From an uncultured Candidatus Saccharibacteria bacterium (GTDB lineage Bacteria; Patescibacteriota; Doudnabacteria; UBA920), in the NCBI GenBank assembly GCA_964600695.1, contig CAZRKK010000002.1, forward strand, positions 5,354-69,353: 64,000 nt of DNA. The letters run 5' to 3'. The notes beneath the pieces are model-generated. The model had not been told where the DNA came from and searched no databases. It worked only from the letters and a program-made list of their open reading frames with translations. Positions 1 to 64,000 of the stretch are shown here, one piece after another (within the stretch, counting starts at the first letter, position 1; every line of letters starts with the position of its first letter). The position numbers were made by a program, and so were the translations under genes.

Positions 1-1
1 T

Positions 2-184
2 CGAAGAAACCCAGATTACATAGGTAATATGAATGGTCCAGCGGGGAGTAGTTCAGTCTACGATATCTGTATCGATACAGATGGGAATATGTATTGGAAT
101 GAATGGCTTATTCGTGGGCAGATGTTTAATGATCCAAATTATCCTAATTTCCATCCAGGCTGGTTTTTCCCAGCAAATCAATAA
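2..184 (+). CDS. 3' end of an ORF truncated by the window edge (hypothetical protein)
   Basis: Frame 2 is open from the window edge to TAA at 182-184 (...DICIDTDGNMYWNEWLIRGQMFNDPNYPNFHPGWFFPANQ*). It is absent from the ORF track because no start is visible. No family recognised. Confidence 0.4.
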   Translation, partial: RRNPDYIGNMNGPAGSSSVYDICIDTDGNMYWNEWLIRGQMFNDPNYPNFHPGWFFPANQ

Positions 185-279
185 TGTCCAGATTTACTGA
201 TTTTGTTTGTGGATAACTTTTTTGGGAAATCTTAATAAACCACTATACTTATAGTAAGTAATTAAACTTTAGAAATAAA

Positions 280-564
280 ATGAAAATAGAGAAGCAGTCT
301 TTGTTTATTGGCTTAGCAATTGGAGCTGTTATGGGCGGGGCAATTATTGGTTATTTAGATGCCAATCGCCCAGAGCCGTTGTTTTCTTCGGCTGATGAAA
401 TGGGTAGTATTTGGATTCCATCTTTTGAATCATGCCCACAAGGATATTCACCAACAGGTGCTGTAAGAACGGTTAAGCGTGGTGGCATAGGTGGAAGTAA
501 TTTGACCCTAAAGGAATGCACAAACGAACCTCAAGAAGGTGGTGGACAACCCCTATTGGATTAG
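280..564 (+). CDS. small hypothetical protein with N-terminal hydrophobic helix (membrane-anchored or secreted)
   Basis: 94-aa ORF with N-terminal LFIGLAIGAVMGGAIIGYL helix, followed by a hairpin plus T-run. Confidence 0.5.
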   Translation: MKIEKQSLFIGLAIGAVMGGAIIGYLDANRPEPLFSSADEMGSIWIPSFESCPQGYSPTGAVRTVKRGGIGGSNLTLKECTNEPQEGGGQPLLD

Positions 565-581
565 TCTAAATAGTTAACAAA

Positions 582-617
582 AACTCTCCTCTACACTTTA
601 AGTAAGGGGAGTTTTTG
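582..617 (+). terminator. rho-independent terminator-like hairpin
   Basis: aactctcct (582-590) pairs with aggggagtt (605-613), one G-U pair, followed by tttt. Confidence 0.55.
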
Positions 618-683
618 TATTATTGACTAATTCTTAAATATATCGTAAAATAAACGCATTGAAATTTTAGGAGGAATTTATCA

Positions 684-1406
684 ATGATCAGTAATGAAGT
701 TGTAGATGATTTGGAAGACCGGATCACCAGCGCTGTTGATATCCGAGAAAAGGGTAATCCATTGTTAGCAGCCGGCTTGTTAACCGAAATTATAAATTTT
801 TGTTATGACAATTGTCTTGATGTGATTTGTGCAAGCGCACTTGGTGAAAGAATTGTTTGTAGCAAGCACATGTTTCAAAAAGAAGGATTGCAAATATATC
901 TTAATCAGATGCTGGCTGATATCAAAAAAGGAAAGACTTTGAATATTTCCGAGTCAGATCATGCCGTATTCTACCTCCGTCATGGGGATGTTTGTGCGTC
1001 TCTTGGCGAGCATGCAGAAGCGGAGGGTCTGTACTATCAAGCACATTGTTTAGTTAACAAAGGTGGCAGGGAAGAGGCGGAATATCTTGGTCATTATGCC
1101 GAAGCTTTGGCTACCAACCCAGAAGCAACCGAAGAGAAATTAGAGAAAGCTATGGACTTGCTTCGCAAGGCCTTTTTGATTCTCGAGGATGTTCCAGAAG
1201 AGCAGCTCGATATTAAGTATCGTTTGATCATTCTTTCTGGATTACATGGACGCTTAGCAAAAGTTGCTGTTAAGTCACGGTGTTATATCTTAGCGTTTAG
1301 AGCATTAACTGAGTGTTGGCGAATGTCACGCGAGTTGGCTTATAAGCACAATTACCCAATGCGATTAGAGCAGTTTTGGCTTCGCGCGCGAGGTAGAGGA
1401 GCTTAG
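684..1406 (+). CDS. hypothetical alpha-helical protein, no family recognised
   Basis: 240-aa ORF with GGAGGA 8 nt upstream of the ATG (aggaggaatttatcaATG) and a strong terminator downstream. Confidence 0.55.
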   Translation: MISNEVVDDLEDRITSAVDIREKGNPLLAAGLLTEIINFCYDNCLDVICASALGERIVCSKHMFQKEGLQIYLNQMLADIKKGKTLNISESDHAVFYLRHGDVCASLGEHAEAEGLYYQAHCLVNKGGREEAEYLGHYAEALATNPEATEEKLEKAMDLLRKAFLILEDVPEEQLDIKYRLIILSGLHGRLAKVAVKSRCYILAFRALTECWRMSRELAYKHNYPMRLEQFWLRARGRGA

Positions 1407-1411
1407 TTTTT

Positions 1412-1441
1412 ATCCCGGAACGTTGTTTCCGGGATTTTTTT
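1412..1441 (+). terminator. rho-independent terminator
   Basis: Perfect 9-bp stem atcccggaa (1412-1420) / ttccgggat (1427-1435), then a T7 run. Confidence 0.85.
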
Positions 1442-1516
1442 GTACTAAAATTTTTCCTTTGACGACAGAATATTATTGAGTTAAAATCAGCGTAGTTTGA
1501 ATGGAGGTTAGATAAA

Positions 1517-1966
1517 ATGACTCAACCACAATGGAAAAGCGTAGATTCTATTTCGCGCATGTTAAATTCGGCTTCCGTAGTCACTAATATAGTAAATCAT
1601 GTTGCAGAGGAGCTTGTTCAGATACCTCAAGAAAAACTGGTGGAATTATACAGGTTTAGATCTGCTACCATTCCAATTAAAAACCGTCATTTAGAAATTA
1701 ATTTTTCTCAACTGAGTGATAGGCAGAAAGAGGCTGTGATCGAAGGCGTTGGTGCGTTGGGAAGCGAACTAGGTTTTGAAATTGGTATCGAAGCCTGTGA
1801 ATTAGGCAATCCGAATGATTTGGAGTATTGTTTAATAATCTCAGAACCCATTGATGATGTTATTGATGGAGGTGGCGATGATGATAGTGATAGGCGAGTT
1901 GATCTGCCAATCACATCTTCGCAAGATGAAATCCATGCCCCAAAAGTAATGGCAGCTCATGGTTGA
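1517..1966 (+). CDS. hypothetical acidic protein
   Basis: 149-aa ORF with GGAGG upstream (atggaggttagataaaATG). C-terminus is D/G-rich. No family recognised. Confidence 0.5.
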   Translation: MTQPQWKSVDSISRMLNSASVVTNIVNHVAEELVQIPQEKLVELYRFRSATIPIKNRHLEINFSQLSDRQKEAVIEGVGALGSELGFEIGIEACELGNPNDLEYCLIISEPIDDVIDGGGDDDSDRRVDLPITSSQDEIHAPKVMAAHG

Positions 1967-1996
1967 CGCATAGTTCAATTCAAAAACTGTATATTA

Positions 1997-2027
1997 AAAG
2001 AAGCGTAATCTCGCTTCTTTTTATTTT
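1997..2027 (+). terminator. rho-independent terminator
   Basis: 9-bp stem aaagaagcg (1997-2005) / cgcttcttt (2012-2020) followed by a T-rich run. Confidence 0.8.
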
Positions 2028-2156
2028 TGTAAACAATAATGCGAATGATGCAATACAATTAATTAACTTATGAGAAATATATTAGTCTAGCATTATGGAA
2101 TATATTGGCTAATATGTCAACAATAGGGAAAAACCCAAAATTTCCTCAATAAAAAC

Positions 2157-2185
2157 TTGACACTAACCAGAATATGGGATAAAAT
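2157..2185 (+). promoter_or_regulatory. sigma70-type promoter of the S10 operon
   Basis: TTGACA (2157-2162), 17-nt spacer, TAAAAT (2180-2185), about 95 nt upstream of the rpsJ ATG. Confidence 0.55.
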
Positions 2186-2278
2186 TTTGATTAAGTTCTA
2201 CTAGCAATAAAGCTAGTGGTTTTAATTGCTGTAAAGTCCCTTAAATAAGACAAAAACAGCATATTGTCAATCTATTTT

Positions 2279-2602
2279 ATGGAAAAGGCCGAACACAAGC
2301 CAAAAATTCGCATCAAGATTCGCGCATACGATCACAAGTTAATTGATCAAAGTGCAAAGCAAATCGTTGATACTGCCAAGAGAACTGGTGCCAGCGTTTC
2401 TGGTCCAGTACCTTTGCCTACCGCAAAGCGAAAGTACACAGTGCTTCGTTCTACTTTTGTACATAAAGATAGCCGAGAACAGTTCGAAATGCGTACTCAT
2501 AAGCGTATGATCGATATCCTCGACCCAACCCCTAAAACCATCGATTCTCTCACTAACTTGGCTTTACCAGCTGGAGTAGATGTAGAGATCAAAATGAGTT
2601 AA
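2279..2602 (+). CDS. rpsJ: 30S ribosomal protein S10
   Basis: [22 protein letters not shown]...[24 protein letters not shown] is a canonical S10 sequence. I prefer the ATG at 2279 over the TTG at 2264 in the ORF track. Confidence 0.96.
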
Positions 2603-2806
2603 AGGCGTGCCGCAAAATATAGCGGCCGCTCGGTGTGAATCTGTTCTGAAATTTTAGAGTCCAAACAGCTCAAAACTTCAGATAACTATTCGCCAAATAC
2701 AAGCAAAGCATCCTAGATGATGAATTGTTTATATGTGGTGATTAGCCACATTTTTTTATTTAATAAGACGTGATGTCCACCACTTAAGTGGACCAATCAA
2801 AACCGT
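2603..2806 (+). promoter_or_regulatory. unusually long structured rpsJ-rplC spacer (candidate attenuator or r-protein leader)
   Basis: 204 nt of non-coding sequence inside an otherwise tightly packed operon. Hairpins at 2645-2682, 2733-2751 (followed by T7) and 2775-2793. Confidence 0.45.
2733..2757 (+). terminator. intrinsic terminator-like hairpin between rpsJ and rplC
   Basis: atgtgg (2733-2738) / ccacat (2746-2751), 7-nt loop, then ttttttt. Confidence 0.5.
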
Positions 2807-3478
2807 ATGAAATTTATTGTTGGAAAAAAGTTAAATATGACAACCTACTTCGCAGAAAATGGCGAAGTTATTCCTGCTACCGTAGTCAAAGCCCCAAACA
2901 TGGTGGTTACTCAGATTAAGACTGCAGACAGTAAAGATGGTTATAACGCTATTCAAGTTGGTATTAGCGCAGTTGTAGCTGGAAGTAAGAATTCAAACAA
3001 AGCAAAGACAGGTCACTCTAAAGATCTTGGTAAATTTGGAAAATTTGTTGAATTTCGTGTAGACAACCCTCAAGATTTTACTCTTGGTCAGAAGGTGGAA
3101 GTTTCTCAATTCGAAATTGGTGAAATGGTAGATGTAATTGGTGTGATGAAGGGACGCGGTTTCGCAGGTGCGATGAAGCGTCACGGTTTCCATGGATTCC
3201 CAATGAGTCACGGTCATAACCGTCCTCGTAGTGTAGGATCTATTGGTTCTCGTTACCCACAGCACGTTAACAAAGGCCGTCGTATGGCTGGTCATATGGG
3301 AACTCAACACGTTACTGTAAAAAATCTTCAAGTTGTTGATGTTGATGGTGGAAACGGTTTAATTTTAATCAAAGGTGCGGTTCCAGGAACTCGTAATGGC
3401 ATGGTTCGCATTTCTACAACTGGAGTAAAGAAGCCTTTGTTTGTAGCTGTTGTTGAAGATACTAAGAAAAAGAAATAG
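2807..3478 (+). CDS. rplC: 50S ribosomal protein L3
   Basis: L3-like sequence (GKKLNMT...GFAGAMKRHGFHG...) at the canonical position after S10. Confidence 0.95.
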   Translation: MKFIVGKKLNMTTYFAENGEVIPATVVKAPNMVVTQIKTADSKDGYNAIQVGISAVVAGSKNSNKAKTGHSKDLGKFGKFVEFRVDNPQDFTLGQKVEVSQFEIGEMVDVIGVMKGRGFAGAMKRHGFHGFPMSHGHNRPRSVGSIGSRYPQHVNKGRRMAGHMGTQHVTVKNLQVVDVDGGNGLILIKGAVPGTRNGMVRISTTGVKKPLFVAVVEDTKKKK

Positions 3479-3490
3479 TCTAATATCTAT

Positions 3491-4240
3491 ATGAAGATTC
3501 AAGTTTACAATCAGAACGCCGAAGCCGTAGGTGAAATGGAAGTTAGCGACAGCATCTTTGCTGTTAAGCCATCTTTGCATTTAATGGCCGAAAGTGTCCG
3601 TGCTCAAGCTAACAACGCTCGTAAAGGTTTAGCTAATACCAAAACTCGTGGTGAAGTTAGTGGTGGCGGTAAGAAGCCTTGGAAGCAAAAGGGAACTGGT
3701 CGCGCTCGCGCAGGTTCTACTCGTAGTCCAATTTGGCGTCATGGTGGAGTAACCTTTGGTCCAACTTCTGATCGTAACTGGAGTGTGAAGATCAACAAGA
3801 AAGCCAAGACTAAAGCTTTATTCATGTCTTTGTCCGACAAAGCTCGTGATGGCAAATTTATTATCATCGAAGGTATCAACCTAGAAACTCCAAAGACTAA
3901 AGAATTCATCAAGGTTATGGAAGCTTTCCATTCTAAGCTTACTGTTTTAGGCAACAAGCAGATGATGGTTCTACCAAAGAAAGATGATTCCTTAATCCGT
4001 GCTTCTCGTAACCTTCAAGAAATTAACACAGCTTTTGCAACTAGTTTAAATATCACAGATATCCTAAAAGCAGATTCCATGCTTGTCATGAAAGACAGCT
4101 TGAAAGTTATCGAACGAACTTATTTAAAAGAAGCAGGCAAAGCAGTTAAAGAAGAAAAGGCAGTCAAAGAAGTTAAAGCAGAAGATAAAGAAAAAGCTCC
4201 TGCAAAATCTGAAGCTAAGAAAGAAGTAACTAAAGAATAA
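3491..4240 (+). CDS. rplD: 50S ribosomal protein L4 with K/E/A-rich C-terminal extension
   Basis: SGGGKKPWKQKGTGRARAGSTRSPIWRHGGVTFGP motif. About 45 extra C-terminal residues (KEAGKAVKEEKAVKEVKAEDKEKAPAKSEAKKE). Confidence 0.95.
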   Translation: MKIQVYNQNAEAVGEMEVSDSIFAVKPSLHLMAESVRAQANNARKGLANTKTRGEVSGGGKKPWKQKGTGRARAGSTRSPIWRHGGVTFGPTSDRNWSVKINKKAKTKALFMSLSDKARDGKFIIIEGINLETPKTKEFIKVMEAFHSKLTVLGNKQMMVLPKKDDSLIRASRNLQEINTAFATSLNITDILKADSMLVMKDSLKVIERTYLKEAGKAVKEEKAVKEVKAEDKEKAPAKSEAKKEVTKE

Positions 4241-4263
4241 TTATTCCCCCTAACACTAATTAA

Positions 4264-4692
4264 ATGGCAATTTTTTCTAAAAAAGAGAATACTGACGAAG
4301 TTGTAGTTGATGCTCCTGTAGCAGATCAACCAACATCTTCTAAAGATACAGCTGTAACAGCTGACTCTGAATCCCCAAAAGCAATGGCGGATGTTGTTAA
4401 TAGTGGAATCGGCACTAAGGGTTTAATTGTTCCTCGAATTTCCGAAAAGGCTGGATTTGTAGCTCGCTTTAACCAATACATTTTTACCATTCACGGTAAG
4501 CTTAATAAAATTGAAGTTAAGAATGCTGTGCAAAAAATGTATGGAGTTAAAATCGCTAACATTAATATGATCCAAGTTGCTGGCAAGGGCCGTCGTTTTG
4601 GTACTAAAAAAGGAATGCGCAGCGGTTTTAAAAAGGCAGTAATTACCTTAACCCCAGATAGTAAGAAAATTGATATAGTAGAACCTAACTAA
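4264..4692 (+). CDS. rplW: 50S ribosomal protein L23 with N-terminal extension
   Basis: The L23 core (RISEKA...[26 protein letters not shown]) is preceded by about 45 aa of low-complexity sequence. Confidence 0.92.
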
Positions 4693-4696
4693 ATTT

Positions 4697-5542
4697 ATGG
4701 CAGTTAAAATTTACAAACCAACTACACCAGGCCGTCGTCAGACTAGCGTTATAGACTACGCTAAAGTCCTCAATAAAACCGAGAAAACTCCGAAGTTTTT
4801 GATTATGAGCAAGGCTAAGCAAGCTGGTCGTAATAATTCTGGAAAAATCACAGTTCGTCACCGTGGTGGTGGTGCACTTAAGAAAGTTCGTATCGTAGAT
4901 TTTATTCGTGCGGACCGAAAAGATATTCCTGGAACAGTTAAGACCATCGAATATGATCCAACTCGTACTTCATTTATTTCTCTAATCGATTACAATGATG
5001 GAGTAAAGCGTTTAATCATCACTCCGATTGGTTTAAAAGTTGGCGATAAAGTCATTTACAGCGAAACAGCAGAAATTCATCCTGGTAACCGATTGTCTAT
5101 TTCTAATATCCCAGTTGGTAGCTTAATCCACGATGTAGAATTAGTTCCTGGTCGCGGTGGTAAGCTTGCTCGAAGTGCTGGAAATAGCGTATTGTTACAG
5201 AACATCGAAGCTGGTTATGCCTTTCTAAAATTACCATCAGGTGAAATTCGTAAGGTTCGCGAAACATGTACCGCTAGCATTGGCCAAGTTTCTAATAATG
5301 ATTGGATGAATGTCCGAATCGGTAAAGCTGGTCGTAAGCGTCACATGGGTTGGAGACCTCAAGTCCGTGGTAAAGTTATGAACCCGGTAGATCACCCTCA
5401 TGGTGGTGGAGAAGGTAGTAACTCGATCGGTATGAAATATCCTAAGACTCCTTGGGGTAAGCATGCTCTCGGTGTAAAGACTCGTGATAAGAAAAAAGGC
5501 TCTTCCAAGTTTATTGTGAAGCGTCGAACTAAGAAGCGTTAA
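4697..5542 (+). CDS. rplB: 50S ribosomal protein L2
   Basis: Canonical L2 motifs ([29 protein letters not shown]). Confidence 0.97.
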
Positions 5543-5554
5543 TTAATATAATTT

Positions 5555-5842
5555 ATGTCTAGAAGTTTAAAAAAAGGTCCATTTATAGATCCTCGAGTGA
5601 TGAAGAAAGTTATCGCTGGTAAGCCTGGTGATAAAATCAAGACTTGGGCTCGCGATTGTGCTATCTCTCCAGAGATGGTTGGTTATACTTTTATGGTACA
5701 CAATGGCAAAACTCATCTCGAAGTATTCGTTACAGAGAACATGGTTGGACACAAACTTGGTGAATTTTCACCAACACGTAAATTTATTGGTCACGGTGGT
5801 AAACTTGCTAAAGAGCAAAAAGCCGAAGCTTCATCTAAATAA
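5555..5842 (+). CDS. rpsS: 30S ribosomal protein S19
   Basis: [12 protein letters not shown]...[24 protein letters not shown]. Confidence 0.97.
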
Positions 5843-5870
5843 TAATTTCCCGATATTTTAATCCCATTAT

Positions 5871-6524
5871 ATGGCAGAAAAAACTGTACAAAAGAATAAG
5901 AAGACCCCAGCGGCTAAGCCGTCTGTTAAGGCTGGATCTAAAACAGCAACTGCTGTTGTAGAAGCACCTAAGCAATTGGTACGTGCTCATGCTCGTAATC
6001 TTCGAATTTCCCCACGTAAATTACGCTTAGTTACAAACATGGTTAAGAACATGCGTGTTGGTGATGCTTTGGTACAGTTGCAATTTACCAATAAAAAAGG
6101 TGCACCGATGATCGCGAAGTTATTACAATCTGCTGTTGCTAACGCTGAACATAATTTTTCTTTAAATCGTGATGGGTTAATAATTAAGAGCATTACCTGC
6201 GACATGGGGCCAGTTCTCCAACGTGCCTTTCCGCGTGCCCGTGGTAGTGCTTTTGTAATCCGCCGTAAGATGAGCCATGTCAACGTCATCTTAGAAGAAA
6301 AGGCGATTAAGAAAACTGCTGGCGGCAAAAAGAAGCCAGCGGCAGCAAAAGTACCAAAGACTACTAAAGCAGATAAACCAGTACAAACAGTAGAAGGTTC
6401 AGCTGGCTTACCGGTCGAAAAAGTAACCAAGTTACCTAAAGAACAGAAAGTCAAAGAAGTTCATCACGAGAACGAAGGCAATCTAGTTGACCAAAAGACA
6501 GAACCAGAAAACTTAATAAAATAA
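5871..6524 (+). CDS. rplV: 50S ribosomal protein L22 with long N- and C-terminal extensions
   Basis: The L22 core (RISPRKLRLVTNMVKNMRVGDALVQLQF...) lies inside a 217-aa ORF, roughly twice the usual L22 length. Confidence 0.93.
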   Translation: MAEKTVQKNKKTPAAKPSVKAGSKTATAVVEAPKQLVRAHARNLRISPRKLRLVTNMVKNMRVGDALVQLQFTNKKGAPMIAKLLQSAVANAEHNFSLNRDGLIIKSITCDMGPVLQRAFPRARGSAFVIRRKMSHVNVILEEKAIKKTAGGKKKPAAAKVPKTTKADKPVQTVEGSAGLPVEKVTKLPKEQKVKEVHHENEGNLVDQKTEPENLIK

Positions 6525-6525
6525 T

Positions 6526-7182
6526 ATGGGAAATAAGATCAATCCAACTTCATTTAGACTTAAGATTACCGATACTTGGAAGTCCAAGTGGTACTCTAAA
6601 GGCAATTACGTAGAACAGCTTAAAGAAGATGTTGCTATTCGTGAATATCTCGAAAAGCATTTACGTAAGGCCGGTCTTGCTCGAATCGATATCGAACGTC
6701 TTAACGACGGTACTATCACTATCGTAATTCGTACTACTAAACCAGGTTTAATTATTGGTAAAGGTGGTGCGGGGATCGAAGAACTTAAGAAGCGCGTTAA
6801 GAAGCAACTTAAGATCAAGAGCGAACTCAAAGTTAACATCGAAGAAATTCGTGACGTTAACATGCATGCTCAAGTGATCGCTAACGGCATCGCCGAACAG
6901 ATCGAACGCCGTGTTGCATTCCGTCGTCTAATGAAGCAATCTCTAGAACAAATTATGCAGGCTGGTGCTAAGGGTGTAAAAGTAGCAATTGGTGGCCGTT
7001 TGAATGGAGCAGAAATTGCTCGTTCCGAACATTTGTCTAGTGGTAAGATTCCTCTTCATACACTTCGCGCAGATATTGATTACGCTAAAGCTACTGCTCA
7101 CACTACATATGGAACAATTGGTATTAAAGTGTGGATCTATCGAGGCGATGTGTTCTCCGAGAAAGCTAAAGAGATTAAGTAG
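6526..7182 (+). CDS. rpsC: 30S ribosomal protein S3
   Basis: MGNKINPTSFRL...KH-domain...GRLNGAEIARSE motifs. Confidence 0.97.
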   Translation: MGNKINPTSFRLKITDTWKSKWYSKGNYVEQLKEDVAIREYLEKHLRKAGLARIDIERLNDGTITIVIRTTKPGLIIGKGGAGIEELKKRVKKQLKIKSELKVNIEEIRDVNMHAQVIANGIAEQIERRVAFRRLMKQSLEQIMQAGAKGVKVAIGGRLNGAEIARSEHLSSGKIPLHTLRADIDYAKATAHTTYGTIGIKVWIYRGDVFSEKAKEIK

Positions 7183-7221
7183 TTAAATAAATTAAGTAAC
7201 GTTTAGTTTTATACAAAGATT

Positions 7222-7629
7222 ATGTTAATTCCAAAAAAGGTCAAACACCGCAAACACCATCGCGGTCATAACAAAGGTAAAGCAACTTCTGGTAATTTTA
7301 TTGCTTTTGGAAGCTTCGCTCTTAAGGCTATGGAAGGCAGTTTCGTAACTGCTCGCCAAATCGAAGCCGCTCGTCGAGCTATGACTCGTAGTGTTCAACG
7401 TGGTGGTAAAATCTGGATTCGTATTTTCCCAGACAAGCCAATGACTGATCACGGTAACGAATCTGTAATGGGTAGCGGTAAAGGTGCCGTATCTCACTTC
7501 GTAGCTGTAGTCAAATCTGGTCGCATCCTATTCGAAATGGATGGTGTCCCAGAAGTTGCTGCTCGCGAAGCGATGAGACTCGCTGCACACAAACTGCCTG
7601 TGAAGACTAAATTCCTAATCAAGCAATAA
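7222..7629 (+). CDS. rplP: 50S ribosomal protein L16
   Basis: [15 protein letters not shown]...[12 protein letters not shown]...[11 protein letters not shown]. Confidence 0.97.
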
Positions 7630-7630
7630 G

Positions 7631-7825
7631 ATGAAATATACAGAAATCACCTCACAATCTATAGAGGCGTTACGCAAAGAGCTAACGACTTTACAAGAAA
7701 AACGCGAGAACCTCAAGATGAAAACTAAGCTTGGTCAGGTTAAGAACACCAACCAATTGTCTATGGTTAAAAAAGACATTGCTCGCATTATGACCTTTCT
7801 AAGATCTAGCCAAGGGGCTAAATAG
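7631..7825 (+). CDS. rpmC: 50S ribosomal protein L29
   Basis: 64-aa helical protein ([18 protein letters not shown]) at the L29 position between L16 and S17. Confidence 0.9.
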
Positions 7826-7845
7826 AGCTAACTAATTATATTTAT

Positions 7846-8088
7846 ATGGAAAAGCAAGTTACAAAACAACAAATGTCCGGCACTGTAGTGTCAAATAAGA
7901 TGGATAAAACCGTTGTGGTTAAGGTTGATATTTTAAAACGTCACCCTAAGTATCACAAGAGTTACACAAAATCTTATCGCTACAAAGCACATGACGAAGA
8001 CAACAGTTGCCAGATTGGCGATAAGGTTGTAATCGAAGCTATTCGTCCTATGAGCCGCGACAAGAAGTTTACAGTTTTAAAGAGCTAA
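7846..8088 (+). CDS. rpsQ: 30S ribosomal protein S17
   Basis: [16 protein letters not shown]....HPKY.K...YKAHDE...GD.V.I...RP.S motifs. Confidence 0.95.
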
Positions 8089-8139
8089 GTCGCGGACAGC
8101 TAGTCGCAAATTACTCGTTACTAAATACTTAATAAATTT

Positions 8140-8511
8140 ATGTTACAAATAAGATCTTACATTAAAATCGCAGATAACACTGGCGCTAAAGTCGTCAACT
8201 TGTTCGCAGTGAACGGAAAAAACAAACGTCGCTTTGCACGAGTTGGGGATATTGTCGCTGGTTCAGTTCGCCAAGCTGCTCCTAATGGGCAGGTTAAGAA
8301 AGGTGATAAGATCTATGCAGTTATCGTTCGTACTAAAAAGGAAATTCGTCGTAAAGACGGTTCATACATCCGATTTGATGAGAACGCTGGCGTATTGGTA
8401 GATAAAGAAAAAGGTGAACCACGTGGTACTCGTATCTTTGGTCCAATCCCAAGAGAAGTCCGTGATGCTGGTTTTTCTAAAATCGCTTCATTGGCTCCAG
8501 AGGTTATCTAA
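8140..8511 (+). CDS. rplN: 50S ribosomal protein L14
   Basis: [17 protein letters not shown]...[11 protein letters not shown]; canonical L14. Confidence 0.97.
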
Positions 8512-8534
8512 CGCGACAAGTAATTTATTTATAT

Positions 8535-8858
8535 ATGACACAGATCAAGTTAAAAATTAAGAAAGGCGATACCGTTAAAGTATTGTCCGGTAAAGACAAG
8601 GGTAAGACTGGTAAAGTATTACGTGTTCTTCCAACTATCCAAAAAGTAGTTGTAGAAAACGTTAATATGCACACTAAGTTCGAGCGTAGCCGCCGAGCTG
8701 GTCAGCCAGGTCAGAAGATTGTATTTGCTGGAGTAATGGCTTCCTCTAAGGTTCAATTAATTGACCCTCATTCTGGTAAACCAACTCGGGTTAGCTTCCA
8801 GACCTTAGAAAATGGCACTAAGCAACGAATAGCTAAGCAGAGCGGAAAGGCCATCTAA
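8535..8858 (+). CDS. rplX: 50S ribosomal protein L24
   Basis: KIKKGDTVKVLSGKDKGKTGKVLRV KOW motif at the L24 position. Confidence 0.95.
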   Translation: MTQIKLKIKKGDTVKVLSGKDKGKTGKVLRVLPTIQKVVVENVNMHTKFERSRRAGQPGQKIVFAGVMASSKVQLIDPHSGKPTRVSFQTLENGTKQRIAKQSGKAI

Positions 8859-8862
8859 TTAT

Positions 8863-9402
8863 ATGAACAGATTACAAACACAATATAATAAAGAGATTGT
8901 CCCTGCGCTTAAAGAAAAGTTTGGTTACACAAATGTAATGGCAGTACCAAAGATTAAGCAAGTTAACCTCAACATTGGTGTCGGACGTTTCCTTAAAGAC
9001 AACAAGTTTATGGAATCAATTAAAAAAGATTTCACAAAGTTGGCTGGTCAAGCTCCGGTAGAAACCATGGCTCGTAAGTCTGTCGCTGGATTCAAAGTTC
9101 GTGAAGGCCAACAAGTCGGTCTAACAGTAACTATCCGCGGTAACCGCATGTACGAATTTCTAGATAAGTTGATCAGTGTGGCTATGCCTCGTGTCAAAGA
9201 TTTCCGTGGTGTGTCTCGTAAAGGTTTCGACGGACGTGGTAACTATAACCTTGGACTTAAAGAACATCTCGTATTCCCAGAAATTTCCCAAGAAGCTCTC
9301 GAACACATCTTCGGTCTTCAAGTAACGATAGTAACAAGCGCAGGTAAAGATGAACCTGCATATGAATTATTAAAGCAGATGAAGTTTCCCTTCAAAGATT
9401 AA
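8863..9402 (+). CDS. rplE: 50S ribosomal protein L5
   Basis: L5-like sequence (RLQTQYNKEIVPALKEKFGYTNVMAVPKI...GRGNYNLGLKE). Confidence 0.96.
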   Translation: MNRLQTQYNKEIVPALKEKFGYTNVMAVPKIKQVNLNIGVGRFLKDNKFMESIKKDFTKLAGQAPVETMARKSVAGFKVREGQQVGLTVTIRGNRMYEFLDKLISVAMPRVKDFRGVSRKGFDGRGNYNLGLKEHLVFPEISQEALEHIFGLQVTIVTSAGKDEPAYELLKQMKFPFKD

Positions 9403-9411
9403 TTAATAACA

Positions 9412-9606
9412 ATGGCTAAAAAATCTCTAATCGCAAAAGCTAATAGAAGTTTGATCAAACCGAAGTTTTCTACTCGGGTGATTCGTCGTTGTTTTAAGTG
9501 TGGTCGAAAAGCTGCTTTTATGAGAGATTTCTCTCTATGCCGTATTTGTTTCCGAGAACTAGCCAGCCGTGGAGAAATCCCTGGTGTATCTAAAGCCTCC
9601 TGGTAA
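9412..9606 (+). CDS. rpsN: 30S ribosomal protein S14, short zinc-ribbon (type Z) form
   Basis: 64 aa with CFKC...12 aa...CRIC and C-terminal [11 protein letters not shown]. Confidence 0.95.
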
Positions 9607-9623
9607 GAACTAATTAAACTACT

Positions 9624-10016
9624 ATGTACACAGATCCAATTTCAGACATGTTAACAAGAATCCGAAACGCGCTTGGGGCTTCCAAGCAGGATTTAGTTAT
9701 GCCTTACTCTAAGTTTAAACACAGCTTGGCTCAGGTTCTTTTAGAAGAAGGCTTTATTGCTGGCGTTAATGAACTTCCAGGTCGCATCAAGATGCTTCAA
9801 ATTAATTTAAAATATGATCAAACCGGTAATCCAGTAATCTCAGGTGTTAAGCGTGTTAGCACCCCAGGTCAAAGAATTTATATGCCTGTGACTAAAATTC
9901 CTCGTACTAATGGTGGATTTGGAATCACAATCGTATCAACTTCTAAAGGCTTAGTTACAGATAAGCGCGCACGTAAGGATCGTATTGGTGGAGAAGTAAT
10001 TTGCCAAGTCTGGTAA
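9624..10016 (+). CDS. rpsH: 30S ribosomal protein S8
   Basis: DPISDMLTRIRNA...GGEVICQVW. Confidence 0.97.
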   Translation: MYTDPISDMLTRIRNALGASKQDLVMPYSKFKHSLAQVLLEEGFIAGVNELPGRIKMLQINLKYDQTGNPVISGVKRVSTPGQRIYMPVTKIPRTNGGFGITIVSTSKGLVTDKRARKDRIGGEVICQVW

Positions 10017-10034
10017 TTTTTAAAGAATAAATAT

Positions 10035-10616
10035 ATGAGCAGAATAGGAAAAAAACCAGTAATCTTAACTCAAGGCATCACCGCTGAGCTTAAGGATAAG
10101 CACCTCACTATCAAAGGTAGTAAAGGTACTTTAGAGTTGGATATTCACCCAAAAGTTTTAGTTGAAGTAAAAGATGGGGAAATCACTGTTGATGTTGCCA
10201 AGAAGGAAGACAAGCGCGAAAAAGCTCTTTGGGGCCTGTCTCGAGCTTTGGTACAGAATATGGTAGATGGATTAACAACTGGTTTTTCTAAGCAGTTAGA
10301 TATTGTTGGAGTTGGTTTTAAAGCAGAAATGCGTGGTCAAACTTTAGTTCTGAACTTAGGTTTTTCTCATGCTATTGATTTTGAAATTCCTGCCGGAATC
10401 GAAGTTAAAGTAGAAAAAGATCCTTCTAAAGTAACTATTGCTCAGTATCAAACAACTGTATCTCTTTCTGGAATCGATAAGCATTTAGTTGGTCAAGTTG
10501 CTGCTAATATCCGTGAGCTTAAAAAGCCAGAACCTTACAAAGGTAAAGGGATTCGTTATAGCGATGAAAATATCTTGCGTAAGGCAGGTAAGGTTGTTAA
10601 AGCAGTAGGAAAGTAA
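10035..10616 (+). CDS. rplF: 50S ribosomal protein L6
   Basis: MSRIGKKPV...two-domain L6 pattern...PEPYKGKGIRY. Confidence 0.96.
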   Translation: MSRIGKKPVILTQGITAELKDKHLTIKGSKGTLELDIHPKVLVEVKDGEITVDVAKKEDKREKALWGLSRALVQNMVDGLTTGFSKQLDIVGVGFKAEMRGQTLVLNLGFSHAIDFEIPAGIEVKVEKDPSKVTIAQYQTTVSLSGIDKHLVGQVAANIRELKKPEPYKGKGIRYSDENILRKAGKVVKAVGK

Positions 10617-10638
10617 CCTCTAATAGAGAAATAATTAT

Positions 10639-10992
10639 ATGAACAAACAAGAGCATAAAATTTTAAAGCACAAATTACGTAAGGGTCGTGTTCGAAGCCG
10701 CGTCAGCGGTACCGAAGCGAGACCTCGTTTAAGCGTGTTTCGTTCTAATTCTCAAATCTACGCTCAAGTAATAGATGATATTTCTGGTAAGACTGTAGCT
10801 GCTACTTCTAGCATCAATATCAAATCAGCAGGTAAGAAAGTTGATCAAGCCACAGCTGTTGGTAAAGAAATTGCTGCTAAGGCAATCGCCAAAGGTGTTA
10901 AAGCAGTAGTGTTCGATAGAGGCGGTTATAAGTATCATGGTCGTGTAAAAGCATTAGCAGAAAGCGCTCGTGAAGCTGGGTTACAATTCTAA
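10639..10992 (+). CDS. rplR: 50S ribosomal protein L18
   Basis: [20 protein letters not shown]...[26 protein letters not shown]. Confidence 0.96.
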
Positions 10993-11005
10993 CTAATTTA
11001 AATAT

Positions 11006-11509
11006 ATGGAAAAAAGAACTCGTAGAAACAATTCAAGAGACGGCGGAGAAGCCCGTGAATTCGACCAAAAAGTGGTTGAGATTAAGCGTGTAACCCGTGT
11101 AGTTGCTGGTGGAAAACGTATGCGTTTTCGTGCACTTGTTGTAATTGGTGACCACAAAGGTAAAATCGGTATCGGTTTAAAGAAGGGGATGGATGTAACC
11201 GAAGCTGTAAACAAAGCTGTTAATGCTGCAAAGAAAAGCATGATCGTAGTACCAATTGTTAACGATACAGTTCCTCATCAAGTTAACATTAAGTATAAGT
11301 CTAGTAAGTTGTTAATGATGCCTGCTCGTCCTGGTACTGGTGTAATTGCTGGTGGTGCAGTTCGTAGCGTACTCGACCTTGCTGGTGTTAAGAATGTAAT
11401 CAGTAAAATGATTGGTTCTAACAACAAAACTAATAATGTCCGAGCCGCTTTCGAAGCTTTTAAAATGATGCGTAGTAAAGAAGAAATTTTAAAGAGCCGC
11501 GCAAAATAG
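11006..11509 (+). CDS. rpsE: 30S ribosomal protein S5
   Basis: VVEIKRVTRVVAGGKRMRFRALVVIGD.KG.IG.G.GK...V..A..KA motifs. Confidence 0.96.
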   Translation: MEKRTRRNNSRDGGEAREFDQKVVEIKRVTRVVAGGKRMRFRALVVIGDHKGKIGIGLKKGMDVTEAVNKAVNAAKKSMIVVPIVNDTVPHQVNIKYKSSKLLMMPARPGTGVIAGGAVRSVLDLAGVKNVISKMIGSNNKTNNVRAAFEAFKMMRSKEEILKSRAK

Positions 11510-11536
11510 TTCTCAGTTAAATTTAATTTCAATTAT

Positions 11537-11971
11537 ATGATCAAACTTCATCAATTAAAACGTCATCCAAAAGCTACAAAGCGCCGCAAAGTTGTCGGTC
11601 GTGGTATTGGTAGTGGTCACGGTACTTACTCTACTCGTGGTGCTAAGGGACAAAAGTCTCGTACAGGTCACTCTAAGTCTCCGGCACGTTTTGAAGGTGG
11701 TCGCCAACCATTGATTCGTCAAATTGGTAAACTTCGTGGATTCAAGAGCTTAGCTCCGAATGCATTTGCAGTTAAGTTGGATTTGTTAAACTCATTACCT
11801 GATGGTACAGAGGTTACATTAAATAGCTTAAAGGCACACGGCATCATTGATACTGGTGTTAAGAAGGTAAAGATTCTAAAAGGCGAACTTAAGCGAAAGC
11901 TAGTGGTTGCTGTTCCTGTTTCTGCTACTGCTAAGGCTTCTATTGAAGCTGCAGGCGGTAGTATCAAATAA
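11537..11971 (+). CDS. rplO: 50S ribosomal protein L15
   Basis: LKRHPKATKRRKVVGRGIGSGHGTYSTRGAKGQKSR. It starts 27 nt after rpsE, with no rpmD between them. Confidence 0.96.
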   Translation: MIKLHQLKRHPKATKRRKVVGRGIGSGHGTYSTRGAKGQKSRTGHSKSPARFEGGRQPLIRQIGKLRGFKSLAPNAFAVKLDLLNSLPDGTEVTLNSLKAHGIIDTGVKKVKILKGELKRKLVVAVPVSATAKASIEAAGGSIK

Positions 11972-11981
11972 ACTTATTAAG

Positions 11982-12095
11982 AGCCTATGGCAATTATTAA
12001 TTCCTGTCGCTAAACTGCTACGTCTGCTAAAAATTTCTTCGAAACTTTTGCATACTGGGCAGTGATGCTCCTTGAATCAACAATTGCCATAGGCT
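11982..12095 (+). other. 114-nt element closed by a perfect 14-bp long-range inverted repeat (candidate structured RNA)
   Basis: agcctatggcaatt (11982-11995) is the exact reverse complement of aattgccataggct (12082-12095). An internal hairpin lies within gcatactgggcagtgatgc. Confidence 0.5.
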
Positions 12096-12106
12096 TTAAA
12101 GTTTAA

Positions 12107-12136
12107 TTAGACCTGATTTGAGGATTAAAGTATAAT
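12107..12136 (+). promoter_or_regulatory. possible secY promoter
   Basis: TTAGAC (12107-12112), 18-nt spacer, TATAAT (12131-12136), 6 nt before the secY ATG region. Weak -35. Confidence 0.3.
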
Positions 12137-12142
12137 ACAAAT

Positions 12143-13420
12143 ATGAATAAATTAAGCTTAATTTGGAAAACTAAAGATTTGCGTTGGAAGATCTTCATGG
12201 TCATGATGTTGCTTTTAGTGACTCGTGTTTTGGCTCATGTCCCAATTCCTGGGATTAGCGTCACTGGCTTGAAGGCTTTCTTCGAAAGCAATCAATTTTT
12301 AAACTTATTGAACGTTTTTTCTGGTGGTGGACTAAGTAACTTTTCTATCGCTATGCTTGGTGTTGGACCATACATCACAGCATCTATTATTATGCAGTTG
12401 TTGGTCATGATTGTTCCTTCACTTACAGAACTACAGAAAGAAAGTGGAGAAGCTGGTCGAGTTAAAATCAACCAGTACACTCGTTTTTTGACTTTGCCAT
12501 TAGCAGTTTTGTCTGGTTTCGGAACTATTCGATTATTACAAAGCCAAGGTGGGGCAGAGTTACTTGGAACTTTCTCTCCTTTCCAGTGGTTCCTAACTTT
12601 GTTAACAGTTACCGCTGGTACAATGTTGGTTATGTGGATCGGTGAAATCATTTCCGAATACGGAATTGGTAATGGTGTATCTTTAGTAATTTTCGCCGGT
12701 ATCGTTTCTCAGTTACCTAAGAGCGTTGGTTCGTTGGTTCAGTTATATGATCCAAGCCAATTACCAACCATTATTGGATTTGCTATTGTCGCTTTGATCG
12801 TTATCGCCAGTGTAGTATTTGTGACTGAAGCTCAGCGCAATGTCCCGGTTACGTATGCAAAGCGGGTGAGTGGAGATAAACAAGTTGGTGGAGTTAACTC
12901 ATTCTTACCGTTACGTCTTAACCAAGCAGGTGTTATTCCAATCATCTTCGCAATTTCATTATTGTTGTTCCCAGCGATTATTGCTCAGTTCTTCTTAAAT
13001 GCCAAGACTCCTTTGATTGCTGAATATGCCCAAAAAGCTATTGATTTTACAAATAATCAAGGCGTTTGGTATGGCGTATCTTACTTCCTATTAGTTGTTA
13101 TATTCACTTATTTCTACACTAATATTGTTGTAAATCCAGATGAAGTTTCCGAAAACATGCAACGCAGTGGTGGCTTTGTTCCTGGTATTCGCCCCGGGAA
13201 GCAGACTGCTGATTACTTATACAAAGTTTTGAACCGCATCACTTTGCCTGGATCCTTATTCCTTGGTTTAATCGCTATCCTGCCTTTCATCTTACAAACA
13301 TGGACAGGAACCCGAGCATTAACATTTGGTGGTACTGGATTGCTGATTGTAGTAGCGGTAGTAATTGAAAGTATCAAGCAAGTCGAGGCTCAGCTAACTA
13401 TGCACGACTATCAAAAATAA
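12143..13420 (+). CDS. secY: preprotein translocase subunit SecY
   Basis: 425-aa 10-TM protein with SecY motifs (GISVTGLKAFF, GVGPYITASIIMQLL, NGVSLVIFAGI), after rplO. Confidence 0.96.
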   Translation: MNKLSLIWKTKDLRWKIFMVMMLLLVTRVLAHVPIPGISVTGLKAFFESNQFLNLLNVFSGGGLSNFSIAMLGVGPYITASIIMQLLVMIVPSLTELQKESGEAGRVKINQYTRFLTLPLAVLSGFGTIRLLQSQGGAELLGTFSPFQWFLTLLTVTAGTMLVMWIGEIISEYGIGNGVSLVIFAGIVSQLPKSVGSLVQLYDPSQLPTIIGFAIVALIVIASVVFVTEAQRNVPVTYAKRVSGDKQVGGVNSFLPLRLNQAGVIPIIFAISLLLFPAIIAQFFLNAKTPLIAEYAQKAIDFTNNQGVWYGVSYFLLVVIFTYFYTNIVVNPDEVSENMQRSGGFVPGIRPGKQTADYLYKVLNRITLPGSLFLGLIAILPFILQTWTGTRALTFGGTGLLIVVAVVIESIKQVEAQLTMHDYQK

Positions 13421-13426
13421 ATTATT

Positions 13427-13458
13427 AACTCCCTCTAGTAATTAGGGGGAGTTTTTTT
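13427..13458 (+). terminator. rho-independent terminator after secY
   Basis: aactccctc (13427-13435) pairs with gggggagtt (13445-13453), one G-U pair, followed by a T7 run. Confidence 0.75.
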
Positions 13459-13481
13459 ATTGGTATTTATTAGGAGTTTTG

Positions 13482-13490
13482 TGGTATAAT
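13482..13490 (+). promoter_or_regulatory. extended -10 promoter (TGgTATAAT)
   Basis: Exact TGGTATAAT, ending 9 nt before the ATG at 13500. Confidence 0.55.
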
Positions 13491-13499
13491 ATTCATATT

Positions 13500-13874
13500 A
13501 TGGCAGAAGAAATAAGAAAAATTCCTGGATTCGAATCAGAGCAATCTGCGGAACCAAATAGCAACGAGTCCCCAGAATCAGAACAGACTGAATCTCTAGA
13601 AGCATCGTCTTCGGAAACTCTGAGTGATAATAACTTAGACCAGCAGGATTTGAACGAGACACCAATTGAAGAAGAAGTCGATACATCTAACTTATCGATC
13701 GAATCAGCTTTAGAGCCCAAATCAGGAGTGACTGCTTCTGATTCTATTGCTTCCGAAAGTAACGATGAAGTTCTTTCTGAAAGATTGTTAGCCGACAGTA
13801 AAGAATTAGAGACTGCCACCGAAGCCCGTAAACTTTTAAATGATATCTTAGGCACAACCGAAACTAAAAACTAG
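13500..13874 (+). CDS. acidic S/E/D-rich, probably disordered protein
   Basis: 124 aa from the ATG at 13500. The TTG at 13479 in the ORF track overlaps the promoter. Low-complexity acidic composition, no family recognised. Confidence 0.5.
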   Translation: MAEEIRKIPGFESEQSAEPNSNESPESEQTESLEASSSETLSDNNLDQQDLNETPIEEEVDTSNLSIESALEPKSGVTASDSIASESNDEVLSERLLADSKELETATEARKLLNDILGTTETKN

Positions 13875-13909
13875 GTTTGTAAAATAAAAGCAAAAAATAA
13901 AAATTATCA

Positions 13910-16468
13910 ATGCCTTTTGGATTTGAACTCAATACTGTAATTTATGCATCACTACTACTAGGAATTTTAGTAGTAGTGTTTTTGCTTGTCGCTGCTTATT
14001 ATATTCACAGGCATTGGTATTACAGTCATGTCATTTTACCCCGCACTAAAGAGTGGGTGTTTTTGGAAATTCAAATGCCAAAAGACAACAGCGAGGATAA
14101 AGAAAAATATCAACGCGATGAAGAAAAAAAATTACTAATTGGTATTGCCGAGCAATTATTCACAACTTTATCAGGAATTAGTCACACTAATTGGTTTTGG
14201 CAACCTAAAGAATATATAAGTTTTGAAATTGCGTGTACAGACAAAAAGATTTCCTTTTATATCAATTGTCCGCGTAAGCTTCAGGAGCTAATAGAAAAAC
14301 AAGTTCAAGCTCAGTACCCTCACGCTTTTATCGAGGAGATTAAAGGCTATAATCCCTTTCCAGAAACTGGGGAGATCGAAGCTACCGAGTTAAGATTGAC
14401 CAAGCCTTATATGTATCCTTTTCGTACTTACAAGAGTATGGAAACAGATCCATTGAATGCGTTAACAAACGCTATGTCAAAACTGAGCGATGGTGATGGG
14501 GCGGTTATTCAAATGATTTTGTATCCAGCAGGGGATCACTGGCAGCATCGTCCGCGGCACATGGCTTTAGAAATTCAGCAAGGTAAAAATCCGAACATTG
14601 TTGCCAAGAGTGCGTTTGGAAGATTTGCGCGCGAGGTAGGAAGCACAGCTAAGGATGGTGTCTTAGGTGGAACTCAGTTAAGTAAAGATCAAATGCAACA
14701 ACGTACCGATTTGTCGGGACGTTATTCGGCCATCAACTTAACTCCGATGCAACAAGACATGGTTAAGCGTTTCGAAGAAAAAGCTAGCCGCCCAGGCTTC
14801 TATACCAACATTCGTATTGTCACAGCATCACCAACTCCTGGAACAGCTAAAGTGAATATGCATAATTTAGTGTCTTCATTTTTGCAGTACAACATGCCGC
14901 CGTTTAATGGTTTTAGAGTTAAGCGTCGTGCTAAGAAGCGTATTATTAAAGATTATATTTTTAGAATTTATCGCCGCTACGGACGTAAGTCTATTTTAAA
15001 TACCGAAGAATTAACTAGTATTTGGCATCTTCCGACTCCATTTTTGGAAACACCTAATATTAAATGGTTGTTATCTAAAAAAGCTCCACCACCTATAAAC
15101 TTGCAACCAGAAGGAATATTACTAGGCCGAAATATATATCGTGGGCAGGAGACACCAATTCATATGGCACGTGATGATCGTCGTCGTCACATGTATATTT
15201 TGGGACGTACTGGTGTGGGTAAAACCGAAATCATGAAATACATGTCCGTTCAAGATATCAAGAACGGTGATGGAATTTGTATTATCGATCCTCATGGTGA
15301 TTTTATTGAAGATGTTTTACCTCACATTCCAAAAGAACGAGCCGAAGATGTAATCTTATTTGACCCATTCGATACCGACAGGCCGATGGGTTTGAACATG
15401 CTCGAAGTCACTAGTGAAGGTCAAAAAGATTTTGCTGTTCAAGAAATGATCTCTATCTTTTATAAATTAGTTACAGATCCTGCGATGCTTGGACCTATGT
15501 TCGAGCACAACATGCGTAATGCCATGCTAACCTTAATGGCTGACGAAGAAAATCCTGGAACTATTGTTGAAGTCCCACGTATATTTACGGACACTGAATT
15601 CCAAAAGTATAAAGTCTCTAAATTAAATGATCCTGTGGTAAGAGCATTTTGGGAGAAAGAAATGGCCAAGACTTCCGATTTTCATAAGTCGGAAATGTTA
15701 GGTTACTTAGTTTCTAAAGTAGGCCGCTTTGTAGAAAATTCCATGATGCGAAATATTGTTGGTCAACCAAAGAGTTCTTTTAACTTCCGTGATATCATGG
15801 ATAACAAAAAAATTCTTTTGGTGAATTTAGCAAAGGGTAAAGTAGGGGAGGTGAACGCAAAATTAATTGGCTTAATTTTAGTGAGTAAAATTCAAATGGC
15901 GGCATTGTCCCGTGCAGATATTCCAGAAAGCGAACGCCAAGATTTCTATTTATATGTTGATGAATTCCAAAACTTTATTACCGATGCTTTTTCTTCTATT
16001 TTGAGCGAAGCCCGTAAGTATCGATTGAATTTGATTATTGGTCATCAGTTCTTAGCTCAGTTGGGGCAAGCAGCTGGTGCGCAAGGTGCAGCTAGTAACG
16101 ATTTACGTGATGCTGTGTTTGGTAATGCTGGTAGTATGGTAACTTTCCGTATTGGTGTAGAAGATAGTGAAGTTATGGCAAAGGAGTTTGCACCAACTTT
16201 TAATGAGTTTGATTTATTAAATGTCGATAGATTTAATGCTTTTGTAAAGTTGATGATTAATGGAACAGCCAGCAAACCATTTAACATGGCCACATACCCC
16301 TTAGCTAAACCAACTGAAGATCAAAAGAAGACAGGGGATGCTATTCGACAGTTATCAAGGTTAAAATTTGGTCGTCCACGGGCCGAAGTTGAAGCAGAAA
16401 TCCTAGAAGCCAGCCAAGTTGCTGATATGATGGCGGCTGGTCCAGGGAGTATCGAGAAAACGGTTTAA
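13910..16468 (+). CDS. membrane-anchored P-loop NTPase, TraG/VirD4 (type IV coupling protein)-like, FtsK-HerA superfamily
   Basis: N-terminal TM helix (VIYASLLLGILVVVFLLVAAYYI). Walker A is LGRTGVGKTE and IIDPHGDF follows it. Walker B is FYLYVDEFQNF, then ARKYRLNLIIGHQFLAQL, resembling the TraG-D_C region. Confidence 0.7.
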   Translation: MPFGFELNTVIYASLLLGILVVVFLLVAAYYIHRHWYYSHVILPRTKEWVFLEIQMPKDNSEDKEKYQRDEEKKLLIGIAEQLFTTLSGISHTNWFWQPKEYISFEIACTDKKISFYINCPRKLQELIEKQVQAQYPHAFIEEIKGYNPFPETGEIEATELRLTKPYMYPFRTYKSMETDPLNALTNAMSKLSDGDGAVIQMILYPAGDHWQHRPRHMALEIQQGKNPNIVAKSAFGRFAREVGSTAKDGVLGGTQLSKDQMQQRTDLSGRYSAINLTPMQQDMVKRFEEKASRPGFYTNIRIVTASPTPGTAKVNMHNLVSSFLQYNMPPFNGFRVKRRAKKRIIKDYIFRIYRRYGRKSILNTEELTSIWHLPTPFLETPNIKWLLSKKAPPPINLQPEGILLGRNIYRGQETPIHMARDDRRRHMYILGRTGVGKTEIMKYMSVQDIKNGDGICIIDPHGDFIEDVLPHIPKERAEDVILFDPFDTDRPMGLNMLEVTSEGQKDFAVQEMISIFYKLVTDPAMLGPMFEHNMRNAMLTLMADEENPGTIVEVPRIFTDTEFQKYKVSKLNDPVVRAFWEKEMAKTSDFHKSEMLGYLVSKVGRFVENSMMRNIVGQPKSSFNFRDIMDNKKILLVNLAKGKVGEVNAKLIGLILVSKIQMAALSRADIPESERQDFYLYVDEFQNFITDAFSSILSEARKYRLNLIIGHQFLAQLGQAAGAQGAASNDLRDAVFGNAGSMVTFRIGVEDSEVMAKEFAPTFNEFDLLNVDRFNAFVKLMINGTASKPFNMATYPLAKPTEDQKKTGDAIRQLSRLKFGRPRAEVEAEILEASQVADMMAAGPGSIEKTV

Positions 16469-16509
16469 GTAGCTGTAAGCAGCCATAATTAGTAATAAGT
16501 CAGTGGGTA

Positions 16510-16538
16510 TTGACAAAATCAACTATTTGTGATATTAT
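16510..16538 (+). promoter_or_regulatory. near-consensus sigma70 promoter with extended -10
   Basis: TTGACA (16510-16515), 17-nt spacer, TGaTATTAT (16530-16538). Confidence 0.65.
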
Positions 16539-16593
16539 ATTCGCAGTAGTTTTTTTGTAGTTTAAATCAATTTAGTTGGAGGACTTTGTTAAT

Positions 16594-17064
16594 ATGTATA
16601 AAAACTCGTTGGTCATGAAGATGATCCTAACGTTTGCGGCCTTTAGCGCCGTCGTTGTATTCCTGAACTACGTGGTCGGCATGCCGACTACTAAGCGCAT
16701 GAACTTCGTCTTGATGAGCTATGGTGTTGGTTCGGCCACCATCTTGGCTCTCGCGGCCGTTTTTCCGAGCCGTCTGACATCGGCGCTGTGCCGTCTTGTG
16801 CAGATTGGTTGGGCAGTGGCCATCGTTCTCGGTGGTTTTGCTATGATTATTATCATTGTGGTTGGTTTGGGGCAGTTTAACCTGCCGTTCCTATCGCTAC
16901 AGTGGTATAGCCTGTTCATGGCTTTAGGAATCTTGGGGGCCAGCGTGTTCATGTTTGTCAACGACTCGTATTTTGAAGTCGTTAACGAATATGAAAGCAA
17001 AGCTGGGAAGCCTAAGGTGGTGACACCGCCGGCAAACAGCACTTCGTCGAGCGTTTCGGCATAG
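16594..17064 (+). CDS. 4-TM membrane protein, G+C/CpG-rich coding sequence, no family recognised
   Basis: GGAGGA at 16578-16583, 10 nt before the ATG at 16594, which I prefer over the TTG at 16576. Four hydrophobic helices. Codon usage differs from neighbouring genes. Confidence 0.6.
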   Translation: MYKNSLVMKMILTFAAFSAVVVFLNYVVGMPTTKRMNFVLMSYGVGSATILALAAVFPSRLTSALCRLVQIGWAVAIVLGGFAMIIIIVVGLGQFNLPFLSLQWYSLFMALGILGASVFMFVNDSYFEVVNEYESKAGKPKVVTPPANSTSSSVSA

Positions 17065-17091
17065 AAACTCCGCACAAGGGTTAGAAGTATT

Positions 17092-17128
17092 GGGTAAGAG
17101 CGAAAATATTCGCTTTTACCCTTTTTTT
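17092..17128 (+). terminator. rho-independent terminator
   Basis: 11-bp stem gggtaagagcg (17092-17102) / cgcttttaccc (17111-17121) with one G-U pair, then T7. Confidence 0.8.
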
Positions 17129-17169
17129 ATTGCCTAAAATTGCCATTTTAAAATTTCTGTTATCAGCTA

Positions 17170-17198
17170 TTGACAAAACATCAAAAATAGTGTATACT
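17170..17198 (+). promoter_or_regulatory. near-consensus sigma70 promoter
   Basis: TTGACA (17170-17175), 17-nt spacer, TATACT (17193-17198). It shares the tattgacaaaa context with the promoter at 16510. Confidence 0.65.
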
Positions 17199-17233
17199 GT
17201 TACTTAAACTAAATATTGGTTAGAAAGTGAATT

Positions 17234-17346
17234 ACCTTCAGAAATTCAGATTTATCGAGATATGGTTTTCTGAAGGTCATGCACGTGTATGACTGTTGTA
17301 GCGCTGTAAATAAAAAAACAGCATTGTAACGGTCAATCACATGACC
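17234..17346 (+). ncRNA. structured 5' leader (four consecutive hairpins), candidate cis-regulatory RNA
   Basis: P1 17234-17277 has an 11-bp stem. P2 17276-17293 is a near-palindrome. P3 17295-17330 has a 13-bp stem with G-U pairs that work only on the + strand. P4 is 17331-17346. Confidence 0.4.
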
Positions 17347-17385
17347 AAGTTTTCAAAAACAGCCTAAGGAGGGCTAATCAATACT

Positions 17386-18102
17386 ATGCAGAAATTCATT
17401 ATTTCGTTCGTTTTTGTCGCAATGTCACTTATGGCTGTTTCGTCGGCCTCGGCCCAGAATCCGGACTTGAACGTTCCGGTGCCTTCGGGAAAGACGCAGA
17501 CCACGAAGAGCCCGGACTTGAACGTTCCGGTGCCTAACAAGTCGGTTCAAAGTTCGGCTAACGTCTATAGGACGTACCGCAACACTACGGTCGTTAAGAA
17601 GTATTCCATGAACGGCGTCGACAAAGACGCTCGTGAAGTGAATGTCGCTCAGGACATTCGTATAAAAAAACTGGAAGACGGCAAGGCTAACTCGTCGGAC
17701 GTCGAAGCAGGATTTAAGTCGGTTGACGATCGTTTCGCGGCTAAGGATCAGGTGGATGCACGACAGGACCGAGAGCTCGGATATACTTTCTGGGCTTTCA
17801 TAATCATCCCGGTAGTCTTTCTGGTTCTGGCGTTGTTGTACTTCATGTTTGGAGGCAACAATAATAACGTTCAGGTTAACGGTGGTGGACATGCACCGGC
17901 ATACGTACCTCAGGCCCAGCCTGCAGTACAGCCGATACCATACTACCAGCCTATTCCTGCACAACCCGTTCCTGCGGCACAACCGGTTCCTGCAGCCAAC
18001 CAACAGCCAAGCGTAAATGTTCCGATCAATATTGCGGTCGAGCCGATTCAGATCGATCTCCGACCGTCGTTGCGTGGAACACCGCCGGCACCCGCTCAGT
18101 AG
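17386..18102 (+). CDS. secreted, TM-anchored protein with PDLNVPVP repeats and a P/Q-rich tail; G+C/CpG-rich coding sequence
   Basis: AAGGAGGG lies 9 nt upstream of the ATG. Signal peptide ends ...AVSSASA|Q. TM helix FWAFIIIPVVFLVLALLYFMF. 11 of 16 Ser codons are TCG. Confidence 0.65.
   Translation: MQKFIISFVFVAMSLMAVSSASAQNPDLNVPVPSGKTQTTKSPDLNVPVPNKSVQSSANVYRTYRNTTVVKKYSMNGVDKDAREVNVAQDIRIKKLEDGKANSSDVEAGFKSVDDRFAAKDQVDARQDRELGYTFWAFIIIPVVFLVLALLYFMFGGNNNNVQVNGGGHAPAYVPQAQPAVQPIPYYQPIPAQPVPAAQPVPAANQQPSVNVPINIAVEPIQIDLRPSLRGTPPAPAQ
17461..17535 (+). repeat. 24-nt exact direct repeat, two copies 51 nt apart
   Basis: ccggacttgaacgttccggtgcct occurs at 17461-17484 and 17512-17535, encoding PDLNVPVP twice. 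Confidence 0.9.
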
Positions 18103-18118
18103 TGAGCATCTCTCTTAC

Positions 18119-18149
18119 AGAGAGCAAGGTAAAACTTGCTCTCTTTTTT
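18119..18149 (+). terminator. rho-independent terminator
   Basis: Perfect 10-bp stem agagagcaag (18119-18128) / cttgctctct (18135-18144), then T6. Confidence 0.85.
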
Positions 18150-18167
18150 CATTTTTATAAAAAATAG

Positions 18168-18176
18168 TGGTATAAT
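18168..18176 (+). promoter_or_regulatory. extended -10 promoter (TGgTATAAT)
   Basis: Exact TGGTATAAT, 37 nt upstream of the ATG at 18213. Confidence 0.55.
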
Positions 18177-18212
18177 TAAAACAACTTTAAATTGTTAATT
18201 CGAAACAAAAAT

Positions 18213-21200
18213 ATGGCTAAAGCCGAAATGGCTCGTCAACCAGATCAAGGTCCAGAACCGGCAATTGACTTGTCGAAAACACTCAAAACCAGTGTAGATG
18301 ATGCTAAAAATAGAGCACGACCACGAGGCCGTGATGTTGATTTTGCTATCCAGCAGAATGATATGCGCGAAGCTAATTTAAGACAGGGTCATCCAGACAT
18401 ATCTGATAAAAAAGAGTTTATTCGACGGGAAAAGGCAAAGAACGAGGCGCGTAGTAAGTCTAAATCTGAAAAGGGACCTAAAAAGAATGAAGTAATTCTT
18501 CAACCTATAGCTCCGGCAGAAAAATTAAAAGCTGTAGTTAACCAAGAAAAAGCCGCGCAGAAACAAAAACCAGAGCAAAAGCCGGAAACACAGCCAGAAC
18601 AAAAGATAGCTCAACAAGAACAAAAAGCAGCCCAAGAAACCAGTAAAGTTGTAGAAAGTGTAGTTCAGGAAAGCACTAAAGAGATGTCCGCAGAAGTGGA
18701 CAAGGCACTTGCCGTACATGCAATTAGTCCAGAACATGCTCAGCAAGCCAAAGCAGTTATAAACAATGAACAGGTAAAGCAAGGAGTTTTTTCTAGAGCT
18801 TTTGGTGCTATAAAAGACAAAGCAGTGGGTGTTAAAGAGTGGTTTGCAGATAGTCCTAGGTTAACTTCACTTTTGGTTGGTGCGGGTACTGGTATGGGTG
18901 TTCGTTACGCTGTTAAGGCTGGGTTTATTGCTGCATTTGGAGCAAACTTACCTTGGTTGGTTGCCGCAGGTGCCACTGCAGGTGGTTTACTAGAAGGTGG
19001 GCGTTCATTTTGGCGTGAATCAAAATCCTATCAATCTAAAGAGATTATGGATCGGTTCAGAAGCGCGGATTATCTAGAAAAGGCAGCCATGCTTTCTAAG
19101 CTTGAGGAAGCATACAAAACCCAAAGATTTGATGCGTCTCCAGAAGGTTACCAAGAAATTGGTACAGCTTTGGCTCATGCTCGAACAGAAATGCAACTTG
19201 AATTAGACAAAAAGGATGGCAAGTTTGCTAATCATTCCGATCGAGATAAAATTCAATATATTTTAAATTTATCACAAGGTATTAAGGGTGAAATTCATAA
19301 AGATAATCGTGGTAAGGAAGCCAGAAAGCTTATTCGTGACATCGAAAAGAGCTTAGAGTACAAGCGTGATTTTAAAGGTGTCTTACAGAACAAAAAGATG
19401 GTAGTTGCCAAGGCAGCTCTTAAAGGTGCAGCTTATGGTGGGCTGGGTTCATTAATCGGTGGGGCAGTATCACACTATTTCTTCGAAAGTGGAACAACTC
19501 AAACTGTCAGCCATGTTGTCGAGAACAGACCTACTGTGGCAGATCATTTTACAAAACATTTAGATCATCGAGGTTTAACCGGTGGTGCTCGTGATTCATT
19601 GCATGATTTGATAGAAGAACAAAGAGGTATTGATCCTAATTTTGCCGAAGGAGTCACTGTAGAGCAACTAGTTTATGCAGAAGACACTCTCGCTAAAGAG
19701 GCTATTAAAAATGGCGTTAAGTCTGGCGTTTCGGAGCATACTTGGACTCATGATGAGTTGATGCGAGCCTTAGAAAAATCTGGAGCGGTTGGAGATAGTT
19801 CTACGCTTACTGAAGCAGGAGAAAGGAATATCGGACGATTGATTTCGCATCGACCTCATTTCTTGTCCGAAGCTACCAAAGAGAAAATGCTTGATTTTAC
19901 ACCTAAAGATTTTAATGTAGTTGTTGAGCAAATTACTTCTCAACCAGAAAATATCGTTCTCTCAAACGAAGATTATGCAGCTATTATTGGTGCACTAACC
20001 CTAGTAGCGGCTTCAGAAGTGGCTAGTGCCGCCGACAGAAGAATCGCTAAGAATCGGCTTGAACAAATGCAAGCGAATCCTCCAACTGGCCAGCCAGGGG
20101 ATGGTGTAGAAACAGCTCCAGCTAATAATGTTGTATGGCCTACAGAAGGTGTTCTTACTGCAGAAGAAGCACGTGTGGATAATAGAAAATTCCCTAATGG
20201 CCCACCACCGTCACCATTTGATGGTAATGTAGAAACTACTCCTACACCTAAACCAGAGGGTAGTCCTTTTGATGACGAAAAAAAGCAAAATGCAGAGTCG
20301 ACTACTAATAAAGCAGGTAAGGTTGAGGAAATTGACGAAGATGTTGAAGCTCAAGTGGATGTACAAGATTTGCCTGGTGTAGAAAAAATCAAAGACTCGG
20401 AAGTTACTCCCGATGCAATTAATCGAAAACTGAAGAGTGCAAAAGTTAATGCAGAAGTAGTACCATGGCCTTTAGAAAAGATTACCAACAAACAGAAAGG
20501 ACAAATTAACAGATTAACTGATTTATATATTTCTTCGGCACGCAAGTTAAACGCCTTAAATATTACAAATAAGGTTGTCTTGAATTTTTATCCAACAGGT
20601 TCAAGAGAGTTAGATTTTACAGATTCTGAATTTACCGCTGGTATTCCTCTTAGTGATAAAACTTATAATAAAAAGAGCTTCGAGAGCTTAGTAGATAGGA
20701 TGATTGAAACTAAGATTTCCGAAAAGTTTGCTGAAATACAAAATAACTATGCATTTCAAACAGAGATGCCTGTCATAGGAAATTCAGAGGATGATCAAGC
20801 TGTTGAACAGTATAAAGCTTTAGATAAATTCCAGCGAAACATGGAAGCAATCGACGCAAAAGAATTAAAACGACTAACTTCTGGACTTAAGAAAGTTACA
20901 ATTGGTGACTATTCATTTATAGGTACTGATGAGGTGGTTCTACCAATGTTTATTAGAGACAACAGGGGTTATCATTATAAATCTTTCAAGCCTAACCAAT
21001 TAAAGGGTATGTTGAAAGAGTATTCCAAAGATCGGTTTGCGTTAAAGCCGATGGATTTAAAAGAGCAGAATGATAAATATCCAAATATTGGAGCAGATAA
21101 AAACTTTTACGATAATATCGAGGAAGCTGAGAGGATAAAAGCAGAAGAATTAGTATACAGTGTTATTGAAAATGAATTCAAAGATGGTTTTCCACCAAAC

Positions 21201-21806
21201 GTAAAGGTATTGTTTTCGGATAGATTCCAGTCAAAGCCAGGTGTCTTATACCTCGACATGTCAAAGTTTGACCAAGCATATATTAGTCGTCAGCTTCACC
21301 AAGGATTGCGTCGTTCTGCGCCAGATCGTTTACAGCGCACTCCTGGTCCTGTTAAAGAGCGTTTAAAGCGGGTTTCTCCTGATTATGGGAATAAAAAGTC
21401 TGACCAAGACAAAGCCATTGAAGCAGCTGTTGATAGAATAATTCGACCCGAAGATTGGGAGAAAAAAGAAACTGGGCCAGCTAATTTAAACCATATTGAA
21501 GAACAGAACGGAGAAGATGAGCTCTATAGTTTACTTGGAGACATAGATAAGAAATATCCAGGGTCTATCTCCGAAAGCATGCAAAAAAAGATCTCTAGTT
21601 ACTTAAAAGACAATAATTTATCAGCAGAGGATTTACTAACCGCCGATAAATTACCTAAAATTACGAGTGTTCTTCCTAAAAAACTTGAGCAGTACATAGC
21701 CGAAGAGTCGTTTGCTAAACTAGAAAAACTGGCAATGGCCGACGAGGATTATACTGACGAAGGCATTAGATTAAAAAATCAGTTAGAAGAATTCATCAAA
21801 AAATAA
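18213..21806 (+). CDS. giant (~1197 aa) multi-TM protein, no family recognised
   Basis: I prefer the ATG at 18213 over the TTG at 18192. The protein has a K/Q/E-rich N-terminal region, G/A-rich hydrophobic segments (e.g. SLLVGAGTGMGV...LPWLVAAGATAGGLL), a P-rich linker and a ~500-aa C-terminal region. Confidence 0.6.
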   Translation: MAKAEMARQPDQGPEPAIDLSKTLKTSVDDAKNRARPRGRDVDFAIQQNDMREANLRQGHPDISDKKEFIRREKAKNEARSKSKSEKGPKKNEVILQPIAPAEKLKAVVNQEKAAQKQKPEQKPETQPEQKIAQQEQKAAQETSKVVESVVQESTKEMSAEVDKALAVHAISPEHAQQAKAVINNEQVKQGVFSRAFGAIKDKAVGVKEWFADSPRLTSLLVGAGTGMGVRYAVKAGFIAAFGANLPWLVAAGATAGGLLEGGRSFWRESKSYQSKEIMDRFRSADYLEKAAMLSKLEEAYKTQRFDASPEGYQEIGTALAHARTEMQLELDKKDGKFANHSDRDKIQYILNLSQGIKGEIHKDNRGKEARKLIRDIEKSLEYKRDFKGVLQNKKMVVAKAALKGAAYGGLGSLIGGAVSHYFFESGTTQTVSHVVENRPTVADHFTKHLDHRGLTGGARDSLHDLIEEQRGIDPNFAEGVTVEQLVYAEDTLAKEAIKNGVKSGVSEHTWTHDELMRALEKSGAVGDSSTLTEAGERNIGRLISHRPHFLSEATKEKMLDFTPKDFNVVVEQITSQPENIVLSNEDYAAIIGALTLVAASEVASAADRRIAKNRLEQMQANPPTGQPGDGVETAPANNVVWPTEGVLTAEEARVDNRKFPNGPPPSPFDGNVETTPTPKPEGSPFDDEKKQNAESTTNKAGKVEEIDEDVEAQVDVQDLPGVEKIKDSEVTPDAINRKLKSAKVNAEVVPWPLEKITNKQKGQINRLTDLYISSARKLNALNITNKVVLNFYPTGSRELDFTDSEFTAGIPLSDKTYNKKSFESLVDRMIETKISEKFAEIQNNYAFQTEMPVIGNSEDDQAVEQYKALDKFQRNMEAIDAKELKRLTSGLKKVTIGDYSFIGTDEVVLPMFIRDNRGYHYKSFKPNQLKGMLKEYSKDRFALKPMDLKEQNDKYPNIGADKNFYDNIEEAERIKAEELVYSVIENEFKDGFPPNVKVLFSDRFQSKPGVLYLDMSKFDQAYISRQLHQGLRRSAPDRLQRTPGPVKERLKRVSPDYGNKKSDQDKAIEAAVDRIIRPEDWEKKETGPANLNHIEEQNGEDELYSLLGDIDKKYPGSISESMQKKISSYLKDNNLSAEDLLTADKLPKITSVLPKKLEQYIAEESFAKLEKLAMADEDYTDEGIRLKNQLEEFIKK

Positions 21807-21809
21807 GCC

Positions 21810-22124
21810 ATGATTAAAGATACAATAGACAAGGTTCTTAAAGAGTTAAACGTCAACAATCTATCTGATGATGATAAGTTTGCGGTGATGGAGCAACTTA
21901 CAGAGCACTTTAACAAAATCATTCTAGACACAGTACTAGCTAATCTTAATGACGAGCAACTCCTCGAGTTTAAGAATATGGTTGATCTGGAGGATTTAGA
22001 TAAAATGGAAGAAGGAATTGCTCTTATTGTAGCCAAAATTCCCGCAATAAACTTTAAAATCGAAGAAGCCATTAATAATGAAATCGCTCATATTAAAGAA
22101 TCCAAAGCGATAATCGATCGATAG
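21810..22124 (+). CDS. small acidic helical protein, hypothetical
   Basis: 104-aa ORF starting 3 nt after the giant gene's stop, so probably co-transcribed. Confidence 0.5.
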   Translation: MIKDTIDKVLKELNVNNLSDDDKFAVMEQLTEHFNKIILDTVLANLNDEQLLEFKNMVDLEDLDKMEEGIALIVAKIPAINFKIEEAINNEIAHIKESKAIIDR

Positions 22125-22148
22125 TTACTTTCTTTTTAAACATAGTTG

Positions 22149-22157
22149 TGGTATAGT
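22149..22157 (+). promoter_or_regulatory. extended -10-like promoter (TGgTATAGT)
   Basis: TGGTATAGT, 78 nt upstream of the ATG at 22235. Confidence 0.4.
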
Positions 22158-22234
22158 TCTGGTAACTGTCTAGGACTGAATTTATTGCGGAAACAGAAAT
22201 CAAAATTTAAAAATCAAAGAAAACCAAAAACAAA

Positions 22235-22882
22235 ATGGATAAATCAGCAAATTTTGCTTTGATCGTGCAAATGATCGAAGCTGCAGAAAAGAATATTCAA
22301 TCGGCTAAGCATTTATTGCGAGAAATGGCCGGTGGAACTGTATCTAAATCTTCCACTAACTTTTTAGAAAAGGCTAGTGGTCTTGATGTTAGTCAAGGTG
22401 GTAAAGTTGTCGAGGGTGTGTTTGATGGACAAAACATGATTGGTCCGGATAGCAAACAGTACCCAGTTCCAGCTAATTATGCATCCAAATCCAAATTAGT
22501 TGAAGGTGATGTGCTTAAATTAACAATCGCAGATGACGGCTCGTTTATTTATAAGCAGATTGGGCCAGTTGAGCGTCGCAAGTTGATTGGTGTGTTAATG
22601 CAGGACGAAAATGGTGATTATAAAGTTATCGCAGATGGCAAAACTTTTCGGGTTTTATTGGCTTCACTTACTTATTTTAAAGCTCAGGGTGGTGACGAAG
22701 TAACTATTGTTGTCCCTAGTGAAGGTGATACTCAATGGGCTGCAGTAGAAAATGTGATCAAGCATTTAGGTGGTGACGGAAGTTCCGACGGGGAATTTAG
22801 TGCATCCGCTGGGCTGCAAGACCAAAAAGATGAAGACATGGAAGCTGAGGGTTTAGCCTCTGGCGAGACAGAAGAATTTTAA
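22235..22882 (+). CDS. hypothetical protein with acidic C-terminal tail
   Basis: 215-aa ORF, no family recognised. Confidence 0.5.
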   Translation: MDKSANFALIVQMIEAAEKNIQSAKHLLREMAGGTVSKSSTNFLEKASGLDVSQGGKVVEGVFDGQNMIGPDSKQYPVPANYASKSKLVEGDVLKLTIADDGSFIYKQIGPVERRKLIGVLMQDENGDYKVIADGKTFRVLLASLTYFKAQGGDEVTIVVPSEGDTQWAAVENVIKHLGGDGSSDGEFSASAGLQDQKDEDMEAEGLASGETEEF

Positions 22883-22909
22883 TTTTTAATCTTAATTAGG
22901 ATTAGTTTT

Positions 22910-23578
22910 ATGGAAGGTCAGTTGCTTACATTCAATCAAAAACTAACTCAATTGCTGGCAAATAAACCAGTTATTTTGCAAATTCTAAAATTTGCTGCTA
23001 TAGGTGCTCTTAACACAGCTTTAGATTTTATTATTCTCAATTATGTTACTAAAGCTTTTGGTGTGGAATCAGGACTTAATTTAGGCCTTTTAAATGTCAT
23101 TAGTTTTGGAGCAGCAATGATTCAGAGCTACTTATGGAATCGGGCATGGACCTTTGCAGCATCTAATTCTTCTCCTTTATCTAATCTATTTCGGTTGATA
23201 GTTGTTGGTGGTTTGGGGTTTGTTAGCTTTTTATTGGTGGTTATAGGTGGAATTTACAGCGTAGTCGATACCTATTACTTATTCATTTTAATAGTATTTT
23301 TAATTGCAGAAATCTTGATTTGGTATGGTTTTAACCTTAATTTAGGTAGTGATTCCAGTGTTGGTGTCGGTCATCAGTTTGGAATATTCATGATTGTTAG
23401 TTTAATTGGGTTATTGATAAATAGCGGAATTGTAGTAATTGCTTCTATGGCTCTAGCCCCGACATTATCTAATTTAATTAATGTGGATTCTGTAAAGAAT
23501 GTAGCTAAGATCCTGGCAACCATGGTTTCTTTGATCTGGAATTTTGTAGGTTATAAGCTATTTGTGTTCAAGAAATAA
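22910..23578 (+). CDS. GtrA-like membrane protein (polysaccharide synthesis/translocation family)
   Basis: LKFAAIGALNTALDFIILNYV near the N-terminus and WNFVGYKLFVFKK at the C-terminus are typical GtrA-family ends. Contains an extra internal TM segment. Confidence 0.65.
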   Translation: MEGQLLTFNQKLTQLLANKPVILQILKFAAIGALNTALDFIILNYVTKAFGVESGLNLGLLNVISFGAAMIQSYLWNRAWTFAASNSSPLSNLFRLIVVGGLGFVSFLLVVIGGIYSVVDTYYLFILIVFLIAEILIWYGFNLNLGSDSSVGVGHQFGIFMIVSLIGLLINSGIVVIASMALAPTLSNLINVDSVKNVAKILATMVSLIWNFVGYKLFVFKK

Positions 23579-23612
23579 TTTTTAAAAAAGTAGCATAATT
23601 AAGCTAAATTTT

Positions 23613-23635
23613 ACTGGCGTATAGCCAGTTTTTTT
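23613..23635 (+). terminator. rho-independent terminator
   Basis: actggc (23613-23618) / gccagt (23624-23629), followed by T7. Confidence 0.6.
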
Positions 23636-23636
23636 A

Positions 23637-23645
23637 TGGTATAAT
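23637..23645 (+). promoter_or_regulatory. extended -10 promoter (TGgTATAAT) for dnaX
   Basis: Exact TGGTATAAT, 78 nt upstream of the dnaX ATG. Confidence 0.55.
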
Positions 23646-23722
23646 ATAAGGAGCAAAGACAGTGATTTACTCAGCAAAACACTAGCAAATCTGGTATCAA
23701 AATAAATTAGAAACAAATTTAA

Positions 23723-25273
23723 ATGGCAGTATTTTACCAAACATATCGACCACAAAATTTTTTGGAAGTCATTGGCCAAGAGGCGATTGTTAAAACCCTT
23801 CAACAAGCTGTTGCAAGCGGGAAGATTGGTCATGCTTATTTGTTTACCGGCAGTCGTGGTATAGGAAAAACTACACTAGCAAGGATACTGGCTAAGGCCG
23901 CTAACTGTAATACTCTTAAAGATGGTAACCCTTGTGGGATTTGTGATATTTGTTTAAATATCGCCAATGGTTCCTTCTTGGATGTAATAGAAATTGACGC
24001 TGCATCTCATACTGGTGTAGATAACATCCGCGAACTCATCGAACATATTAGATTTCAACCTTCACAGGGTAGAACTAAAGTTTTTGTAATAGACGAAGTA
24101 CATATGCTTTCCAAAGCAGCCTTTAATGCTTTACTCAAAACTTTAGAAGAACCACCATCACATGTCTTGTTCATTTTAGCTACTACTGACATAGAAAAAG
24201 TTCCGGATACGATTATTTCTCGAACTCAGCGATTTGATTTTAGAAAGATTACTACCGATCAAATTAAAAAAGCTTTGCAACAAATTGTTAAGGTAGAAAA
24301 ATTATCTTTGCCAGAAGAGGCTATTGATGTCATTGTCGAAAATAGTGAAGGTGGTTTACGAGATGCTTTATCTCAATTATCATTAGCTGCTCATTTAGAT
24401 AGCTCTGCAAAGGCAGAAGACATTCATTTGTTGTTGGGAACAACATCACGGTCATCAGTTTTGGAGTTGTTGAATTTAATTTCCGAAGGTAAGACTTATG
24501 AGTTAAACGCTTTTTTTAACAAATTAACTCAAGCTAATTTTGATGCTGTTTCTTTTGCCAGAAAGACTTTAGTTATTTTACAGGAGCATTTAGAGGCAAA
24601 TCTTTCTGCTTCGAGTGACGGTAAAAATGGCGCTAATGATTTGATTGCAAGTCTTAGCCTTGCTCAGTTACTTTACATTATTCGATTGTTTATGCGAGCT
24701 TACAAAGAGATTGATAAAGCCTTAACTCCAGAACTTCCCTTGCTAATGGCTAGTATCGAAGCGGCGTTATTTATTAAACCTAACTCGACAATTTCTGTGG
24801 AAAAAGGCCGAAGTGAGCAAAGTAGCTCCGCGGCTACAGCATCGATAATTTCTACAAGTGAATTAGTGGATATACCAATTCAAAAGCAACCAGTTTTTGC
24901 TACAGAAAATATCGAGCCCGAGCAGGATAGTGATTTAAATTTAACAGCTGAACAGGTTAAAGAGTGGTGGCCTGGTCTTGTAGCAGAAGTGAAGGCAGTG
25001 AACAGCCCTTTGTCTACTTTGTTAAAAAATTCTCCTATCCATGAGGTTTCCGGTAATCGAGTCAGTGTAATGGTTAGATACCTTTTCCATAAAGAACATT
25101 TAGAAAATGCCAAGATTCGCGTGATGATTTCCAATTATCTAGGCGAAAAAGCTGGTGGAAACGTAGAATTTAGAGTAGTGATCCAAAAAGATTCGGTTGG
25201 AGAACAAATCGTTGATACGGCCTCTGCTGTATCTGATGCAATAAAAATATTCGGTGGCGAATTGGTGGAGTAA
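23723..25273 (+). CDS. dnaX: DNA polymerase III subunit gamma/tau
   Basis: YRPQNFLEVIGQE...GHAYLFTGSRGIGKTTLARILAKAANC...C..C..C zinc module...FVIDEVHMLS...SRTQRFDF. Confidence 0.93.
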   Translation: MAVFYQTYRPQNFLEVIGQEAIVKTLQQAVASGKIGHAYLFTGSRGIGKTTLARILAKAANCNTLKDGNPCGICDICLNIANGSFLDVIEIDAASHTGVDNIRELIEHIRFQPSQGRTKVFVIDEVHMLSKAAFNALLKTLEEPPSHVLFILATTDIEKVPDTIISRTQRFDFRKITTDQIKKALQQIVKVEKLSLPEEAIDVIVENSEGGLRDALSQLSLAAHLDSSAKAEDIHLLLGTTSRSSVLELLNLISEGKTYELNAFFNKLTQANFDAVSFARKTLVILQEHLEANLSASSDGKNGANDLIASLSLAQLLYIIRLFMRAYKEIDKALTPELPLLMASIEAALFIKPNSTISVEKGRSEQSSSAATASIISTSELVDIPIQKQPVFATENIEPEQDSDLNLTAEQVKEWWPGLVAEVKAVNSPLSTLLKNSPIHEVSGNRVSVMVRYLFHKEHLENAKIRVMISNYLGEKAGGNVEFRVVIQKDSVGEQIVDTASAVSDAIKIFGGELVE

Positions 25274-25360
25274 ATATTCTTCAAAATTCCAAGGCTCATA
25301 AGCAACTTAGATCAATCATAAAAATAAAGTTAAAATCTAAATTAAAATAAAAATATTAAA

Positions 25361-26995
25361 ATGTTTACTAACCCAGAACAAAAAAATAAAAAGATTACCT
25401 TTGCAGTAATAGCGATGGCGGTCGTTGCTTTGGCCGTGGTAACAATATGGCAACCAGGAGAGTTAAGCTTCACGGATAAAACAGATTACAATGCTGAGAC
25501 ACAAAGAGCTCAGGCTGAATTAGCACAATACAAAGCCTTTTTAGCGGAACTTGAACCAAATTACGAAGCTAGTCAACAGTTATTAAAAAAGATTGCTAGT
25601 GCAGATGTAGTTCGTGCAGAAGTTGAGCAGACTTTACAGACAAAGCAGAAAATTGTTATTCCACAAATCGCCAACTCCGAATTAAATATCAGCGATCGTA
25701 AGGATAAAGACTTTGTTTTAAATTATTTGAACACAGTTAGTTCCATGGTGGCTAATTACAAAAATGCAGTTCAACCCGGAACTAATGATTTATTTGTTGA
25801 TAATGCCAACTCTGCTAGTTTGGCTAGGGCTAAGTCGGAAACCGATAGATTTTTAGCAAATTTACGCGGTGTGTCTGTGCCTGCTAGTTTAGTTGAATTA
25901 CACAAAGCTAATATTGTTTCTTTTCAAAAGTACGGACAAATTTTTAATGATGCAGCAAGTTATAGCGAGGGAAGTAACATCGATCCATGGCCAAGTTTCT
26001 ACCAGAGTTACGCTGTGATCGATAATAGATTAGCTGTAGTAAGTAACGAATTAACAAAAGTTGGAAATCAGTTTGCTTTAGCCGAAGAGTTAGAGCGCGC
26101 AACAGGGCCACCATTTATTAAAGTAGCTCAAGCTCAATTAGGTGGTGTGGTAGTAGTTTCTACAGATTTAAAGCGTGATATTTTGGAAGGCATTAAAGAA
26201 GGTTTGGCTAAGTCTTTTGCAAACTTTTCCATGAAGATGCTAGATAAATTAGTCTCTCATATCGAAAAAAGTTTTGCTATTGCTAGTCAACTATATTATT
26301 CCAATGAGCTTGGTAGGTTCTATTCTGTTGAGTATATGAAGAAATTTGTTTCTGATCCACTGGACCAAAGTATTATCCAAAAGTTTTTACCCGAATACTT
26401 TTGTATCGCGCCAAACAAAAAAGATTTGAATAAAATCTTTGTAGCCAAGGCAGCCGAAAATGTGGGTAATGATATAACCATTAATCCGAATGATCCAGAC
26501 TTTGTAGAAAAACTAGCACGGTTGGGAAGTGATGAAAAAAATTATCCACAATGGTGGGAAGGTTACTATCAAGGTTTGGCAGCACAAACAAAGGCAGAGG
26601 CCGAAAGTGCTTCTACTAAAGAAGTTTTGAGCCCTGGAGTAAAAACCGGGAGAGACATAATTACTAACCAAGTTAACAAAACAGTTTCGGCAATTTTCAG
26701 TGTACAAGAAGCGGCAATTTCTGGAGCAATTAACTTAGGAACCAATAACACAGGTAGCCCTGTGAGTCAGTTAGTTTCTGGTGTGGTAGAAGGCTTGGTT
26801 AATAAATTTGTGTTTACCCCAATAAGTGGTGGAGCTTCTAGTGGCGGTGGGATTGGCGTTATCCAAGAAAAAAATGTTTGTCTACAAACTCAAGAGATTA
26901 AGCCTTTGATTCCATTACCTTCATCGGAATACGAAACACCTACAGGAACAACTACAGCTCCAGTTACATCACCACCGTTTGTACCACGTAATTAA
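25361..26995 (+). CDS. membrane-anchored or secreted hypothetical protein
   Basis: 544 aa with N-terminal TM helix (ITFAVIAMAVVALAVVTIW) and a G/S/T/P-rich C-terminus. No family recognised. Confidence 0.55.
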   Translation: MFTNPEQKNKKITFAVIAMAVVALAVVTIWQPGELSFTDKTDYNAETQRAQAELAQYKAFLAELEPNYEASQQLLKKIASADVVRAEVEQTLQTKQKIVIPQIANSELNISDRKDKDFVLNYLNTVSSMVANYKNAVQPGTNDLFVDNANSASLARAKSETDRFLANLRGVSVPASLVELHKANIVSFQKYGQIFNDAASYSEGSNIDPWPSFYQSYAVIDNRLAVVSNELTKVGNQFALAEELERATGPPFIKVAQAQLGGVVVVSTDLKRDILEGIKEGLAKSFANFSMKMLDKLVSHIEKSFAIASQLYYSNELGRFYSVEYMKKFVSDPLDQSIIQKFLPEYFCIAPNKKDLNKIFVAKAAENVGNDITINPNDPDFVEKLARLGSDEKNYPQWWEGYYQGLAAQTKAEAESASTKEVLSPGVKTGRDIITNQVNKTVSAIFSVQEAAISGAINLGTNNTGSPVSQLVSGVVEGLVNKFVFTPISGGASSGGGIGVIQEKNVCLQTQEIKPLIPLPSSEYETPTGTTTAPVTSPPFVPRN

Positions 26996-27017
26996 GGAAT
27001 TAATTTTTAGTTTAACC

Positions 27018-28238
27018 ATGAATGATTTAGAAACTCAACAATCAAATAATAATTCAGAAATCACCGGCCAAAAACTTGGTATCGTTGTGTTGGCTCTGGT
27101 GTTTGGTATTGTCGGAGGGTTATACGGATCATTAGATTTAGCTCGTCGACCATTTTTCCAAAAGATATTTGGTGGAAATAATTCAACCAATTCTGGATAC
27201 ACTCAAAATTTAGTTTTAAACGAACAATCAGCTACAACCGATGTTGTAAAAAAGGCTGGTCCAGCAGTGGTCTCGATAGTAGTTTCCAAAGATATTAGTC
27301 AATCACAGCAATTTAGGTTTGACCCATTTAACTTTTTTGGGCAGATGCCTAACCAAAATTTACCTAAAACACCAAATGTTCAAGAAGTGGGTGCTGGGAG
27401 TGGGTTTTTTGTTAGCAGTGATGGGATGATTATGACTAATAAGCATGTGGTCAGTGATACATCGGCAAAGTATTCTGTAATTACTAACGATGGAAAATCT
27501 TATGATGCCACGGTATTATCTTTAGACCCAACAAATGATATCGCCATTATAAAAATTGATATTAAAGACGCACCATTTTTGGAGTTAGCAGATTCTAGTC
27601 AATTGCAGTTAGGTCAACATGTTATAGCAATCGGAAATTCTTTAGGTCAATATCAAAACACTGTAACTACTGGAATTATCTCCGGTATTGGTAGAAGTAT
27701 TACCGCAGGTGGAGCAGGGGAATTGGAACAGCTAGATGGTGTTATCCAAACTGATGCTGCGATAAACTCTGGTAATTCTGGTGGGCCTTTACTTGATCTT
27801 GCTGGAAGAGTTGTGGGTATCAACACCGCTGTTGACCAACAGGGCCAATCTATTGGTTTTGCTTTACCTGCTAATGATGTAAAAATTGCTCTAGAGAGTT
27901 ATAAGAAAGACGGCAAGATTACTCGACCATATTTGGGAGTTAGATATTTTATGATCACTGATGCCATTGCGAAGACAGAAAAGTTACCTAAAGATTATGG
28001 TGCATTTATAGTCGGTGGTAATAATGCAGACGCCGCTGTTGTACCTGGTAGTCCAGCCGATCAAGCAGGTCTTAAAGAGAATGATATTATTTTAGAAATT
28101 GAAGGAAATAAGTTAACAGATAATTATTCATTATCTAGAGCAATGAAGAAGTATCGACCTAACGATCAGGTGAGTATAAAAATTTTTAGAGATGGTGAAG
28201 AAAAAAATGTAACAGTAACATTAGGCGAAACTAAATGA
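27018..28238 (+). CDS. htrA: HtrA/DegP-family serine protease with PDZ domain
   Basis: Catalytic His (TNKHVV), Asp (NDIAIIKI) and Ser (GNSGGPLLD), with a C-terminal PDZ-like region. I prefer the ATG at 27018 over the TTG at 26979. Confidence 0.88.
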   Translation: MNDLETQQSNNNSEITGQKLGIVVLALVFGIVGGLYGSLDLARRPFFQKIFGGNNSTNSGYTQNLVLNEQSATTDVVKKAGPAVVSIVVSKDISQSQQFRFDPFNFFGQMPNQNLPKTPNVQEVGAGSGFFVSSDGMIMTNKHVVSDTSAKYSVITNDGKSYDATVLSLDPTNDIAIIKIDIKDAPFLELADSSQLQLGQHVIAIGNSLGQYQNTVTTGIISGIGRSITAGGAGELEQLDGVIQTDAAINSGNSGGPLLDLAGRVVGINTAVDQQGQSIGFALPANDVKIALESYKKDGKITRPYLGVRYFMITDAIAKTEKLPKDYGAFIVGGNNADAAVVPGSPADQAGLKENDIILEIEGNKLTDNYSLSRAMKKYRPNDQVSIKIFRDGEEKNVTVTLGETK

Positions 28239-28639
28239 AGATATTAGGAATGGATTATGGTACTAAACGAATTGGCTTAGCTATTTCGGACGAGACTCAT
28301 ACTTTGGCTAGGGAATATGCCATTTGGCCAGCAGTAGAAGTTGATGATGAGTTCTGGAAAAAACTTGCTGAGCTTATAGAAGCCGAAGATATAGAAAAAA
28401 TTGTTCTAGGGATGCCACTGAATATGTCTGGTGAGTCAACTCAAAAATCTGAAGAGGTCCAAAAGTTTAATCAAGTTTTACAAGAGCAAGTAAGTGTACC
28501 AGTGGAATTAGTTGATGAAAGACTCTCGAGTGTGATGGCCGAAAACTTATCTGGGCAAATGTCCGGCCAGCACCATCAAATAGATAGCTTAGCCGCTCAA
28601 ATCTTCTTACAAAATTATTTAAACCAAAATAAAAAATAA
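28235..28639 (+). CDS. ruvX: YqgF/RuvX putative pre-16S rRNA nuclease (Holliday junction resolvase-like)
   Basis: MKILGMDYGTKRIGLAISDE N-terminus. ATGA start/stop overlap with htrA. Confidence 0.88.
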   Translation: MKILGMDYGTKRIGLAISDETHTLAREYAIWPAVEVDDEFWKKLAELIEAEDIEKIVLGMPLNMSGESTQKSEEVQKFNQVLQEQVSVPVELVDERLSSVMAENLSGQMSGQHHQIDSLAAQIFLQNYLNQNKK

Positions 28640-28641
28640 CA

Positions 28642-29664
28642 ATGTCACAATTTAGACGCAATCCAATCAATAAACAGTGGGTATTAATTGCCCCAGGTCG
28701 CGGCAAACGACCTGAGGATTTTCGAACATACAGTGTAAGTTATGGGCTTCCAGAGCTTGACCCGACTTGTATTTTTTGTCCAGGAAATGAAGGAAAAAAC
28801 CCAGACTTGTCAACTGATTCTAGTCGAATTCCAAATAATAAGGATTGGCAATTGCGTGTGATTCCTAATAAGTTCCGGTCGTTGGAGCAGACTAAAGTTT
28901 ATAGTAATAAGGATTTTTATGAATCTCGCTCTGGTTATGGTGATCACGAAGTAATTATTACTCGTAAACATAATGAACCACCGGCTTTGCAATCCGCAGT
29001 GCTTGTTCAACAAAGTTTGAAGTTATTCCAGGATCGGATTAAAGAAATTCAAAAAGACCCAGAGATAAATTATGTTCAAATATTCCACAATCATGGTCGT
29101 GATGCTGGGGCTTCGTTGGTTCATCCTCATTACCAAATTTTAGCGACTCCAATGGTGCCTCCTCATGTACATGAGGAACTTCGTGGTTGTTACCATCATT
29201 ATCAAGAGACTGGTAAGTGTTTGTATTGCGAGATAGTCAAAGAAGAGCTTAAGCATAAAGATCGAATCGTTTATGAAGATGATTATTTTGTAGTCATGTC
29301 TGCTTATGCATCTCGTAGTCCGTTTGAGACTTGGATTTTGCCAAAACGTCATCATTCCAGATTCGAAACAACTTCTGATGTGGAATTACTTCACTTAGCT
29401 CATGTCTTAAAAAAAGTACTCGGTACATTATATGTGAAGCTTGCTGACCCCCCTTTGAATTATTATATTCATACTATGCCTCGCTCGAGTGATAAGCATT
29501 TAGTGCACGAAGAGAAAAGTTACCACTGGCATTTAACAGTATTCCCACGTTTAACTATTTGGGCAGGCTTTGAATATGGAACAGGGATTCCTGTAAACCC
29601 AATGCCTCCAGAAGAGACAGCTAAGTTTTTAAGAGGGGATGCAAATCTTGGGAGGTCTAACTAA
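28642..29664 (+). CDS. galT: galactose-1-phosphate uridylyltransferase-like HIT-family nucleotidyltransferase
   Basis: R.NP....WVLIAP.R..RP, CIFCPGNE and the HPHYQI histidine-triad-type motif. Confidence 0.75.
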   Translation: MSQFRRNPINKQWVLIAPGRGKRPEDFRTYSVSYGLPELDPTCIFCPGNEGKNPDLSTDSSRIPNNKDWQLRVIPNKFRSLEQTKVYSNKDFYESRSGYGDHEVIITRKHNEPPALQSAVLVQQSLKLFQDRIKEIQKDPEINYVQIFHNHGRDAGASLVHPHYQILATPMVPPHVHEELRGCYHHYQETGKCLYCEIVKEELKHKDRIVYEDDYFVVMSAYASRSPFETWILPKRHHSRFETTSDVELLHLAHVLKKVLGTLYVKLADPPLNYYIHTMPRSSDKHLVHEEKSYHWHLTVFPRLTIWAGFEYGTGIPVNPMPPEETAKFLRGDANLGRSN

Positions 29665-30347
29665 TGTCAAAAATAATTATTGCTAACTGGAAGCTGAATC
29701 CTATGACTGCTCGCGAGGCTACAGATTTAGCAAGAAAAATTGATGTAGTTTCTAAATATGAAGTTGTGTTATGTCCACCAACTCCATTTTTGGGAGTGAT
29801 TGAATATATGCACAAAGGAGCTCAAGATGTCAGCTCTCAAATTAAAGGACCCTACACTGGTCAAATTTCGAGTGCCAACCTAGCAAGCCTTGGAGTGACT
29901 TATTGCATAGTTGGTCATAGTGAAAGAAGAGCTTTAGGCGAAACCGACACACAAATCAACGAAAAAATTCATGCTTTGCTAGATTATAAAATTACTCCAA
30001 TTTTGTGTGTTGGCTATGGCACAGCAGTGAATCAGGACGAACTAGAAGTTACAGATGTATTAGCTTCTCAACTCCGACAAGATTTAGATGAAGTTGATGT
30101 TAAAAAAGTTATTGTCGCTTACGAACCAGTATGGGCAATCGGTTCTGGAAGGCCAGCTACACCAGATCACGCCGAGCAAATTGCTTTGTATATCAGTACA
30201 AAGTTTGGAGTACGGTCTGTGATATATGGTGGTAGTGTAAATAGTACTAATAGCGCTAACTTTTTAAGTCAGCATAATGTTGGCGGTCTATTGGTTGGTG
30301 GAGCTTCATTGCTTGCCGACGATTTTAATAAAATTATTCAGTCATAA
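29664..30347 (+). CDS. tpiA: triosephosphate isomerase
   Basis: IIANWKLN, VGHSERR, AYEPVWAIGSG, IYGGSV motifs. Confidence 0.92.
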   Translation: MSKIIIANWKLNPMTAREATDLARKIDVVSKYEVVLCPPTPFLGVIEYMHKGAQDVSSQIKGPYTGQISSANLASLGVTYCIVGHSERRALGETDTQINEKIHALLDYKITPILCVGYGTAVNQDELEVTDVLASQLRQDLDEVDVKKVIVAYEPVWAIGSGRPATPDHAEQIALYISTKFGVRSVIYGGSVNSTNSANFLSQHNVGGLLVGGASLLADDFNKIIQS

Positions 30348-30370
30348 CGCGGCTCAGCCGCAATACAAAA

Positions 30371-30841
30371 ATGATTTACATTGGAGCCGATCACGGCGGA
30401 TACAAATTAAAGGAACATATTAAAAAGTTTTTAGTTAAAGAGTGGAACCGAGAGTCTGGTGGCCAACAGCTCGAACTAAAGGATCTTGGAGCAAGCAAGT
30501 TTAAAGATGGGGATGATTACCCTGATTATGCTGCCAGAGTAGCTAAGCAGGTTTCCGCAAATCCTTTAGCTAATTTAGGAATCTTGATTTGTCGCAGTGG
30601 GCAAGGTGTATGCATAGTGGCTAATAAGTTTAAAGGGGTTCGAGCAGTATTAGTATGGAACGAACTCGAAGCCAAAATGAGTAGAAATGACGATATGAGC
30701 AACGTGTTATGTTTGCCAAGTGATTATATAGATACAAAGATGGCAGAAAAGATTGTTAAGGCGTGGCTCGAGACGCCATTTTCGACGGAGCAGAGGCATA
30801 TGCGACGTGTGAAGAAGATCAGTGCTTTAGAAAATAATTAG
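30371..30841 (+). CDS. rpiB: ribose-5-phosphate isomerase B
   Basis: IYIGADHGGYKLKEHI and ICRSGQGVCIVANK (RpiB/LacAB family). Confidence 0.87.
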   Translation: MIYIGADHGGYKLKEHIKKFLVKEWNRESGGQQLELKDLGASKFKDGDDYPDYAARVAKQVSANPLANLGILICRSGQGVCIVANKFKGVRAVLVWNELEAKMSRNDDMSNVLCLPSDYIDTKMAEKIVKAWLETPFSTEQRHMRRVKKISALENN

Positions 30842-30850
30842 AAAACATAA

Positions 30851-31489
30851 ATGCTTATTCCGGCAATATTAGAAAATAATAAAAAGAAATATTTAGAAAA
30901 TCTAAAAGCAGTTTTAGCATTGAAGAATATCAAGTCTATACAAATAGATTTTGCCGATGGGGAATTTGTGGCCACTAAAACTTTACCAATCGCCGAGATA
31001 GAACTTCCTGCAAGGTCTAAAATTTTGTTCGAAGCACATTTGATGGTTAAAGAACCCAAGGATTTTGTTTTGTATCAAAAGGCTGGGTTTAAAAAAATCA
31101 TCGTTCATTACGAAGCTTTTAAAAGTGAACTTGATTTAGAAGCAGCTATAGAAGAAATAAAAAAGTTAAAAATGATTCCTGCAATAGCCATTTCTCCAAC
31201 TAGTGAAATTTCTGTAATTCGTTATCATACTGATACAATCAAGGACTTCACTTTGTTGGCTGTGGTTCCGGGTAGGCAAGGACAAAAAATGTTACCAGAA
31301 ACTTTTGATCGACTTCGAGAATTAAGAGATCATGCCCCAGGTGCAAATATCGAGATAGATGGCGGAGTTGATGGTAAAAATATTGCTTCTTTAATAGACG
31401 CCGGCGCAACAGATTGCGTAGCAGGTTCAAGTTTACTAAGAGGTGATATTAAAGAGAATTATAAAGTGCTTATGGAGGCTTTAAAATAA
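30851..31489 (+). CDS. rpe: ribulose-phosphate 3-epimerase (divergent)
   Basis: 212 aa with IDFADGEFV, HLMV, VHYEA, VVPGRQGQK and IEIDGGV, aligned with the Rpe barrel pattern. Confidence 0.72.
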   Translation: MLIPAILENNKKKYLENLKAVLALKNIKSIQIDFADGEFVATKTLPIAEIELPARSKILFEAHLMVKEPKDFVLYQKAGFKKIIVHYEAFKSELDLEAAIEEIKKLKMIPAIAISPTSEISVIRYHTDTIKDFTLLAVVPGRQGQKMLPETFDRLRELRDHAPGANIEIDGGVDGKNIASLIDAGATDCVAGSSLLRGDIKENYKVLMEALK

Positions 31490-32340
31490 TGTCAAAACTT
31501 TCATCAACAGATTTACAACTAACTGCTAATAAAATTCGAGAAGATATTATCAGTATGTTAGTGGAGGCGGGGAGTGGTCACAGCGCCGGACCTTTAGGTA
31601 TGGCTGATGTTTTCACTGCTTTGTATTTTGAAGTCATGAATATTAATCCTCATGACCCTAATTGGGAAGAACGTGATTGGTTAATTTTATCGTGTGGCCA
31701 TATTTGTCCAGTGTTGTACGCAACAATGTCTGAACGTGGCTATTTCCCAGCGTCAGAATTAAAATCGCTTCGCAAGCTTGGTACTCGTTTGCAAGGACAT
31801 CCTCATAACTTATCTTTACCTGGCATAGAAACAACTAGCGGACCCTTAGCACAGGGTGCTTCTCAGGCTGTGGGAGTAGCTTTAGCAATGCGGATGAGTG
31901 GTAAAAAGAATCGTGTTTATTTAGTGATGTCGGATGGTGAGCAAAATGAAGGTCAGATTTGGGAAGCTGTTATGTTGGCTGGCAAAGAAAAACTTCATAA
32001 TCTTACTGCCATTATAGACCGCAATAATATTCAAATTGATGGTTATACAGAAGATGTTATGCCTTTGGACAATTTGAAAGCAAAGTACGAAGCCTTTAAT
32101 TGGCACGTTATAGAAGTTGATGGACACAATATTCAGGCAGTGATTAATGCCTATCGTGAAGCAGAGGCGGTGTATGAAAAACCAACAGTCATTATTGCGC
32201 ATACCATTCCAGGGAAGGGCGTGGACTTTATGGAGGGTAAGTTTGAATGGCATGGTAAACCACCAAAAGCTGACGAAGCCAAATTAGCTCTGCAAGAGCT
32301 ACGTACATTGCAAGGAAAAATTAAAAGTGAACATGAATAA
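31489..32340 (+). CDS. tkt: transketolase, N-terminal (TPP-binding) subunit
   Basis: GSGHSAGPLGMADV, GHP and SDGEQNEGQIWEA motifs. 283 aa, the split-type subunit. Confidence 0.9.
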   Translation: MSKLSSTDLQLTANKIREDIISMLVEAGSGHSAGPLGMADVFTALYFEVMNINPHDPNWEERDWLILSCGHICPVLYATMSERGYFPASELKSLRKLGTRLQGHPHNLSLPGIETTSGPLAQGASQAVGVALAMRMSGKKNRVYLVMSDGEQNEGQIWEAVMLAGKEKLHNLTAIIDRNNIQIDGYTEDVMPLDNLKAKYEAFNWHVIEVDGHNIQAVINAYREAEAVYEKPTVIIAHTIPGKGVDFMEGKFEWHGKPPKADEAKLALQELRTLQGKIKSEHE

Positions 32341-32367
32341 TTTTATTAATATAATTAACCAAAAATC

Positions 32368-34125
32368 ATGACAATTCTAATAGGGCTTATTGTAATAATA
32401 TTTTTAATTACTTTAAGCAGAAGAGTTTCTAAAATTGAAGATGCTCTTAAAATCAATCCTGCATTAGGTCGGGCTGTACAACAGCCAGTACCACAGCCAC
32501 AAACCGCACAACCATTACAAGTTGCTCAAACAGCAAAGGTTGCCCAAAAAGCTAGTGCTACTCAACCGGTTGTTGTTGAAACTAATCATCTTGATTCAAA
32601 ATCTTTTGTTAATGCCTTGCCAAAAATTGGGGTCATTGCTCTAGTATTTGGTTTAGCATTTTTCCTAAAATATGCGATTGATCAAGGATGGATTAGTGAA
32701 TCTTTGCGTTTGGGTTTGGGTGCAGTGGTTGGTGGATTGTTATTGGTTCTATTTTATTTATGGAAAGAAAAATATGCTAAGTATGCCTTAGTCTTGGCTG
32801 GTGGAGGATTAGCTATTTGGTATTTAACAATTTTTGCAGCAGTAGAAATGTATGCCATGTTGAGCATGAATGGTGGATTAATCATTTTGTCGATAGTTAC
32901 TATAATCGGTTTATTGCTGGCATATAAAACAAAGTCTCCGAGTTTATCAGCTTTGGCTTGGGGAGGCGCATTTTTATCTCCAATCATATTGTCGTTTAAT
33001 TCCAGTTCTTATAGTTTAATGTTGATTTATATCAGCATCGTCGTGTTGGGATTACTAACATCTATTGTTTATACGAAGTCTTACAAATTATTTGCACTTA
33101 TAATTGCTGGAACTGCCGTTAACTTATTATTCGGGTTGTTCGCAGGATTGTTCACAGAAGAATATTATATTAGAACTCTAATCTTTTTAATAATCCATCT
33201 ATGTGCTAATACGTTTGTAATTACTAATCTTATTCGATCCGATAAAGCAGAGAATAAAGAAATAAATCAAACAGAGTTCGGGCTTTTATTAGTTTTGATA
33301 TTTGCAATTTTTGTGTTGCCAACAGCGTTGATTGCATACTTTAAGTTTAATGATTACTCTACACTTATCATGACTGCTTTGGCTGTTTGGACTTTCCTAA
33401 TTTATGCATTTATTGATCGATTAGAGCTCACTAAGCTTAATTATTTGTTGTCTGGGTTTGGCACATCTCTTTTAGTAATTAGTGTGATTTGGCAGTTTGG
33501 TGATAATTCTCAAGTAGTTATGTTTTATATTCTGGGTTTGGTGGGGATTATCGTTGGTTATATTCAAAAACGAGCGGAACTTCGAGCGTGGGGAGTTTCT
33601 ACAGTTATGGTTGGTCTAGTCTCAGCTTGTTTGGTTAGTTATGGTTCTGTTCCACAGTTGATTGTCACTCAAAAATTTGGTCTCGAAATGCTCGGGTTGG
33701 TAGCATTGGGTGTCGCATATATTTTCTTTAAGGAAGATCAACTCTCAGAATTCGAACATGATATTCATTTAGCAATTCAGTATCTCATAGCTGGATTTGC
33801 ATGGTTCTTTATTTCTTGGGACTTGTATAACTACTATTCTGCTTTCGACCAAGTTAATCAAAGAAATCTATCCTTAAGTTTGTGGTGGTTGGTTTATGCA
33901 ACACTCTTACTTGGAGCTTCTGTTACTCACGTTCTTAAACCTTTAAGAAAAGTAGGTTTGTTGCTATTTGGTTTAGTAATTATCAAAGTGTTTCTTTATG
34001 ACGTGCAGAGTCTAGATATGGTTTATAGAATAATTTCATTTATCAGTTTAGGTGTAATTCTGTTGGTGGTCTCATTTATCTATCAACACAACAAAGAAAA
34101 AATTATCAAATATATTGAATCTTAA
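32368..34125 (+). CDS. large polytopic membrane protein (DUF2339-like architecture)
   Basis: 585 aa: N-terminal TM helix, a P/Q-rich linker (QQPVPQPQTAQPLQVAQTAKVAQ), then more than 15 hydrophobic helices. Sits between the two transketolase subunit genes. Confidence 0.6.
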   Translation: MTILIGLIVIIFLITLSRRVSKIEDALKINPALGRAVQQPVPQPQTAQPLQVAQTAKVAQKASATQPVVVETNHLDSKSFVNALPKIGVIALVFGLAFFLKYAIDQGWISESLRLGLGAVVGGLLLVLFYLWKEKYAKYALVLAGGGLAIWYLTIFAAVEMYAMLSMNGGLIILSIVTIIGLLLAYKTKSPSLSALAWGGAFLSPIILSFNSSSYSLMLIYISIVVLGLLTSIVYTKSYKLFALIIAGTAVNLLFGLFAGLFTEEYYIRTLIFLIIHLCANTFVITNLIRSDKAENKEINQTEFGLLLVLIFAIFVLPTALIAYFKFNDYSTLIMTALAVWTFLIYAFIDRLELTKLNYLLSGFGTSLLVISVIWQFGDNSQVVMFYILGLVGIIVGYIQKRAELRAWGVSTVMVGLVSACLVSYGSVPQLIVTQKFGLEMLGLVALGVAYIFFKEDQLSEFEHDIHLAIQYLIAGFAWFFISWDLYNYYSAFDQVNQRNLSLSLWWLVYATLLLGASVTHVLKPLRKVGLLLFGLVIIKVFLYDVQSLDMVYRIISFISLGVILLVVSFIYQHNKEKIIKYIES

Positions 34126-35135
34126 TGTTTAACCCAACGCAAAAACTTAATCCCAAACTTAGCGTGATGAGCGCAAGCGATCTGGACAACCTAATAGAGC
34201 AAAAACCGACTCGGGATGGTTTTGGCGAAGCTTTGTTGCGTCTAGGTGAGCAAGACGAACGAATTGTTGTTCTAACCGGCGACTTAAAAGAAAGTACGCG
34301 CGTGCAAGCTTTTGCAGATAAATTTCCTGATAGATTTGTAGAATGTGGGGTTGCAGAACAAAATATGATGGGTGTGGCGGCAGGACTAGCGCTTGCAGGA
34401 AAAATCCCTTTTGCTGCTAGTTACGCTACTTTTAGCCCTGGACGTAATTGGGATCAATTTCGAGTCTCGGTTTGTTATAGCAAGGCTAATGTGAAGGTAA
34501 TAGGTGCTCATACAGGGGTTTCTGTGGGCCCTGACGGTGCAACTCATCAAGCTCTAGAAGATATAGCTATTACCCGTGTGCTTCCAAATTTAACTGTACT
34601 GCAACCAATCGACGCCATCGAAGCCTCAAAAGCAGTGATCGCGATGAGTGATATAGATGGGCCAGTGTATATTCGATTAACTAGAGAAAAAAGTCCTGTT
34701 ATTACAACGCCGGATTCTCCATTCGAAATTGGGAAAGCAAATATATTAAGAGATGGTACGGATGTAGCGATAATAGGGTGTGGCCCAATACTGTATAATG
34801 CTATTAAGGCCGCAGTAGAGTTAGAGAAACAAAATATTAGTGTTTTGATAATCAACAACCATACTATCAAGCCAATCGATAAAAATACTATTCTGTGGGC
34901 AGCTAAGTTAACTAAGGCGGTTGTGACAGTAGAAGAGCACCAAATAGATGGTGGCTTGGGAAGCGCAGTGGCAGAAGTCTTAGCCAGAAATTACCCTGTG
35001 CCTGTCGAGATGGTGGGGATGCCAAATACTTTTGGTGAAAGTGGAACCCCAGAAGAATTATTCGAAAAATATGGCATGGGTGTACAGTCTATAGTTAAGT
35101 CAATAAAGAAAGCGATATCTAGAAAACAAAGTTAA
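34125..35135 (+). CDS. tkt: transketolase, C-terminal (pyrimidine-binding) subunit
   Basis: TRDGFGEAL, ECGVAEQNMMGVAAGLA and GATHQALEDIA motifs. TAATG overlap with the upstream membrane gene. Confidence 0.9.
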   Translation: MFNPTQKLNPKLSVMSASDLDNLIEQKPTRDGFGEALLRLGEQDERIVVLTGDLKESTRVQAFADKFPDRFVECGVAEQNMMGVAAGLALAGKIPFAASYATFSPGRNWDQFRVSVCYSKANVKVIGAHTGVSVGPDGATHQALEDIAITRVLPNLTVLQPIDAIEASKAVIAMSDIDGPVYIRLTREKSPVITTPDSPFEIGKANILRDGTDVAIIGCGPILYNAIKAAVELEKQNISVLIINNHTIKPIDKNTILWAAKLTKAVVTVEEHQIDGGLGSAVAEVLARNYPVPVEMVGMPNTFGESGTPEELFEKYGMGVQSIVKSIKKAISRKQS

Positions 35136-35155
35136 AGAAATTATTAAAATAAATT

Positions 35156-36181
35156 ATGCCGAAAACCAAATTTGATTTAATCGCCATTGGTGATCCTACA
35201 ATAGATACTTTTTTGTTGGTCGATGATATTGAAGTAAAAAAAATTAACGGACAACTAAAAGCTATTATAAGCTGGGGTGATAAACTGCCAGTGCAAAAAT
35301 TTTATCGTACAGTTGCTGGGAATGCTGCTAATAATGCTGTTGGAAGTAGTCGATTGGGTCTTAAAACGGCTTTCTATACAGTTCTCGCTCATGATGCAGG
35401 TGGAAGAGAGATTATTCACAAAATGCAAAAAGAAAAAGTTGTTACAGATTATATTGTCATCGATGACAAGCACCCAACTAACGCATCTACAGTACTAAGC
35501 CATAACGGCGAACGGACTATCTTTGTATATCATGAGCATCGAAAATATGTTTTGCCAAAATTGGCACCAGCAAAATGGGTTTACTTAACAAGCTTGGGTG
35601 ATGGCTTCGAAAAAATTTATAAAGATTTGGCTAAGTATTTAGATAAGAATAAAGTCGAGCTAGCTTTTAATCCGGGAACATTTCAACTTCGTAAAGGCCC
35701 TAAGTTTAATAAATTAATGCTCGAAAGAACTTCTGTATTGTCATTAAATAAAGAGGAAGCGCAAAGCTGGGTAGGGAATAGTGAAGATATCGAAGTCTTG
35801 GCGAAAAAATTACAGAAACTTGGGCCAAAGTGTGTAGTAATTACAGATGGTCGTAAAGGTGCTTATAGTTATAGTAACGAAGGTTATTTTTATATCACAG
35901 AATTTCCTGGACCACGCATAGATGCAACAGGGGCAGGTGATAGTTTTACCACTGCGTATGTCGCAGCTTTGGCAAGTGGGCAATCTCATAAGGAGGCCTT
36001 ACGGTGGGGTCCTGTGAATGCTGCTAGTGTCGTTAATAAAATTGGTCCACAGGAAGGCCTGCTCACTAAGAAGGAACTAGCAGGAAAACTTTCTAGAAGT
36101 AAAAGTTATCAGGCCACAGAAATGAAAGACGAAAAAATTAAATCTAAGATTGCTGCTATGGTAGGAAAGATGAAGGATTAA
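35156..36181 (+). CDS. PfkB-family carbohydrate kinase
   Basis: Ribokinase-like fold signature DATGAGDSF near the C-terminus, plus GG dipeptide region. Substrate cannot be assigned from sequence alone. Confidence 0.8.
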   Translation: MPKTKFDLIAIGDPTIDTFLLVDDIEVKKINGQLKAIISWGDKLPVQKFYRTVAGNAANNAVGSSRLGLKTAFYTVLAHDAGGREIIHKMQKEKVVTDYIVIDDKHPTNASTVLSHNGERTIFVYHEHRKYVLPKLAPAKWVYLTSLGDGFEKIYKDLAKYLDKNKVELAFNPGTFQLRKGPKFNKLMLERTSVLSLNKEEAQSWVGNSEDIEVLAKKLQKLGPKCVVITDGRKGAYSYSNEGYFYITEFPGPRIDATGAGDSFTTAYVAALASGQSHKEALRWGPVNAASVVNKIGPQEGLLTKKELAGKLSRSKSYQATEMKDEKIKSKIAAMVGKMKD

Positions 36182-36182
36182 A

Positions 36183-37049
36183 ATGTTAGTTCATATCAAA
36201 GAACTTTTCAACTCAGAAGTTAGGGGAAAGTTTGCTTACCCAGCCTTCAATACTATGAATCTCGAAATAACTCGAGGTATTATTGAAGCTGCCGAGGAAT
36301 TAAATACTCCAATTATTATAGAGACAAGTGAAGGAGCCATTAAGTATGCTGGGCTTGAGCCTATGTTCGAAATAATTGCTAGCCTTGCAATTAAAGCCAA
36401 GATTCCAGTAGCTTTGCATATGGATCATGGTAAAGATATGGAACAGTTGCAGAGAGGTATTGAACTCGGATATTCTTCAGTGATGATTGATCATTCTTCT
36501 TTACCTATTAATGAGAATATAAAGAACACCAAAGCAATGGTTGAATTTGCACATAAGGAAGGCGCTTGGGTTCAGGGTGAAGTGGGCCGTATCCGTGGAA
36601 GTGAAGACTGGGTGTCTGTATCTGAGAGTGAAAGTTTGCTGACTGAGCCCCAAGAAGCTTTAAAATTTTGGCAGGACACCAATGTTGATAGTTTAGCTTG
36701 TTCTTTTGGTACAATTCACGGTATTATTAAGATGAGTGGAAAGGCTGAAGCTAATGTAGACATCGACCGCATTAAACAGGTGTCTGAACTAGTTCCAGTT
36801 CCTTTAGTGTTACATGGTGCAAGCGGTGTACCTGATGATGTGATCGCCAATGCAATTAAAGCCGGCATCAGTATTATTAATATTGATACGGAGTTAAGGA
36901 TAGGGTTCACTAAAAATTTAAGACAGGCGTTATTAGAGCATCCTGATGAAGTTGACCCAAGAAAATATTTAACACCGGCAATTGAAGGTGTTAAGGATGC
37001 AGCAAAAAAGAAGTTATTAGCATTTAAAACAATTAATCAACTTAATTAA
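36183..37049 (+). CDS. fba: class II fructose-bisphosphate aldolase
   Basis: YPAFNT.N.E, HMDHG, LVLHGASG motifs. Confidence 0.9.
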   Translation: MLVHIKELFNSEVRGKFAYPAFNTMNLEITRGIIEAAEELNTPIIIETSEGAIKYAGLEPMFEIIASLAIKAKIPVALHMDHGKDMEQLQRGIELGYSSVMIDHSSLPINENIKNTKAMVEFAHKEGAWVQGEVGRIRGSEDWVSVSESESLLTEPQEALKFWQDTNVDSLACSFGTIHGIIKMSGKAEANVDIDRIKQVSELVPVPLVLHGASGVPDDVIANAIKAGISIINIDTELRIGFTKNLRQALLEHPDEVDPRKYLTPAIEGVKDAAKKKLLAFKTINQLN

Positions 37050-37050
37050 T

Positions 37051-37284
37051 ATGGGAATGGCTGGTTCCGGTTTATCGGACAAAAATGTAAGGTTACGTTT
37101 TTTAATCTATATTTTCATGGGGGTAATTGCTCTCGGTTCTGTGATGTATTGGAAAGTTAAACTTTTTGAGAATTCAGAATATGTAGAACTGACTTTCGGT
37201 ACTCATAAAGAAAAAGATCCATCACTCTTACAATCAGAAAATTATCAAATCGAAACATTCGAGACTTCACCAAGTGTAAAGTAG
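37051..37284 (+). CDS. small single-TM protein, hypothetical
   Basis: 77-aa ORF with an FLIYIFMGVIALGSVMYW helix, starting 1 nt after the fba stop. Confidence 0.4.
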   Translation: MGMAGSGLSDKNVRLRFLIYIFMGVIALGSVMYWKVKLFENSEYVELTFGTHKEKDPSLLQSENYQIETFETSPSVK

Positions 37285-37334
37285 TTATACGTAGCAACGC
37301 AAATAGACCGTAGTATTGAAATAAAAATAATAAA

Positions 37335-38366
37335 ATGCAAAATAAAATTAAAATTGGTATCAATGGATTTGGTCGTATAGGGCGACAGGCTTTTAAAATT
37401 GCTTTAGATAAACCAGAAATCGAGATTGTGGCGATAAATGATTTAACTAGCCCAGCAAGTTTGGCTCATCTTTTAAAATACGATAGTAACTATGGGAAGT
37501 TTGATCATACTATAGAGTCAAACGAAACTCATTTAATTGTAAATGGTAAAAGTTATTTAGTGACTGCAGAAAAAGATCCCGCTAACTTGCCTTGGGGCAA
37601 GCTTGGTGTAGATGTAGTTATCGAAAGTACAGGTAGATTTACAAGTGGAGAAAAGGCTAGTGGTCATTTAGCTGCGGGCGCGAAGAGGGTAATTATTTCT
37701 GCTCCAGCTAAAGATGAAGGTATTACTAAGACATATGTTTTAGGGGTAAACGAAGATGCTTATACCGACGAGGCTATCATTAGCAATGCCTCTTGCACCA
37801 CAAACTGTATTGCTCCTGTAGCGGCTGTTATGCATGCAAAGTTTGGAATCGAGAAAGCTATGATGACTACCATTCATAGTTACACAGCCGAACAAAACTT
37901 AGTAGATGGTCCTCCTCCAGGAGGGCACTCCGAAGATTTTCGTAGAGCACGAGCAGCAGCGGTAAATATTGTACCAACTACCACTGGGGCAGCTATTTCT
38001 GCCACAGAAACAATTCCAGAATTAAAAGGTTTGTTTGATGGTATGGCTATTCGCGTGCCTACTCCTGTTGGAAGTTTAACCGATTTTACCATGTTGTTAA
38101 AAAAAGATGTTACGGTCGAGGAAGTTAATCAAGCGTTTATAGATGCAACTACTCATCCTTTATACAAAGGCGTGTTAGTAGTAACAGATGAACAATTGGT
38201 TTCTTCTGATATCGTTGGTAACCCTGCTTCGGCTATTGTAGATTTATCTTTAACTAAAGTTACTGCCGGTAATTTTGTAAAAGTAATTGCTTGGTATGAT
38301 AATGAATTTGGTTATTCCAATAGACTTGTCGAACAAGTAATTTTAGTTGGCCAGAGTATTAAGTAG
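37335..38366 (+). CDS. gap: glyceraldehyde-3-phosphate dehydrogenase
   Basis: INGFGRIGR and SNASCTTNC catalytic motif, WYDNEFGYS. Confidence 0.96.
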   Translation: MQNKIKIGINGFGRIGRQAFKIALDKPEIEIVAINDLTSPASLAHLLKYDSNYGKFDHTIESNETHLIVNGKSYLVTAEKDPANLPWGKLGVDVVIESTGRFTSGEKASGHLAAGAKRVIISAPAKDEGITKTYVLGVNEDAYTDEAIISNASCTTNCIAPVAAVMHAKFGIEKAMMTTIHSYTAEQNLVDGPPPGGHSEDFRRARAAAVNIVPTTTGAAISATETIPELKGLFDGMAIRVPTPVGSLTDFTMLLKKDVTVEEVNQAFIDATTHPLYKGVLVVTDEQLVSSDIVGNPASAIVDLSLTKVTAGNFVKVIAWYDNEFGYSNRLVEQVILVGQSIK

Positions 38367-38375
38367 GTAAAGTGT

Positions 38376-38403
38376 AAAAAAAAAGAGCAGAAATTTCTGC
38401 TCT
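38376..38403 (-). terminator. rho-independent terminator oriented for the minus strand
   Basis: agagcag (38384-38390) / ctgctct (38397-38403). The A-run at 38376-38383 becomes the U-tract on the minus strand. There is no T-run on the plus-strand side. Confidence 0.7.
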
Positions 38404-38422
38404 GGATGAGGTGTAATTTGTT

Positions 38423-38509
38423 TTAGTTAGGGAGAAAGCTTATCCCTACGGCAAGAATTACAATCCCAAATAAGTAAGCGATGATTAAAATTTTAATATC
38501 TTTTCTCAT
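38423..38509 (-). CDS. 28-aa hydrophobic micro-protein (MRKDIKILIIAYLFGIVILAVGISFLPN)
   Basis: Not in the ORF track (too short). On the minus strand GGAGGA lies 3 nt before the ATG (ctggaggacaaATG), and the correctly oriented terminator starts 20 nt after the stop. Confidence 0.45.
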   Translation of the reverse strand: MRKDIKILIIAYLFGIVILAVGISFLPN

Positions 38510-38574
38510 TTGTCCTCCAGTCGATCGATGTAATAATTGATGTAGCACTAGTATTAAATCATAAATTATCAATT

Positions 38575-39822
38575 TTGTCAATAGAAAGCTTAACAAATAT
38601 TCTTAAAAAAGATGCAAAATCTCTCAAAAATAAGAGAGTTTTGTTAAGATTAGATTTAAACGAAGAGATATCCACAACTGGTAAGTTGCTAGATAATTTT
38701 AGGATTCAGTCGGCAATACCTACAATAAAAATTTTGCGTTCTGCTGGTGCAAAAATCATTATCGTCTCTCATTTGGGTCGGCCAGAAGGGAAGTGGGGTA
38801 CTAGCTTGTCCTTAAAACCAATCGCTAATTGTTTAGCAGAGATGTTGGATTATAAGTACGTAGAGACTGATGGTAAGTTACCGACATATTCAATTCCACA
38901 TCTCGTACTTTTTAAAAATGATATTACCAAGCCTGAGTCTTTAGAATTTCTAAATGATCAGTCAGCTCAGGATATTGTGATGTTAGAAAATATTCGCTTT
39001 TACGAAGGCGAAGATCTAAACTCAGATATTTTTTCGGAACAACTTTCTAAGACAGCTGATTTATTTGTTAATGATGCGTTTAGTGTTTGTCATAGAGCAG
39101 CTGCTTCTGTAGTTGGGGTTACTAAATACCTACCTAGTAGTGCAGGGCCCTTACTAGAAAAAGAAATTAAAGCACTAGAGTTCATGCTTTCTAATAAAGT
39201 TGCAAAACCATTTGTTCTTATGATGGGCGGAATTAAGATTGCCGACAAAGAACAAACTTTGCGTAACCTTGGTAAGCGAGCCGACAAGATTTTACTTGCC
39301 GGTGGTTTGGCTAATTTGTTTTTAAAAGCTCAGGGTTATGATGTTGGTGTTGATGTTGCAGATAAAAAAAGCCTGGCTTTAGCCAAAGAGTTATTACTAA
39401 ATTTTAAATCAAAACTAGTATTACCTTCTGATGTTGCAGTTAAAACTATCAAAGCCCCAAATCAGGCACAAGCTAAACAGTTATCAGAAATTGTGGCTAC
39501 AGATAAACTTTATGATATTGGTCCGCAATCAATTTTGGCTTTTAGCAAGATATTAAAAACTGCTGGAACAATTTGTTGGAATGGCCCACTAGGGTATTTT
39601 GAGGATAAGTCTTTTCGGGCGGGGACAATGGCTATCTCCAATGTTATAGGTGGTTTAGGTAAACGCAAAGCTTACGTATTGGTAGGTGGTGGTGAAACCG
39701 TTGCCTCTGTTAGGTTGGCTGGCCAGTTAGAACACATTGACCATGTGTCTACAGGTGGTGGTGCTATGCTAGAATTTTTAGCCGGTGCTAAACTTCCTGG
39801 AATTGAAGCCTTAAGAAAATAA
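38575..39822 (+). CDS. pgk: phosphoglycerate kinase
   Basis: RLDLN, VSHLGRP, FYEGE, GGGD/GGGAMLEFL-type motifs. Apparent TTG start. Confidence 0.93.
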   Translation: MSIESLTNILKKDAKSLKNKRVLLRLDLNEEISTTGKLLDNFRIQSAIPTIKILRSAGAKIIIVSHLGRPEGKWGTSLSLKPIANCLAEMLDYKYVETDGKLPTYSIPHLVLFKNDITKPESLEFLNDQSAQDIVMLENIRFYEGEDLNSDIFSEQLSKTADLFVNDAFSVCHRAAASVVGVTKYLPSSAGPLLEKEIKALEFMLSNKVAKPFVLMMGGIKIADKEQTLRNLGKRADKILLAGGLANLFLKAQGYDVGVDVADKKSLALAKELLLNFKSKLVLPSDVAVKTIKAPNQAQAKQLSEIVATDKLYDIGPQSILAFSKILKTAGTICWNGPLGYFEDKSFRAGTMAISNVIGGLGKRKAYVLVGGGETVASVRLAGQLEHIDHVSTGGGAMLEFLAGAKLPGIEALRK

Positions 39823-39833
39823 TTTTTCTCTAT

Positions 39834-41087
39834 ATGATTTCCAAAATTAGCAAAATTACTGCTCGCCAAATTTTAGATAGCAGAGGCAATCCAACCTTAG
39901 AGGTTAGTGTGTATGCCGGTAAATCTTTTGCTGTGGCGTCTGTACCAAGTGGAGCCTCGACAGGAAGTCACGAGGCAGTAGAATTACGCGATGGCGGCAA
40001 AGCTTGGCGCGGTTTAGGGGTGCAAAAAGCAGTAAAAAACGTCGAGAAAATCATCACTCCCTTATTAAAAAATATTTCGGTTTTTGACCAAATGGAAATT
40101 GATAGACTAATGTTGGCTAAAGATAATACACCCGACAAGCGACGCTTAGGAGCCAATGCAATATTAGGAGTATCGTTGGCGGTATCACGCTTAGCTGCGC
40201 AATTAAAAAATCAAACTTTATATAATTATTTAGCTAAGACCTATCAGTTTAAAAAACCTTCCTCTCTACCAACACCTTTACTAAATGTTTTAAATGGAGG
40301 ACTTCATGCTGATTCTGGCACAGACGTGCAGGAGTTCTTCTTTATTCCAAAGCGGGGAAAATTTGCCCAAAAGTTAGAAATTGGTAGCCAAGCTATATCT
40401 GCATTAAAACAACTAATAAAAAAGAAAAAACTTTCTGTTGGTTTAGGTGACGAAGGTGGATTTGCTCCTAAGGTTCATTCTAACGAGAAGGCTTTACGTT
40501 TATTACTGGCTGCTGTGCATAAAGCTAAGTTTCGTTTAGGGAAAGATATCGCCTTAGGTATCGATGCTGCTGCCAGTGAATTTTTTGATGCCGAGAGAGA
40601 AGTCTATAATTTTAGTTCTGATAACAAACATTACAAACCTGCAAGTGTTTATAAGTTATATGCAAGTTGGGTAAAACGATTTGGTTTAGAAATAATCGAA
40701 GACGGATGCGCCGAGGATGATTTTGCGGGTTGGCAAAAGTTAACTTCAGCTTTAGGGGATAATATAACTCTGGTAGGTGATGATTTGTTTGTAACAAACC
40801 CTGCACGACTACAGGCTGGAATAATTTCTGGAATAGCTAACAGTGTACTAATTAAACCAAACCAAATTGGATCGGTGTCGGAAACAATGGCAACGATTAA
40901 GTTGGCCAAAAAGTTTAATTATAAAGTTGTCATTTCACATCGAAGCGGGGAAACGGCCGATGATTTTATTGCCGATTTAGCAGTTGCGGTTGGCGCGGAT
41001 TATATCAAGGCAGGTAGCTTAGCTCGAGGGGAGCGTTTAGCAAAGTATAATCGATTATTAAAAATTGCCGACGAACTTAAGCAGTAG
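39834..41087 (+). CDS. eno: enolase
   Basis: ITARQILDSRGNPTLEV, SHRSGETAD, IKAGSLARGERLAKYN. Confidence 0.96.
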   Translation: MISKISKITARQILDSRGNPTLEVSVYAGKSFAVASVPSGASTGSHEAVELRDGGKAWRGLGVQKAVKNVEKIITPLLKNISVFDQMEIDRLMLAKDNTPDKRRLGANAILGVSLAVSRLAAQLKNQTLYNYLAKTYQFKKPSSLPTPLLNVLNGGLHADSGTDVQEFFFIPKRGKFAQKLEIGSQAISALKQLIKKKKLSVGLGDEGGFAPKVHSNEKALRLLLAAVHKAKFRLGKDIALGIDAAASEFFDAEREVYNFSSDNKHYKPASVYKLYASWVKRFGLEIIEDGCAEDDFAGWQKLTSALGDNITLVGDDLFVTNPARLQAGIISGIANSVLIKPNQIGSVSETMATIKLAKKFNYKVVISHRSGETADDFIADLAVAVGADYIKAGSLARGERLAKYNRLLKIADELKQ

Positions 41088-41115
41088 AGCTTAGTTACGG
41101 GAACTTAATTTATAA

Positions 41116-42735
41116 ATGAAAAGAGTTTACAAAAAAATTGTCTTGGTGGTCTTAGATGGATTTGGTGTGGCTACATACAGTCACGGTAATGCCATTGCTT
41201 TGGCTAATCCAGAGGCGATGAACGATCTCATTGCTCACTATCCATCGTTAACTTTATTGGCTTCTGGTCCAGTGGTTGGTTTGCCGTGGGGTGAAGTAGG
41301 TAACTCTGAAGTTGGTCATTTGAATATGGGAGCTGGTAGGGTTGTTGGCCAAGATTTGCCGCGTATTAATGCGGCAATTTCGGACCATTCATTTTTAAGC
41401 AACCCAGTCTTTTTAGAAGCAATTGAGCATGCTCGAAAAAATAACTCAAAACTACATTTAGTTGGGTTGGTGAGTGACGGTGGTGTTCACAGTAGTTGTG
41501 AGCATTTATACGCGCTATTGGGTGTGGCAGCCGAGCAACAGTTTAATGAGGTTTATATCCATATGTTTACTGATGGACGTGATACAGGGCCAAAAGTCGC
41601 CTTAGAAAGCATTGCTAAACTCAAAGACACAATTGCGAAATTAGGTGTAGGGAAAATTGCTACAATCGCTGGGCGATTTTATGGCATGGACCGTGGTAAG
41701 CATTGGGATCAAACTGAAGCTATGTATAGAGCAATGGTTAAAGGCGCAGGTGCTGCTGCGGACTCTGCAGAAGATGCAATTTTAAATAACTATAATCAAA
41801 ATATTTTTGATGAAATGATTCCACCTACGGTAATTGTTTCTAGGGGTGAAGATGGAAGTATTAAACCTACTGGTGTTGTTTCTAGTAATGATGCAATAAT
41901 ATTTTTTAATTTTCGATCTGATCGAGCTATTCAGTTAACTAAAGCATTTGTGGTCCCACAGGATATGGATATCGAAAAAAAGCACCCTCCTTTGGATAAT
42001 TTATATTTTGCCACTATGACTGAGTATCTTAGTAACTTGCCGGTTCATGTGGCTTTTGCTCAACAGAATCTAAAAAATAATTTGGCCGAAGCTTTATCTA
42101 CCAGAGGAATTCGTCAGTATCACATTGCGGAAAGCGAAAAATTTGCTCACGTCACTTCATTCTTCAATGGGGGAGTAAGTGAGCCGTTTGCGGGTGAGGA
42201 GCGTACTATTGTGCAAAGCCCTATCAATGATAAGAATTATGTGGATCGACCTCAGATGTCGGGAATCGAAGTTGCAGACAAGTTAGTTCATAAGATTATG
42301 GAAGAAGACTTTCAATTCTATTTAGCTAACTTTGCAAACTCAGATATGGTTGGTCATACAGGGAATATTACTGCTGGGATTAAGGCTGTGCAGTATCTAG
42401 ATCGTTTCTTAGAACAAATTCGTAAGGCTGTGCTAAGTGTTGATGGTTTATTAATCATTAGTGCCGACCATGGTAACATCGAAGAAATGATCGACCGTAA
42501 GACTGGTGATATAAACACAGAGCATAGTACTAGCCCAGTTCCATTTATTGCCATGGCTAAAGACTTAGCTTTTCCTGTAGCTAAGAATCGTAACTATTTA
42601 TCATTATCCAGTATGATGCCTTCTGGGGTAGTTTCTGATATTGCGCCAACCATCCTAGAATTTTTTGGTATTCCTAAGCCAGCAGAGATGACTTCTGTAA
42701 GTTTAGTGGATCAAATCGAGGCCCAGCTAAAATAG
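41116..42735 (+). CDS. gpmI: 2,3-bisphosphoglycerate-independent phosphoglycerate mutase
   Basis: VLVVLDGFG, NSEVGHLNMGAGR, SDGGVHS, ADHGN motifs. Confidence 0.94.
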   Translation: MKRVYKKIVLVVLDGFGVATYSHGNAIALANPEAMNDLIAHYPSLTLLASGPVVGLPWGEVGNSEVGHLNMGAGRVVGQDLPRINAAISDHSFLSNPVFLEAIEHARKNNSKLHLVGLVSDGGVHSSCEHLYALLGVAAEQQFNEVYIHMFTDGRDTGPKVALESIAKLKDTIAKLGVGKIATIAGRFYGMDRGKHWDQTEAMYRAMVKGAGAAADSAEDAILNNYNQNIFDEMIPPTVIVSRGEDGSIKPTGVVSSNDAIIFFNFRSDRAIQLTKAFVVPQDMDIEKKHPPLDNLYFATMTEYLSNLPVHVAFAQQNLKNNLAEALSTRGIRQYHIAESEKFAHVTSFFNGGVSEPFAGEERTIVQSPINDKNYVDRPQMSGIEVADKLVHKIMEEDFQFYLANFANSDMVGHTGNITAGIKAVQYLDRFLEQIRKAVLSVDGLLIISADHGNIEEMIDRKTGDINTEHSTSPVPFIAMAKDLAFPVAKNRNYLSLSSMMPSGVVSDIAPTILEFFGIPKPAEMTSVSLVDQIEAQLK

Positions 42736-42771
42736 TGTTGTCGAGTTGGGAGGTTGTGTTATGATGCCTAT

Positions 42772-44667
42772 ATGGCAAAATACTGGCAATTAAAACAACC
42801 TGTTCCACCGGCAATTTTGGAACAATTTCCAGAAATTTCTACACTGCAAGTGCAGTTGCTTTATAATTTGGGCTTATCCGATCCAGATCGTGTGGATTGG
42901 TTTTTAAATCCTGATTATCATAATCTATACGACCCATTTTTATTCGGACAAATGCAGACTGCAGTCGACAGGACTTGGGAGGCTATAGAAAAAGGCGAAA
43001 AAATCCTAATTTATGGAGATTATGACGCCGACGCTGTGACTGCCAATGCCGTTCTTCAACAAACTTTTCGATATTTAGGTATAAATGATGTAGAAAGTTA
43101 TATCCCAGACCGTTTTTCTGAAGGATATGGGCTTAACTTAGAGGCTTTTCAAAAAATTAAGGACATGGGGGTAAAGTTAGTAATTACGGTTGATTGTGGG
43201 ACAAACTCTGTTGAAGAAGCCAAATTTTGCAAAGCTAATGGCATTGATTTAATTATCACCGATCATCACGAAATTACTGGGGATATCCCGGACAGTTTTG
43301 CTTTGGTTAATCCAAAAAACCCAGAAGAACTTTATCCAGATAAACAGGTAACTGGTGTGGGGGTGGCCTATAAATTTGCTAAGGCTCTATTAAGTAATCA
43401 TGAAAAAGTTATTGCTCAAAAGAAAATTGAACCAGACCAACATAATCCGGAATGGGATAAATGGTTATTAGATTTAGTTGCTATTGGTACCGTTGCAGAT
43501 TGTCATTCTTTACTTGGAGAAAATAGAATCTTAGTAAAGTTTGGATTAAAGGTTTTACAAAAGACTCGCTGGTTAGGCCTTCGTTTATTAATAGAGAATG
43601 CAGGCTTAGATTTTCGTAAGAAAACTCCCGACTCAATCACAATTGGTTTTAATATTGCACCGCGTATCAATGCCGCAGGACGTTTAGAACATGCCGACAT
43701 TGCGTTAAAATTACTTACCACTACCGATTATGCAGAGGGTATTGATCTTGCCAATCGTATCGAAGAAATTAACCGTCGACGTCAAGATATTACCGCGCGG
43801 ATAGTTTCTGAGGCAAAAGAAAAAGCGGCATTAATATCTGATCGAAAAATTTTAGTGTTAGCCGATGAGGCTTGGCCAAAAGGAGTTGTAGGGATTGTTG
43901 CCGGAAAATTAGCCGACCATTATAAGAAACCAGTTATTGTAATGCAAAAGGGCGAAACTGAATCTACAGGATCCGCTCGCACAGCTCGCGGGTTTGATAT
44001 TGTTTCGGCTCTTATTGCTTGTCGAGAAAAGATTAAAAAATTTGGTGGTCACAAGGAGGCCGCTGGTCTGACAGTGGAGAACGATAAGATGGATGAGTTT
44101 TACATGGAGCTGCTTAAATATACAGAACTTCATTGGCCAGAAGAATTACCTCCAGCTATTTTAGAACTAGATGCTGAATTATCAGAAACAGATTTATCTT
44201 TTGATCGATATGCTGAAATCGAAGCCTTAGAACCCTATGGAGCAGGAAACCCTAAACCAAAGTTTATTTTGGCAGAAAGCACTGTAATTTCTCATCGATT
44301 GGTTGGGGCTACTAGTCAGCATTTGCAGTTACAAGTATTATGCGGCGAAACTTTACTAGAAACTATTGGTTTTAGTATGGCGTACGCGGCAATTGGTTTA
44401 GAAGCTGGGAAGGAAGTCTCTCTTGCTGGAGAGCTAATGGTCGACAGTTGGAATGGAACAAAAAAGTTAAAAATGCGCCTAATTGATGTTAAACTTAAAG
44501 AGGCTCTGGAAGAGGCAGAAGCCATTGCAGTGCCGGACGTAGAAGTAGTCTCGGGCGTAGAAGTAGCCTCGGAAGCAGTTGAAGCGCCGATCGCCGTAGC
44601 GCCGGCAGCGTCAGAGTCAAATTTAGAAACAATAACCTTAAAACAAAATGAAGAAATTACAGCTTAG
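42772..44667 (+). CDS. recJ: single-stranded-DNA-specific exonuclease RecJ
   Basis: DHH-family motifs (YGDYDADAVT, TVDCG, ITDHHE). I prefer the ATG at 42772 over the TTG at 42754. The C-terminal tail is A/V/E-rich and CpG-rich. Confidence 0.9.
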   Translation: MAKYWQLKQPVPPAILEQFPEISTLQVQLLYNLGLSDPDRVDWFLNPDYHNLYDPFLFGQMQTAVDRTWEAIEKGEKILIYGDYDADAVTANAVLQQTFRYLGINDVESYIPDRFSEGYGLNLEAFQKIKDMGVKLVITVDCGTNSVEEAKFCKANGIDLIITDHHEITGDIPDSFALVNPKNPEELYPDKQVTGVGVAYKFAKALLSNHEKVIAQKKIEPDQHNPEWDKWLLDLVAIGTVADCHSLLGENRILVKFGLKVLQKTRWLGLRLLIENAGLDFRKKTPDSITIGFNIAPRINAAGRLEHADIALKLLTTTDYAEGIDLANRIEEINRRRQDITARIVSEAKEKAALISDRKILVLADEAWPKGVVGIVAGKLADHYKKPVIVMQKGETESTGSARTARGFDIVSALIACREKIKKFGGHKEAAGLTVENDKMDEFYMELLKYTELHWPEELPPAILELDAELSETDLSFDRYAEIEALEPYGAGNPKPKFILAESTVISHRLVGATSQHLQLQVLCGETLLETIGFSMAYAAIGLEAGKEVSLAGELMVDSWNGTKKLKMRLIDVKLKEALEEAEAIAVPDVEVVSGVEVASEAVEAPIAVAPAASESNLETITLKQNEEITA

Positions 44668-45058
44668 TACAGATGGTGGAGCAAGGGGTAACCCTGGTCC
44701 GGCAGGTGCTGGTTTAGTTATAAAAGATGAGAATGGCAATATACTTCTTGAGCACGGTCAGTACTTAGGAGAGACTACTAATAATGTAGCCGAGTATTCT
44801 GCGCTAATAGAGGCTCTGAAGTTTGCAAAAACACTAGGCGGCACCGACTTGGAAATTTTTATGGATTCCGAGTTGATTGTTAAGCAAATGTTGGGTCAGT
44901 ATAAAATAAAACAGCCTCATCTGCAGGAATTGGCTGTTAAGGTTAAAGCTTTGCTAGCGGAATTTGATAGCTATACTTTTAAACATATTTTGCGTGAGTA
45001 TAACAAGGAAGCCGATCGAATGGTTAATCAAGCTATCGATCAAGCATTGGGGCTCTGA
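44648..45058 (+). CDS. rnhA: RNase HI-family ribonuclease H
   Basis: TDGGARGNPGPAGAG...NNVAEYSALIEAL...DSELIVKQM pattern. 20-nt overlap with recJ. Confidence 0.8.
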   Translation: MKKLQLSTDGGARGNPGPAGAGLVIKDENGNILLEHGQYLGETTNNVAEYSALIEALKFAKTLGGTDLEIFMDSELIVKQMLGQYKIKQPHLQELAVKVKALLAEFDSYTFKHILREYNKEADRMVNQAIDQALGL

Positions 45059-45061
45059 GTT

Positions 45062-46360
45062 TTAATTAACAATAATTGAATACAATTTTTGGCCAGCTAG
45101 AACAACTAGCTGGTTTTCATTTCCAGAAAGTTGCATCATTGAAGGGGTGTTGTTTTCGAGTAGGGAGTATCTGTTCTGTCCATTGCGGTTGTCTATTTCT
45201 ACTGCTGTAACGTCTTTTGTAGTCGACACAAAGCCGTAACCCAACTCCGGTACAACTACTGCTTGAGTTAATGTTTGGCTGTTGCGATAGAATAATTCGG
45301 TTTTGCTAGAAATAAAATTATAGAAATAAATTTCTGTAGGAGTGGTAAATGTGAGTTCCTGCCGTGTTGAATTAAAATTAACTAATTGAACCTGGTTGTT
45401 TAGTAATTCTGGTTGGCTGTTGATTCTAAATAAAGAAGAATCTACTAACAGAAACAATTCTTTATGGTCTGTTAAGAATAATTGAGTGGACTTTCCCTTT
45501 AATATTTCTCCAGAGAATAGAACACCTTGCTTGGTTAAGGTTTTGCCATCCCAGTAGTAAGTTTGTAAACTGTCTGTTCCAGACTTTGCAGCATAGATAA
45601 TATTATCGCTAAGAGTAAACCCTCTCACATCATCTAGAATAACTTTGGCTGTTCCCTTGGTTTTTAAATTATACGAATAAATGGAGTTATCTTTTAAGGC
45701 AACAATAATATTTTCGGAAATTATATTAATATTGGAGCTATCTTTAAATTGAGTTGGCAAGTCGATTAGTTTTAAATTGCCAACATCTAGTAAGGATAAT
45801 TTTCCAGAGCTAGAAGTTGTTATAACAAAATTGTTAGATTGCGTCTCTTTAAACTTAATAATTTCTTCTGGTAAGGCATTGCTTTGATTAACAACTTTTT
45901 TCTGGCTTAAGTCGTAGAGTGTTATGGTTTTATCAGCACTGCTAAATAAAACTTGGTTGTTAATTACCAAAGCACTGCTTACGATCTTGTCAGTAAAGTT
46001 AATAGGGGTCGAATCTGGTAACAAAATGATTGCCTCGTCGAGACTACCCGCATAGGTTACTTTACCAGCTTCAATAAATAAACTTTTGGACCAGCTTCGA
46101 TAACCGTCTTTTTTTATTTCAATTTGATAGGTACCCTGTTTAACAAAACGCATTGTAGCTGGGGTGGTATCGGATTTCTTTCCATTTAAGTATACTTGAG
46201 CGCTGCTAGGGTCTGTCTGCACATCTAAGATACCAGTGCCATTAGTAGAGTCACTAAAGTTGAGTCCTTTACCGCTCACATAAATTACAATCAGTGGAGC
46301 TAAAGCAAAGAACACTATACAGATAAATAAGAGAATTAAATAACGAGTAATTTTGTCCAT
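45062..46360 (-). CDS. membrane-anchored PEGA-domain protein with repeat-rich (beta-propeller-like) ectodomain
   Basis: N-terminal TM helix, then a PEGA-type module (VQTDPSSAQVYLNGKKSDTTPATMRFVKQGTYQIEIKKDGYRSWS). Confidence 0.7.
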   Translation of the reverse strand: MDKITRYLILLFICIVFFALAPLIVIYVSGKGLNFSDSTNGTGILDVQTDPSSAQVYLNGKKSDTTPATMRFVKQGTYQIEIKKDGYRSWSKSLFIEAGKVTYAGSLDEAIILLPDSTPINFTDKIVSSALVINNQVLFSSADKTITLYDLSQKKVVNQSNALPEEIIKFKETQSNNFVITTSSSGKLSLLDVGNLKLIDLPTQFKDSSNINIISENIIVALKDNSIYSYNLKTKGTAKVILDDVRGFTLSDNIIYAAKSGTDSLQTYYWDGKTLTKQGVLFSGEILKGKSTQLFLTDHKELFLLVDSSLFRINSQPELLNNQVQLVNFNSTRQELTFTTPTEIYFYNFISSKTELFYRNSQTLTQAVVVPELGYGFVSTTKDVTAVEIDNRNGQNRYSLLENNTPSMMQLSGNENQLVVLAGQKLYSIIVN

Positions 46361-46462
46361 TTGTCTATTAATTATACCAAATTTAGCTTAGTTAATAAAT
46401 CAATTTAGTCACTAGTTTTACTGATTGATGATTTTGGTCGAAACAGCTAGAATATAAGGACT

Positions 46463-47785
46463 ATGTCGGATCAAAAACAAACCCACGGCTCTTCTGATAA
46501 TGACAAGTTTATCATTACCGGAGGACAAAAATTAGAAGGAAATATCTCGGTTCGAGGTGCAAAAAACGCTGCTTTAAAGGCTTTAGCAGTGAGTTTAATT
46601 TTAGACGAACCTTCAAAGATTTTAAATGTTCCAGAAATCGAAGATATTAGTCGGTTGGTAGAAATTATGGAAGATCTTGGAGTAGAAATTAATAAACTCG
46701 ATCAAGGCACAGCCCTTGAACGTGGTTACGAAATAAAAAATCCTCGTATTCAGAAAAATAGTATTGCTCCTCATCTGCATCAGAAGACTCGGTCATCAAT
46801 GATGTTAGCTGCACCAATTTTGCTTCAGCACGGCGAAGTAACTTTTGCTTATCCAGGTGGTTGTGTTATTGGGAATCGACCCATAGATTTTTTCTTACAA
46901 GGTTTTAAGGAATTTGGAATCGAAGTTGAAGATCATGATAATGGTTATACTTTGCGAACTGGTGGTAAATTGCATCCAGCTAAAATTGTTTTTTCTCGTA
47001 TAAGTGTCACAGGAACAGAAGCCATGATGATGGTTGCTTGCAAAGTTGCTGGTCGTAGTGAAATTATAAACGCCGCCATGGAACCAGAAGTAGTTGCATT
47101 AGCAGAATTTTTGAATTCATGTGGTGCAAAAATTTCTGGAATTGGTTCGCCTCATTTAGTAATCGAAGGAGTGGAAAAATTAAGAGGGGGAGTTTACACC
47201 ACTATTTCAGATCGAATTGAAGCTGGTACTTTTGCAATTATGGCAGCAGCAACGAATTCTAATCTTACAGTGATGGGGATTGTCCCAGAGCATTTAGAGG
47301 TCTTATGGCAGTTCTTTAACCAGATTGGTGTTAACTATGAGCTAGGCGAAAATAGTGTTACGATAAAGCCATCAGGACAGTCGCTAAAAGCTGTAGCAAA
47401 AGATATAATTACGCATGAATATCCGGGTTTTCCGACAGACCTTCAGGCTCCAATGACAATTCTGATGACTCAAGCTCACGGTTCGTCCCTAATTTTTGAG
47501 ACCATTTATGAAGGCCGATTATTCTATATCGACAAGTTAAACTCGATGGGAGCAAATATATTTATGGCTGATCCACATCGGGTAATGGTAAATGGTCCAA
47601 CAAAATTAGTCGGTAAAAAAATTGCTTCACCAGATATTCGAGCAGGTATGGCGATGGTTATCGCTGGGTTAATAGCAGAAGGCGAGACAGAAATAGACAA
47701 TATTTATCAGATTGACCGAGGTTACGAACGAATCGAAGAACGTTTACAAGCTATCGGTGCAAAAATTAAAAGGGTGCAAGATTAA
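46463..47785 (+). CDS. murA: UDP-N-acetylglucosamine 1-carboxyvinyltransferase
   Basis: ITGGQKLEGNISVRGAKNAALKAL and overall MurA-like sequence including the GC.IGNRPID loop. Confidence 0.94.
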   Translation: MSDQKQTHGSSDNDKFIITGGQKLEGNISVRGAKNAALKALAVSLILDEPSKILNVPEIEDISRLVEIMEDLGVEINKLDQGTALERGYEIKNPRIQKNSIAPHLHQKTRSSMMLAAPILLQHGEVTFAYPGGCVIGNRPIDFFLQGFKEFGIEVEDHDNGYTLRTGGKLHPAKIVFSRISVTGTEAMMMVACKVAGRSEIINAAMEPEVVALAEFLNSCGAKISGIGSPHLVIEGVEKLRGGVYTTISDRIEAGTFAIMAAATNSNLTVMGIVPEHLEVLWQFFNQIGVNYELGENSVTIKPSGQSLKAVAKDIITHEYPGFPTDLQAPMTILMTQAHGSSLIFETIYEGRLFYIDKLNSMGANIFMADPHRVMVNGPTKLVGKKIASPDIRAGMAMVIAGLIAEGETEIDNIYQIDRGYERIEERLQAIGAKIKRVQD

Positions 47786-47811
47786 GGTTACACAGCATTA
47801 AGTTTAAGTTT

Positions 47812-48819
47812 ATGTTTCAAAGTAAAATTGGTATCGATTTGGGAACTGCAAATGTATTAGTTCATGTTCCTAAGCGAGGTATTATCATAAATGAACCAAC
47901 AGTAGTTGCTATCTCTGTGGATGACAATCGCGTTTTAGCGGTTGGTCAAGAAGCTAAAGAGATGTTGGGTCGCACTCCCGAAACTATTATTGCTAATCGG
48001 CCGATGCGAGATGGAGTAATTGCAGACTACAGAGTTACAGAGGCTATGCTTCGTTATTTTATTAACAAAGCTTTAGGTAAGGTTCGCTTTTTTCGTCCAG
48101 AAGTAATGATTAGTGTTCCTGGTGGGATCACTTCAACAGAAAGACGTGCGGTTATCGATGCGGCTCGTAGTGCTGGTGCAAAAACTGCCTTTGTAATTAA
48201 AGAAACCGTTGCGGCGGCGATTGGGGCAGGTATTCCTATTTCTTCGGCAAGCGGAAATTTGATTATTGATATGGGTGGTGGCACAACCGATGTGGCAGTA
48301 CTGTCGCTTGGTGGAATTGTAAATTCAACTTCAGTGCGTGTTGCAGGAAATAAAATTGACGCAGCCATCATTGAATACATTCGCAAGAAACATAGTTTAG
48401 CTGTAGGGGAGAGAACTGCCGAAGAAATAAAGATTAATATTGGCAGTGCTTTAGCTTTACCAGAAGAAGAAGTCATGGAAATTAAAGGCCGCGACAACAT
48501 TAGTGGTCTTCCAAAAACTGTAACAATTTCTACTAACGAAGTAGTAGAAGCTATTCAAGAAGAAATTAAAGAAATTGTGAAAGCTGTTAAAACTGTATTA
48601 CAAGATACTCCACCAGAACTAGCCAGTGATATTATTGATAAAGGCATGATTATGACCGGTGGTACTGCGATGCTTCGAAACCTGGATCAGTATATTTCTA
48701 AAGCTGTGGGAGTGCCGTGTTATGTAGCCGAAGAACCTTTGTTGTGTGTGGCTAAGGGCACAGCTATTGCGCTTGAACATCTAGACAGTTACAAGAAGAG
48801 TATTTTGAGTATAAAATAA
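47812..48819 (+). CDS. mreB: rod-shape-determining protein MreB
   Basis: IGIDLGTANVLV, DMGGGTTDVAVLSLGG, GGTAMLRNLD. Confidence 0.95.
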   Translation: MFQSKIGIDLGTANVLVHVPKRGIIINEPTVVAISVDDNRVLAVGQEAKEMLGRTPETIIANRPMRDGVIADYRVTEAMLRYFINKALGKVRFFRPEVMISVPGGITSTERRAVIDAARSAGAKTAFVIKETVAAAIGAGIPISSASGNLIIDMGGGTTDVAVLSLGGIVNSTSVRVAGNKIDAAIIEYIRKKHSLAVGERTAEEIKINIGSALALPEEEVMEIKGRDNISGLPKTVTISTNEVVEAIQEEIKEIVKAVKTVLQDTPPELASDIIDKGMIMTGGTAMLRNLDQYISKAVGVPCYVAEEPLLCVAKGTAIALEHLDSYKKSILSIK

Positions 48820-48830
48820 TTTCAAAAATA

Positions 48831-48852
48831 AAAACGGTTGCGGCCGTTTTTT
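48831..48852 (+). terminator. rho-independent terminator (first of two in tandem)
   Basis: aaaacgg (48831-48837) / ccgtttt (48844-48850) with T-run. Confidence 0.7.
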
Positions 48853-48863
48853 AGGTAAAAAAG

Positions 48864-48894
48864 AGACGACCGAATTCGGTCGTCTTTATTTTCA
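48864..48894 (+). terminator. rho-independent terminator (second of two in tandem)
   Basis: Perfect 22-nt palindrome agacgaccgaattcggtcgtct (48864-48885), followed by tttatttt. Confidence 0.8.
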
Positions 48895-48961
48895 GGTAAA
48901 CAGAATGTTCTTTAGAAATTTTTTACACTTATTAAAAAGTATAGGAATATAACCCTAAGTA

Positions 48962-48970
48962 TGGTATAAT
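48962..48970 (+). promoter_or_regulatory. extended -10 promoter (TGgTATAAT)
   Basis: Exact TGGTATAAT, 93 nt upstream of the ATG at 49063. Confidence 0.55.
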
Positions 48971-49062
48971 TTATTTAAAGAAAGCTCTGTGAGTTGAAGC
49001 TCTGTCTTAGATATAGACTCAGGCTCAGCAAGCAAACACAGAAGAAATAAATACAAAAAATT

Positions 49063-49632
49063 ATGACTAATGCAAAACGTAAGGCGTTATATTTGTTTTT
49101 GACATCACTGTTAGGGATTTTATTATTACTGATGTTCCATAGATCTCTATTTGTAATCTATGATATCCTCGGTGGATTTTTCCCAACAAACCCATTTTTT
49201 AATGTTCGTTCGGAAGTGGTATTCACTTTAGATTTCTTCACTATGATAATAGCTATGTTTTTGGGTGGATGGTACGGAGTGTGGCTTGGTTTAGATTGGT
49301 ATAAGATGATTTATGAAGAACGTGAAAGCCGAGAATGGTTCCATGGTTTCTTACCTCATCATTGGAGAGGTTATCATGCTCGCAAGCACAAAACACAAAA
49401 AAATTCTGAACCAGAGTTCGAAAAGTTAGATGCAATGTCTAGCCCAAAACGTATTGTGGTAAAAGGACCTGTGGCTGCTTCTCGCCGAGTAGAAAGCTTT
49501 GCCTCTTTTAAAACTGCGCCAGCAGACACCGCTTGGAGCTTTGACGATGTAGCTGCTCCTTCGGAAACTGCTAAGCCAAAACGCAAAGCCGTTGCTAAAA
49601 AACGAGTTGTCAAAAAGAAGGTTGCTAAATAG
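49063..49632 (+). CDS. membrane protein with basic K/R-rich C-terminal tail, hypothetical
   Basis: 189 aa with two N-terminal TM helices and a C-terminal AKPKRKAVAKKRVVKKKVAK. Confidence 0.5.
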   Translation: MTNAKRKALYLFLTSLLGILLLLMFHRSLFVIYDILGGFFPTNPFFNVRSEVVFTLDFFTMIIAMFLGGWYGVWLGLDWYKMIYEERESREWFHGFLPHHWRGYHARKHKTQKNSEPEFEKLDAMSSPKRIVVKGPVAASRRVESFASFKTAPADTAWSFDDVAAPSETAKPKRKAVAKKRVVKKKVAK

Positions 49633-49650
49633 TATATCTAAAATATTCGT

Positions 49651-50025
49651 ATGAAGTTAGATCAGTTAATACTCAAGACAATCATTGTTCAAGTTTTATT
49701 AATGATCACAAAGGTCATATTTTTTAGGTTTCTAAATACAGACTTGTTGCCAATATTGATTTTGTATTATTTAATTCTGGCCGCGATTTCGATTGCAATA
49801 GTCAGAAGGATGGGTGTTTTAAATTATTTTGAAGGTATTCTAGTTACCATAATTTGGTTAGTCTTGAATATTTTAATTGATTTACTAATTACTCAAGCTA
49901 TAATCGATAATGGTGTATTCTCCAATGGTCATTTCTGGATATCTTATTTAGTTTTACCTTTAGCTGTTTTAATTTTCCATAAGAAGGCCCATGTTGAAAC
50001 TAGAAAAGCCTTAAGAAATAGCTAG
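49651..50025 (+). CDS. small 4-TM membrane protein, hypothetical
   Basis: 124-aa hydrophobic ORF with a terminator downstream. Confidence 0.5.
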   Translation: MKLDQLILKTIIVQVLLMITKVIFFRFLNTDLLPILILYYLILAAISIAIVRRMGVLNYFEGILVTIIWLVLNILIDLLITQAIIDNGVFSNGHFWISYLVLPLAVLIFHKKAHVETRKALRNS

Positions 50026-50048
50026 GACCAACGAACGTAGTTAAAACT

Positions 50049-50073
50049 TCACCTTTAAATAAGGTGATTTTTA
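50049..50073 (+). terminator. rho-independent terminator
   Basis: tcacctt (50049-50055) / aaggtga (50061-50067), followed by ttttt. Confidence 0.75.
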
Positions 50074-50114
50074 TTTAAATTGACTTTAGGTGAACGATTG
50101 TATACCATAACAAT

Positions 50115-51431
50115 ATGCAACCAATCATCGCTCATATTGATATGAATTCGTATTTCGCCACAGTGGAACAGCAGGATAACCCTGCTTGGCGTGGTCATCC
50201 TGTGGCAGTGTGTGAGCACTTGGGTGGAATTATTATTGCCGCCAGTGTAGAAGCCAAAAGATGGGGGATTAAAACCGGTACTCCTGTATGGAAAGCTCGC
50301 CGCATTTATCCAAAAATTATTTTAACTAAAACTAGCCCAGAGAGGTATAGATTTTATACGGCAAGGTTTTTAAAAGTATTTGAAGATTATACAGATAGAG
50401 TCGAAAAATATAGTATTGATGAAGCTTTTTTAGATTTAACTAAGTCTTGTAATATCCGTGGTTACAAAGATGGGATTTTACAAAAGTTGGACCCATGGCA
50501 AGAAGCCGCGCGAGTGATTAATGAAATTAAAACTCGCATGAAGACCGAAGTCGGAGATTGGATTACTTGCAGTGCCGGTGTCTCTTATTCAAAGTTAGTT
50601 GCTAAAATTGCTTCGGATTTGCAAAAGCCAGACGGCTTAGTAATTGTTCGTTCCGAGGACAAAGCCGCTCTGTATGATCGCCTTGCCTTAACAGATATTC
50701 CAGGTATTGGATCTCGCATGGAGATTCGTTTAAATAAGTTGGGTGTTAAAACTTTGTCGGAGTTGCGCGATTTTCCACTAACAAAGTTAGTAAGCTATTT
50801 TGGAATTCAAGGTTATCATTTACATAGCATGGGTCAATTAGAGGGGAGTTGGAAAGAAGAATTTGCAGATAACGATGACCAACCAGAAACTGCTTCCATG
50901 AAGTCTATTGGTCATATGTATACTATTCCGCAAGAGTTCCGTAAACAAAAAATTATGAAGCCGGTGTTGTATAAGTTATCAGAGATGGTTGGGGCTCGAT
51001 TGCGGGTTAATGGTTTAGCCGGTGGTGTTGTACATGTTCACGTGCACGACCCAGAGCGGTTGTGTGCCAATCGTGGTGGTAAAATTGGTTATTCCGTGCA
51101 AGATGGCCGCGATATATATTTAGAATGCCTAGCATTGTTAAAGCAAACCGGTATTAGTATGGAGGAGTTAGAAAGTAAGAGTTACTTAGTTGGTGTAACT
51201 GTGGCAGGTTTACAGCCCGTTATAGAGCAACCAAGCTTATTTAAAACTAAGCGCCATACCGGTAAATTAATGGAAGCACTCGATATTATAAACCAAAAAT
51301 ATGAAGATTTTACCATCGCTCGCGTACCAGCGTTCTTAGCCCGCGACATTATCCGTGACTCAATTGGTTTTGGCCGAATGAAAGAATTTAAAACCACTTT
51401 TATGCGAGGTGGGCAAGGCGGTTTTAAATAA
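50115..51431 (+). CDS. dinB: Y-family DNA polymerase IV
   Basis: IAHIDMNSYFATVEQ, SIDEAFLDLT, SAGVSYSKLVAKIASDLQKPDG. Confidence 0.9.
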   Translation: MQPIIAHIDMNSYFATVEQQDNPAWRGHPVAVCEHLGGIIIAASVEAKRWGIKTGTPVWKARRIYPKIILTKTSPERYRFYTARFLKVFEDYTDRVEKYSIDEAFLDLTKSCNIRGYKDGILQKLDPWQEAARVINEIKTRMKTEVGDWITCSAGVSYSKLVAKIASDLQKPDGLVIVRSEDKAALYDRLALTDIPGIGSRMEIRLNKLGVKTLSELRDFPLTKLVSYFGIQGYHLHSMGQLEGSWKEEFADNDDQPETASMKSIGHMYTIPQEFRKQKIMKPVLYKLSEMVGARLRVNGLAGGVVHVHVHDPERLCANRGGKIGYSVQDGRDIYLECLALLKQTGISMEELESKSYLVGVTVAGLQPVIEQPSLFKTKRHTGKLMEALDIINQKYEDFTIARVPAFLARDIIRDSIGFGRMKEFKTTFMRGGQGGFK

Positions 51432-51434
51432 AAT

Positions 51435-51465
51435 AAAAAACGCTTCATTCAAGGAACAAAGCGTT
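51435..51465 (-). terminator. hairpin terminator, U-tract on the minus strand
   Basis: aacgctt (51439-51445) / aagcgtt (51459-51465). The preceding A-run gives a U-tract for the minus-strand gene ending at 51473. Confidence 0.55.
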
Positions 51466-51472
51466 GGGAATT

Positions 51473-52006
51473 TTAACTACTTGCTGTAACTGCATGAGTT
51501 TCTTTAACTGCAAAAAAGTTTTCAGCCCACTTTTTTATACGGCTCTTTTGCGGTGGCAATGGGGTGCAGGCTAGTAAGATCCAAAATAAAGTATAGGCAA
51601 TATGTTCGACTAATCTTGCTGCACTGACGGGGGTAATAATCCTTGTTAGATATTCATAAATTACAGAATAAGCAAAGTATAATGTCATTCCGTAAAGGAA
51701 AATCCTAACAAATTTATGAAATGAATCGATGCGGTTAGGGTTACAGGTGTTGCTTACTGGTTTTATAGTTTCATCGACTTTATCCGCCCACCATACCAGA
51801 ATTAAAGGGAATAAGAAGATAAATATCGTAAAAATTCCTGTCGAAAGGTCTAAGCCTTTGATCATTATCTTATCTACTGCAACGACACAGGATGCAACTG
51901 CATAAACTAAGATTGCCGCATATTTAATTAACTTTAGACTGATTCCAAAGTTTCTTTGTAATCGATGGCAGGTTTTTTCGACTTTATCACAAATCCAGTC
52001 ATCCAT
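51473..52006 (-). CDS. multi-TM membrane protein, hypothetical
   Basis: 177-aa ORF with AAGGAGGAAT upstream on the minus strand (plus-strand attcctcctt at 52011-52020). Confidence 0.55.
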   Translation of the reverse strand: MDDWICDKVEKTCHRLQRNFGISLKLIKYAAILVYAVASCVVAVDKIMIKGLDLSTGIFTIFIFLFPLILVWWADKVDETIKPVSNTCNPNRIDSFHKFVRIFLYGMTLYFAYSVIYEYLTRIITPVSAARLVEHIAYTLFWILLACTPLPPQKSRIKKWAENFFAVKETHAVTASS

Positions 52007-52066
52007 ATTAATTCCTCCTTTTGAAAAATAAGATTACCTCAAAATTTGGGTTTTGTCAATGGTTTG

Positions 52067-52075
52067 TGGTATAAT
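52067..52075 (+). promoter_or_regulatory. extended -10 promoter (TGgTATAAT)
   Basis: Exact TGGTATAAT, 107 nt upstream of the ATG at 52182. A leader hairpin gaaggtg/caccttc lies at 52107-52129. Confidence 0.5.
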
Positions 52076-52181
52076 TAGCTTACAAAATATAGTAAATGAA
52101 AGTGTGGAAGGTGATTTTTTCGCACCTTCTTCCTAGCATTCTGAAATCAAAATTCAAACTAAAAATAGATAACAAAACAAA

Positions 52182-52505
52182 ATGGTTGCGATTCAATTTT
52201 ATAGAAAGTTTATAACCGAATTTGTTCGAGAACAGATGATTGTTCTCGGTCCAAATTTAGCTGTCGACACAGCGAACCGTGCCGAAGGTATAACGATTAA
52301 TAATCGTGGACAGGTTGTAGAAATCGTAGGTGATGGGAGCCAGGTTTTGTATTTGGTCGTGCAGGAGTATTTAAAACTTTCACCACAGCTAACTAACCAT
52401 TCAATCCATTCATTATTCGTTAAATATCCAGACATTGCAGAAGAATATCCAGAACATTTTACAAAAGTTAGCTTAATTTGTCCGTTAATGATTCCTGAAG
52501 CATGA
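52182..52505 (+). CDS. hypothetical protein, first gene of the histidine kinase operon
   Basis: 107-aa ORF overlapping the kinase start by 4 nt (ATGA). Confidence 0.5.
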   Translation: MVAIQFYRKFITEFVREQMIVLGPNLAVDTANRAEGITINNRGQVVEIVGDGSQVLYLVVQEYLKLSPQLTNHSIHSLFVKYPDIAEEYPEHFTKVSLICPLMIPEA

Positions 52506-54169
52506 TCATAGAATTATTATTACTTGCTGATTTTGCGGTTTTAGGAGTAGTCTTAGCTATCTATTTAAGACGTATTTATCGTGAGCGAAATAAGTTGGTT
52601 GGAGAAGCTAGCCGAACTTTAGAGCTACAGCAGAGAATGTATCAGATTCAGGTGCTTCAGGAGATCAGCGAAAGAATCGGTTACTCATTAGAAGGTAGTA
52701 AGATAATTGAAATCATTACCAACAGTATCGGGAACTTGCTCGAATATGAAACAGTATCATTCATGCTGTACAGCAAGAGTGATTCTGTAGTATTTAAGTG
52801 CCATGTTCATAAAGAAGTTAATCATCGGTTCATTCTTCAGGTCAAAGACCATATGATGGCCGCCACTAACGCTTTGTGTCGTCCTAAAAATCTAAATATA
52901 AAATTGGATGAAAGAATCGGCGGGGCAATTTTAGATGATCAACTTCAAGTTGATGTTAAATCATTTGTAAACATTCCTGTAATTATCGGAACGGAATTAC
53001 TTGGTTTGATAAATATTTCGTCATCTAAACCTGGTTTGTTCGGTTGGCAGCAAGCAGCAGTTTTGTTTACGATTACAAACCAAGCAGCGGTTGCAGTGTC
53101 TCAACTGCAAACCATGTTGGAAAGCGAAAAGGGAAAACTCACAGGGGTAATTTCTGCTATGACAGACGGGGTTTTGATGCTCGATTTAAATAATCAACTT
53201 CAGATTTATAATCCCGCAGTTGTGGATTTACTCGATTTGCCGGTGGGTAGAAAAATTACCATGTTTGATATAGTCGATAGCTTAGCCGGAAAAGTAGATT
53301 TGCGAACTAAAATTGACGAGTCATTAGTTAAGGGAATCCCTATTGAAATAAAAGAATTGTTTGTTCATGATAAAGCTTTAGAGATTACTATCACACCAGT
53401 GCGGGATCATTCCGGGGAGCATCGAGGAGTAGCTGTAATTTTGCATGATGTCACTTCTGATAAAGCTTTAGATAAACTCAGGCAGGAATTTACCGCCATG
53501 ATGGTCCATGAATTACGAGCTCCTCTTACAGCGGTTAGATGGTCAAGCGAAGCGTTGCTTAAAAACTTATCTGGTGCACAACAACAGTTGGAAGCAGTAA
53601 AAGTAAAGGACAGTGTTACCAATATTGATATTGCAGCAACCAACATGCTAGAGCTGGTAAATGATTTGTTAGATGTTGCAAAGATTGAAGCTGGGAAGTT
53701 TGATTTAAATATTCAGGAGTATGATTTGTCGGATGTTATCAATCAAGAGATTCAAACTTTTACACCTCAAGCAGAAGGCAAACACTTAGCTTTGAATTTT
53801 ATTACACCTGGGGTAACGAAAGTAAAGTTTGATAAAGTTCGCATCGGACAAGTATTAGGTAACTTGTTGAGTAATGCTATCAAATATACTGACAGTGGGC
53901 AGATAGATGTAAATTTAACCGTAGATTCTTCTAAAGATGAAGTCGTGATTGCGATAAAAGATACAGGTTTGGGTGTAAGTAGAGAAGATCTCTCTGTATT
54001 GTTTTCTAAATTTAAACAACTGAAAACCTTTGACCGCTCACGCAAAGGCACAGGATTAGGCTTGGTAGTTTCGAGGGGAATTATTGAAGCTCATAAAGGT
54101 AGAATTTGGGCAGAGAGTGCTGGTGAGAACTTAGGGTCCACTTTTTCGTTCAGCTTGCCGATGAAGTAA
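52502..54169 (+). CDS. sensor histidine kinase (TM, GAF-like, PAS-like, HisKA, HATPase_c)
   Basis: H-box MVHELRAPLT, N-box LSNAIKYT, G-boxes DTGLGV and GTGLGL. N-terminal TM helix. Confidence 0.9.
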   Translation: MIIELLLLADFAVLGVVLAIYLRRIYRERNKLVGEASRTLELQQRMYQIQVLQEISERIGYSLEGSKIIEIITNSIGNLLEYETVSFMLYSKSDSVVFKCHVHKEVNHRFILQVKDHMMAATNALCRPKNLNIKLDERIGGAILDDQLQVDVKSFVNIPVIIGTELLGLINISSSKPGLFGWQQAAVLFTITNQAAVAVSQLQTMLESEKGKLTGVISAMTDGVLMLDLNNQLQIYNPAVVDLLDLPVGRKITMFDIVDSLAGKVDLRTKIDESLVKGIPIEIKELFVHDKALEITITPVRDHSGEHRGVAVILHDVTSDKALDKLRQEFTAMMVHELRAPLTAVRWSSEALLKNLSGAQQQLEAVKVKDSVTNIDIAATNMLELVNDLLDVAKIEAGKFDLNIQEYDLSDVINQEIQTFTPQAEGKHLALNFITPGVTKVKFDKVRIGQVLGNLLSNAIKYTDSGQIDVNLTVDSSKDEVVIAIKDTGLGVSREDLSVLFSKFKQLKTFDRSRKGTGLGLVVSRGIIEAHKGRIWAESAGENLGSTFSFSLPMK

Positions 54170-54239
54170 TTAGTATTTCTGTGGATAACTTTTTTTTGCT
54201 CAGAGAGGTATAATATATTTATATTAGTAACTTAAAAAA

Positions 54240-54614
54240 ATGCTGAAAATTGTTTGTGCGGAAGATGACAAAATGATAGCAACTTCTTTGACAGAAGGCT
54301 TTAAAACCGGGGGTTTCGAAGTAACTCCAGCTTATGACGGAGAAGAAGCTTTAGCCAAGATTAAACAAGTTAAGCCTGATGTGGTGCTTTTAGATATTAT
54401 GATGCCAAAGCTTGACGGTATAGGTGTAGTTTGGGAAATGAAGGCAGATTCAGAAATAGCCGACATCCCAGTTGTAATGCTTACTAACTTAAGTGATCCT
54501 GCTACTGTTAGTAAAATTTTAGAAGCCGGTGTTACTGATTATCTTTTGAAGAGTGAACAGACTATAGATCAGATTGTAGAGAAGGTTCATGAAGTAATGA
54601 ACCGCGGGAAATAA
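54240..54614 (+). CDS. single-domain (CheY-like) response regulator
   Basis: Receiver-domain pattern with DD...VLLDIMMPKLDG...K and no output domain (124 aa). Confidence 0.88.
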   Translation: MLKIVCAEDDKMIATSLTEGFKTGGFEVTPAYDGEEALAKIKQVKPDVVLLDIMMPKLDGIGVVWEMKADSEIADIPVVMLTNLSDPATVSKILEAGVTDYLLKSEQTIDQIVEKVHEVMNRGK

Positions 54615-54625
54615 ATATTATCTAA

Positions 54626-55249
54626 ATGGATGTAATAGCCCATACACTGTGGACAAACGCAGTTTTTCATTTTAAGTATAAGAATCAACGCAGAATGCGG
54701 TATCTTGCCGCTTTTTTTGGTGTTGCTCCGGACTTAGTAGGCTTTACGCCACTCTTTATTTACTTAATTATTTCCGGACGAGTCTTTAATGGAGAAAGAC
54801 TTTCGTTTTTGTATCAAACTCATTGGACTTTCCGATTTGCAGAGGAGGCTTATAACTACACTCATAGCTTAGTTATTTTCGGAATTTGTTTTTTATCAGT
54901 TTTAATACTAGGTAATTTATACAAACATTTAAAGCGTGGTTCTTTGCAAAGCTTTTCTTGGCGGAAGGCATGGTTTTTTTGGCCAATGTTAGGCTGGGCT
55001 TTGCATATCTTGATTGACATACCAACTCATCCAGATTTTTACTCTACGCCTTTCTTGTACCCAATTTCTAGTTTTGAGAATCATCATGGTATGCCCTGGA
55101 GTCATCCAGTATTTATGGTAGTAAATTACACTTTGCTGGCAATGGCTTACGCAGCAATTTCTGTTTACCATCGCCGTCGCCGCAATGCAAAAATCTTAAG
55201 TAAAAGTTTAAATAAAGATGGCAAAAAAAATCACTCGAACAATAAATAA
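54626..55249 (+). CDS. membrane protein, possibly YdjM/DUF457-like metal-dependent hydrolase
   Basis: MDVIAHTLW start, conserved-looking His/Asp positions (APDL, YTHSL, HILIDIPTHPD), hydrophobic helices. Weak call. Confidence 0.4.
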   Translation: MDVIAHTLWTNAVFHFKYKNQRRMRYLAAFFGVAPDLVGFTPLFIYLIISGRVFNGERLSFLYQTHWTFRFAEEAYNYTHSLVIFGICFLSVLILGNLYKHLKRGSLQSFSWRKAWFFWPMLGWALHILIDIPTHPDFYSTPFLYPISSFENHHGMPWSHPVFMVVNYTLLAMAYAAISVYHRRRRNAKILSKSLNKDGKKNHSNNK

Positions 55250-55745
55250 TCGACCAATAAATAACCAGCCCACAAATAATCACCTGTATGTAATTGCTCA
55301 TAACATTCGGTCTTTGCATAATGTGGGATCGATTTTTCGTACAGCAGATAGTTTTGGGGTAGATAAAGTCTATCTAACTGGTTACACTGGAGCACCAGTT
55401 GATAAAAATGCAGACAAAATTTCGAAAGTTGCACTTGGGGCAGAAAAGTTTGTGCCGTGGGAGCAATCTAAATCTTTGTTAAGAGTGGTAAAAAAGCTTA
55501 AATTAGCCGGAGTCAGGATTATAGCTTTAGAGAATAATGTAAAGTTTAAGACCACTGCTTTAAATAAATATAAACCGCAGTTTCCGTCGGCTTTGATCTT
55601 AGGTGAAGAAACCAAAGGTCATACTAAAAAAACCTTAGAATTAGTTGATGATATTGTGGAAATTCCCATGCATGGCCAAAAAGAAAGCTTGAATGTCTCT
55701 GTGGCTTGTGGTGTTGCATTGTATGGTTTGCGGTCAAACGATTAG
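55218..55745 (+). CDS. SpoU/TrmH-family RNA 2'-O-methyltransferase
   Basis: HNVGSIFRTADSFG, LGEETKG, IPMHGQKESLNVSVACGVALY. 32-nt overlap with the upstream gene. Confidence 0.85.
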   Translation: MAKKITRTINNRPINNQPTNNHLYVIAHNIRSLHNVGSIFRTADSFGVDKVYLTGYTGAPVDKNADKISKVALGAEKFVPWEQSKSLLRVVKKLKLAGVRIIALENNVKFKTTALNKYKPQFPSALILGEETKGHTKKTLELVDDIVEIPMHGQKESLNVSVACGVALYGLRSND

Positions 55746-55756
55746 TAAAATAAAAA

Positions 55757-55792
55757 ATACCGAACCCAAATAAAAATAGGTTTCGGTATTTT
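55757..55792. terminator. bidirectional hairpin terminator shared by convergent genes
   Basis: ataccgaa (55757-55764) / ttcggtat (55782-55789), flanked by an A-run and a T-run. Confidence 0.65.
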
Positions 55793-55795
55793 AAT

Positions 55796-56602
55796 TTAGC
55801 TACGAGCTAAATTAATAGTATCTGTGGCAGCTTTTAGATAGTTTTTACATCTGTTTAAGCTTAGCTCACCGGTTTCTGGATCGTGCAGATTTCCTTCCGC
55901 ATCAAAGCTGAATGGCTTGTATGATCGATTCCATTTAAGGAAGGGAAGTAATTCTGGGAAGTTATTTGCCGACAATCCTCCTGCGAACCCAAGTCCAAAC
56001 AGTGTCGGTAAATGCAGTTCGTCGAAGGCGGAGATGTATTCGTTTGCTTCATCTGTGTTCAACAATTTTCCTTGACCAGCCGATTTATCAAATAGTAAGT
56101 AATTGGTTATCCCAGCATATTGCCGTAGTCTTTTGGCCAATGATGTAGGGGTTTTAAATCTGTTGATTACTTTGCTATTCAACTGAATGACGATCTTTAA
56201 GTCTGGATTTGAATCTCTGATCTCAAATAAGTCTTCTGGATCTGGGAGATTCATATTGAGTTGAAAACCATCCAGTCTAACATTGGCCTCGCGACAAATT
56301 TGAATGTAGTTATAGATTAGAACGTACATATCACTCGCGTGGTTGGCATTGTCAGGGACATGAAGATGGATTAAATTCAAACATCTCTCGTCATCAATAA
56401 AGATTTTCGGTAGGTCTATTGTTTTAGGATGCCGGGGTGGTTTTTTATCTTCACCTCGGCCATCTTTGTCAAAATAATGGCCGCCGTGGGCTAGGCCTCC
56501 TACCATTAGTTTATAACCTGGTGGTAATGATAAATCCATGAGCACGGATTCAACTTGTTCTCGTTTCATAAACCCTGTAATCCCGATATAAGGTGTTTCC
56601 AT
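55796..56602 (-). CDS. TIM-barrel protein resembling phosphoribosylanthranilate isomerase (TrpF-like)
   Basis: IGITGF...DGFQLN...LLFDKSAGQGKLLN...GFAGGLSANN...FDAEGNL matches the order of PRAI motifs (GIT, QLHG, LDs..GGtG, LAGGL, DvsSG). GGAGG upstream on the minus strand. Confidence 0.4.
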   Translation of the reverse strand: METPYIGITGFMKREQVESVLMDLSLPPGYKLMVGGLAHGGHYFDKDGRGEDKKPPRHPKTIDLPKIFIDDERCLNLIHLHVPDNANHASDMYVLIYNYIQICREANVRLDGFQLNMNLPDPEDLFEIRDSNPDLKIVIQLNSKVINRFKTPTSLAKRLRQYAGITNYLLFDKSAGQGKLLNTDEANEYISAFDELHLPTLFGLGFAGGLSANNFPELLPFLKWNRSYKPFSFDAEGNLHDPETGELSLNRCKNYLKAATDTINLARS

Positions 56603-56651
56603 AATTCCTCCGTATTAACTTGGTAGAATAACAGCTGTGCAGGGAAGAGTC

Positions 56652-56676
56652 AAAAAAAAGAGGCACGGCCTCTTTT
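56652..56676. terminator. hairpin terminator flanked by A- and T-runs
   Basis: agaggc (56659-56664) / gcctct (56668-56673), A8 upstream and T4 downstream. It terminates the minus-strand 75-aa gene. Confidence 0.7.
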
Positions 56677-56684
56677 AATTAGAC

Positions 56685-56912
56685 TTAATTGAAGAATGAT
56701 AAAACTTTGTCCAACATTGTTCTAAGCTTTTTCTTGAGATTATTTCTCAGCTTCATTTCCTCCGGAATATGATAGTACTTACTATTTTTAACTGCTCGAT
56801 CAAACGCAACCTTGAAGGGGATCCCTTCTTCTTTTGCTTTGTCGAAGATAGAGCGGGTATCGGCAGCTTTTCTAAGTGGTTCTTGCGAAAAAATATTCCC
56901 TAGATCTGACAT
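56685..56912 (-). CDS. small hypothetical protein (75 aa)
   Basis: I prefer the second ATG (MSDLGNIF...) because AAGGAGGA precedes it by 7 nt and the predicted transcription start lies at about 56931. Confidence 0.5.
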   Translation of the reverse strand: MSDLGNIFSQEPLRKAADTRSIFDKAKEEGIPFKVAFDRAVKNSKYYHIPEEMKLRNNLKKKLRTMLDKVLSFFN

Positions 56913-56937
56913 TATATCTCCTCCTTTTCTCATTAGT

Positions 56938-56946
56938 ATTATACCA
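56938..56946 (-). promoter_or_regulatory. extended -10 promoter (TGgTATAAT) on the minus strand
   Basis: Plus-strand attatacca is the reverse complement of tggtataat. Confidence 0.5.
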
Positions 56947-57077
56947 AAACCTACTTAACTTAACAAAAGATAACTAGTATTTTGCTGTACTGTGGATAGC
57001 TGGGAAACATCCTTGCGAAACATTTAAATCTCCTTTAAATACAAGGAGTTTTTTAATTTTTTATGTTTGTGGAACCT

Positions 57078-57106
57078 TTGCTAGATGGGGGAATGTGGGT
57101 TATAAT
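57078..57106 (+). promoter_or_regulatory. candidate Pmra promoter of the dcw cluster
   Basis: TTGCTA (57078-57083), 17-nt spacer, TATAAT (57101-57106). Confidence 0.5.
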
Positions 57107-57160
57107 GAATTCAAGTGGTGAGGAGTGGGGACAAGTGGGGACAAGTGGGTGGATAAGTGG
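57095..57160 (+). promoter_or_regulatory. array of GTGG(G) direct repeats with 10-nt phasing, candidate MraZ operator
   Basis: GTGG(G) starts at 57095, 57115, 57125, 57135, 57145 and 57157. Four consecutive boxes are exactly 10 nt apart (agtggggaca agtggggaca agtgggtgga). Confidence 0.6.
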
Positions 57161-57289
57161 ATAACTCAAAACCATGAATTGCGAATTTCCTAACAAATAT
57201 TAAAATTTGGCTACTAGAATGTGAGTTGGTGTTTACTGCTAAGGAATCACAAACTAACGTTCTACTAGCTCAAGCTGGTAACGTACATT

Positions 57290-57721
57290 ATGTTCATTGG
57301 AGAATACAACGCATCAATCGATGATAAAGCTCGGGTAATTATCCCGGCTAAGTTTCGATCTGATTTAAAAAATAAAGTTGTAGTTACTCGTGGTTTAGAT
57401 AATTCGTTGGTTCTGTATACATTAGACGAATGGAAGAAGCTTGCAGAAAAATTGGCTAGTCTCCCAATTTCTACTGCCAACACACGTGCTTTTTCTCGTC
57501 TAATGCTTGCAGGAGCAATGGACTGCGAAATCGATAAGCAGGGCCGAATCATCTTGCCGGGGTACTTAAAACAGTATGCCAAGATCAACAAAAAAATGGT
57601 CTTCGCTGGTCTTTATTCCCGCATTGAATTGTGGAGTGAAGAACTCTGGACTAAGTACAAGACACAAACAGAAAAACAAAGTAATCAAATTGCAGAACAG
57701 TTAGGTGACTTAGGGGTATAA
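57290..57721 (+). CDS. mraZ: transcriptional regulator MraZ
   Basis: MFIGEYNASIDDKARVIIPAKFR and a second SpoVT/AbrB-like half with DKQGRIILP. Confidence 0.93.
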   Translation: MFIGEYNASIDDKARVIIPAKFRSDLKNKVVVTRGLDNSLVLYTLDEWKKLAEKLASLPISTANTRAFSRLMLAGAMDCEIDKQGRIILPGYLKQYAKINKKMVFAGLYSRIELWSEELWTKYKTQTEKQSNQIAEQLGDLGV

Positions 57722-57723
57722 AC

Positions 57724-58698
57724 ATGACACCTAAGAAATACACCCATATCCCAGTTCTTTTAAATGAAGTACTCGAGCTATTAGATCCTAAACAAAATAA
57801 AAATTATGTGGATTCAACTTTGGGCGGCGGCGGTTACACAGAGAAGTTACTTGAAGCTAATGCCCCGAATGGCAAAGTACTATCGATTGACCTTGACCAA
57901 GCGGCGCTAGACAATGCTAAAGAAAGATTTTCTAAAGCAGGGGATAGGCTGACATTGGTTCATGGAAACTTTAGAGATTTTGATAAGTTGATCAATCATC
58001 ACGAATTTAGCGGGATTGCAGGAATAGTAGCCGACATAGGATTATCTAGCTATCAGTTAGATGAATCCGAGCGGGGGATATCTTTCCAAAAGAAAGAATT
58101 ACTCGATATGCGGTTTGATAGTTCTAGTGATCAACCAGATGCTAGATTTTTACTTCACCATCGTTCTGTAGAAGAGTTAACCAAAATATTCCGAGATTAT
58201 AGCGAAGAAAAGCATAGCTACAAGATTGCTCAGAATATAGCAAAAGCCTTGGATAAAGCTCGAAGCGAGCATGGAAATACTAACGAAGTTCTAAAGTATA
58301 CAACTGACTTAGTAGAAATTATTCAAGATTCGCTCCCAAAGCCAGAAAAACATCGATGGACAGATACCGCTCGCAGAATTTTTCAGGCCTTAAGGATAGA
58401 AGTTAATCATGAGCTGGTTAACCTCGAGACATTTCTCCCCAAAGCTTTCGCTTTATTAGAACCAGAGGGTAGGCTGGCAGTAGTAACCTTTCATTCCTTA
58501 GAAGATAGAATAGTAAAAAAGTATTTTAAAGAATTAGCCACTGGATGTATTTGTCCGCCAGAATTTCCAATTTGCAAATGTGGATTAACTCCTCAAGGAA
58601 AAATATTAACCAAAAAAGCAGTTACAGCAACCGAGGAAGAACTAGAGCATAATCCACGGGCTAAATCTGCCAAGCTCCGAGTAGTCCAAAAATTGTAA
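57724..58698 (+). CDS. rsmH: 16S rRNA (cytosine1402-N4)-methyltransferase
   Basis: HIPVLLNEVLELL, DSTLGGGGY, DLGLSSYQLD, SLEDRIVK. Confidence 0.94.
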   Translation: MTPKKYTHIPVLLNEVLELLDPKQNKNYVDSTLGGGGYTEKLLEANAPNGKVLSIDLDQAALDNAKERFSKAGDRLTLVHGNFRDFDKLINHHEFSGIAGIVADIGLSSYQLDESERGISFQKKELLDMRFDSSSDQPDARFLLHHRSVEELTKIFRDYSEEKHSYKIAQNIAKALDKARSEHGNTNEVLKYTTDLVEIIQDSLPKPEKHRWTDTARRIFQALRIEVNHELVNLETFLPKAFALLEPEGRLAVVTFHSLEDRIVKKYFKELATGCICPPEFPICKCGLTPQGKILTKKAVTATEEELEHNPRAKSAKLRVVQKL

Positions 58699-58739
58699 AC
58701 AAAAATCTAAAACCTAAATAAAAATTTAAATCAAAACAA

Positions 58740-59159
58740 ATGTTCAAATCCGCAGCCTTATCTTTTATAGCCCCCCGCGTTAGTTCAAAAATAAAAACTC
58801 AAACCACACCTACTGTTAAAGCCGCAACCATTACTTGGGCAGGTACACGTACTAAGTCCAAATCTGTGGATGTTTTGTCTGGTAATGTAGTTCCTTTAAC
58901 CGCGGTCTTGTTAGTTGTTGCTATTGGTGGAATGATGGCTCTGCATTTATTTTGGATCAACACTTATTCATCTAAAGGTGCTCAATTGAAAAAAGTTCAG
59001 ACTTCCATAGCCGAACAGACAGAAATTCAAAAGAAATTACTAGTTAAGCAATCCTTATTAAACTCTACTGTAAGTTTGAGTGATTTAGAAAATACCGGTT
59101 TGGTTCCTGTAACCGAAGCGGAAAATTTAGTTAGTAATACTTTTGCACAGGCCAAATAA
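58740..59159 (+). CDS. FtsL-like single-TM, coiled-coil division protein (by position and architecture)
   Basis: 139 aa with one TM helix (LTAVLLVVAIGGMMALHLFWI) followed by a helical region. It occupies the ftsL slot between rsmH and ftsI. Confidence 0.45.
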   Translation: MFKSAALSFIAPRVSSKIKTQTTPTVKAATITWAGTRTKSKSVDVLSGNVVPLTAVLLVVAIGGMMALHLFWINTYSSKGAQLKKVQTSIAEQTEIQKKLLVKQSLLNSTVSLSDLENTGLVPVTEAENLVSNTFAQAK

Positions 59160-59186
59160 TAGGCCATATCACTAAAATAATTTATC

Positions 59187-60917
59187 ATGGTTGCAGCGCA
59201 AGCTTCATTTGAAAAAGTTTTTAAAAAGAGAATAGTCTTCCTGGCTGTTTTTTTCATTTTCTGCTTGTTACTGATAATTGCGCGATTAGCTTACATGCAA
59301 CTTTTCCGCCAATCATACTACAAGGCGATGGCGAATAATCAGCATTTAGGTGAACAGACCATTTTACCAACTAGGGGTGAGATTTTAATACAAGACAGTT
59401 TCACTGGCCAACCATACACAGTCGCGACATCAGACGAAAAAATTCTAGTGTATGGCAATCCGAGTGAGATTACAGACATGGGAGCGGTTCTCGATAAGCT
59501 TTCGCAGATTTTAAAAATTGATCGAGCTGTATTAGAAGAAAAATTAAAAGATTCTGAAAAACACTACATTGTTCTAAAGAAAGATTTGAGCGAAGAGGAA
59601 GAACAGCAGATTAAAGATGCCAAGCTTGCAGGTGTAAATTTTGATAAAGAAACTTCACGCTTATATCCAGAAAGTACGATGTTGGCCCAATTGTTAGGAT
59701 TCGTAGGTTATAAGGGTGATCAGAAACAAGGTGTTTATGGCTTAGAGTCCGCCTACGATAAAGAATTGGCTGGATCGGCTGGGACTTTGTTGCAAGAAAA
59801 AGATAATAGCGGCAGTTGGATTTTTGGAGGGAAGAGAGATCGGATCCCTGCTAAAGATGGGGATTCACTCCTTTTGACAATTGATAAATCTATTCAGTTA
59901 AAGGTGGAGGCTGTTCTTAAAGAGACTGTCGAAAAACATGGAGCAGATAGTGGAAGTGTGGTAGTTATGGATCCTAAGACAGGCGCGATTCTGGGAATGG
60001 CTACATATCCAACCTTTGATCTAAACACTTTTTCTAAGGTCAGTGACCCAGAGATTTATAACAATCAAGTTGCTTTGGGAGCTTATGAGCCAGGTTCAAT
60101 TTTTAAACCATTAACAATGGCTGCTGGAGTTAATGAAGGGTTGGTTTCGGCTAGTACCACTTTCGTTGATACTGGTGAGGTTAATGTTGATGGCTACACA
60201 ATTAAAAACTCTGACGAAAAAGCCCATGGTACTCAGACAATGAGTCAGGTTTTGGAGGAGTCATTGAACACAGGTACTGTGTTTGTTCAAGATAAAGTTG
60301 GAAACAAAAAGTTTTTAGAATATATTAACAATTTTGGATTTGGAAAGAAGACTGGCTTTGAAACTCCAGAAAGCGCTGGAGACTTAGGAAATTTAAAAGG
60401 TAATATCCAAGTCAACTATGATACCGCTAGTTTTGGACAGGGGATTAGTGTAACTCCACTGCAGTTAGTTCAAGCTTTTTCTAGTTTAGCTAATGGCGGT
60501 GTTATGACTAAGCCTTATGTTGTTAAGCAAATTATCAGAGAGAATGGAAAAGTGGAAGACGTTGCAAAGACCGAAAAGAAACAAGTTATTTCTGCTAAAG
60601 CGGCTAGTGAAGTTGCGGCAATGATGGTCAATGTGGTAGAAAAAGGCCATGGTAAAAAAGCCGCCGTATCTGGGTATTATGTAGCAGGAAAAACTGGAAC
60701 AGCTCAAGTGCCATTGAAGAATGGAAAAGGTTATGACCCAAATAATAATATTGGTTCCTTTATTGGATTTGCTCCTGTAGAAGATCCTAAATTTGTAATG
60801 TTAGTTAGGGTCAATCATCCGCGCAGTGTTAAATTCGCAGAGAGTACAGCCGCACCAGCGTGGGGTTCTATCGGTGCATTTTTACTCCAGTATTTTAAAG
60901 TGCCACCAACTCGTTAA
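59187..60917 (+). CDS. ftsI: class B penicillin-binding protein (FtsI/PBP2-type transpeptidase)
   Basis: N-terminal TM helix, PBP dimerisation region, SIFKP (SxxK) and KTGTAQ (KTG) motifs. Confidence 0.85.
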   Translation: MVAAQASFEKVFKKRIVFLAVFFIFCLLLIIARLAYMQLFRQSYYKAMANNQHLGEQTILPTRGEILIQDSFTGQPYTVATSDEKILVYGNPSEITDMGAVLDKLSQILKIDRAVLEEKLKDSEKHYIVLKKDLSEEEEQQIKDAKLAGVNFDKETSRLYPESTMLAQLLGFVGYKGDQKQGVYGLESAYDKELAGSAGTLLQEKDNSGSWIFGGKRDRIPAKDGDSLLLTIDKSIQLKVEAVLKETVEKHGADSGSVVVMDPKTGAILGMATYPTFDLNTFSKVSDPEIYNNQVALGAYEPGSIFKPLTMAAGVNEGLVSASTTFVDTGEVNVDGYTIKNSDEKAHGTQTMSQVLEESLNTGTVFVQDKVGNKKFLEYINNFGFGKKTGFETPESAGDLGNLKGNIQVNYDTASFGQGISVTPLQLVQAFSSLANGGVMTKPYVVKQIIRENGKVEDVAKTEKKQVISAKAASEVAAMMVNVVEKGHGKKAAVSGYYVAGKTGTAQVPLKNGKGYDPNNNIGSFIGFAPVEDPKFVMLVRVNHPRSVKFAESTAAPAWGSIGAFLLQYFKVPPTR

Positions 60918-60936
60918 AGTTAAGCATTCTTCCTAT

Positions 60937-60964
60937 TTGACAATATTGCTAGATTCGATACAGT
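60937..60964 (+). promoter_or_regulatory. possible promoter for the small basic protein gene
   Basis: TTGACA (60937-60942), 16-nt spacer, TACAGT (60959-60964). The -10 is weak. Confidence 0.35.
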
Positions 60965-61001
60965 ATAGGCGTCAGACTATTCTAAAATAAGGAGGTTGAT
61001 T

Positions 61002-61319
61002 ATGAATAGTACCGAAATTGCTAGGGTCAAAAGGCGTTTTGATAAGAAGAGAGTAAGACATCACAAACCTTTGTTGATGGTAACCAGGGAAGATTTGAGG
61101 TCTGTGAGGATCATTGGTAACGAAGTTATTCATCTAACTGATTTACCCGAAGGTGTTTACGAGGTTAGGGTTATAGCCAATCCAGATCGTTCTAAGCGTC
61201 GCAGAGGAACGAGTTGGGTGGTTACTCTCAGAAATAAACGGCTAATCGGAGCCGCAAAAAGCTACTTTAAGAGTTTAGTTCGAGATGGGGTAATCGAATT
61301 TTATGTCGAGAAGCGGTGA
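61002..61319 (+). CDS. small basic protein (105 aa), hypothetical
   Basis: AAGGAGG (60989-60995) lies 6 nt before the ATG at 61002. The protein is R/K-rich, uses AGG/AGA Arg codons and has its own terminator. Confidence 0.55.
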   Translation: MNSTEIARVKRRFDKKRVRHHKPLLMVTREDLRSVRIIGNEVIHLTDLPEGVYEVRVIANPDRSKRRRGTSWVVTLRNKRLIGAAKSYFKSLVRDGVIEFYVEKR

Positions 61320-61350
61320 GCATGAAGGAATTATAAACTTCATGCTTTTT
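61320..61350 (+). terminator. rho-independent terminator
   Basis: 8-bp stem gcatgaag (61320-61327) / cttcatgc (61338-61345), then ttttt. Confidence 0.8.
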
Positions 61351-61394
61351 CTATTTCCACAAGTTGAGTTTTTAAGCTAAAATGGAGTAAAGAG

Positions 61395-63521
61395 ATGAAC
61401 TTCAAAAATATTTTTTACTGGGTCAGAAAATCAACTTTGCTGTTAGTTGTAACAGTGATTTTTGGATTTGGTTCGGTGTTCTTAGTTATCGGCTTAGCCT
61501 CTGGTGCCTACCTGATTGCTGTGAATTCATCTTTGCCAAACTATCAAGAAATCGAAAATCGTAACGTACCAGAATCAAGTAAATTATATTCACGTGACGG
61601 AACTTTATTGTATGAGTTTTACGGTGAGTACAAACGTTCTAAAGTTTCTTTGGATAAAATTTCCCCAACACTAAAAAATGCTACCATCGCTATAGAAGAT
61701 AAAGATTTTTACAATCATGGAGCTATTTCTTTACCATCGATTGCCAGAGCCATGCTTGCGAACTCTAAGTCCGGTGCTGTTTCTCAAGGGGGAAGCACTA
61801 TCACTCAACAGTTTGCTAAGAATGCTTTATTAGATAGGCAAAAACTATACAGTCGCAAAGTCCGCGAAGTTTTACTTGCCTATAAAATTGAATCACATTT
61901 TAGTAAAGATGCTATTTTAGAATTATATTTAAATGAAATTCCTTACGGGCGTAATAGCTATGGCGCCGAAGCTGCAAGTAAAACTTATTTTGGAAAATCT
62001 GCCACCGAGTTAAGCTTAGCCGAAAGTGCTTACTTAGCTGCATTACCTCAAGCTCCAAGTTTCTATAGTCCAACCGGTGCGAACACAGAAGCATTGGATA
62101 ATCGTAAGGATTTGGTTTTACAAAAAATGTTTGAGCAGGGCTATATCTCCGAACAAGATATGTATCAAGCTAAAACAGCTCAAGTGGCTTTCTTGCCAGC
62201 AACTAATAAAATGATTGCCCCATATTATGTGTCTTGGGTTCGTAACTATTTAGTAGATAAGTATGGAACAGAATTCTTAAAAGAAGGTGGTCTAAAAGTA
62301 TATAGTTCCTTAGATTTAAATTTACAAAAATTAGCCGAACAAGTTGTTAAAGAAGGAGCAGAAATCAACAAAACTAAATATCGAGCTTACAATGCTGCTA
62401 TCGTTGCCGTTGATCCTGTCACTAACAAGGTCGTGGCTATGGCCGGTGGAAAAGATTATTTTGGTGAAGCCGAACCTAGTGGTTGTAAAGTAGGGAAGAA
62501 TTGTAAATTTGAACCTAATGTTAACGTTGCATCGAGTATGCGTCAGCCGGGGAGTAGTTTTAAGCCTTACGCTTATTTAACTGCTTTCAAACCAGAATTT
62601 GGTTACACACCACTATCAAAAGTTTTGGATGTACCAACATCTTTTGGAACAGCTGGTGGACGACCATATATTCCACGAAACTATGATGGTTCTTCTCATG
62701 GTTTGATTACAATTCGAAAAGCATTGGCTGGGAGTTTGAATGTTCCTGCTGTTCGTACGTTGGCTGCTGTGGGAGTAGAAAATGTTGTGGCTACCGCAAA
62801 AAGTCTAGGCATCACATCACCCTTAAAGAATTGTGGATTGTCTTTGGTTTTGGGTGGATGCGAGGTTCAACTAGTTGATCATGTCACAGCATTCTCTGTG
62901 TTAGCTAATGGTGGAAAAGGGGATCTTAGTAGTCCATTTATCAGAATCGAAGACAAACACGGCAAAACTTTAGAGTCATCAAGTGGTAATCCAGAGCAGA
63001 TTGTAAATCCAGAAGCAGTATATGAATTAATAAGTATTATGACGGATGATCTATCACGTCAATATGTTTTTGGAAAGAAAAACCCTTTAACTTTACCAGA
63101 TCGAGTTGTTGCGGCTAAGACTGGAACTACTCAAAATTGGAAAGATGGATGGACATTAGGTTTTACTCCTCAATTAGCAGTTGGTGTTTGGACTGGTAAC
63201 AACGATAGTTCCTTAATGCGCGCTGGGGCTGATGGGGTATTTACTGCAGCACCTATTTGGCATAAATTTATGGAAGCTGCTATGGCTGGTCAGCCTGTGA
63301 AGGATTTTGAAGTTCCTGCTGGAGTTATTCAAGTAGCGTATGATATTTATTCTAATAAACCAGTTTCGAAGGATTCAAAAAATGTACGCATGGAGCCAGT
63401 GCCTTGGTACGCTTTACCAAAGGATATTCAAATTTCTGCTGCTCCAAAGAATTTACAGAAATCTTTAATAGGCCCAATTGGTCAAGTTGCAGGTGCAGTT
63501 ACTACCGAGCCTTCTCAGTAA
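61395..63521 (+). CDS. class A bifunctional penicillin-binding protein (PBP1A-type glycosyltransferase/transpeptidase)
   Basis: GT51 motifs EDKDFYNHGAI, GGSTITQQ, RKVREVLLAYKIE. Transpeptidase motifs SSFKP and KTGTTQ. Confidence 0.92.
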   Translation: MNFKNIFYWVRKSTLLLVVTVIFGFGSVFLVIGLASGAYLIAVNSSLPNYQEIENRNVPESSKLYSRDGTLLYEFYGEYKRSKVSLDKISPTLKNATIAIEDKDFYNHGAISLPSIARAMLANSKSGAVSQGGSTITQQFAKNALLDRQKLYSRKVREVLLAYKIESHFSKDAILELYLNEIPYGRNSYGAEAASKTYFGKSATELSLAESAYLAALPQAPSFYSPTGANTEALDNRKDLVLQKMFEQGYISEQDMYQAKTAQVAFLPATNKMIAPYYVSWVRNYLVDKYGTEFLKEGGLKVYSSLDLNLQKLAEQVVKEGAEINKTKYRAYNAAIVAVDPVTNKVVAMAGGKDYFGEAEPSGCKVGKNCKFEPNVNVASSMRQPGSSFKPYAYLTAFKPEFGYTPLSKVLDVPTSFGTAGGRPYIPRNYDGSSHGLITIRKALAGSLNVPAVRTLAAVGVENVVATAKSLGITSPLKNCGLSLVLGGCEVQLVDHVTAFSVLANGGKGDLSSPFIRIEDKHGKTLESSSGNPEQIVNPEAVYELISIMTDDLSRQYVFGKKNPLTLPDRVVAAKTGTTQNWKDGWTLGFTPQLAVGVWTGNNDSSLMRAGADGVFTAAPIWHKFMEAAMAGQPVKDFEVPAGVIQVAYDIYSNKPVSKDSKNVRMEPVPWYALPKDIQISAAPKNLQKSLIGPIGQVAGAVTTEPSQ

Positions 63522-63528
63522 ATTTTTT

Positions 63529-63557
63529 AAAAACCACCGTATTGAGCGGTGGTTTTT
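63529..63557. terminator. bidirectional rho-independent terminator
   Basis: aaaaaccaccg (63529-63539) / cggtggttttt (63547-63557), between convergent genes. Confidence 0.8.
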
Positions 63558-63560
63558 TGT

Positions 63561-64000
63561 TTAAACTGATTTACGATATAGATAAACTGCCAAAGGCACA
63601 AAGACTACCAGAATTGCATCAATCCAAATAATTGAGTACCAGATATCCGGTGTAGATGGTAAGCCTAATGTTAGGTTGCGCACAGCATTTACGGTTACTG
63701 TGATAGGGCTGATTTTAGCAAAAGTTTGTAGCCAGTTTGGCATCGAGCTAATTGGCACAAAAATAGAACTTGCAAAAACTAAAGGAAACACCCAAATGAA
63801 TCCTGCTACTTGGGCAGTTTCAACATTTTTTACTAATAAGCCAATTGTGGCCGAGATCCAAGAAAAAGCGAATCCAAAAGCTAAAGTTAAACCAATTGCT
63901 GCTAAGGCTGCGCCAATTCCTTGGTTAAATCGATAGCCAATTAATAGTCCCACACCAACCATTAAGAACATGGTAAATAGATTGCGAGCCGTGTCAGATA
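63561..64000 (-). CDS. ABC-2-type transporter permease, C-terminal part (N-terminus beyond the window)
   Basis: Hydrophobic ABC-2-like sequence (...FIWVFPLVFASSIFVPISSMPNWLQTFAKISPITVTVNAVR...). The minus-strand frame stays open upstream of the Met at 63971 to the window edge. Confidence 0.65.
   Translation of the reverse strand, partial: SDTARNLFTMFLMVGVGLLIGYRFNQGIGAALAAIGLTLAFGFAFSWISATIGLLVKNVETAQVAGFIWVFPLVFASSIFVPISSMPNWLQTFAKISPITVTVNAVRNLTLGLPSTPDIWYSIIWIDAILVVFVPLAVYLYRKSV

What the first reader, a model, noticed from the sequence alone, without database searches (positions are those of the whole stretch)
13910..16468. 852-aa ATPase combines a TM anchor, a ~390-aa unrecognised N-terminal domain and a HerA/VirD4-like motor
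Seen:
- One N-terminal TM helix, then about 390 residues with no motif I can assign.
- Walker A LGRTGVGKTE, followed about 20 aa later by ICIIDPHGDF, which resembles the DPHGEY signature of DUF87/HerA-type ATPases.
- Walker B DFYLYVDEFQNF, then ARKYRLNLIIGHQFLAQL and an R-finger-like region, reminiscent of the TraG/TraD C-terminal module of type IV coupling proteins.

Established: T4CPs and HerA/FtsK ATPases are hexameric translocases for DNA or protein substrates.

Inference: this is a membrane-tethered translocase whose substrate-recognition part (the N-terminal domain) is novel.
Basis: partly seen in the sequence, partly recalled or inferred. Interest (0 to 1): 0.55.

Follow-up and report, generated by a model that had tools for sequence, protein, structure and literature searches.

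The report
Orphan coupling ATPase with VirB4-like domain
The gene encodes a membrane-anchored motor of the type that feeds DNA into conjugation machines, but in these tiny CPR bacteria it sits alone among housekeeping genes, is nearly as conserved as SecY, and carries an extra domain that is predicted to fold like the docking domain of the sister ATPase VirB4.

Summary
The motor (aa ~417-800) is a VirD4/TrwB-type coupling-protein (T4CP) ATPase. It passes the Pfam thresholds for TrwB_AAD_bind and T4SS-DNA_transf, and its profile matches TrwB at 96% hhalign probability.

The architecture TM + DUF8128 + T4CP motor is fixed across at least 2,257 50%-identity clusters. Distant relatives on Bacillus, Embleya and haloarchaeal plasmids sit beside a separate VirB4 ATPase, and in Bacillus and Embleya also beside a relaxase-family gene, so the ancestry is conjugative.

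In CPR genomes the gene is chromosomal and unlinked to virB4 or relaxase genes. Its identity to orthologues (88%) is close to that of SecY (92%). It is often flanked by a small upstream ORF, an uncharacterised 215-aa protein and dnaX.

Best reading: a domesticated coupling ATPase whose substrate is unknown. The group of orphan T4CP homologues was reported in 2025. The VirB4-like fold, the conservation and the synteny are what this analysis adds.

The parts
13427..13453 (+). Intrinsic-terminator-like hairpin plus T-run directly after the secY stop. It separates the ribosomal/secY operon from the unit studied here.
   Evidence: 12-pair stem followed by TTTTTATT. Sequence read.
13482..13490 (+). 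Extended -10-like element TGgTATAAT. A possible -35 TTGGTA lies at 13460-13465, but the 19-nt spacer is too long for the scanning tool. This is the putative promoter of the small ORF + ATPase unit.
   Evidence: Read directly. Not reported by the consensus scan, so it is an inference.
13500..13874 (+). Small acidic, low-complexity ORF (124 aa from ATG 13500; listed from TTG 13479) ending 35 bp upstream of the ATPase gene. Possible partner or adaptor.
   Evidence: Of 70 related loci with at least 1 kb of upstream sequence, 45 have a small same-strand ORF ending less than 150 bp upstream. The sequences are poorly conserved and have no Pfam hit.
13910..16468 (+). The 852-aa gene: TM anchor + DUF8128 (VirB4-NTD-like) domain + VirD4/TrwB-type T4CP motor + conserved C-terminal helices.
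13934..14005 (+). N-terminal transmembrane helix (aa ~9-32). The N-terminus is predicted outside and the rest cytoplasmic, from the basic residues that follow the helix.
   Evidence: Hydropathy segment aa 3-36. AF2 helix aa 9-47. The topology is an inference.
14042..15109 (+). DUF8128 domain (aa ~45-400), an alpha/beta fold in two halves separated by a variable, low-confidence loop (aa ~233-272, nt 14606-14725). The predicted fold matches the VirB4/TrwK N-terminal domain.
15203..15226 (+). Walker A motif GRTGVGKT (aa 432-439).
   Evidence: G432, G437 and K438 are invariant in the diverse alignment.
15410..15787 (+). All-alpha domain inserted in the nucleotide-binding domain (aa ~501-626). It is the most conserved region in the close clade.
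   Evidence: Helices aa 503-631 in the AF2 model. Aligned with the TrwB all-alpha-domain region by hhalign and phmmer. Mean majority-residue fraction 0.93.
15944..15964 (+). Walker B motif FYLYVDE (aa 679-685).
   Evidence: D684 and E685 are invariant.
16010..16063 (+). ARKYRLNLIIGHQFLAQL (aa 701-718). It aligns with TrwB GRKAGLRVVAGLQSTSQL. R702/K703 is the putative arginine finger and Q713 the sensor glutamine.
   Evidence: hhalign alignment. K703, Q713 and Q717 invariant, R702 at least 90%. The functional labels come from general knowledge of TrwB, not from a test here.
16310..16465 (+). C-terminal tail (aa 801-852) with two conserved helices (aa 803-820 and 824-842). Candidate partner-binding tail.
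   Evidence: The function is inferred by analogy with T4CP tails (PMC12624023).
22235..22882 (+). p215, an uncharacterised 215-aa CPR-specific protein. It is the conserved downstream neighbour of the ATPase gene in many distant loci. It has a highly conserved beta-rich core and an acidic tail ending in EEF/EEL.
   Evidence: 21 of 62 loci. (weak MazE/AbrB hits in 18 of 30 members).
23723..25273 (+). dnaX (DNA polymerase III tau/gamma). It completes the recurrent order ATPase - p215 - dnaX. Context only.
   Evidence: DNA_pol3_delta2, E 1.7e-45. (21 of 62 loci; 17 with both p215 and dnaX).

Best explanation
This is a chromosomal, domesticated type IV coupling protein (T4CP) of a CPR/Patescibacteria bacterium.

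Shown:
- One N-terminal TM helix.
- A DUF8128 domain (about 350 aa) whose predicted fold is that of the VirB4 N-terminal domain.
- A VirD4/TrwB-type P-loop motor with an inserted all-alpha domain and intact catalytic residues.
- A conserved C-terminal tail.
- The same architecture occurs in coupling proteins of conjugation clusters on monoderm and archaeal plasmids. In haloarchaea the DUF8128 part is a separate gene placed between the VirB4-like and T4CP genes.

Inferred mechanism:
- The protein assembles into an ATP-driven hexameric ring at the cytoplasmic face of the membrane.
- The VirB4-like domain docks or oligomerises it on the membrane platform. The likely partners are VirB3/VirB6/VirB8-type components of the Patescibacteria T4SS, encoded elsewhere in the genome.
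- The highly conserved all-alpha domain and tail engage one conserved substrate or adaptor. The most likely substrate is a nucleic acid or a nucleoprotein complex, threaded through the ring towards a membrane channel.
- Because the gene is unlinked to a relaxase and is conserved like a core gene, the original conjugative role has probably been replaced by a lineage-wide function. The direction of transport (export or import) is not known.
For: Motor identity
- Pfam TrwB_AAD_bind 41.3 bits (cut-off 20.5) and T4SS-DNA_transf 27.7 bits (cut-off 20.1).
- TrwB is the best PDB sequence hit, E 5e-8 over aa 417-727.
- hhalign of the family profile: TrwB 96% over the nucleotide-binding domain and all-alpha domain, TrsK 84%, TrwK 9%.
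- Family motor HMM: TrwB 38 bits, VirB4s at most 27, TcpA 12, FtsK 9.

N-domain
- PF26449/DUF8128.
- AF2 model pLDDT 77.7.
- The top 14 Foldseek hits are all TrwK.

Fixed architecture
- 2,257 cluster representatives. All eight long representatives tested (809-1,422 aa) carry the T4CP motor after DUF8128.

Conjugative ancestry
- Bacillus subtilis plasmid: DUF8128-T4CP followed by a replication-relaxation gene, a TcpE gene and an AAA_10 VirB4.
- Embleya plasmid: VirB4-like gene, DUF8128-T4CP, then Replic_Relax (E 2.7e-36).
- Haladaptatus plasmid: VirB4-like gene, a stand-alone DUF8128 ORF (117.7 bits), then the T4CP.
- Sources.

Domestication
- All neighbours in the window are housekeeping genes.
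- GC and GC3 match the host genes.
- No virB4 or relaxase cluster appears among the recurring neighbours in 80 species-level loci.
- Identity to orthologues is 88%, against SecY 92%, L15 81% and DnaX 69%.
- The all-alpha domain is the most conserved region in the close clade.

Literature
- 5,713 VirD4-type T4CP homologues were found in 2,918 of 3,035 Patescibacteria genomes. Only 148 lie near virB4, and exaptation was 'not ruled out' (PMC12102498).
Against: - The similarity of the N-domain to VirB4 is structural only. No profile comparison detects it: TrwK, TrsD, a Firmicute VirB4 profile and the N-domain HMM were all tried.
- The full-length model has pTM 0.52, so the arrangement of the domains is not reliable.
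- No T4SS component lies in the window or in the related loci, so any coupling to the T4SS is inferred.
- PMC12102498 reports that the T4CP homologue of S. epibionticum ML1 was not essential for epibiotic growth although the T4SS genes were. Whether that homologue is a DUF8128 protein was not determined here.
- Hexamer formation, ATPase activity and substrate are all untested.
Confidence: 0.55

Rival explanations
1. A T4SS-independent housekeeping nucleic-acid translocase. The motor would act on the cell's own chromosome (segregation or dimer resolution at division, like FtsK), or would import DNA or RNA through another channel. It would have kept only the ATPase and membrane-docking parts of its conjugative ancestor.
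For: - Conservation at the level of core genes.
- Recurrent neighbours are DNA-related: dnaX in 21 of 62 loci; p215, with weak AbrB/MazE-like hits; and a convergent XerD-type tyrosine recombinase in 10 Microgenomatia loci.
- T4CP homologues occur in 96% of Patescibacteria genomes and are mostly unlinked to virB4. The ML1 homologue is dispensable although the T4SS is essential (PMC12102498).
- The mechanism of host RNA uptake in this phylum is unresolved (bioRxiv 10.64898/2026.06.21.733656).
Against: - No hit to the Pfam FtsK_SpoIIIE family, and no winged-helix gamma domain.
- At least one Saccharibacterium has a separately annotated ftsK (PMC10768705).
- The dnaX and xerD neighbourhoods are each confined to particular clades, and the xerD gene is convergent rather than operonic.
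- A VirB4-type docking domain makes most sense next to T4SS membrane components.
Confidence: 0.2
2. A divergent VirB4-type ATPase, meaning the assembly or pilus-biogenesis motor of a T4SS rather than a coupling protein. The overall domain order would be that of VirB4: N-terminal domain followed by a RecA-like C-terminal domain, with a VirB3-like TM anchor fused in front.
For: - N-domain fold matches the VirB4 N-terminal domain.
- A length of 852 aa is typical of VirB4 (TrwK is 823 aa).
- The Firmicute VirB4 profile aligns over the whole motor at 70% probability.
Against: - No hit at E<=1 to the VirB4 families CagE_TrbE_VirB, AAA_10 or TraC_F_IV.
- With the family motor HMM, TrwK scores 1 bit, TcpF 0.5 and the Bacillus AAA_10 VirB4 -0.9, against TrwB 38.
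- Plasmid relatives coexist with a separate bona fide VirB4. In Bacillus and Embleya they lie directly beside the relaxase-family gene, the usual place for a coupling protein.
- Patescibacteria have their own VirB4 clade encoded elsewhere, near dnaA (PMC12102498).
Confidence: 0.1
3. The working coupling protein of an integrated conjugative or mobilisable element. It would deliver a relaxase-DNA complex to a conjugative T4SS.
For: - Family membership, and plasmid relatives that lie next to Replic_Relax genes.
- The two genes immediately downstream (16576-18102) have a foreign composition, GC 0.50-0.52.
Against: - No relaxase, integrase, VirB4 or other transfer gene lies within 64 kb.
- The gene's own GC and GC3 match the host genes.
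- The position is syntenic across species-level genomes, next to secY, dnaX or p215.
- Only 109 relaxases were found in 3,035 Patescibacteria genomes, against 5,713 T4CP homologues (PMC12102498).
Confidence: 0.04
4. The ATPase subunit of an anti-phage defence system, related to MADS Mad8 or to DndH/DptH.
For: - PADLOC mad8 scores 57.9 bits (E 2.9e-16) on aa 423-725, and DndH has E 6.7e-5.
- Motor-only relatives occur on viral contigs and on an alphaproteobacterial plasmid.
Against: - The hits cover only the shared P-loop motor.
- No methyltransferase, nuclease or other defence gene is nearby.
- The fixed position, near-universal presence and SecY-like conservation are the opposite of what a defence island shows (PMC12102498).
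Confidence: 0.03

Closest known systems
VirD4/TrwB-type type IV coupling proteins (TrwB of R388, TrsK of pSK41, TraD, DotL, Cag-beta)
   Same: - P-loop motor with Walker A and B motifs, an RK/Q motif and an inserted all-alpha domain.
- Membrane anchor at the N-terminus.
- Passes the Pfam thresholds for two T4CP families.
   Different: - One TM helix instead of the usual pair.
- About 350 extra residues (DUF8128) lie between the anchor and the motor.
- Far below every NCBIfam equivalog cut-off, for example 50.9 bits against 366.
- Only 38 bits to TrwB with the family HMM, against 126-292 bits for plasmid DUF8128-type T4CPs, so this is a deep separate branch.
- No relaxase or T4SS genes nearby.
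DUF8128-carrying coupling proteins of monoderm and archaeal plasmids (B. subtilis NRS6107_2 WP_213380696.1, Embleya WP_331738717.1, C. botulinum 800-aa ATPase, Haladaptatus split pair WP_227779071.1 + WP_227779072.1)
   Same: - The same two-part architecture. The N-domain HMM scores 56-126 bits and the motor HMM 126-292 bits.
- These are the nearest relatives outside CPR that carry the N-domain.
   Different: - Only 20-28% identical.
- Plasmid-borne, inside conjugation clusters with a separate VirB4 and, in Bacillus and Embleya, a Replic_Relax gene.
- The haloarchaeal form is split into two genes.
- None of them appears to have been characterised experimentally; no paper mentions DUF8128.
VirB4 (TrwK of R388; VirB4 C-terminal domain of Thermoanaerobacter, 4ag5)
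   Same: - Domain order: N-terminal alpha/beta domain followed by a RecA-like motor.
   Different: - No sequence-level similarity in the N-domain.
- The motor sequence is closer to VirD4.
- No VirB4 Pfam family is hit.
- No virB3, virB6 or virB8 genes are adjacent.
Orphan T4CP homologues of Patescibacteria, as catalogued by Quinonero-Coronel et al. 2025 (PMC12102498)
   Same: This gene almost certainly belongs to that set: VirD4-type homologues present in 2,918 of 3,035 genomes, mostly far from virB4 and without relaxases.
   Different: In the main-text passages on T4CPs that I retrieved, the paper counts the homologues but does not mention their N-terminal domain, their degree of conservation or their gene neighbourhood. 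I did not read the whole paper. The accessions I searched for were not found in the supplementary text that is held.
FtsK/SpoIIIE, TcpA and HerA translocases
   Different: - No FtsK_SpoIIIE Pfam hit.
- No gamma domain.
- No HerA HAS-barrel and no NurA partner.
- The family HMM gives 12 bits for TcpA and 9 bits for FtsK.

Membership tests
VirD4/TrwB-type T4CP | Sequence match above the curated threshold to T4CP family models | tested here: met
   PF10412 scores 41.3 bits (cut-off 20.5) and PF02534 scores 27.7 bits (cut-off 20.1). NCBIfam equivalog and subfamily cut-offs are NOT reached (best 50.9 against 366), so it is a member at superfamily/Pfam level only.
VirD4/TrwB-type T4CP | P-loop nucleotide-binding domain with Walker A, Walker B and the RK/Q motif conserved | tested here: met
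   GRTGVGKT at aa 432-439, FYLYVDE at aa 679-685, R702/K703 and Q713. These residues are invariant or nearly invariant in a 44-sequence alignment down to 32% identity.
VirD4/TrwB-type T4CP | All-alpha domain inserted in the nucleotide-binding domain | tested here: met
   Helical block at aa 503-631 in the AF2 model. It aligns with the TrwB all-alpha-domain region.
VirD4/TrwB-type T4CP | N-terminal membrane anchor | tested here: met
   One hydrophobic helix at aa ~9-32. Classical T4CPs usually have two TM helices.
VirD4/TrwB-type T4CP | Genetic linkage to a relaxase and/or a T4SS (virB4) | tested here: not met
   None in the 64-kb window, and none among the recurring neighbours of 80 related loci. 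The feature is met only in distant plasmid relatives.
VirD4/TrwB-type T4CP | Hexameric, nucleic-acid-stimulated ATPase that recruits substrates to a T4SS | not testable with these tools
   Requires biochemistry or genetics. No multimer prediction was available.
VirB4 | VirB4-type N-terminal domain | tested here: inconclusive
   [not shown]
VirB4 | Sequence match to VirB4 family models (CagE_TrbE_VirB, AAA_10, TraC_F_IV) | tested here: not met
   None at E<=1. The only NCBIfam VirB4 hit is 16 bits against a cut-off of 590. With the family motor HMM, TrwK, TcpF and the Bacillus VirB4 score at most 1 bit.
VirB4 | Encoded with virB3, virB6 and virB8 homologues | tested here: not met
   No such genes in the window or in related loci.
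Pfam DUF8128 (PF26449) | Match to the family model | tested here: met
   Precomputed PF26449 hit on the identical protein P0001 and on all 120 listed homologues. The family is named DUF8128. The model is absent from the local Pfam copy.
FtsK/SpoIIIE | FtsK_SpoIIIE motor signature and C-terminal gamma (winged-helix) domain | tested here: not met
   No PF01580 hit at E<=1. FtsK motor scores 9.4 bits with the family HMM. The C-terminus is two helices only.
HerA | HerA N-terminal HAS barrel and a nurA partner gene | tested here: not met
   DUF87 matches only aa 425-479. The NCBIfam HerA models score 12.8-16.3 bits against cut-offs of 800-970. No nurA is nearby.
MADS/Dnd defence ATPases | Co-occurrence with the other system genes | tested here: not met
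   The mad8 hit covers the motor only (57.9 bits). No defence partners are in the neighbourhood.

The most novel reading that the evidence does not exclude
The DUF8128-T4CP could be the lineage-wide inner-membrane motor through which Patescibacteria move nucleic acid across their membrane, for example importing host RNA or DNA through the T4SS or pilus conduit. It would dock at the VirB4 site of the machine through a VirB4-type N-terminal domain.

As a by-product, this family would be a surviving intermediate that links VirB4 and VirD4. It would also give direct support to the proposal that a coupling protein takes VirB4's place at the centre of the inner-membrane complex.
Probability: 0.12. 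Interest if true: 0.85.

Novelty: new variant of a known kind. Interest (0 to 1): 0.5.

Why it matters
Two open questions touch this protein.

1. How a coupling protein docks onto a type IV secretion machine is unknown. Reviews state that VirD4's position in the machine is unresolved, and they propose that it replaces VirB4 at the centre of the inner-membrane complex (PMC12624023). A large T4CP subfamily that carries a VirB4-type N-terminal domain offers a concrete, testable docking module. It is fused in CPR bacteria and monoderm plasmids, and it is a separate gene in haloarchaea. It may also be an evolutionary link between the two sister ATPases.

2. Patescibacteria depend on host-derived macromolecules. 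Their T4SS is essential, but it has no recognised coupling protein or relaxase in its gene cluster (PMC10633639), and how they take up host RNA is unresolved (bioRxiv 10.64898/2026.06.21.733656). An orphan T4CP that is present in nearly all genomes and conserved like SecY is an obvious candidate component.

None of this is demonstrated here. The gene itself belongs to a group that is already annotated and counted.

Tried and rejected
Tried without a useful result
- Local Pfam and NCBIfam scans of the N-domain found nothing. The model PF26449 is simply missing from the local copy.
- Exact-sequence look-up of the window's own contig: not on record.
- A literature search for 'DUF8128' returned no papers.
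- Sequence-profile tests of homology between the N-domain and VirB4 were all negative, so that link rests on fold alone. I tried TrwK, TrsD, a Firmicute VirB4 profile and the N-domain HMM against VirB4 references.
- The AFDB Foldseek library was unavailable.
- The last homologue search, with the Bacillus plasmid VirB4, returned only 6 sequences and so gave a shallow profile.
- The accessions I searched for were not in the supplementary text held for PMC12102498.
- Pfam, NCBIfam, PDB and PADLOC searches of the neighbours gave nothing firm. This covers the small acidic ORF, mem162, mem238, the 1,204-aa protein, p104 and p215.

Considered and rejected
- secY adjacency as a functional link. It holds only in close relatives, and a terminator separates the genes.
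- An active conjugative element, a defence system, or an FtsK or HerA identity (see the rivals and the membership tests).
- A formal phylogeny. It was replaced by HMM-score ranking against 10 reference ATPases, because too few references could be fetched for a meaningful tree.
Full report
**1. The observation**

All quoted motifs are present:
- GRTGVGKT at aa 432-439
- ICIIDPHGDF at aa 456-465
- FYLYVDE at aa 679-685
- ARKYRLNLIIGHQFLAQL at aa 701-718

A single hydrophobic segment (aa 3-36) is the only predicted membrane span, and AF2 models it as one long helix over aa 9-47. Basic residues follow the helix, so the remainder should be cytoplasmic, as an ATPase requires; this topology is an inference. 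The gene is clearly real. About 2,000 homologues were scored with the whole protein. The N-terminal 380 residues alone match 2,257 representatives of 50%-identity clusters at E<=1e-3.

**2. The motor**

Sequence evidence places the motor with VirD4/TrwB coupling proteins:
- Pfam places aa 419-729 in TrwB_AAD_bind (41.3 bits, cut-off 20.5) and T4SS-DNA_transf (27.7 bits, cut-off 20.1). DUF87 matches only the P-loop region, and TraG-D_C falls just under its threshold.
- The best NCBIfam hits are conjugative TraD and VirD4-like models, all far below their cut-offs. CedD/CedB, HerA and a VirB4 model score lower still.
- The best solved-structure sequence match is TrwB (E 5e-8, aa 417-727, all-alpha domain included), followed by DotL.
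- A 44-sequence family profile aligns with R388 TrwB at 96% probability over the nucleotide-binding domain and all-alpha domain, and with pSK41 TrsK at 84%. It aligns with VirB4 TrsE over only 111 columns, with a Firmicute VirB4 profile at 70%, and with TrwK at 9%.

An HMM of the family's motor ranks reference proteins as follows:

| Reference | Bits |
|---|---|
| TrwB | 38 |
| Embleya VirB4-like | 27.5 |
| TrsK | 24 |
| TrsE | 24 |
| TcpA | 12 |
| FtsK | 9 |
| TrwK, TcpF, Bacillus VirB4 | about 0 |

**3. The N-terminal domain**

The local Pfam copy finds nothing on aa 1-415. The hits precomputed with a newer Pfam release give PF26449, DUF8128, on the identical protein and on every listed homologue. 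"Unrecognised" should therefore read "catalogued, function unknown". No paper in the library mentions the name.

I predicted aa 36-415 with a 92-sequence alignment. The model has pLDDT 77.7 and pTM 0.76, with one low-confidence loop that coincides with the only variable stretch. The fold searches gave:
- Foldseek, an independent method, gives TrwK chains as its top 14 hits (E 7e-6 to 5e-3, probability 0.99-1.00, TM about 0.42).

No sequence-profile comparison detects this relationship, so it rests on predicted fold alone. According to PMC12857230, the VirB4 N-terminal domains connect the two protomers of each dimer, embed in the membrane and contact VirB3 and VirB8. That is a docking or oligomerisation role, not substrate recognition.

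**4. Family and ancestry**

All eight long representatives that I scanned (809-1,422 aa) carry the T4CP motor after DUF8128, so the architecture is fixed. A scan of one genome per species returned at least 600 loci. Of the best 80, nearly all that carry a specific name are Patescibacteria MAGs, and some carry obviously wrong labels.

Outside CPR, tblastn and HMMs find the same two-part protein at 20-28% identity on plasmids. Their contexts are conjugative:
- **B. subtilis NRS6107_2.** The 913-aa relative is followed by a replication-relaxation family gene, a conjugal transfer gene, TcpE, and an 854-aa AAA_10 VirB4 (E 4e-83).
- **Embleya.** The order is a PrgI-family gene, a VirB4-like ATPase, the 812-aa relative, Replic_Relax (E 2.7e-36), and NlpC/P60.
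- **Haladaptatus.** A VirB4-like ATPase is followed by a stand-alone 350-aa DUF8128 protein (117.7 bits to my N-domain HMM) and then an 895-aa T4CP.

DUF8128 is therefore an ancient accessory module of one branch of coupling proteins, fused or split, and the ancestral role is conjugative coupling. Motor-only relatives of about 400-430 aa without DUF8128 also exist on IMG/VR contigs and on an alphaproteobacterial plasmid.

**5. Context in CPR genomes**

The whole window consists of housekeeping genes:
- Upstream: the ribosomal operon and secY.
- Downstream: GtrA, dnaX, HtrA, ruvX, pentose-phosphate and glycolysis genes, recJ, murA and PBPs.

There is no relaxase, integrase, VirB4 or other transfer gene. 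The ATPase gene's GC (0.39) and GC3 (0.33) match the host genes. A strong terminator follows secY, and an extended -10-like element precedes the small acidic ORF. The secY adjacency is therefore not operonic, and it is seen only in close relatives.

Across 80 distant loci the recurrent neighbours are:
- a small, poorly conserved ORF immediately upstream (45 of 70 loci);
- the uncharacterised protein p215 (21 of 62 loci);
- dnaX (21 of 62 loci), with both p215 and dnaX present in 17.

In the window, four extra genes (16576-22124) are inserted between the ATPase and p215. In 10 Microgenomatia loci a XerD-type recombinase lies convergently downstream.

Conservation is at the level of core genes. 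In CP064996.1 the orthologue is 88% identical, against SecY 92%, L15 81% and DnaX 69%. In a second genome it is 72%, against SecY 77% and L15 59%. The all-alpha domain is the substrate-recognition module in T4CPs (PMC12624023). It is the most conserved part in the close clade (0.93), and it is nearly as conserved as the catalytic core across the whole family.

**6. Interpretation**

The best-supported explanation is a domesticated coupling protein: an ATP-driven ring anchored by one helix. Its VirB4-type domain would dock it on the membrane platform. Its conserved all-alpha domain and tail would engage one conserved substrate or adaptor, most plausibly a nucleic acid.

This agrees with PMC12102498. 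That study found VirD4-type T4CP homologues in 2,918 of 3,035 Patescibacteria genomes, only 148 of them near virB4. It found almost no relaxases and raised the possibility of exaptation. PMC10633639 noted that the essential T4SS cluster of S. epibionticum lacks a recognisable coupling protein.

Several things remain inferred: the hexamer, the docking partner, the substrate, the direction of transport, and the link to the T4SS. PMC12102498 reports that the ML1 T4CP homologue is non-essential, which is a caution. I could not determine whether that homologue is a DUF8128 protein.

The rivals, with my confidence in each, are:
- a T4SS-independent housekeeping translocase (0.2), supported by the dnaX, xerD and p215 neighbours, and weakened by the poor FtsK similarity and a separately annotated ftsK in TM7x (PMC10768705);
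- a divergent VirB4 (0.1);
- the coupling protein of a live conjugative element (0.04);
- a defence ATPase (0.03; the mad8 hit covers the motor only).

**7. Novelty and verdict**

The protein belongs to a group that is already annotated ([quoted passage not shown]) and already counted in the literature, and its N-domain has a Pfam accession. What this analysis adds is:
- the fold assignment of DUF8128 to the VirB4 N-terminal domain;
- the demonstration that it marks a distinct T4CP branch with conjugative relatives, including a split haloarchaeal form;
- the SecY-level conservation, with an unusually conserved all-alpha domain;
- the recurrent order small ORF - ATPase - p215 - dnaX.

I classify it as a new variant of a known kind, with interest about 0.5. 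It would rank much higher if the protein proved to be the lineage's nucleic-acid transport motor, or a VirB4/VirD4 intermediate that reveals how coupling proteins dock.

Noticed in passing
window 22235-22882 (p215): A 215-aa protein of a very large CPR-specific family: all 8,000 scored candidates were significant, and there is no Pfam family. It has an almost invariant core (VIEGVFDGQNMIGPDGKQYPVPANYASKSKLVEGDVLKLTI...) and an acidic C-terminal tail that ends in EEF/EEL, reminiscent of tail-in-pocket motifs such as the SSB tip or the TraD tail. Weak MazE/AbrB and UPF1-1B beta-barrel hits recur in 18-22 of 30 members. It usually sits between the ATPase gene and dnaX.
   Followed up: partly
window 16510-18102 (ORFs 16576-17064 and 17386-18102): Two small membrane or secreted proteins have GC 0.50-0.52 and GC3 0.56-0.64, against about 0.38 and 0.30 for their neighbours. 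Each is preceded by a near-consensus promoter (TTGACA-17-TATTAT at 16510; TTGACA-17-TATACT at 17170). A strong terminator lies at 17092-17121. This looks like a recently acquired mini-island inserted next to the ATPase gene.
   Followed up: partly
window 18192-21806 and 21810-22124: A 1,204-aa K/E-rich, largely low-complexity protein with glycine-rich hydrophobic patches has no family hit and is only 27% identical to the 1,130-aa counterpart in CP064996.1. It is followed by a 104-aa protein related to DUF5663 (33% identity to the DUF5663 gene that directly follows the ATPase in L002). The segment between the ATPase and p215 is a variable insertion site in this clade; L002 carries a 1,742-aa protein kinase gene there.
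   Followed up: partly
window 13500-13874; L006:9308-9832; L034:9471-9881: A small ORF (median 154 aa) lies immediately upstream of the ATPase gene in 45 of 70 related loci, often with a gap of only 5-54 bp. The window's copy is strongly acidic. The sequences fall into several unrelated-looking clusters with conserved amphipathic C-termini and have no Pfam hit. It is a possible adaptor of the motor.
   Followed up: partly
L086:11794-12846 and 12929-15616 (Haladaptatus plasmid NZ_CP085307.1): In haloarchaeal plasmids the DUF8128 domain is a free-standing 350-aa protein encoded between a VirB4-like ATPase and the T4CP. This is a natural split version of the fused CPR and Bacillus protein.
   Followed up: partly
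L090:7932-9230 (IMGVR_UViG_3300015370_000561); L103:10046-11233 (Sulfitobacter plasmid): Soluble motor-only proteins (395-432 aa) score 361-517 bits with the CPR family's motor HMM, which is as high as some CPR members, yet they lack DUF8128 and a TM helix. They occur on 'viral' contigs and as an orphan on an alphaproteobacterial plasmid. They also hit the PADLOC mad8 model.
   Followed up: partly
[not shown]
   Followed up: no
L057:13082-13942 and 9 other Microgenomatia loci: A XerC/D-type tyrosine recombinase (Phage_int_SAM_1 + Phage_integrase, about 286 aa) lies convergently about 400 bp downstream of the ATPase gene in 10 loci. In Peribacteria loci such as L049:4194-5723, a peptidoglycan hydrolase-like protein (3D + PG_binding_1) lies nearby, mostly downstream.
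   Followed up: partly
window 31489-32340, 32368-34125, 34125-35135: Transketolase is split into separate N-terminal and C-terminal genes, with a DUF2339 membrane-protein gene (585 aa) inserted between them.
   Followed up: no
window 25361-26995: A 544-aa protein with one N-terminal TM helix and no family assignment lies downstream of dnaX. It is conserved at 33% identity in L005 in the same position.
   Followed up: no

What the first reader, a model, noticed from the sequence alone, without database searches (positions are those of the whole stretch)
16510..18149. Compositionally foreign two-gene cassette (G+C- and CpG-rich coding sequences inside AT-rich, host-like expression signals)
Seen:
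- Both ORFs (16594-17064 and 17386-18102) have markedly higher G+C than everything around them. Hand counts give 32/60 G+C and 7 CpG in 16621-16680, and 35/60 G+C in 17941-18000. The neighbouring ATPase gene has 21/60 G+C and 2 CpG in 15001-15060.
- The shift is at synonymous sites. In the second gene 11 of 16 Ser codons are TCG, and Asn/Asp/Lys/Phe/Tyr codons are mostly C/G-ending. The first 100 codons of the ATPase gene use TCA/AGT/AGC for Ser and mostly A/T-ending codons.
- Long antisense shadow ORFs (16719-17075 and 17425-18003) are a by-product of this composition.
- Each gene is a self-contained unit with a near-consensus TTGACA-17-TATNNT promoter sharing the tattgacaaaa context, a strong SD and its own terminator. 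The flanks of each unit are AT-rich.
- The products are a 4-TM protein and a secreted TM-anchored protein with PDLNVPVP repeats and a QPVPAAQPVPAA tail.

Inference: this is either recent horizontal acquisition (for a CPR-type epibiont, a higher-GC host is an attractive donor) or strong atypical selection on these two genes.
Basis: seen in the sequence. Interest (0 to 1): 0.7.

Follow-up and report, generated by a model that had tools for sequence, protein, structure and literature searches.

The report
Native envelope genes with private codon usage
Two small membrane-protein genes in a Saccharibacteria genome look foreign because they are much richer in G+C than their neighbours, but they are old native genes whose odd codon choice follows the gene across relatives and goes with unusually tightly folded mRNAs.

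Summary
Genes 16594-17064 and 17386-18102 have GC3 of 0.64 and 0.56, against 0.24-0.45 for 71 other ORFs (+7.4 and +5.6 SD). Ser, Pro and Thr use mainly TCG, CCG and ACG, the rarest codons in the ribosomal-protein genes. Each gene has a near-consensus promoter, a Shine-Dalgarno site and a terminator.

Recent acquisition from a higher-GC donor is not supported. Both protein families occur only in Saccharibacteria/Patescibacteria, with no plasmid or phage match. The pair sits in the same place in more than 10 independent assemblies. Gene 2 keeps the same promoter and structured 5' leader in distant lineages. Its GC3/NCG signature recurs in most lineages, including one where the gene has moved to the other strand. 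It is absent in the two most AT-rich lineages.

In most lineages the coding mRNAs fold more stably than their own synonymous-codon shuffles (z -2.5 to -5.5; controls about 0 ± 1.2). Alleles are mosaic, with dS mostly 2-5 times that of the flanks.

Best reading: strongly expressed, fast-diversifying envelope proteins under synonymous-site selection for structured, stable mRNA. Rivals are GC-biased gene conversion, allele import from GC-richer Saccharibacteria and rare-codon control.

The parts
16510..16538 (+). Promoter of gene 1 (TTGACA, 17-nt spacer, TATTAT, with TG extension)
   Evidence: Matches 11 of 12 consensus positions. Function is inferred from the consensus match only.
16578..16583 (+). 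Shine-Dalgarno site GGAGGA of gene 1
   Evidence: Read from the sequence. It lies 10 nt upstream of the ATG at 16594.
16594..17064 (+). Gene 1: 156-aa membrane protein with four transmembrane helices and an invariant YVVGMPTTKRMNF loop. GC3 is 0.64.
   Evidence: ORF. Composition. Homologues only in Saccharibacteria. AlphaFold2 model is a 4-helix bundle with pLDDT 77. No Pfam, NCBIfam, PHROG or PDB fold match. The N-terminal MYKNSLV extension is conserved in P0007, P0012 and P0013.
17092..17131 (+). Intrinsic terminator of gene 1
   Evidence: 13-bp stem followed by a T run. Conserved among strains.
17170..17198 (+). Promoter of gene 2: TTGACAAAA, 6 nt, AAATAGTGTATACT (extended -10)
   Evidence: Matches 11 of 12 consensus positions. 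The motif is the same upstream of gene 2 orthologues in L003, L014, L018, L027, L042, L043 and L044.
17199..17385 (+). Structured 5' leader of gene 2. Hairpin P1 is 17235-17276 and P2 is 17290-17335. A further hairpin at 17361-17375 presents the Shine-Dalgarno site.
   Evidence: Minimum free energy -55.3 kcal/mol, z -5.3. Conserved across lineages, with 11 of 34 pairs changed on both sides. No Rfam family matches. Coordinates.
17386..18102 (+). Gene 2: 238-aa envelope protein. It has a signal peptide (aa 1-23), two PDLNVPVP repeats, a conserved TTVVKKYSMNGVDKDAR motif and a helical stalk. It then has a transmembrane helix (aa 135-155) and a Pro/Gln-rich tail ending in a conserved VNVPINIAVEPIQIDLRPSLRG motif. 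GC3 is 0.56.
   Evidence: ORF. Alignment. Composition. Remote homologues only in Saccharibacteria. AlphaFold2 secondary structure. Coordinates.
17635..17685 (+). Hypervariable patch of gene 2 (aa 84-100, on the distal ectodomain helix)
   Evidence: Alignments. For aa 80-102, dN is about 0.3 and dS 0.7-1.3 between strains whose flanking ATPase has dS 0.06-0.10.
18119..18152 (+). Intrinsic terminator of gene 2
   Evidence: 10-bp stem followed by a T run. Conserved among strains.
16719..17075 (-). Antisense shadow ORF (118 aa), read as a by-product of composition
   Evidence: The translation is Arg-rich and junk-like.
17425..18003 (-). Antisense shadow ORF (192 aa) in the codon-complement frame, read as a by-product
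   Evidence: It stays open because gene 2 has only 1 TCA and no TTA or CTA codons. In L003 the equivalent 240-aa ORF was mis-annotated as the gene.

Best explanation
The two ORFs are native, vertically inherited Saccharibacteria genes. One encodes a small 4-TM membrane protein. The other encodes a protein with a signal peptide, a helical stalk and a membrane anchor.

Each gene is its own transcription unit with a near-consensus promoter, a strong ribosome-binding site and a strong terminator. Gene 2 also has a conserved, structured leader of about 190 nt.

Their G+C-, G-ending- and CpG-rich third codon positions are a property of the genes themselves, not of a donor genome. The most likely cause is selection on synonymous sites for a densely base-paired, RNase-resistant and therefore long-lived mRNA. 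This would work together with the promoter, leader and terminator to sustain high output of envelope proteins. Third positions are the only free sites for this in an AT-rich genome. G is favoured because it pairs with both C and U, and A is avoided.

The proteins themselves diversify quickly. Old, mosaic alleles and a hypervariable ectodomain helix are what one expects of exposed surface components.

Shown: the outlier composition; the restricted phyletic range and synteny; recurrence of the signature in orthologues; excess mRNA folding relative to synonymous shuffles; allele age and mosaicism.

Inferred: that mRNA stability is the selected trait; that expression is very high; that the proteins are surface-exposed.
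For: 1. Native origin.
- Homologues are found only in Saccharibacteria/Patescibacteria, and there is no plasmid or phage match.
- The order SecY, small acidic protein, VirD4/TraD-like ATPase, gene 1, gene 2, roughly 1200-aa protein recurs in L001-L012.
- More distant orthologues lie in the same neighbourhood in L014, L018, L027, L043 and L044. L042 is a short contig without the ATPase that carries the pair next to a large ORF.
- The gene 2 promoter and leader are conserved in all of these lineages.

2. The signature belongs to the gene.
- In gene 2, NCG/NCN is 0.30-0.49 against a background of 0.09-0.23. TCG far exceeds TCC and CCG far exceeds CCC.
- This holds in the window clade, L007, L003, L014, L027 and L043. 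It also holds in L016, where the gene lies elsewhere on the opposite strand.
- These lineages share only about 36-56% amino-acid identity, and dS is saturated.
- The codon usage does not match the background of GC-richer Saccharibacteria. TCG is 0.59 in the cassette against 0.09-0.25 there, and GGC is 0.18 against 0.38-0.62.

3. Excess mRNA structure.
- Compared with shuffles that keep the protein and the codon usage, gene 2 gives z of -2.5 (window), -5.5, -4.2, -4.0, -4.2, -4.0 and -2.85 in other lineages.
- Gene 1 gives z of -3.3, -2.85, -2.5 and -3.85.
- Seventeen control genes from the window have mean z of about -0.2 and sd 1.2. Six controls from other loci range from -1.6 to +0.6.
- Mann-Whitney p is 6e-4 for gene 2 and 2e-3 for gene 1. 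The result is robust to shuffling within 50-codon blocks.
- Minimum free energy per nt is -0.34 to -0.45, against -0.21 to -0.28 in controls.

4. CpG is also enriched across codon boundaries (C3 before G1, odds ratio 1.32, p 0.009), unlike the background. This points to a nucleic-acid-level cause rather than a purely tRNA-level one.

5. The design matches a known pattern for abundant surface-protein genes: an efficient promoter, a long structured 5' UTR that stabilises the mRNA, and biased codon usage (PMC3666127). Coding-region structure is reported to raise the functional mRNA half-life (PMC6883848; title and abstract only).
Against: - L014 and L044 show no folding excess (z about -0.5). L018 and L042 have no GC3 excess, although L018 still shows a folding excess.
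- Gene 1 is GC-rich only in the window clade and L027.
- Recent polarised third-position changes run S>W 33 against W>S 14. GC3 is therefore not rising now. This is compatible with mutation-selection balance but also with slow decay.
- The extreme TCG-over-TCC preference is only loosely explained by pairing potential.
- Covariation support for specific helices in the gene 1 coding region is weak, and the test structure was derived from the same alignment.
- There are no expression, half-life or localisation data.
- Only 64 kb of this genome could be examined.
Confidence: 0.45

Rival explanations
1. GC-biased gene conversion at a recombination hot spot. The locus is repeatedly exchanged between strains by homologous recombination. 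Biased mismatch repair, possibly CpG-directed and Vsr-like, pushes heteroduplex sites towards G/C.
For: - The cassette is the most divergent stretch among otherwise 98-100% identical strains, and it is mosaic.
- dS is mostly 2-5 times that of the flanks.
- CpG is enriched across codon boundaries as well as within codons.
- The size of the effect varies between lineages.
Against: - The TCG:TCC ratio of about 19:1 is not expected from a symmetric W>S drive.
- The shift stops at the start and stop codons.
- Recent changes are S>W biased.
- It does not explain why the arrangement of synonymous codons favours folding.
Confidence: 0.2
2. Allele import (introgression) from GC-richer Saccharibacteria. 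The cassette composition reflects a shared allele pool that includes lineages with GC3 of about 0.5-0.6.
For: - Deeper and sister lineages have background GC3 of 0.47-0.56.
- Cassette divergence does not track ATPase divergence. L014 has 93% ATPase identity but the weakest cassette similarity.
- Cassette dS exceeds flank dS.
Against: - The codon signature differs from the backgrounds of those genomes.
- Gene 2 is itself an NCG outlier inside a GC-richer genome: 0.41 against 0.22 in L043.
- No close donor allele was found among 5.8 billion proteins.
- The folding excess is left unexplained.
Confidence: 0.12
3. Rare-codon, tRNA-gated translational control, as with bldA in Streptomyces. Dense use of codons that are otherwise rare makes the synthesis of these proteins depend on particular tRNAs or tRNA modifications.
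For: The preferred codons are the rarest in the ribosomal-protein genes: TCG 2%, ACG 1%, CTG 4% and CCG 10%. The preference is kept in many lineages.
Against: - No tRNA genes lie in the window, so the tRNA set could not be examined.
- CpG enrichment across codon boundaries and the folding excess point to an RNA- or DNA-level cause.
- Codons for Gly, Arg, Ala and Val stay like the rest of the genome.
Confidence: 0.1
4. Recent horizontal acquisition from a higher-GC donor such as the host bacterium.
For: Strong compositional outlier. The preferred codons partly resemble those of high-GC bacteria (compared with my own knowledge of actinobacterial codon usage).
Against: - No homologue outside Patescibacteria.
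- Syntenic in many relatives.
- Native expression signals are conserved with the gene.
- There are no mobility genes, tRNA genes or flanking repeats.
- Orthologues of normal composition exist in AT-rich relatives (L018 and L042).
Confidence: 0.03
5. Overlapping antisense genes constrain the third codon positions.
For: Long antisense ORFs of 118, 192 and, in L003, 240 aa.
Against: - Their translations are Arg-rich and junk-like.
- The gene 1 antisense ORF is in a different frame relation from the gene 2 one (coordinates).
- The openness follows directly from avoidance of TTA, CTA and TCA codons.
Confidence: 0.02

Closest known systems
Expression design of abundant surface (S-layer) protein genes, e.g. 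Lactobacillus slpA
   Same: Efficient near-consensus promoter, long structured 5' UTR that stabilises the mRNA, biased codon usage, strong terminator, and a secreted envelope protein (PMC3666127; window features).
   Different: There is no sequence or fold similarity to S-layer proteins. The product is membrane-anchored and small. The codon bias runs towards the genome's rarest, G/C-ending codons, not towards the codons preferred in ribosomal-protein genes. Abundance is untested.
Hypervariable extracellular-protein gene with atypical codon use in a CPR bacterium (Gracilibacteria BD1-5)
   Same: An AT-rich CPR genome carries a locally hypervariable gene for an exposed protein. That gene uses C-ending synonymous codons far more than the genome average (PMC6851277).
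   Different: There the variation lies in a tandem PTD repeat region of a large protein. Here it is allelic and mosaic, with a hypervariable helix. The proteins are unrelated. The persistence across lineages and the folding excess shown here were not reported there.
Horizontally acquired genomic islet
   Same: Sharp local rise in G+C, GC3 and CpG, plus atypical codon usage.
   Different: There is no donor, no mobility signature and no absence in relatives. The shift is confined to the coding sequences, and native signals are conserved with the gene.
Membrane components next to type IV secretion coupling ATPases (VirD4/TraD neighbourhood)
   Same: The pair lies beside, or within a few genes of, a TrwB/TraD-like ATPase in most lineages where the flank is available.
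   Different: There is no homology to VirB or Trb proteins. Each gene is a separate transcription unit. In L015 and L016 the gene 2-like gene lies elsewhere.

Membership tests
Horizontally acquired (foreign) DNA | Composition and codon usage deviate from the host genome | tested here: met
   GC3 is 0.64 and 0.56 against 0.31 ± 0.04. NCG codons are 6-10 times enriched.
Horizontally acquired (foreign) DNA | Closest homologues lie in another taxon (phyletic incongruence) | tested here: not met
   All homologues are Saccharibacteria/Patescibacteria. No plasmid or phage match.
Horizontally acquired (foreign) DNA | Absent from sister strains or species at the same site | tested here: not met
   Present and syntenic in L001-L012. 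Orthologues are also found in L014, L018, L027 and L042-L044. L015 and L016 lack it at this site but carry a gene 2-like gene nearby.
Horizontally acquired (foreign) DNA | Mobility signature: integrase or transposase, tRNA target, flanking direct repeats | tested here: not met
   The nine neighbouring proteins scanned against Pfam show no integrase or transposase domain. The window has no tRNA gene. There are no flanking repeats.
Surface-protein high-expression gene design (S-layer-like) | Efficient promoter, long structured stabilising 5' UTR and strong terminator | tested here: met
   Function is inferred from sequence only.
Surface-protein high-expression gene design (S-layer-like) | Product is a very abundant self-assembling surface-layer protein | not testable with these tools
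   No family or fold match. No expression or proteome data were available.
Diversity-generating retroelement target | Template/variable repeat pair and a nearby reverse transcriptase | tested here: not met
   No second copy of the variable patch exists in the 64-kb window. Differences between alleles include saturated synonymous changes and indels.
Type IV secretion system component | Homology to VirB/Trb/Prg membrane components | tested here: not met
   No Pfam or NCBIfam hit. No significant PDB fold match for the gene 1 model.
Known cis-regulatory RNA (Rfam) for the gene 2 leader | Match to a curated covariance model | tested here: not met
   Only chance-level miRNA and sRNA matches, with E of 0.27 or more.

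The most novel reading that the evidence does not exclude
The selected object is the RNA or DNA of the locus, not only its proteins. Saccharibacteria would keep a gene-private codon 'dialect' (NCG and G-ending codons) together with a conserved, unclassified 5' leader RNA in a hypervariable envelope-protein locus. This could form a new post-transcriptional control module: an exceptionally stable or regulated mRNA, possibly gated by tRNA availability. Alternatively it could be the footprint of CpG-directed biased mismatch repair at a natural-transformation hot spot.
Probability: 0.15. Interest if true: 0.65.

Novelty: new variant of a known kind. Interest (0 to 1): 0.45.

Why it matters
It is a clean warning case. 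A +6-7 SD compositional outlier with host-like signals would be called horizontal transfer by any composition-based method, yet it is native.

It also marks a gene pair specific to one group of Saccharibacteria. The pair looks strongly expressed and fast-diversifying, and it encodes envelope proteins. Its leader RNA is conserved. These are candidates for surface components exposed to host or phage in epibionts, whose surface biology is barely known.

If synonymous-site selection for mRNA structure is confirmed, it would show that this force can raise GC3 by 0.3 in single genes of an AT-rich reduced genome.

The signature also misleads gene callers. One public assembly annotates the antisense shadow ORF instead of the real gene.

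Tried and rejected
- Pfam, NCBIfam and PHROG scans of both proteins found nothing.
- The AlphaFold2 model of gene 2 was low-confidence (pLDDT 49), so no fold search was run on it.
- The gene 1 model gave only generic helical-bundle matches in the PDB, with E above 0.8. The afdb50 library was unavailable.
- The Rfam scan of the cassette found nothing credible.
- Polarised W>S against S>W counts by Fitch parsimony and by outgroup consensus were inconclusive. The control genes themselves looked out of equilibrium and the counts were small.
- k-mer enrichment found no single dominant DNA motif (no uptake, Chi or methylation-site candidate), only general NCG and CpG contexts.
- A search for silent donor cassettes or DGR-like repeats in the window was negative.
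- The metagenome scan with the gene 2 promoter motif returned 34 contigs. Of the 14 where my ORF filter found a downstream ORF, only L065 carried a gene 2 orthologue, and one other contig had the motif upstream of a tmRNA. The motif is therefore a generic strong promoter and not a marker of the family.
- Covariation in the gene 1 coding region was only suggestive.
- Literature searches found no prior description of this gene pair.
Full report
**1. The observation**

The window has 38.6% G+C. A mechanical ORF set of 73 genes shows GC3 of 0.24-0.45 everywhere except in two adjacent plus-strand ORFs.
- Gene 1 (16594-17064) has GC3 0.64 and 7.2 CpG per 100 nt.
- Gene 2 (17386-18102) has GC3 0.56 and 9.1 CpG per 100 nt.

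Against the other 71 ORFs (mean 0.314, sd 0.044) these values lie +7.4 and +5.6 SD away.

G+C in 60-nt steps rises within the first codons of each gene. It falls to 0.18-0.28 in the promoter and terminator segments that follow each stop codon.

The codon tables confirm that the shift is at synonymous sites.

| Codon | Gene 1 / gene 2 | Other genes |
|---|---|---|
| TCG (share of Ser) | 50% / 69% | 2-8% |
| CCG (share of Pro) | 83% / 52% | 10-11% |
| ACG (share of Thr) | 14% / 50% | 1-5% |
| CAG (share of Gln) | 100% / 78% | about 30% |

- A at the third position drops from about 0.30 to 0.10-0.17.
- TCG, ACG and CTG are the rarest codons in the ribosomal-protein genes of the same window. This is therefore not ordinary translational optimisation.
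- Gly, Arg, Ala and Val codons stay like the rest of the genome.

The two promoters match 11 of 12 consensus positions and are the only such matches in 10 kb. Both terminators are confirmed. The antisense ORFs exist.

**2. Organism and context**

Related contigs are labelled Candidatus Saccharibacteria.

The cassette lies downstream of the ribosomal-protein/SecY block, a small acidic protein and an 852-aa ATPase. This ATPase has TrwB/TraD-like coupling-protein domains. Downstream of the cassette is a 1204-aa protein with no family match.

**3. Foreign or native?**

Searches of 5.8 billion proteins found 6-7 homologues for each gene, all close relatives. A profile search for gene 1 and an exhaustive HMMER profile search of 1.84 billion representatives for gene 2 added only a few more distant proteins. 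These have the same architecture, and those that carry a source label or whose contigs I retrieved are Patescibacteria/Saccharibacteria. Plasmid and phage collections gave nothing.

The contigs that encode these homologues show the same gene order in more than 10 independent assemblies. This also rules out a chimeric assembly.

Orthologues of both genes occur in L014, L027, L018 and L042. Gene 2 orthologues also occur in L043 (a closed 943-kb genome) and in L044. Where the flank is available they lie in the same neighbourhood, and homology for L018 is supported by a profile comparison.

Every gene 2 orthologue is preceded by the same promoter, TTGACAAAA-N6-AAATAGTGTATACT, and by a structured leader of 70-215 nt. 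L044 has the shortest leader, about 70 nt.

In L015 and L016 the site after the ATPase is empty. A gene with the same architecture, a similar promoter and leader, and the same Shine-Dalgarno hairpin (GGCCUAAGGAGGGCC in L016) lies on the other strand. It sits beyond the roughly 1500-aa gene.

No mobility genes, tRNA genes or flanking repeats are present. Recent acquisition from a higher-GC donor is therefore not supported.

**4. The signature follows the gene**

NCG/NCN in gene 2 compared with the local background:

| Lineage | Gene 2 NCG/NCN | Background |
|---|---|---|
| Window clade | 0.38-0.47 | 0.09-0.16 |
| L007 | 0.34 | 0.11 |
| L003 (GC3 0.68) | 0.46 | 0.11 |
| L014 | 0.38 | 0.14 |
| L027 | 0.35 | 0.15 |
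| L043 | 0.41 | 0.22 |
| L016 (relocated copy, GC3 0.60 against 0.31) | 0.49 | not computed |
| L044 | 0.30 | 0.23 |

- TCG outnumbers TCC in almost every lineage, for example 19:1, 11:3, 6:1, 5:0 and 8:0.
- In the two most AT-rich lineages (L018 and L042) gene 2 is compositionally ordinary.
- Gene 1 is GC-rich only in the window clade and L027.
- These orthologues share 36-56% amino-acid identity. dS between the window and L003 is saturated even for the ATPase.
- A passively retained foreign or ancestral composition could not persist under those conditions. An ongoing force tied to the gene is needed.
- The signature is not that of GC-richer Saccharibacteria genomes. They use TCC at least as often as TCG, and they prefer GGC and CGC.

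**5. Evidence on the mechanism**

I shuffled synonymous codons within each gene, keeping the protein and the codon usage, and refolded the RNA.

| Set | z of native mRNA against its own shuffles |
|---|---|
| Gene 2 | window -2.5, L003 -5.5, L043 -4.2, L027 -4.0, L007 -4.2, L008 -3.8, L002 -2.95, L016 -4.0, L015 -2.85, L018 -2.8 |
| Gene 2, weak or absent | L042 -1.4, L014 -0.4, L044 -0.5 |
| Gene 1 | window -3.3, L027 -2.85, L003 -2.5, L018 -3.85, L014 -0.5 |
| 17 control genes, window | mean about -0.2, sd 1.2, minimum -2.2 |
| 6 control genes, other loci | -1.6 to +0.6 |

- Mann-Whitney p is 6e-4 for gene 2 and 2e-3 for gene 1.
- Shuffling within 50-codon blocks gives the same picture.
- The absolute folding energy per nucleotide is -0.34 to -0.45, against -0.21 to -0.28 in controls.
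- C before a G-starting codon is also enriched in gene 2 (odds ratio 1.32, p 0.009) but not in the background. The preference therefore acts on dinucleotides as well as on codons.
- A consensus fold of seven gene 1 alleles keeps 94% of cells paired. Double changes are somewhat more frequent than in shuffles. This is only suggestive, because the structure was derived from the same alignment.

These results fit selection on synonymous sites for a densely paired mRNA. Near-consensus promoters, the structured leader (z -5.3) and strong terminators complete the picture. This is the design described for abundant surface-layer protein genes, which combine an efficient promoter, a stabilising structured 5' UTR and biased codon usage (PMC3666127). 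Structure in coding regions is reported to lengthen the functional mRNA half-life (PMC6883848). That high stability and high expression are the selected traits remains an inference.

**6. The proteins and their evolution**

Gene 1 models as a four-helix membrane bundle (pLDDT 77) with an invariant YVVGMPTTKRMNF loop. It has no significant fold relative.

Gene 2 has the following parts:
- a cleavable-looking signal peptide;
- two PDLNVPVP repeats;
- a conserved TTVVKKYSMNGVDKDAR motif;
- two helices, the second running into the membrane anchor;
- a Pro/Gln-rich tail ending in a conserved VNVPINIAVEPIQIDL motif.

Among strains whose ATPase is 98-100% identical (dS 0.06-0.10, dN/dS 0.01), the cassette is among the most divergent segments, at 82-92% identity.
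- Gene 2 dS is 0.23-0.35.
- Gene 1 dS ranges from 0.08 (against L001, no higher than the flank) to 0.47.
- dN/dS is 0.13-0.23 for gene 2 and 0.04-0.20 for gene 1.

Alleles are mosaic. A hypervariable patch (aa 84-100, on the distal helix) has dS of 0.7-1.3. The variants are therefore old alleles shuffled by recombination, not new mutations. This fits exposed proteins under diversifying or balancing selection.

Many assemblies break at or near the locus. This is what one expects from strain heterogeneity. A hypervariable exposed-protein gene with excess C-ending codons has been described in another CPR bacterium (PMC6851277).

**7. Rival explanations**

- GC-biased gene conversion at this recombination-prone locus is the main rival. 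It explains the link with mosaicism and the CpG enrichment across codon boundaries. It does not explain TCG far exceeding TCC, the limits at the start and stop codons, the folding excess, or the recent S>W bias of 33 against 14.
- Allele import from GC-richer Saccharibacteria is suggested by the mismatch between cassette and ATPase divergence. However, the signature is not that of those genomes.
- Rare-codon gating fits the choice of rare codons but could not be tested, because the window has no tRNA genes.
- Antisense coding is unlikely.
- Host-to-epibiont transfer is contradicted.

**8. Verdict**

The feature is real and ordinary chance cannot produce it, but it is not foreign DNA. It is a native pair of envelope-protein genes found only in Saccharibacteria/Patescibacteria. 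The pair has a gene-private, structure-favouring codon usage and a conserved, unclassified leader RNA.

I rate it a new variant of a known kind: the high-expression design of surface-protein genes, combined with a compositional outlier that mimics transfer. Interest is moderate.

Noticed in passing
window 17199-17385, and the equivalent regions of L003, L007, L014, L016, L018, L027, L042 and L043: The gene 2 mRNA has a conserved structured leader of about 150-215 nt with two hairpins. A third small hairpin presents the Shine-Dalgarno site in its loop and 3' arm (AGCCUAAGGAGGGCU, or GGCC...GGCC in other lineages). Compensatory changes occur. No Rfam family matches, so it may be an undescribed cis-acting RNA.
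   Followed up: partly
L003 10758-11480 (-) versus 10806-11498 (+): The gene calls held for this contig of assembly GCA_041910175.1 list the 240-aa antisense shadow ORF instead of the real gene 2 orthologue. The GC-rich codon usage misleads gene callers.
   Followed up: yes
L016 13537-14244 (-) and L015 9617-10282 (-): Two lineages lack the cassette after the ATPase. They carry a gene of the same architecture on the opposite strand beyond the roughly 1500-aa gene, with a similar promoter and leader. L016 shows the same GC3/NCG signature (0.60 and 0.49) and a folding excess (z -4.0).
   Followed up: yes
L045-L078 (metagenome contigs), e.g. L052 2498-2526: The promoter motif TTGACAAAA-N6-AAATAGTGTATACT occurs in 34 metagenome contigs, most of them unrelated to gene 2. 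In one it lies 24 nt upstream of a tmRNA gene. It appears to be a generic very strong promoter.
   Followed up: partly
window 13910-16468: An 852-aa ATPase with TrwB/TraD/VirD4-like domains lies after SecY and a small acidic protein where that flank is held. Its homologues in related contigs also carry DUF8128. Twenty-nine relatives were found at 56-99% identity, and dN/dS is about 0.01. It looks like a core gene and not a conjugation remnant.
   Followed up: partly
window 13400-13600, 18400-18600 and 21800-22000: These are further local divergence peaks among otherwise near-identical strains. They fall in the start of the small acidic protein gene and its upstream spacer, the N-terminal part of the 1204-aa protein, and the 104-aa gene, which differs in L001.
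   Followed up: no
window 11977-12100: A 55-nt imperfect inverted repeat (71% complementary) lies in the spacer between the rplO-like gene and secY.
   Followed up: no
window 38552-38583: A sequence resembling the gene 1 promoter (TATTGACAAAAT...) occurs in inverted orientation between two plus-strand genes.
   Followed up: no
L013 (contig ends at the ATPase stop); the short contigs of P0002, P0004, P0007 and P0013: Many public assemblies break at or next to the cassette. This fits strain-level hypervariation at the locus.
   Followed up: no

What the first reader, a model, noticed from the sequence alone, without database searches (positions are those of the whole stretch)
17199..17385. About 185-nt multi-hairpin leader upstream of the secreted P/Q-rich protein gene (candidate riboswitch, thermosensor or sRNA)
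Seen: the TATACT -10 ends at 17198 and the ATG is at 17386, which predicts an unusually long 5' UTR for this compact genome. It contains four back-to-back hairpins:
- P1: accttcagaaa (17234-17244) / tttctgaaggt (17267-17277), 11 bp.
- P2: an 18-nt near-palindrome gtcatgcacgtgtatgac (17276-17293), whose only asymmetry is a G-T pair.
- P3: gttgtagcgctgt (17295-17307) / acagcattgtaac (17318-17330), 13 positions with three G-U pairs that work only in plus-strand RNA.
- P4: ggtca/tgacc (17331-17346).

The SD (aaggaggg) sits in the loop of a short agcc/ggct stem. I do not recognise a known riboswitch class.

Inference: this is a cis-regulatory RNA, or P2 is a protein operator.
Basis: partly seen in the sequence, partly recalled or inferred. 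Interest (0 to 1): 0.5.

Follow-up and report, generated by a model that had tools for sequence, protein, structure and literature searches.

The report
Conserved structured mRNA leader, CPR bacterium
The stretch is a real, evolutionarily conserved, folded 5' leader of the messenger RNA for a fast-evolving envelope protein in a small group of Patescibacteria (CPR) genomes; it matches no described RNA family, and what it senses or does is still unknown.

Summary
The plus strand folds far better than shuffles (z -5.3; minus strand -2.8).

The same promoter-leader-gene cassette turned up in 10 loci (about 5 lineages). The proteins have drifted to 27-47% identity, yet the leader core is 90-97% conserved.

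P1 and P3 carry many compensatory changes: 11 of 37 pairs, 0/500 shuffles, slid controls near zero. An independent RNAalifold run recovers them as the cores of two long hairpins, HP-A (17227-17284) and HP-B (17291-17334), plus the SD-displaying mini-hairpin.

P2 and P4 are built from invariant strands at the hairpin bases. They form an alternative fold within -3 to +5 kcal/mol of the long-hairpin fold, with only slight covariation support.

Negative results:
- No Rfam family matches.
- No terminator lies before the ORF.
- No conserved anti-SD exists.
- There is no conserved uORF.
- P2/P4 do not behave as a DNA operator.

Verdict: a new, narrowly distributed cis-acting RNA leader motif. I favour an invariant hub that binds a factor or switches conformation to set translation or mRNA life. 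A metabolite riboswitch is possible but unsupported. Interest is moderate.

The parts
17092..17121 (+). Intrinsic terminator of the upstream gene (13-bp stem followed by a T run). It isolates the cassette from upstream transcription.
   Evidence: It is conserved in L001-L003.
17170..17198 (+). Promoter TTGACA-17 nt-TATACT, including the conserved spacer AAAATAGTG.
   Evidence: It scores 11/12. It is invariant in all aligned loci and present in L094 and L096.
17205..17226 (+). Predicted A/U-rich, mostly unpaired 5' tail of the transcript. The start at about 17205 is inferred, not mapped. The tail contains the conserved CUUMAAACUAAAUA.
   Evidence: the tail is 14-34 nt in all lineages, and mean P(unpaired) of its first 10 nt is 0.51-1.00. 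Alignment.
17227..17284 (+). It has a basal extension GUGAAUUA (17227-17234) with UCAUGCAC (17277-17284) that contains a conserved purine-purine mismatch. Its apical part varies in length (22-55 nt).
   Evidence: for folds; four P1 pairs have double changes, and L096 has a GC-to-UA compensation at 17227/17284. RNAalifold on a sequence-only alignment recovers it.
17285..17290 (+). Junction between the two long hairpins (GUGUAU). It can extend HP-B by pairing with 17338-17340, or serve as the 3' strand of P2.
   Evidence: GUG:CAC in the window corresponds to CUGC:GCAG in L092 and GUGC:GCAU in L094. The pairing is broken in L002, L003, L088, L091 and L096.
17276..17293 (+). It is an alternative hairpin made from the invariant hub and excludes the basal extensions of HP-A and HP-B.
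   Evidence: 98% of cells paired, with one-sided changes only; pairing probability is <=0.36 in 9 of 10 sequences and 0.97 in L091.
17291..17334 (+). It has conserved G-U/U-G pairs and one conserved mismatch. Its apex is capped by GNRA tetraloops in four lineages and by an A-rich loop in the window group.
   Evidence: five pairs have double changes; apical loops are GAAA, GUAA, GCAA and GAAA; the basal G-U part is lost on the minus strand.
17331..17346 (+). UGACC (17342-17346) is almost invariant although it is unpaired in the favoured fold.
   Evidence: the fifth pair changes AU to GU to UA. UGACC conservation is 0.97; loop length is 3-6 nt.
17347..17360 (+). A-rich single-stranded linker (AAGUUUUCAAAAAC). 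The U run is not conserved, so it is not a terminator tail.
17361..17375 (+). Mini-hairpin AGCC-UAAGGAG-GGCU that displays the Shine-Dalgarno sequence (17366-17373) in its loop.
   Evidence: The same design (GGCC-UAAGGAG-GGCC) is found in the unrelated 'type 2' leader of L095.
17386..18102 (+). Regulated gene of 238 aa: signal peptide, short extracellular region, one transmembrane segment and a Pro/Gln-rich tail. It matches no known family, evolves fast and is GC3-rich.
18119..18144 (+). Intrinsic terminator directly after the gene, so the gene is monocistronic.

Best explanation
The segment is the transcribed 5' untranslated leader of the monocistronic gene 17386-18102. It is about 181 nt long if transcription starts near 17205, as the promoter predicts.

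**Fold.** As RNA it forms these elements in order:
- an invariant UGACC;
- an A-rich linker;
- a small hairpin that displays the Shine-Dalgarno sequence in its loop.

**Proposed mechanism.** I think it acts in cis on its own mRNA after transcription.
- The upper stems and loops are free to vary, so they act as scaffold.
- The nucleotides at the bases of both hairpins, the junction between them and the 3' UGACC are almost invariant.
- I read this hub as a recognition or switching site. Through it a trans-acting factor sets how efficiently the exposed ribosome-binding site is used and how long the message lives.
- The factor is more likely a protein or another RNA than a metabolite.

**Shown.**
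- Promoter, leader and gene are inherited as one unit.
- The structure is conserved through compensatory changes.
- The structure is specific to the plus strand.
- The hub is far more conserved than the protein.

**Inferred.** The transcription start, the existence and nature of the factor, and the regulatory output.
For: **Cassette found in 10 loci.**
- Besides the window, the cassette occurs in L001-L004, L088/L089, L091, L092, L094 and L096.
- It always sits directly upstream of a homologous signal-peptide/TM/Pro-rich protein.
- It does so although the neighbouring genes differ: after a small membrane-protein gene, after an SLT-like gene on the other strand, or directly after the T4CP-like gene.

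**Leader conserved far beyond the protein.**
- Proteins are only 27-47% identical between lineages.
- The hub segments score 0.90-0.97 conservation, against 0.54-0.63 for loops.

**Covariation.**
- 96.1% of cells are paired.
- 11 of 37 pairs and 25 cells have changes on both sides.
- The score is 0.271 against 0.145 for shuffles (0/500 reach it) and <=0.068 for slid partners.
- The two-long-hairpin version gives the same picture.
- RNAalifold on a sequence-only MAFFT alignment predicts HP-A, HP-B and the SD hairpin, with 14 of 42 pairs compensated.

**Strand.** The plus consensus is -43.1 kcal/mol against -32.0 for the minus strand, where the G-U-rich base of HP-B disappears. The single-sequence z is -5.28 against -2.80.

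**Evidence for a hub or switch.**
- The constrained folds 'P1ext+P3ext' and 'P2+P4' differ by only -2.8 to +5.4 kcal/mol in all 10 sequences.
- Each state has a little covariation of its own. For the first: GC to UA at 17227/17284 in L096, and GUG:CAC to CUGC:GCAG or GUGC:GCAU in L092 and L094. For the second: AU to GU to UA in P4, and UA to UG and GU to AU or GC in P2.
- UGACC is invariant although it is unpaired in the favoured fold.
- Non-canonical pairs are conserved: the A-G mismatch, the G-U pairs and the C-A mismatch.

**Tertiary-contact hint.** HP-B is capped by GNRA tetraloops in four independent lineages.
Against: - No expression platform was found. There is no terminator between promoter and ORF. 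No conserved sequence can pair with the SD; the best duplexes use different segments in each lineage. The SD hairpin is predicted to form in either state.
- P2 and P4 strands are invariant, so the alternative fold is barely testable by covariation. Thermodynamics favours the two long hairpins in 9 of 10 sequences.
- The sample is shallow: 10 sequences, about 5 lineages, from genomes whose T4CP-like proteins are 86-100% identical. Part of the 'invariance' may therefore be limited divergence.
- The covariation alignment A8 was fitted to the model.
- No candidate binding protein is identified, and no transcript data were examined.
Confidence: 0.4

Rival explanations
1. Passive expression module. 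The leader senses nothing. Its hairpins simply protect the message from ribonucleases. Together with the A-rich linker and the loop-displayed SD, they give a fixed level of translation, as described for the long 5' UTRs of some surface-protein genes.
For: - The gene has a near-consensus promoter, a strong SD and terminators on both sides, so it is an insulated monocistronic unit.
- An analogous gene in sister genomes (L093, L095) carries a different, also long and multi-hairpin leader that ends in the same kind of SD-displaying hairpin. Long structured leaders may therefore be a general property of this gene class rather than a specific sensor.
- No expression platform was found.
- Lactobacillus slpA transcripts owe their 14-15 min half-lives to a long structured 5' UTR (PMC3666127).
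Against: - A purely structural role does not explain why the hairpin bases, the junction and the unpaired UGACC are nearly invariant while the upper stems covary freely.
- The classical protective hairpin must sit at the very 5' end, because RppH and RNase E need single-stranded 5' termini (PMC3997798). Here the predicted transcript begins with 14-34 mostly unpaired nt.
- The gene has the lowest ribosomal-protein-based codon adaptation of 62 ORFs in the window (0.39), which does not fit a very highly expressed gene.
Confidence: 0.25
2. Small-molecule riboswitch of a new class. The invariant junction of HP-A and HP-B is the ligand pocket, and P2/P4 versus the long-hairpin fold is the switch.
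For: - The architecture is aptamer-like: variable covarying peripheral stems, an invariant junction core and GNRA-capped helices.
- Mutually exclusive pairings are within a few kcal/mol of each other.
- The position is 5' of an ORF in a compact genome.
Against: - No Rfam family matches, even at E<=10.
- There is no terminator and no conserved SD-sequestering helix.
- The only associated gene is a fast-evolving envelope protein of unknown function, not a transporter or enzyme.
Established riboswitch classes are usually broader and control several genes.
Confidence: 0.12
3. DNA-level element. Either the GGTCA/TGACC inverted repeats (P2, P4) are operators for a transcription factor acting as a roadblock, or the conserved promoter-leader block is a homology anchor for exchanging the variable gene between genomes.
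For: - P2 is an 18-bp near-palindrome, and the GGTCA/TGACC half-sites occur twice.
- The downstream gene is hypervariable and compositionally atypical (GC3 0.54-0.68 against about 0.3 in AT-rich hosts). Meanwhile both flanks (the leader, and the terminator plus next promoter) are highly conserved.
Against: - The spacer between the P4 half-sites is 3, 5 or 6 nt in different lineages, and the centre of P2 is not palindromic in 5 of 10 sequences.
- Substitutions preserve RNA pairs, including G-U intermediates that are mismatches on the other strand.
- Compensatory changes in P1 and P3 have no DNA-level explanation.
- The elements lie 77-150 nt downstream of the promoter.
Confidence: 0.08
4. Source of a small RNA. 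The leader is cleaved off or prematurely terminated and acts in trans, in addition to or instead of controlling the downstream gene.
For: - The leader has a strong promoter and two stable hairpins, followed by a single-stranded A/U-rich stretch that could be a processing site.
- The sequence is very strongly conserved.
Against: - No intrinsic terminator precedes the ORF, and the short U run after P4 is not conserved.
- The element is never found apart from the gene.
Confidence: 0.05
5. RNA thermometer. Melting of the structure with temperature opens the ribosome-binding site.
For: - The SD lies in a small hairpin whose stem includes the last two G of the SD.
- HP-B has G-U-rich, imperfect helices.
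Against: - Most of the SD (AAGGAG) is in the loop, not paired, and no helix covers the AUG.
- The large conserved hairpins are 25-150 nt upstream and have no conserved contact with the SD.
Confidence: 0.03

Closest known systems
Long structured 5' UTRs of S-layer / major surface protein genes (e.g. Lactobacillus acidophilus slpA; PMC3666127)
   Same: It is a long (over 150 nt), stably folded leader between a strong promoter and a strong, exposed SD. It precedes a monocistronic gene for a secreted or envelope protein. The leader is better conserved than the variable protein.
   Different: - Here the gene shows the poorest codon adaptation in the window, so there is no sign of very high expression.
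- The 5' end is predicted to be unpaired.
- An invariant hub with alternative pairings suggests specific recognition.
- There is no sequence relationship.
- mRNA half-life is unknown.
5'-terminal stem-loop mRNA stabilisers (E. coli ompA, papA; B. subtilis aprE leader; reviewed in PMC3997798)
   Same: Both are cis-acting hairpins in a 5' UTR with a strong ribosome-binding site downstream.
   Different: The defining feature is a hairpin at the extreme 5' end. It is not met with the predicted start, which leaves a 14-34 nt unpaired tail. Those elements also need no sequence-invariant core.
c-di-GMP-I (GEMM-I) riboswitch, Rfam RF01051 (architecture recalled from my own knowledge)
   Same: Both have two adjacent hairpins with conserved nucleotides where their bases meet, and a GNRA tetraloop on one hairpin. 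GEMM-I often lies upstream of surface, pilus or adhesin genes.
   Different: - No match to the Rfam model, even at E<=10.
- No tetraloop receptor was identified.
- No expression platform.
- Nothing is known about c-di-GMP signalling in this genome.
Orphan structured-RNA motifs found by comparative genomics of intergenic regions (Breaker-laboratory type 'motif' candidates; my own knowledge)
   Same: Like them, it was detected as a conserved, covarying 5' UTR structure. It has a narrow phylogenetic range, an associated gene of unknown function and no ligand.
   Different: It is not in Rfam 15. Only 10 representatives are known so far.

Membership tests
Any Rfam 15 family | The covariance-model score reaches the family's gathering threshold. 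| tested here: not met
   There are 0 hits in the 64-kb window and 0 in seven related loci. At E<=10 over 17000-17500 only miRNA/snoRNA-type noise appears, at 10-21 bits against thresholds of 40-160.
Riboswitch (generic) | An aptamer-like domain: covarying stems around a sequence-invariant core. | tested here: met
   P1 and P3 covary: 9 pairs have double changes. The hub at 17277-17293, 17324-17334 and 17342-17346 is 0.90-0.97 conserved. The sample is only 10 sequences.
Riboswitch (generic) | An expression platform: an alternative helix that forms a terminator or occludes the SD or AUG. | tested here: not met
   There is no terminator before the ORF. The best SD-complementary segments differ between lineages. 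The SD hairpin forms in both constrained folds.
Riboswitch (generic) | Direct, selective binding of a small molecule. | not testable with these tools
   This needs in-line probing, ITC or SHAPE with candidate ligands.
Riboswitch (generic) | Association with genes of a coherent metabolic or transport function. | tested here: not met
   The leader always precedes the same envelope protein, which has no Pfam or NCBIfam family.
RNA thermometer (ROSE / fourU type) | The SD and/or AUG is base-paired in a marginally stable helix. | tested here: not met
   AAGGAG lies in the hairpin loop. Only the last two G pair in a 4-bp G+C-rich stem, and the AUG is unpaired.
Transcription attenuator (terminator/antiterminator) | A G+C-rich hairpin followed by a U tract upstream of the ORF. 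| tested here: not met
   The scan finds plus-strand terminators only at 17092 and 18119. The UUUU after P4 is lost in L004, L091 and L096.
Leader-peptide (uORF) control | A conserved, translatable short ORF in the leader. | tested here: not met
   A uAUG at 17279 opens 11-18 codon ORFs in 9 of 10 sequences, but it is AUA in L003. The SD-like GAAGG lies only 2 nt upstream and is not conserved. The peptides differ between lineages.
5'-terminal stem-loop stabiliser (ompA type) | A hairpin within a few nt of the transcript's 5' end. | tested here: not met
   With the start placed 7 nt after the -10, 14-34 nt precede HP-A and are mostly unpaired. The start is predicted, not mapped.
S-layer-type stabilising 5' UTR | A long, stably folded UTR before an abundantly expressed surface-protein gene, giving the mRNA a long half-life. 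| tested here: inconclusive
   The long folded UTR is met. Abundance is not supported, because codon adaptation is the lowest of 62 ORFs. Half-life cannot be tested here.
Palindromic transcription-factor operator | Inverted repeat with fixed half-site spacing, and symmetry maintained in evolution. | tested here: not met
   The P4 spacer is 3, 5 or 6 nt. The P2 centre is CACGAG in 5 of 10 sequences. The L003 changes keep RNA pairs but break DNA symmetry.
Independent sRNA gene | Its own terminator or a defined 3' end, and occurrence independent of a downstream ORF. | tested here: not met
   There is no terminator. All 10 copies directly precede the homologous ORF.

The most novel reading that the evidence does not exclude
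The leader is a previously undescribed conformational RNA switch confined to a clade of Patescibacteria (CPR). Its invariant hub would toggle between a two-long-hairpin state and a P2+P4 state on binding a cellular signal (a metabolite, second messenger or protein). This would control a hypervariable, compositionally odd envelope protein encoded next to a type-IV-secretion-like ATPase. That would be a rare example of signal-dependent gene control in these regulator-poor, host-dependent bacteria.
Probability: 0.15. Interest if true: 0.65.

Novelty: new member of a known kind. Interest (0 to 1): 0.4.

Why it matters
CPR/Patescibacteria have tiny genomes, few recognisable regulators and almost no experimentally studied regulatory RNAs. 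Here about 180-210 nt of leader is kept almost unchanged while the protein it precedes drifts to about 30% identity. That shows expression of this envelope protein is under tight post-transcriptional constraint.

The protein is encoded beside a conserved secretion/DNA-transfer-type ATPase and a giant surface protein. If the invariant hub binds a factor or ligand, it would give a handle on how these uncultivated episymbionts regulate their cell surface.

Even if the leader is a passive module, it is a compact, portable promoter-leader-SD cassette native to CPR bacteria. As it stands, it is one more orphan RNA motif with a narrow range.

Tried and rejected
**Searches for more copies.**
1. Homologues of the 238-aa protein: only 6, all close, even with a profile. 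The protein evolves too fast to use as an anchor.
2. 80 species-representative loci anchored on the conserved T4CP-like protein: no leader within +/-3 kb by nhmmer or CM.
3. Two DNA-pattern scans of JGI metagenomes: 0 real hits. The three hits L085-L087 share only the pattern. In hindsight both patterns were specific to the window's own sub-clade. The broader core pattern, which matches all 10 known copies, could only be run on viral contigs, where it found 0 hits.
4. Weak CM hits in other loci (E 0.24-9) lie inside coding regions and are noise. The hits in L093 and L095 (E 0.17-0.4) are the 'type 2' leaders. Homology to type 1 remains unproven.

**Structural ideas rejected or left open.**
5. 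An outer helix UUGGUUA (17217-17223) with UGACCAA (17342-17348), from the single-sequence fold, is not conserved outside the window's close relatives.
6. The long-range helix GGUCAUG (17275-17281) with CAUGACC (17340-17346) is possible in most sequences. It is broken at its 5th to 7th pairs in L096, L004, L092 and L094, and is not better than P2+P4.
7. Anti-SD pairing: no conserved partner.
8. uORF: not conserved. The 84-aa and 164-aa public gene calls in L088 are gene-calling artefacts.

**Other checks.**
9. The 'highly expressed gene' idea was tested by codon adaptation and not supported.
10. A literature search for CPR regulatory RNAs found nothing relevant.
Full report
**Setting.**
- The window is a compact, about 38% G+C genome with nearly all genes on the plus strand.
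- Upstream of the finding lie ribosomal-protein genes, secY (12143-13420) and an 852-aa protein related to type IV secretion coupling proteins (13910-16468).
- That protein has 70-100% identical relatives labelled Candidatus Doudnabacteria, Patescibacteria or 'uncultured Saccharibacteria'. The organism is therefore a CPR bacterium.
- Next comes a 162-aa polytopic membrane ORF (16576-17064), followed by a strong terminator (17092-17121).
- Then come a near-consensus promoter (17170-17198), the finding (17199-17385) and a 238-aa ORF (17386-18102).
- A second terminator (18119-18144) follows, then a 1204-aa ORF.
- The gene behind the leader is thus an insulated, monocistronic unit.

**Check of the observation.**
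- Three small corrections apply. P1 and P2 share two bases. P3 has a C-A mismatch at 17302/17323 in addition to its three G-U pairs. The last two G of the SD are in the stem of the mini-hairpin.
- The plus strand folds at -55.3 kcal/mol against -35.8 +/- 3.7 for shuffles (z -5.28). The minus strand gives only z -2.80.
- The leader is unusually long for this genome. Six of eight near-consensus intergenic promoters lie 6-78 nt from their ORF.
- The only other long leader, before mraZ, is unstructured (z -0.15).
- Rfam 15 has no match at gathering score in the window or in related loci. At E<=10 over 17000-17500 it returns only noise.

**Related sequences.**
- The 238-aa protein has only six detectable homologues.
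- Their contigs (L001-L004, L088/L089) show the same terminator-promoter-leader-gene arrangement.
- I then walked out from the well-conserved T4CP-like protein. Contigs whose T4CP is 86-91% identical (L091, L092, L094, L096) turned out to carry the same leader.
- In these contigs the leader precedes proteins of the same architecture: signal peptide, short coiled region, one TM segment and a Pro-rich tail.
- These proteins are only 27-38% identical to the window's protein.
- In them the cassette lies in different neighbourhoods. In L091 it follows a small membrane-protein gene. In L092 and L094 it follows an SLT-like gene on the opposite strand. In L096 it follows the T4CP gene directly.
- Promoter, leader and gene therefore move as one unit.
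- Eighty species-representative loci of more distant relatives lack the leader within 3 kb.
- Two sister genomes (L093, L095) have instead a different long multi-hairpin leader before an analogous gene on the other strand.
- The motif is thus real but narrowly and patchily distributed. Ten copies are known, nine distinct, from about five lineages.

**Structure and covariation.**
- On that alignment 96.1% of cells are paired, and 11 of 37 pairs (25 cells) change on both sides.
- The covariation score is 0.271 against 0.145 for shuffles (0/500) and at most 0.068 when partners are slid by 1-3 columns.
- The double changes sit in P1 (4 pairs) and P3 (5 pairs), with one each in P4 and the SD stem.
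- That alignment is fitted to the model, so I also ran RNAalifold on a sequence-only MAFFT alignment of eight copies.
- It recovers P1 and P3, extends both downwards, adds an inner P1 helix and the SD hairpin, and finds 14 of 42 pairs compensated. It does not predict P2 or P4.
- On the minus strand the consensus energy drops from -43.1 to -32.0 kcal/mol and the G-U-rich base of HP-B is lost.
- The functional molecule is therefore plus-strand RNA.

**The two folds.**
- The consensus fold is two long hairpins.
- HP-A (17227-17284) is P1 plus GUGAAUUA paired to UCAUGCAC, with a conserved purine-purine mismatch.
- HP-B (17291-17334) is P3 plus GACU:GGUC.
- The basal extension of HP-A has one compensatory change (GC to UA in L096) and a U-C mismatch repaired to G-C in L091 and L096.
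- HP-B can be extended by GUG:CAC in the window, which becomes CUGC:GCAG in L092 and GUGC:GCAU in L094.
- P2 and P4 are also maintained: 99.1% of cells are paired. P4's fifth pair goes AU to GU to UA. P2 shows UA to UG and GU to AU or GC.
- Partition-function folding favours the long hairpins in 9 of 10 sequences.
- Folds constrained to either state differ by only -2.8 to +5.4 kcal/mol.
- The strands involved, together with the 3' UGACC that is unpaired in the favoured fold, are the most conserved part of the leader. They score 0.90-0.97, against 0.54-0.63 for loops and 0.80-0.84 for the covarying P1 strands.
- Apical parts vary. The HP-A apex ranges from 22 to 55 nt.
- HP-B is capped by GAAA, GUAA, GCAA or GAAA tetraloops in four lineages and by an A-rich loop in the window group.

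**What it is not.**
- No terminator lies between promoter and ORF, and the short U run after P4 is not conserved. It is therefore neither a transcription attenuator nor a self-contained sRNA.
- No conserved segment can pair with the SD. The SD is displayed in a loop, which argues against a thermometer or a classical translational riboswitch platform.
- A uORF starting at the invariant AUG 17279 is present in nine copies. It lacks a usable SD, its start is lost in L003 and its peptide is not conserved. It also explains two erroneous public gene calls.
- The operator idea fails on variable half-site spacing and on substitutions that keep RNA pairs but break DNA symmetry.
- A 5'-terminal protective hairpin is not present if transcription starts where the promoter predicts (principle in PMC3997798).
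- The analogy with S-layer gene leaders (PMC3666127) holds for anatomy. It is weakened because this gene and its upstream neighbour have the lowest codon adaptation in the window and an anomalous GC3.

**Interpretation.**
- The firm conclusion is that this is a functional, plus-strand, cis-located RNA leader of a new sequence family.
- For mechanism I favour (about 0.4) a factor-recognised or switching hub at the bases of the two hairpins that tunes translation and mRNA life.
- A passive structural module (0.25) and a metabolite riboswitch (0.12) remain open.
- DNA-level roles, an sRNA and a thermometer are unlikely.
- The main weaknesses are the shallow sample, the lack of any transcript data and the absence of an identified output mechanism.
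- My metagenome pattern scans were, in hindsight, too specific to the window's own sub-clade. The motif's true range may therefore be wider than shown.

Noticed in passing
window 16576-17064 and 17386-18102; also L004 401-1084, L091 7457-8149, L095 8371-9078 (minus strand): The leader-linked gene and its upstream membrane-protein neighbour are compositional outliers. Their GC3 is 0.56-0.63 against about 0.30 for neighbouring genes, and their ribosomal-protein-based codon adaptation is the lowest of 62 ORFs (0.39 and 0.40). The leader-linked gene stays GC3-rich (0.54-0.68) in other AT-rich lineages although the proteins are only 30-47% identical. This is therefore a persistent property rather than a recent transfer. 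It is unexplained.
   Followed up: partly
L093 10280-10470 (minus strand); L095 9076-9280 (minus strand): A second, unrelated-looking long multi-hairpin leader ('type 2') precedes an analogous signal-peptide/TM protein in sister genomes. It starts with a GGGUCA-loop-UGACUC hairpin right after the -10. In L095 it ends in the same GGCC-UAAGGAG-GGCC SD-displaying hairpin. The type-1 model hits both weakly (E 0.17-0.4).
   Followed up: partly
window 57107-57289: This is the only other long (183 nt) promoter-to-ORF distance in the window. It lies before mraZ (57290-57721) and mraW, and carries the direct repeats GTGGGGACAAGTGGGGACAAGTGGGTGGATAAGTGGATAA. These look like MraZ-box operator repeats. 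The region is not structured as RNA (z -0.15).
   Followed up: partly
L091 7409-8131; L088 1555-1809 and 1880-2374: The public gene calls are wrong here. In L091 a 240-aa ORF was called on the strand opposite the real G+C-rich gene (the true ORF starts at 7457 on the plus strand). In L088/L089 an 84-aa ORF was called from the uAUG inside the leader, and the real 238-aa gene was truncated to 164 aa (protein P0004). The full ORF is intact.
   Followed up: yes
window 17176-17198 and 18160-18176; all related loci: The promoter spacer and extended -10 region AAAATAGTG(N)TATAMT recurs before the neighbouring 1204-aa gene. It is invariant across lineages and may be a lineage-specific extended promoter consensus.
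   Followed up: no
window 13910-16468 and loci L005-L084: An 852-aa VirD4/TrwB-like ATPase (DUF8128 plus a coupling-protein domain) is 57-100% identical across at least 80 Patescibacteria species. In the loci whose upstream genes were examined (window, L091, L092, L094) it sits downstream of the ribosomal-protein/secY cluster, as a core gene rather than on a mobile element. Nearby genes include giant 1100-1500-aa proteins and an SLT-like hydrolase.
   Followed up: partly
window 17279-17329: A short ORF begins at the invariant AUG of the hub (MHVYDCCSAVNKKTAL in the window). ORFs of 11-18 codons are present in 9 of 10 leaders, but the AUG is AUA in L003. It is probably a by-product of the conserved GGUCAUGCAC, although translation of it was not excluded.
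   Followed up: partly
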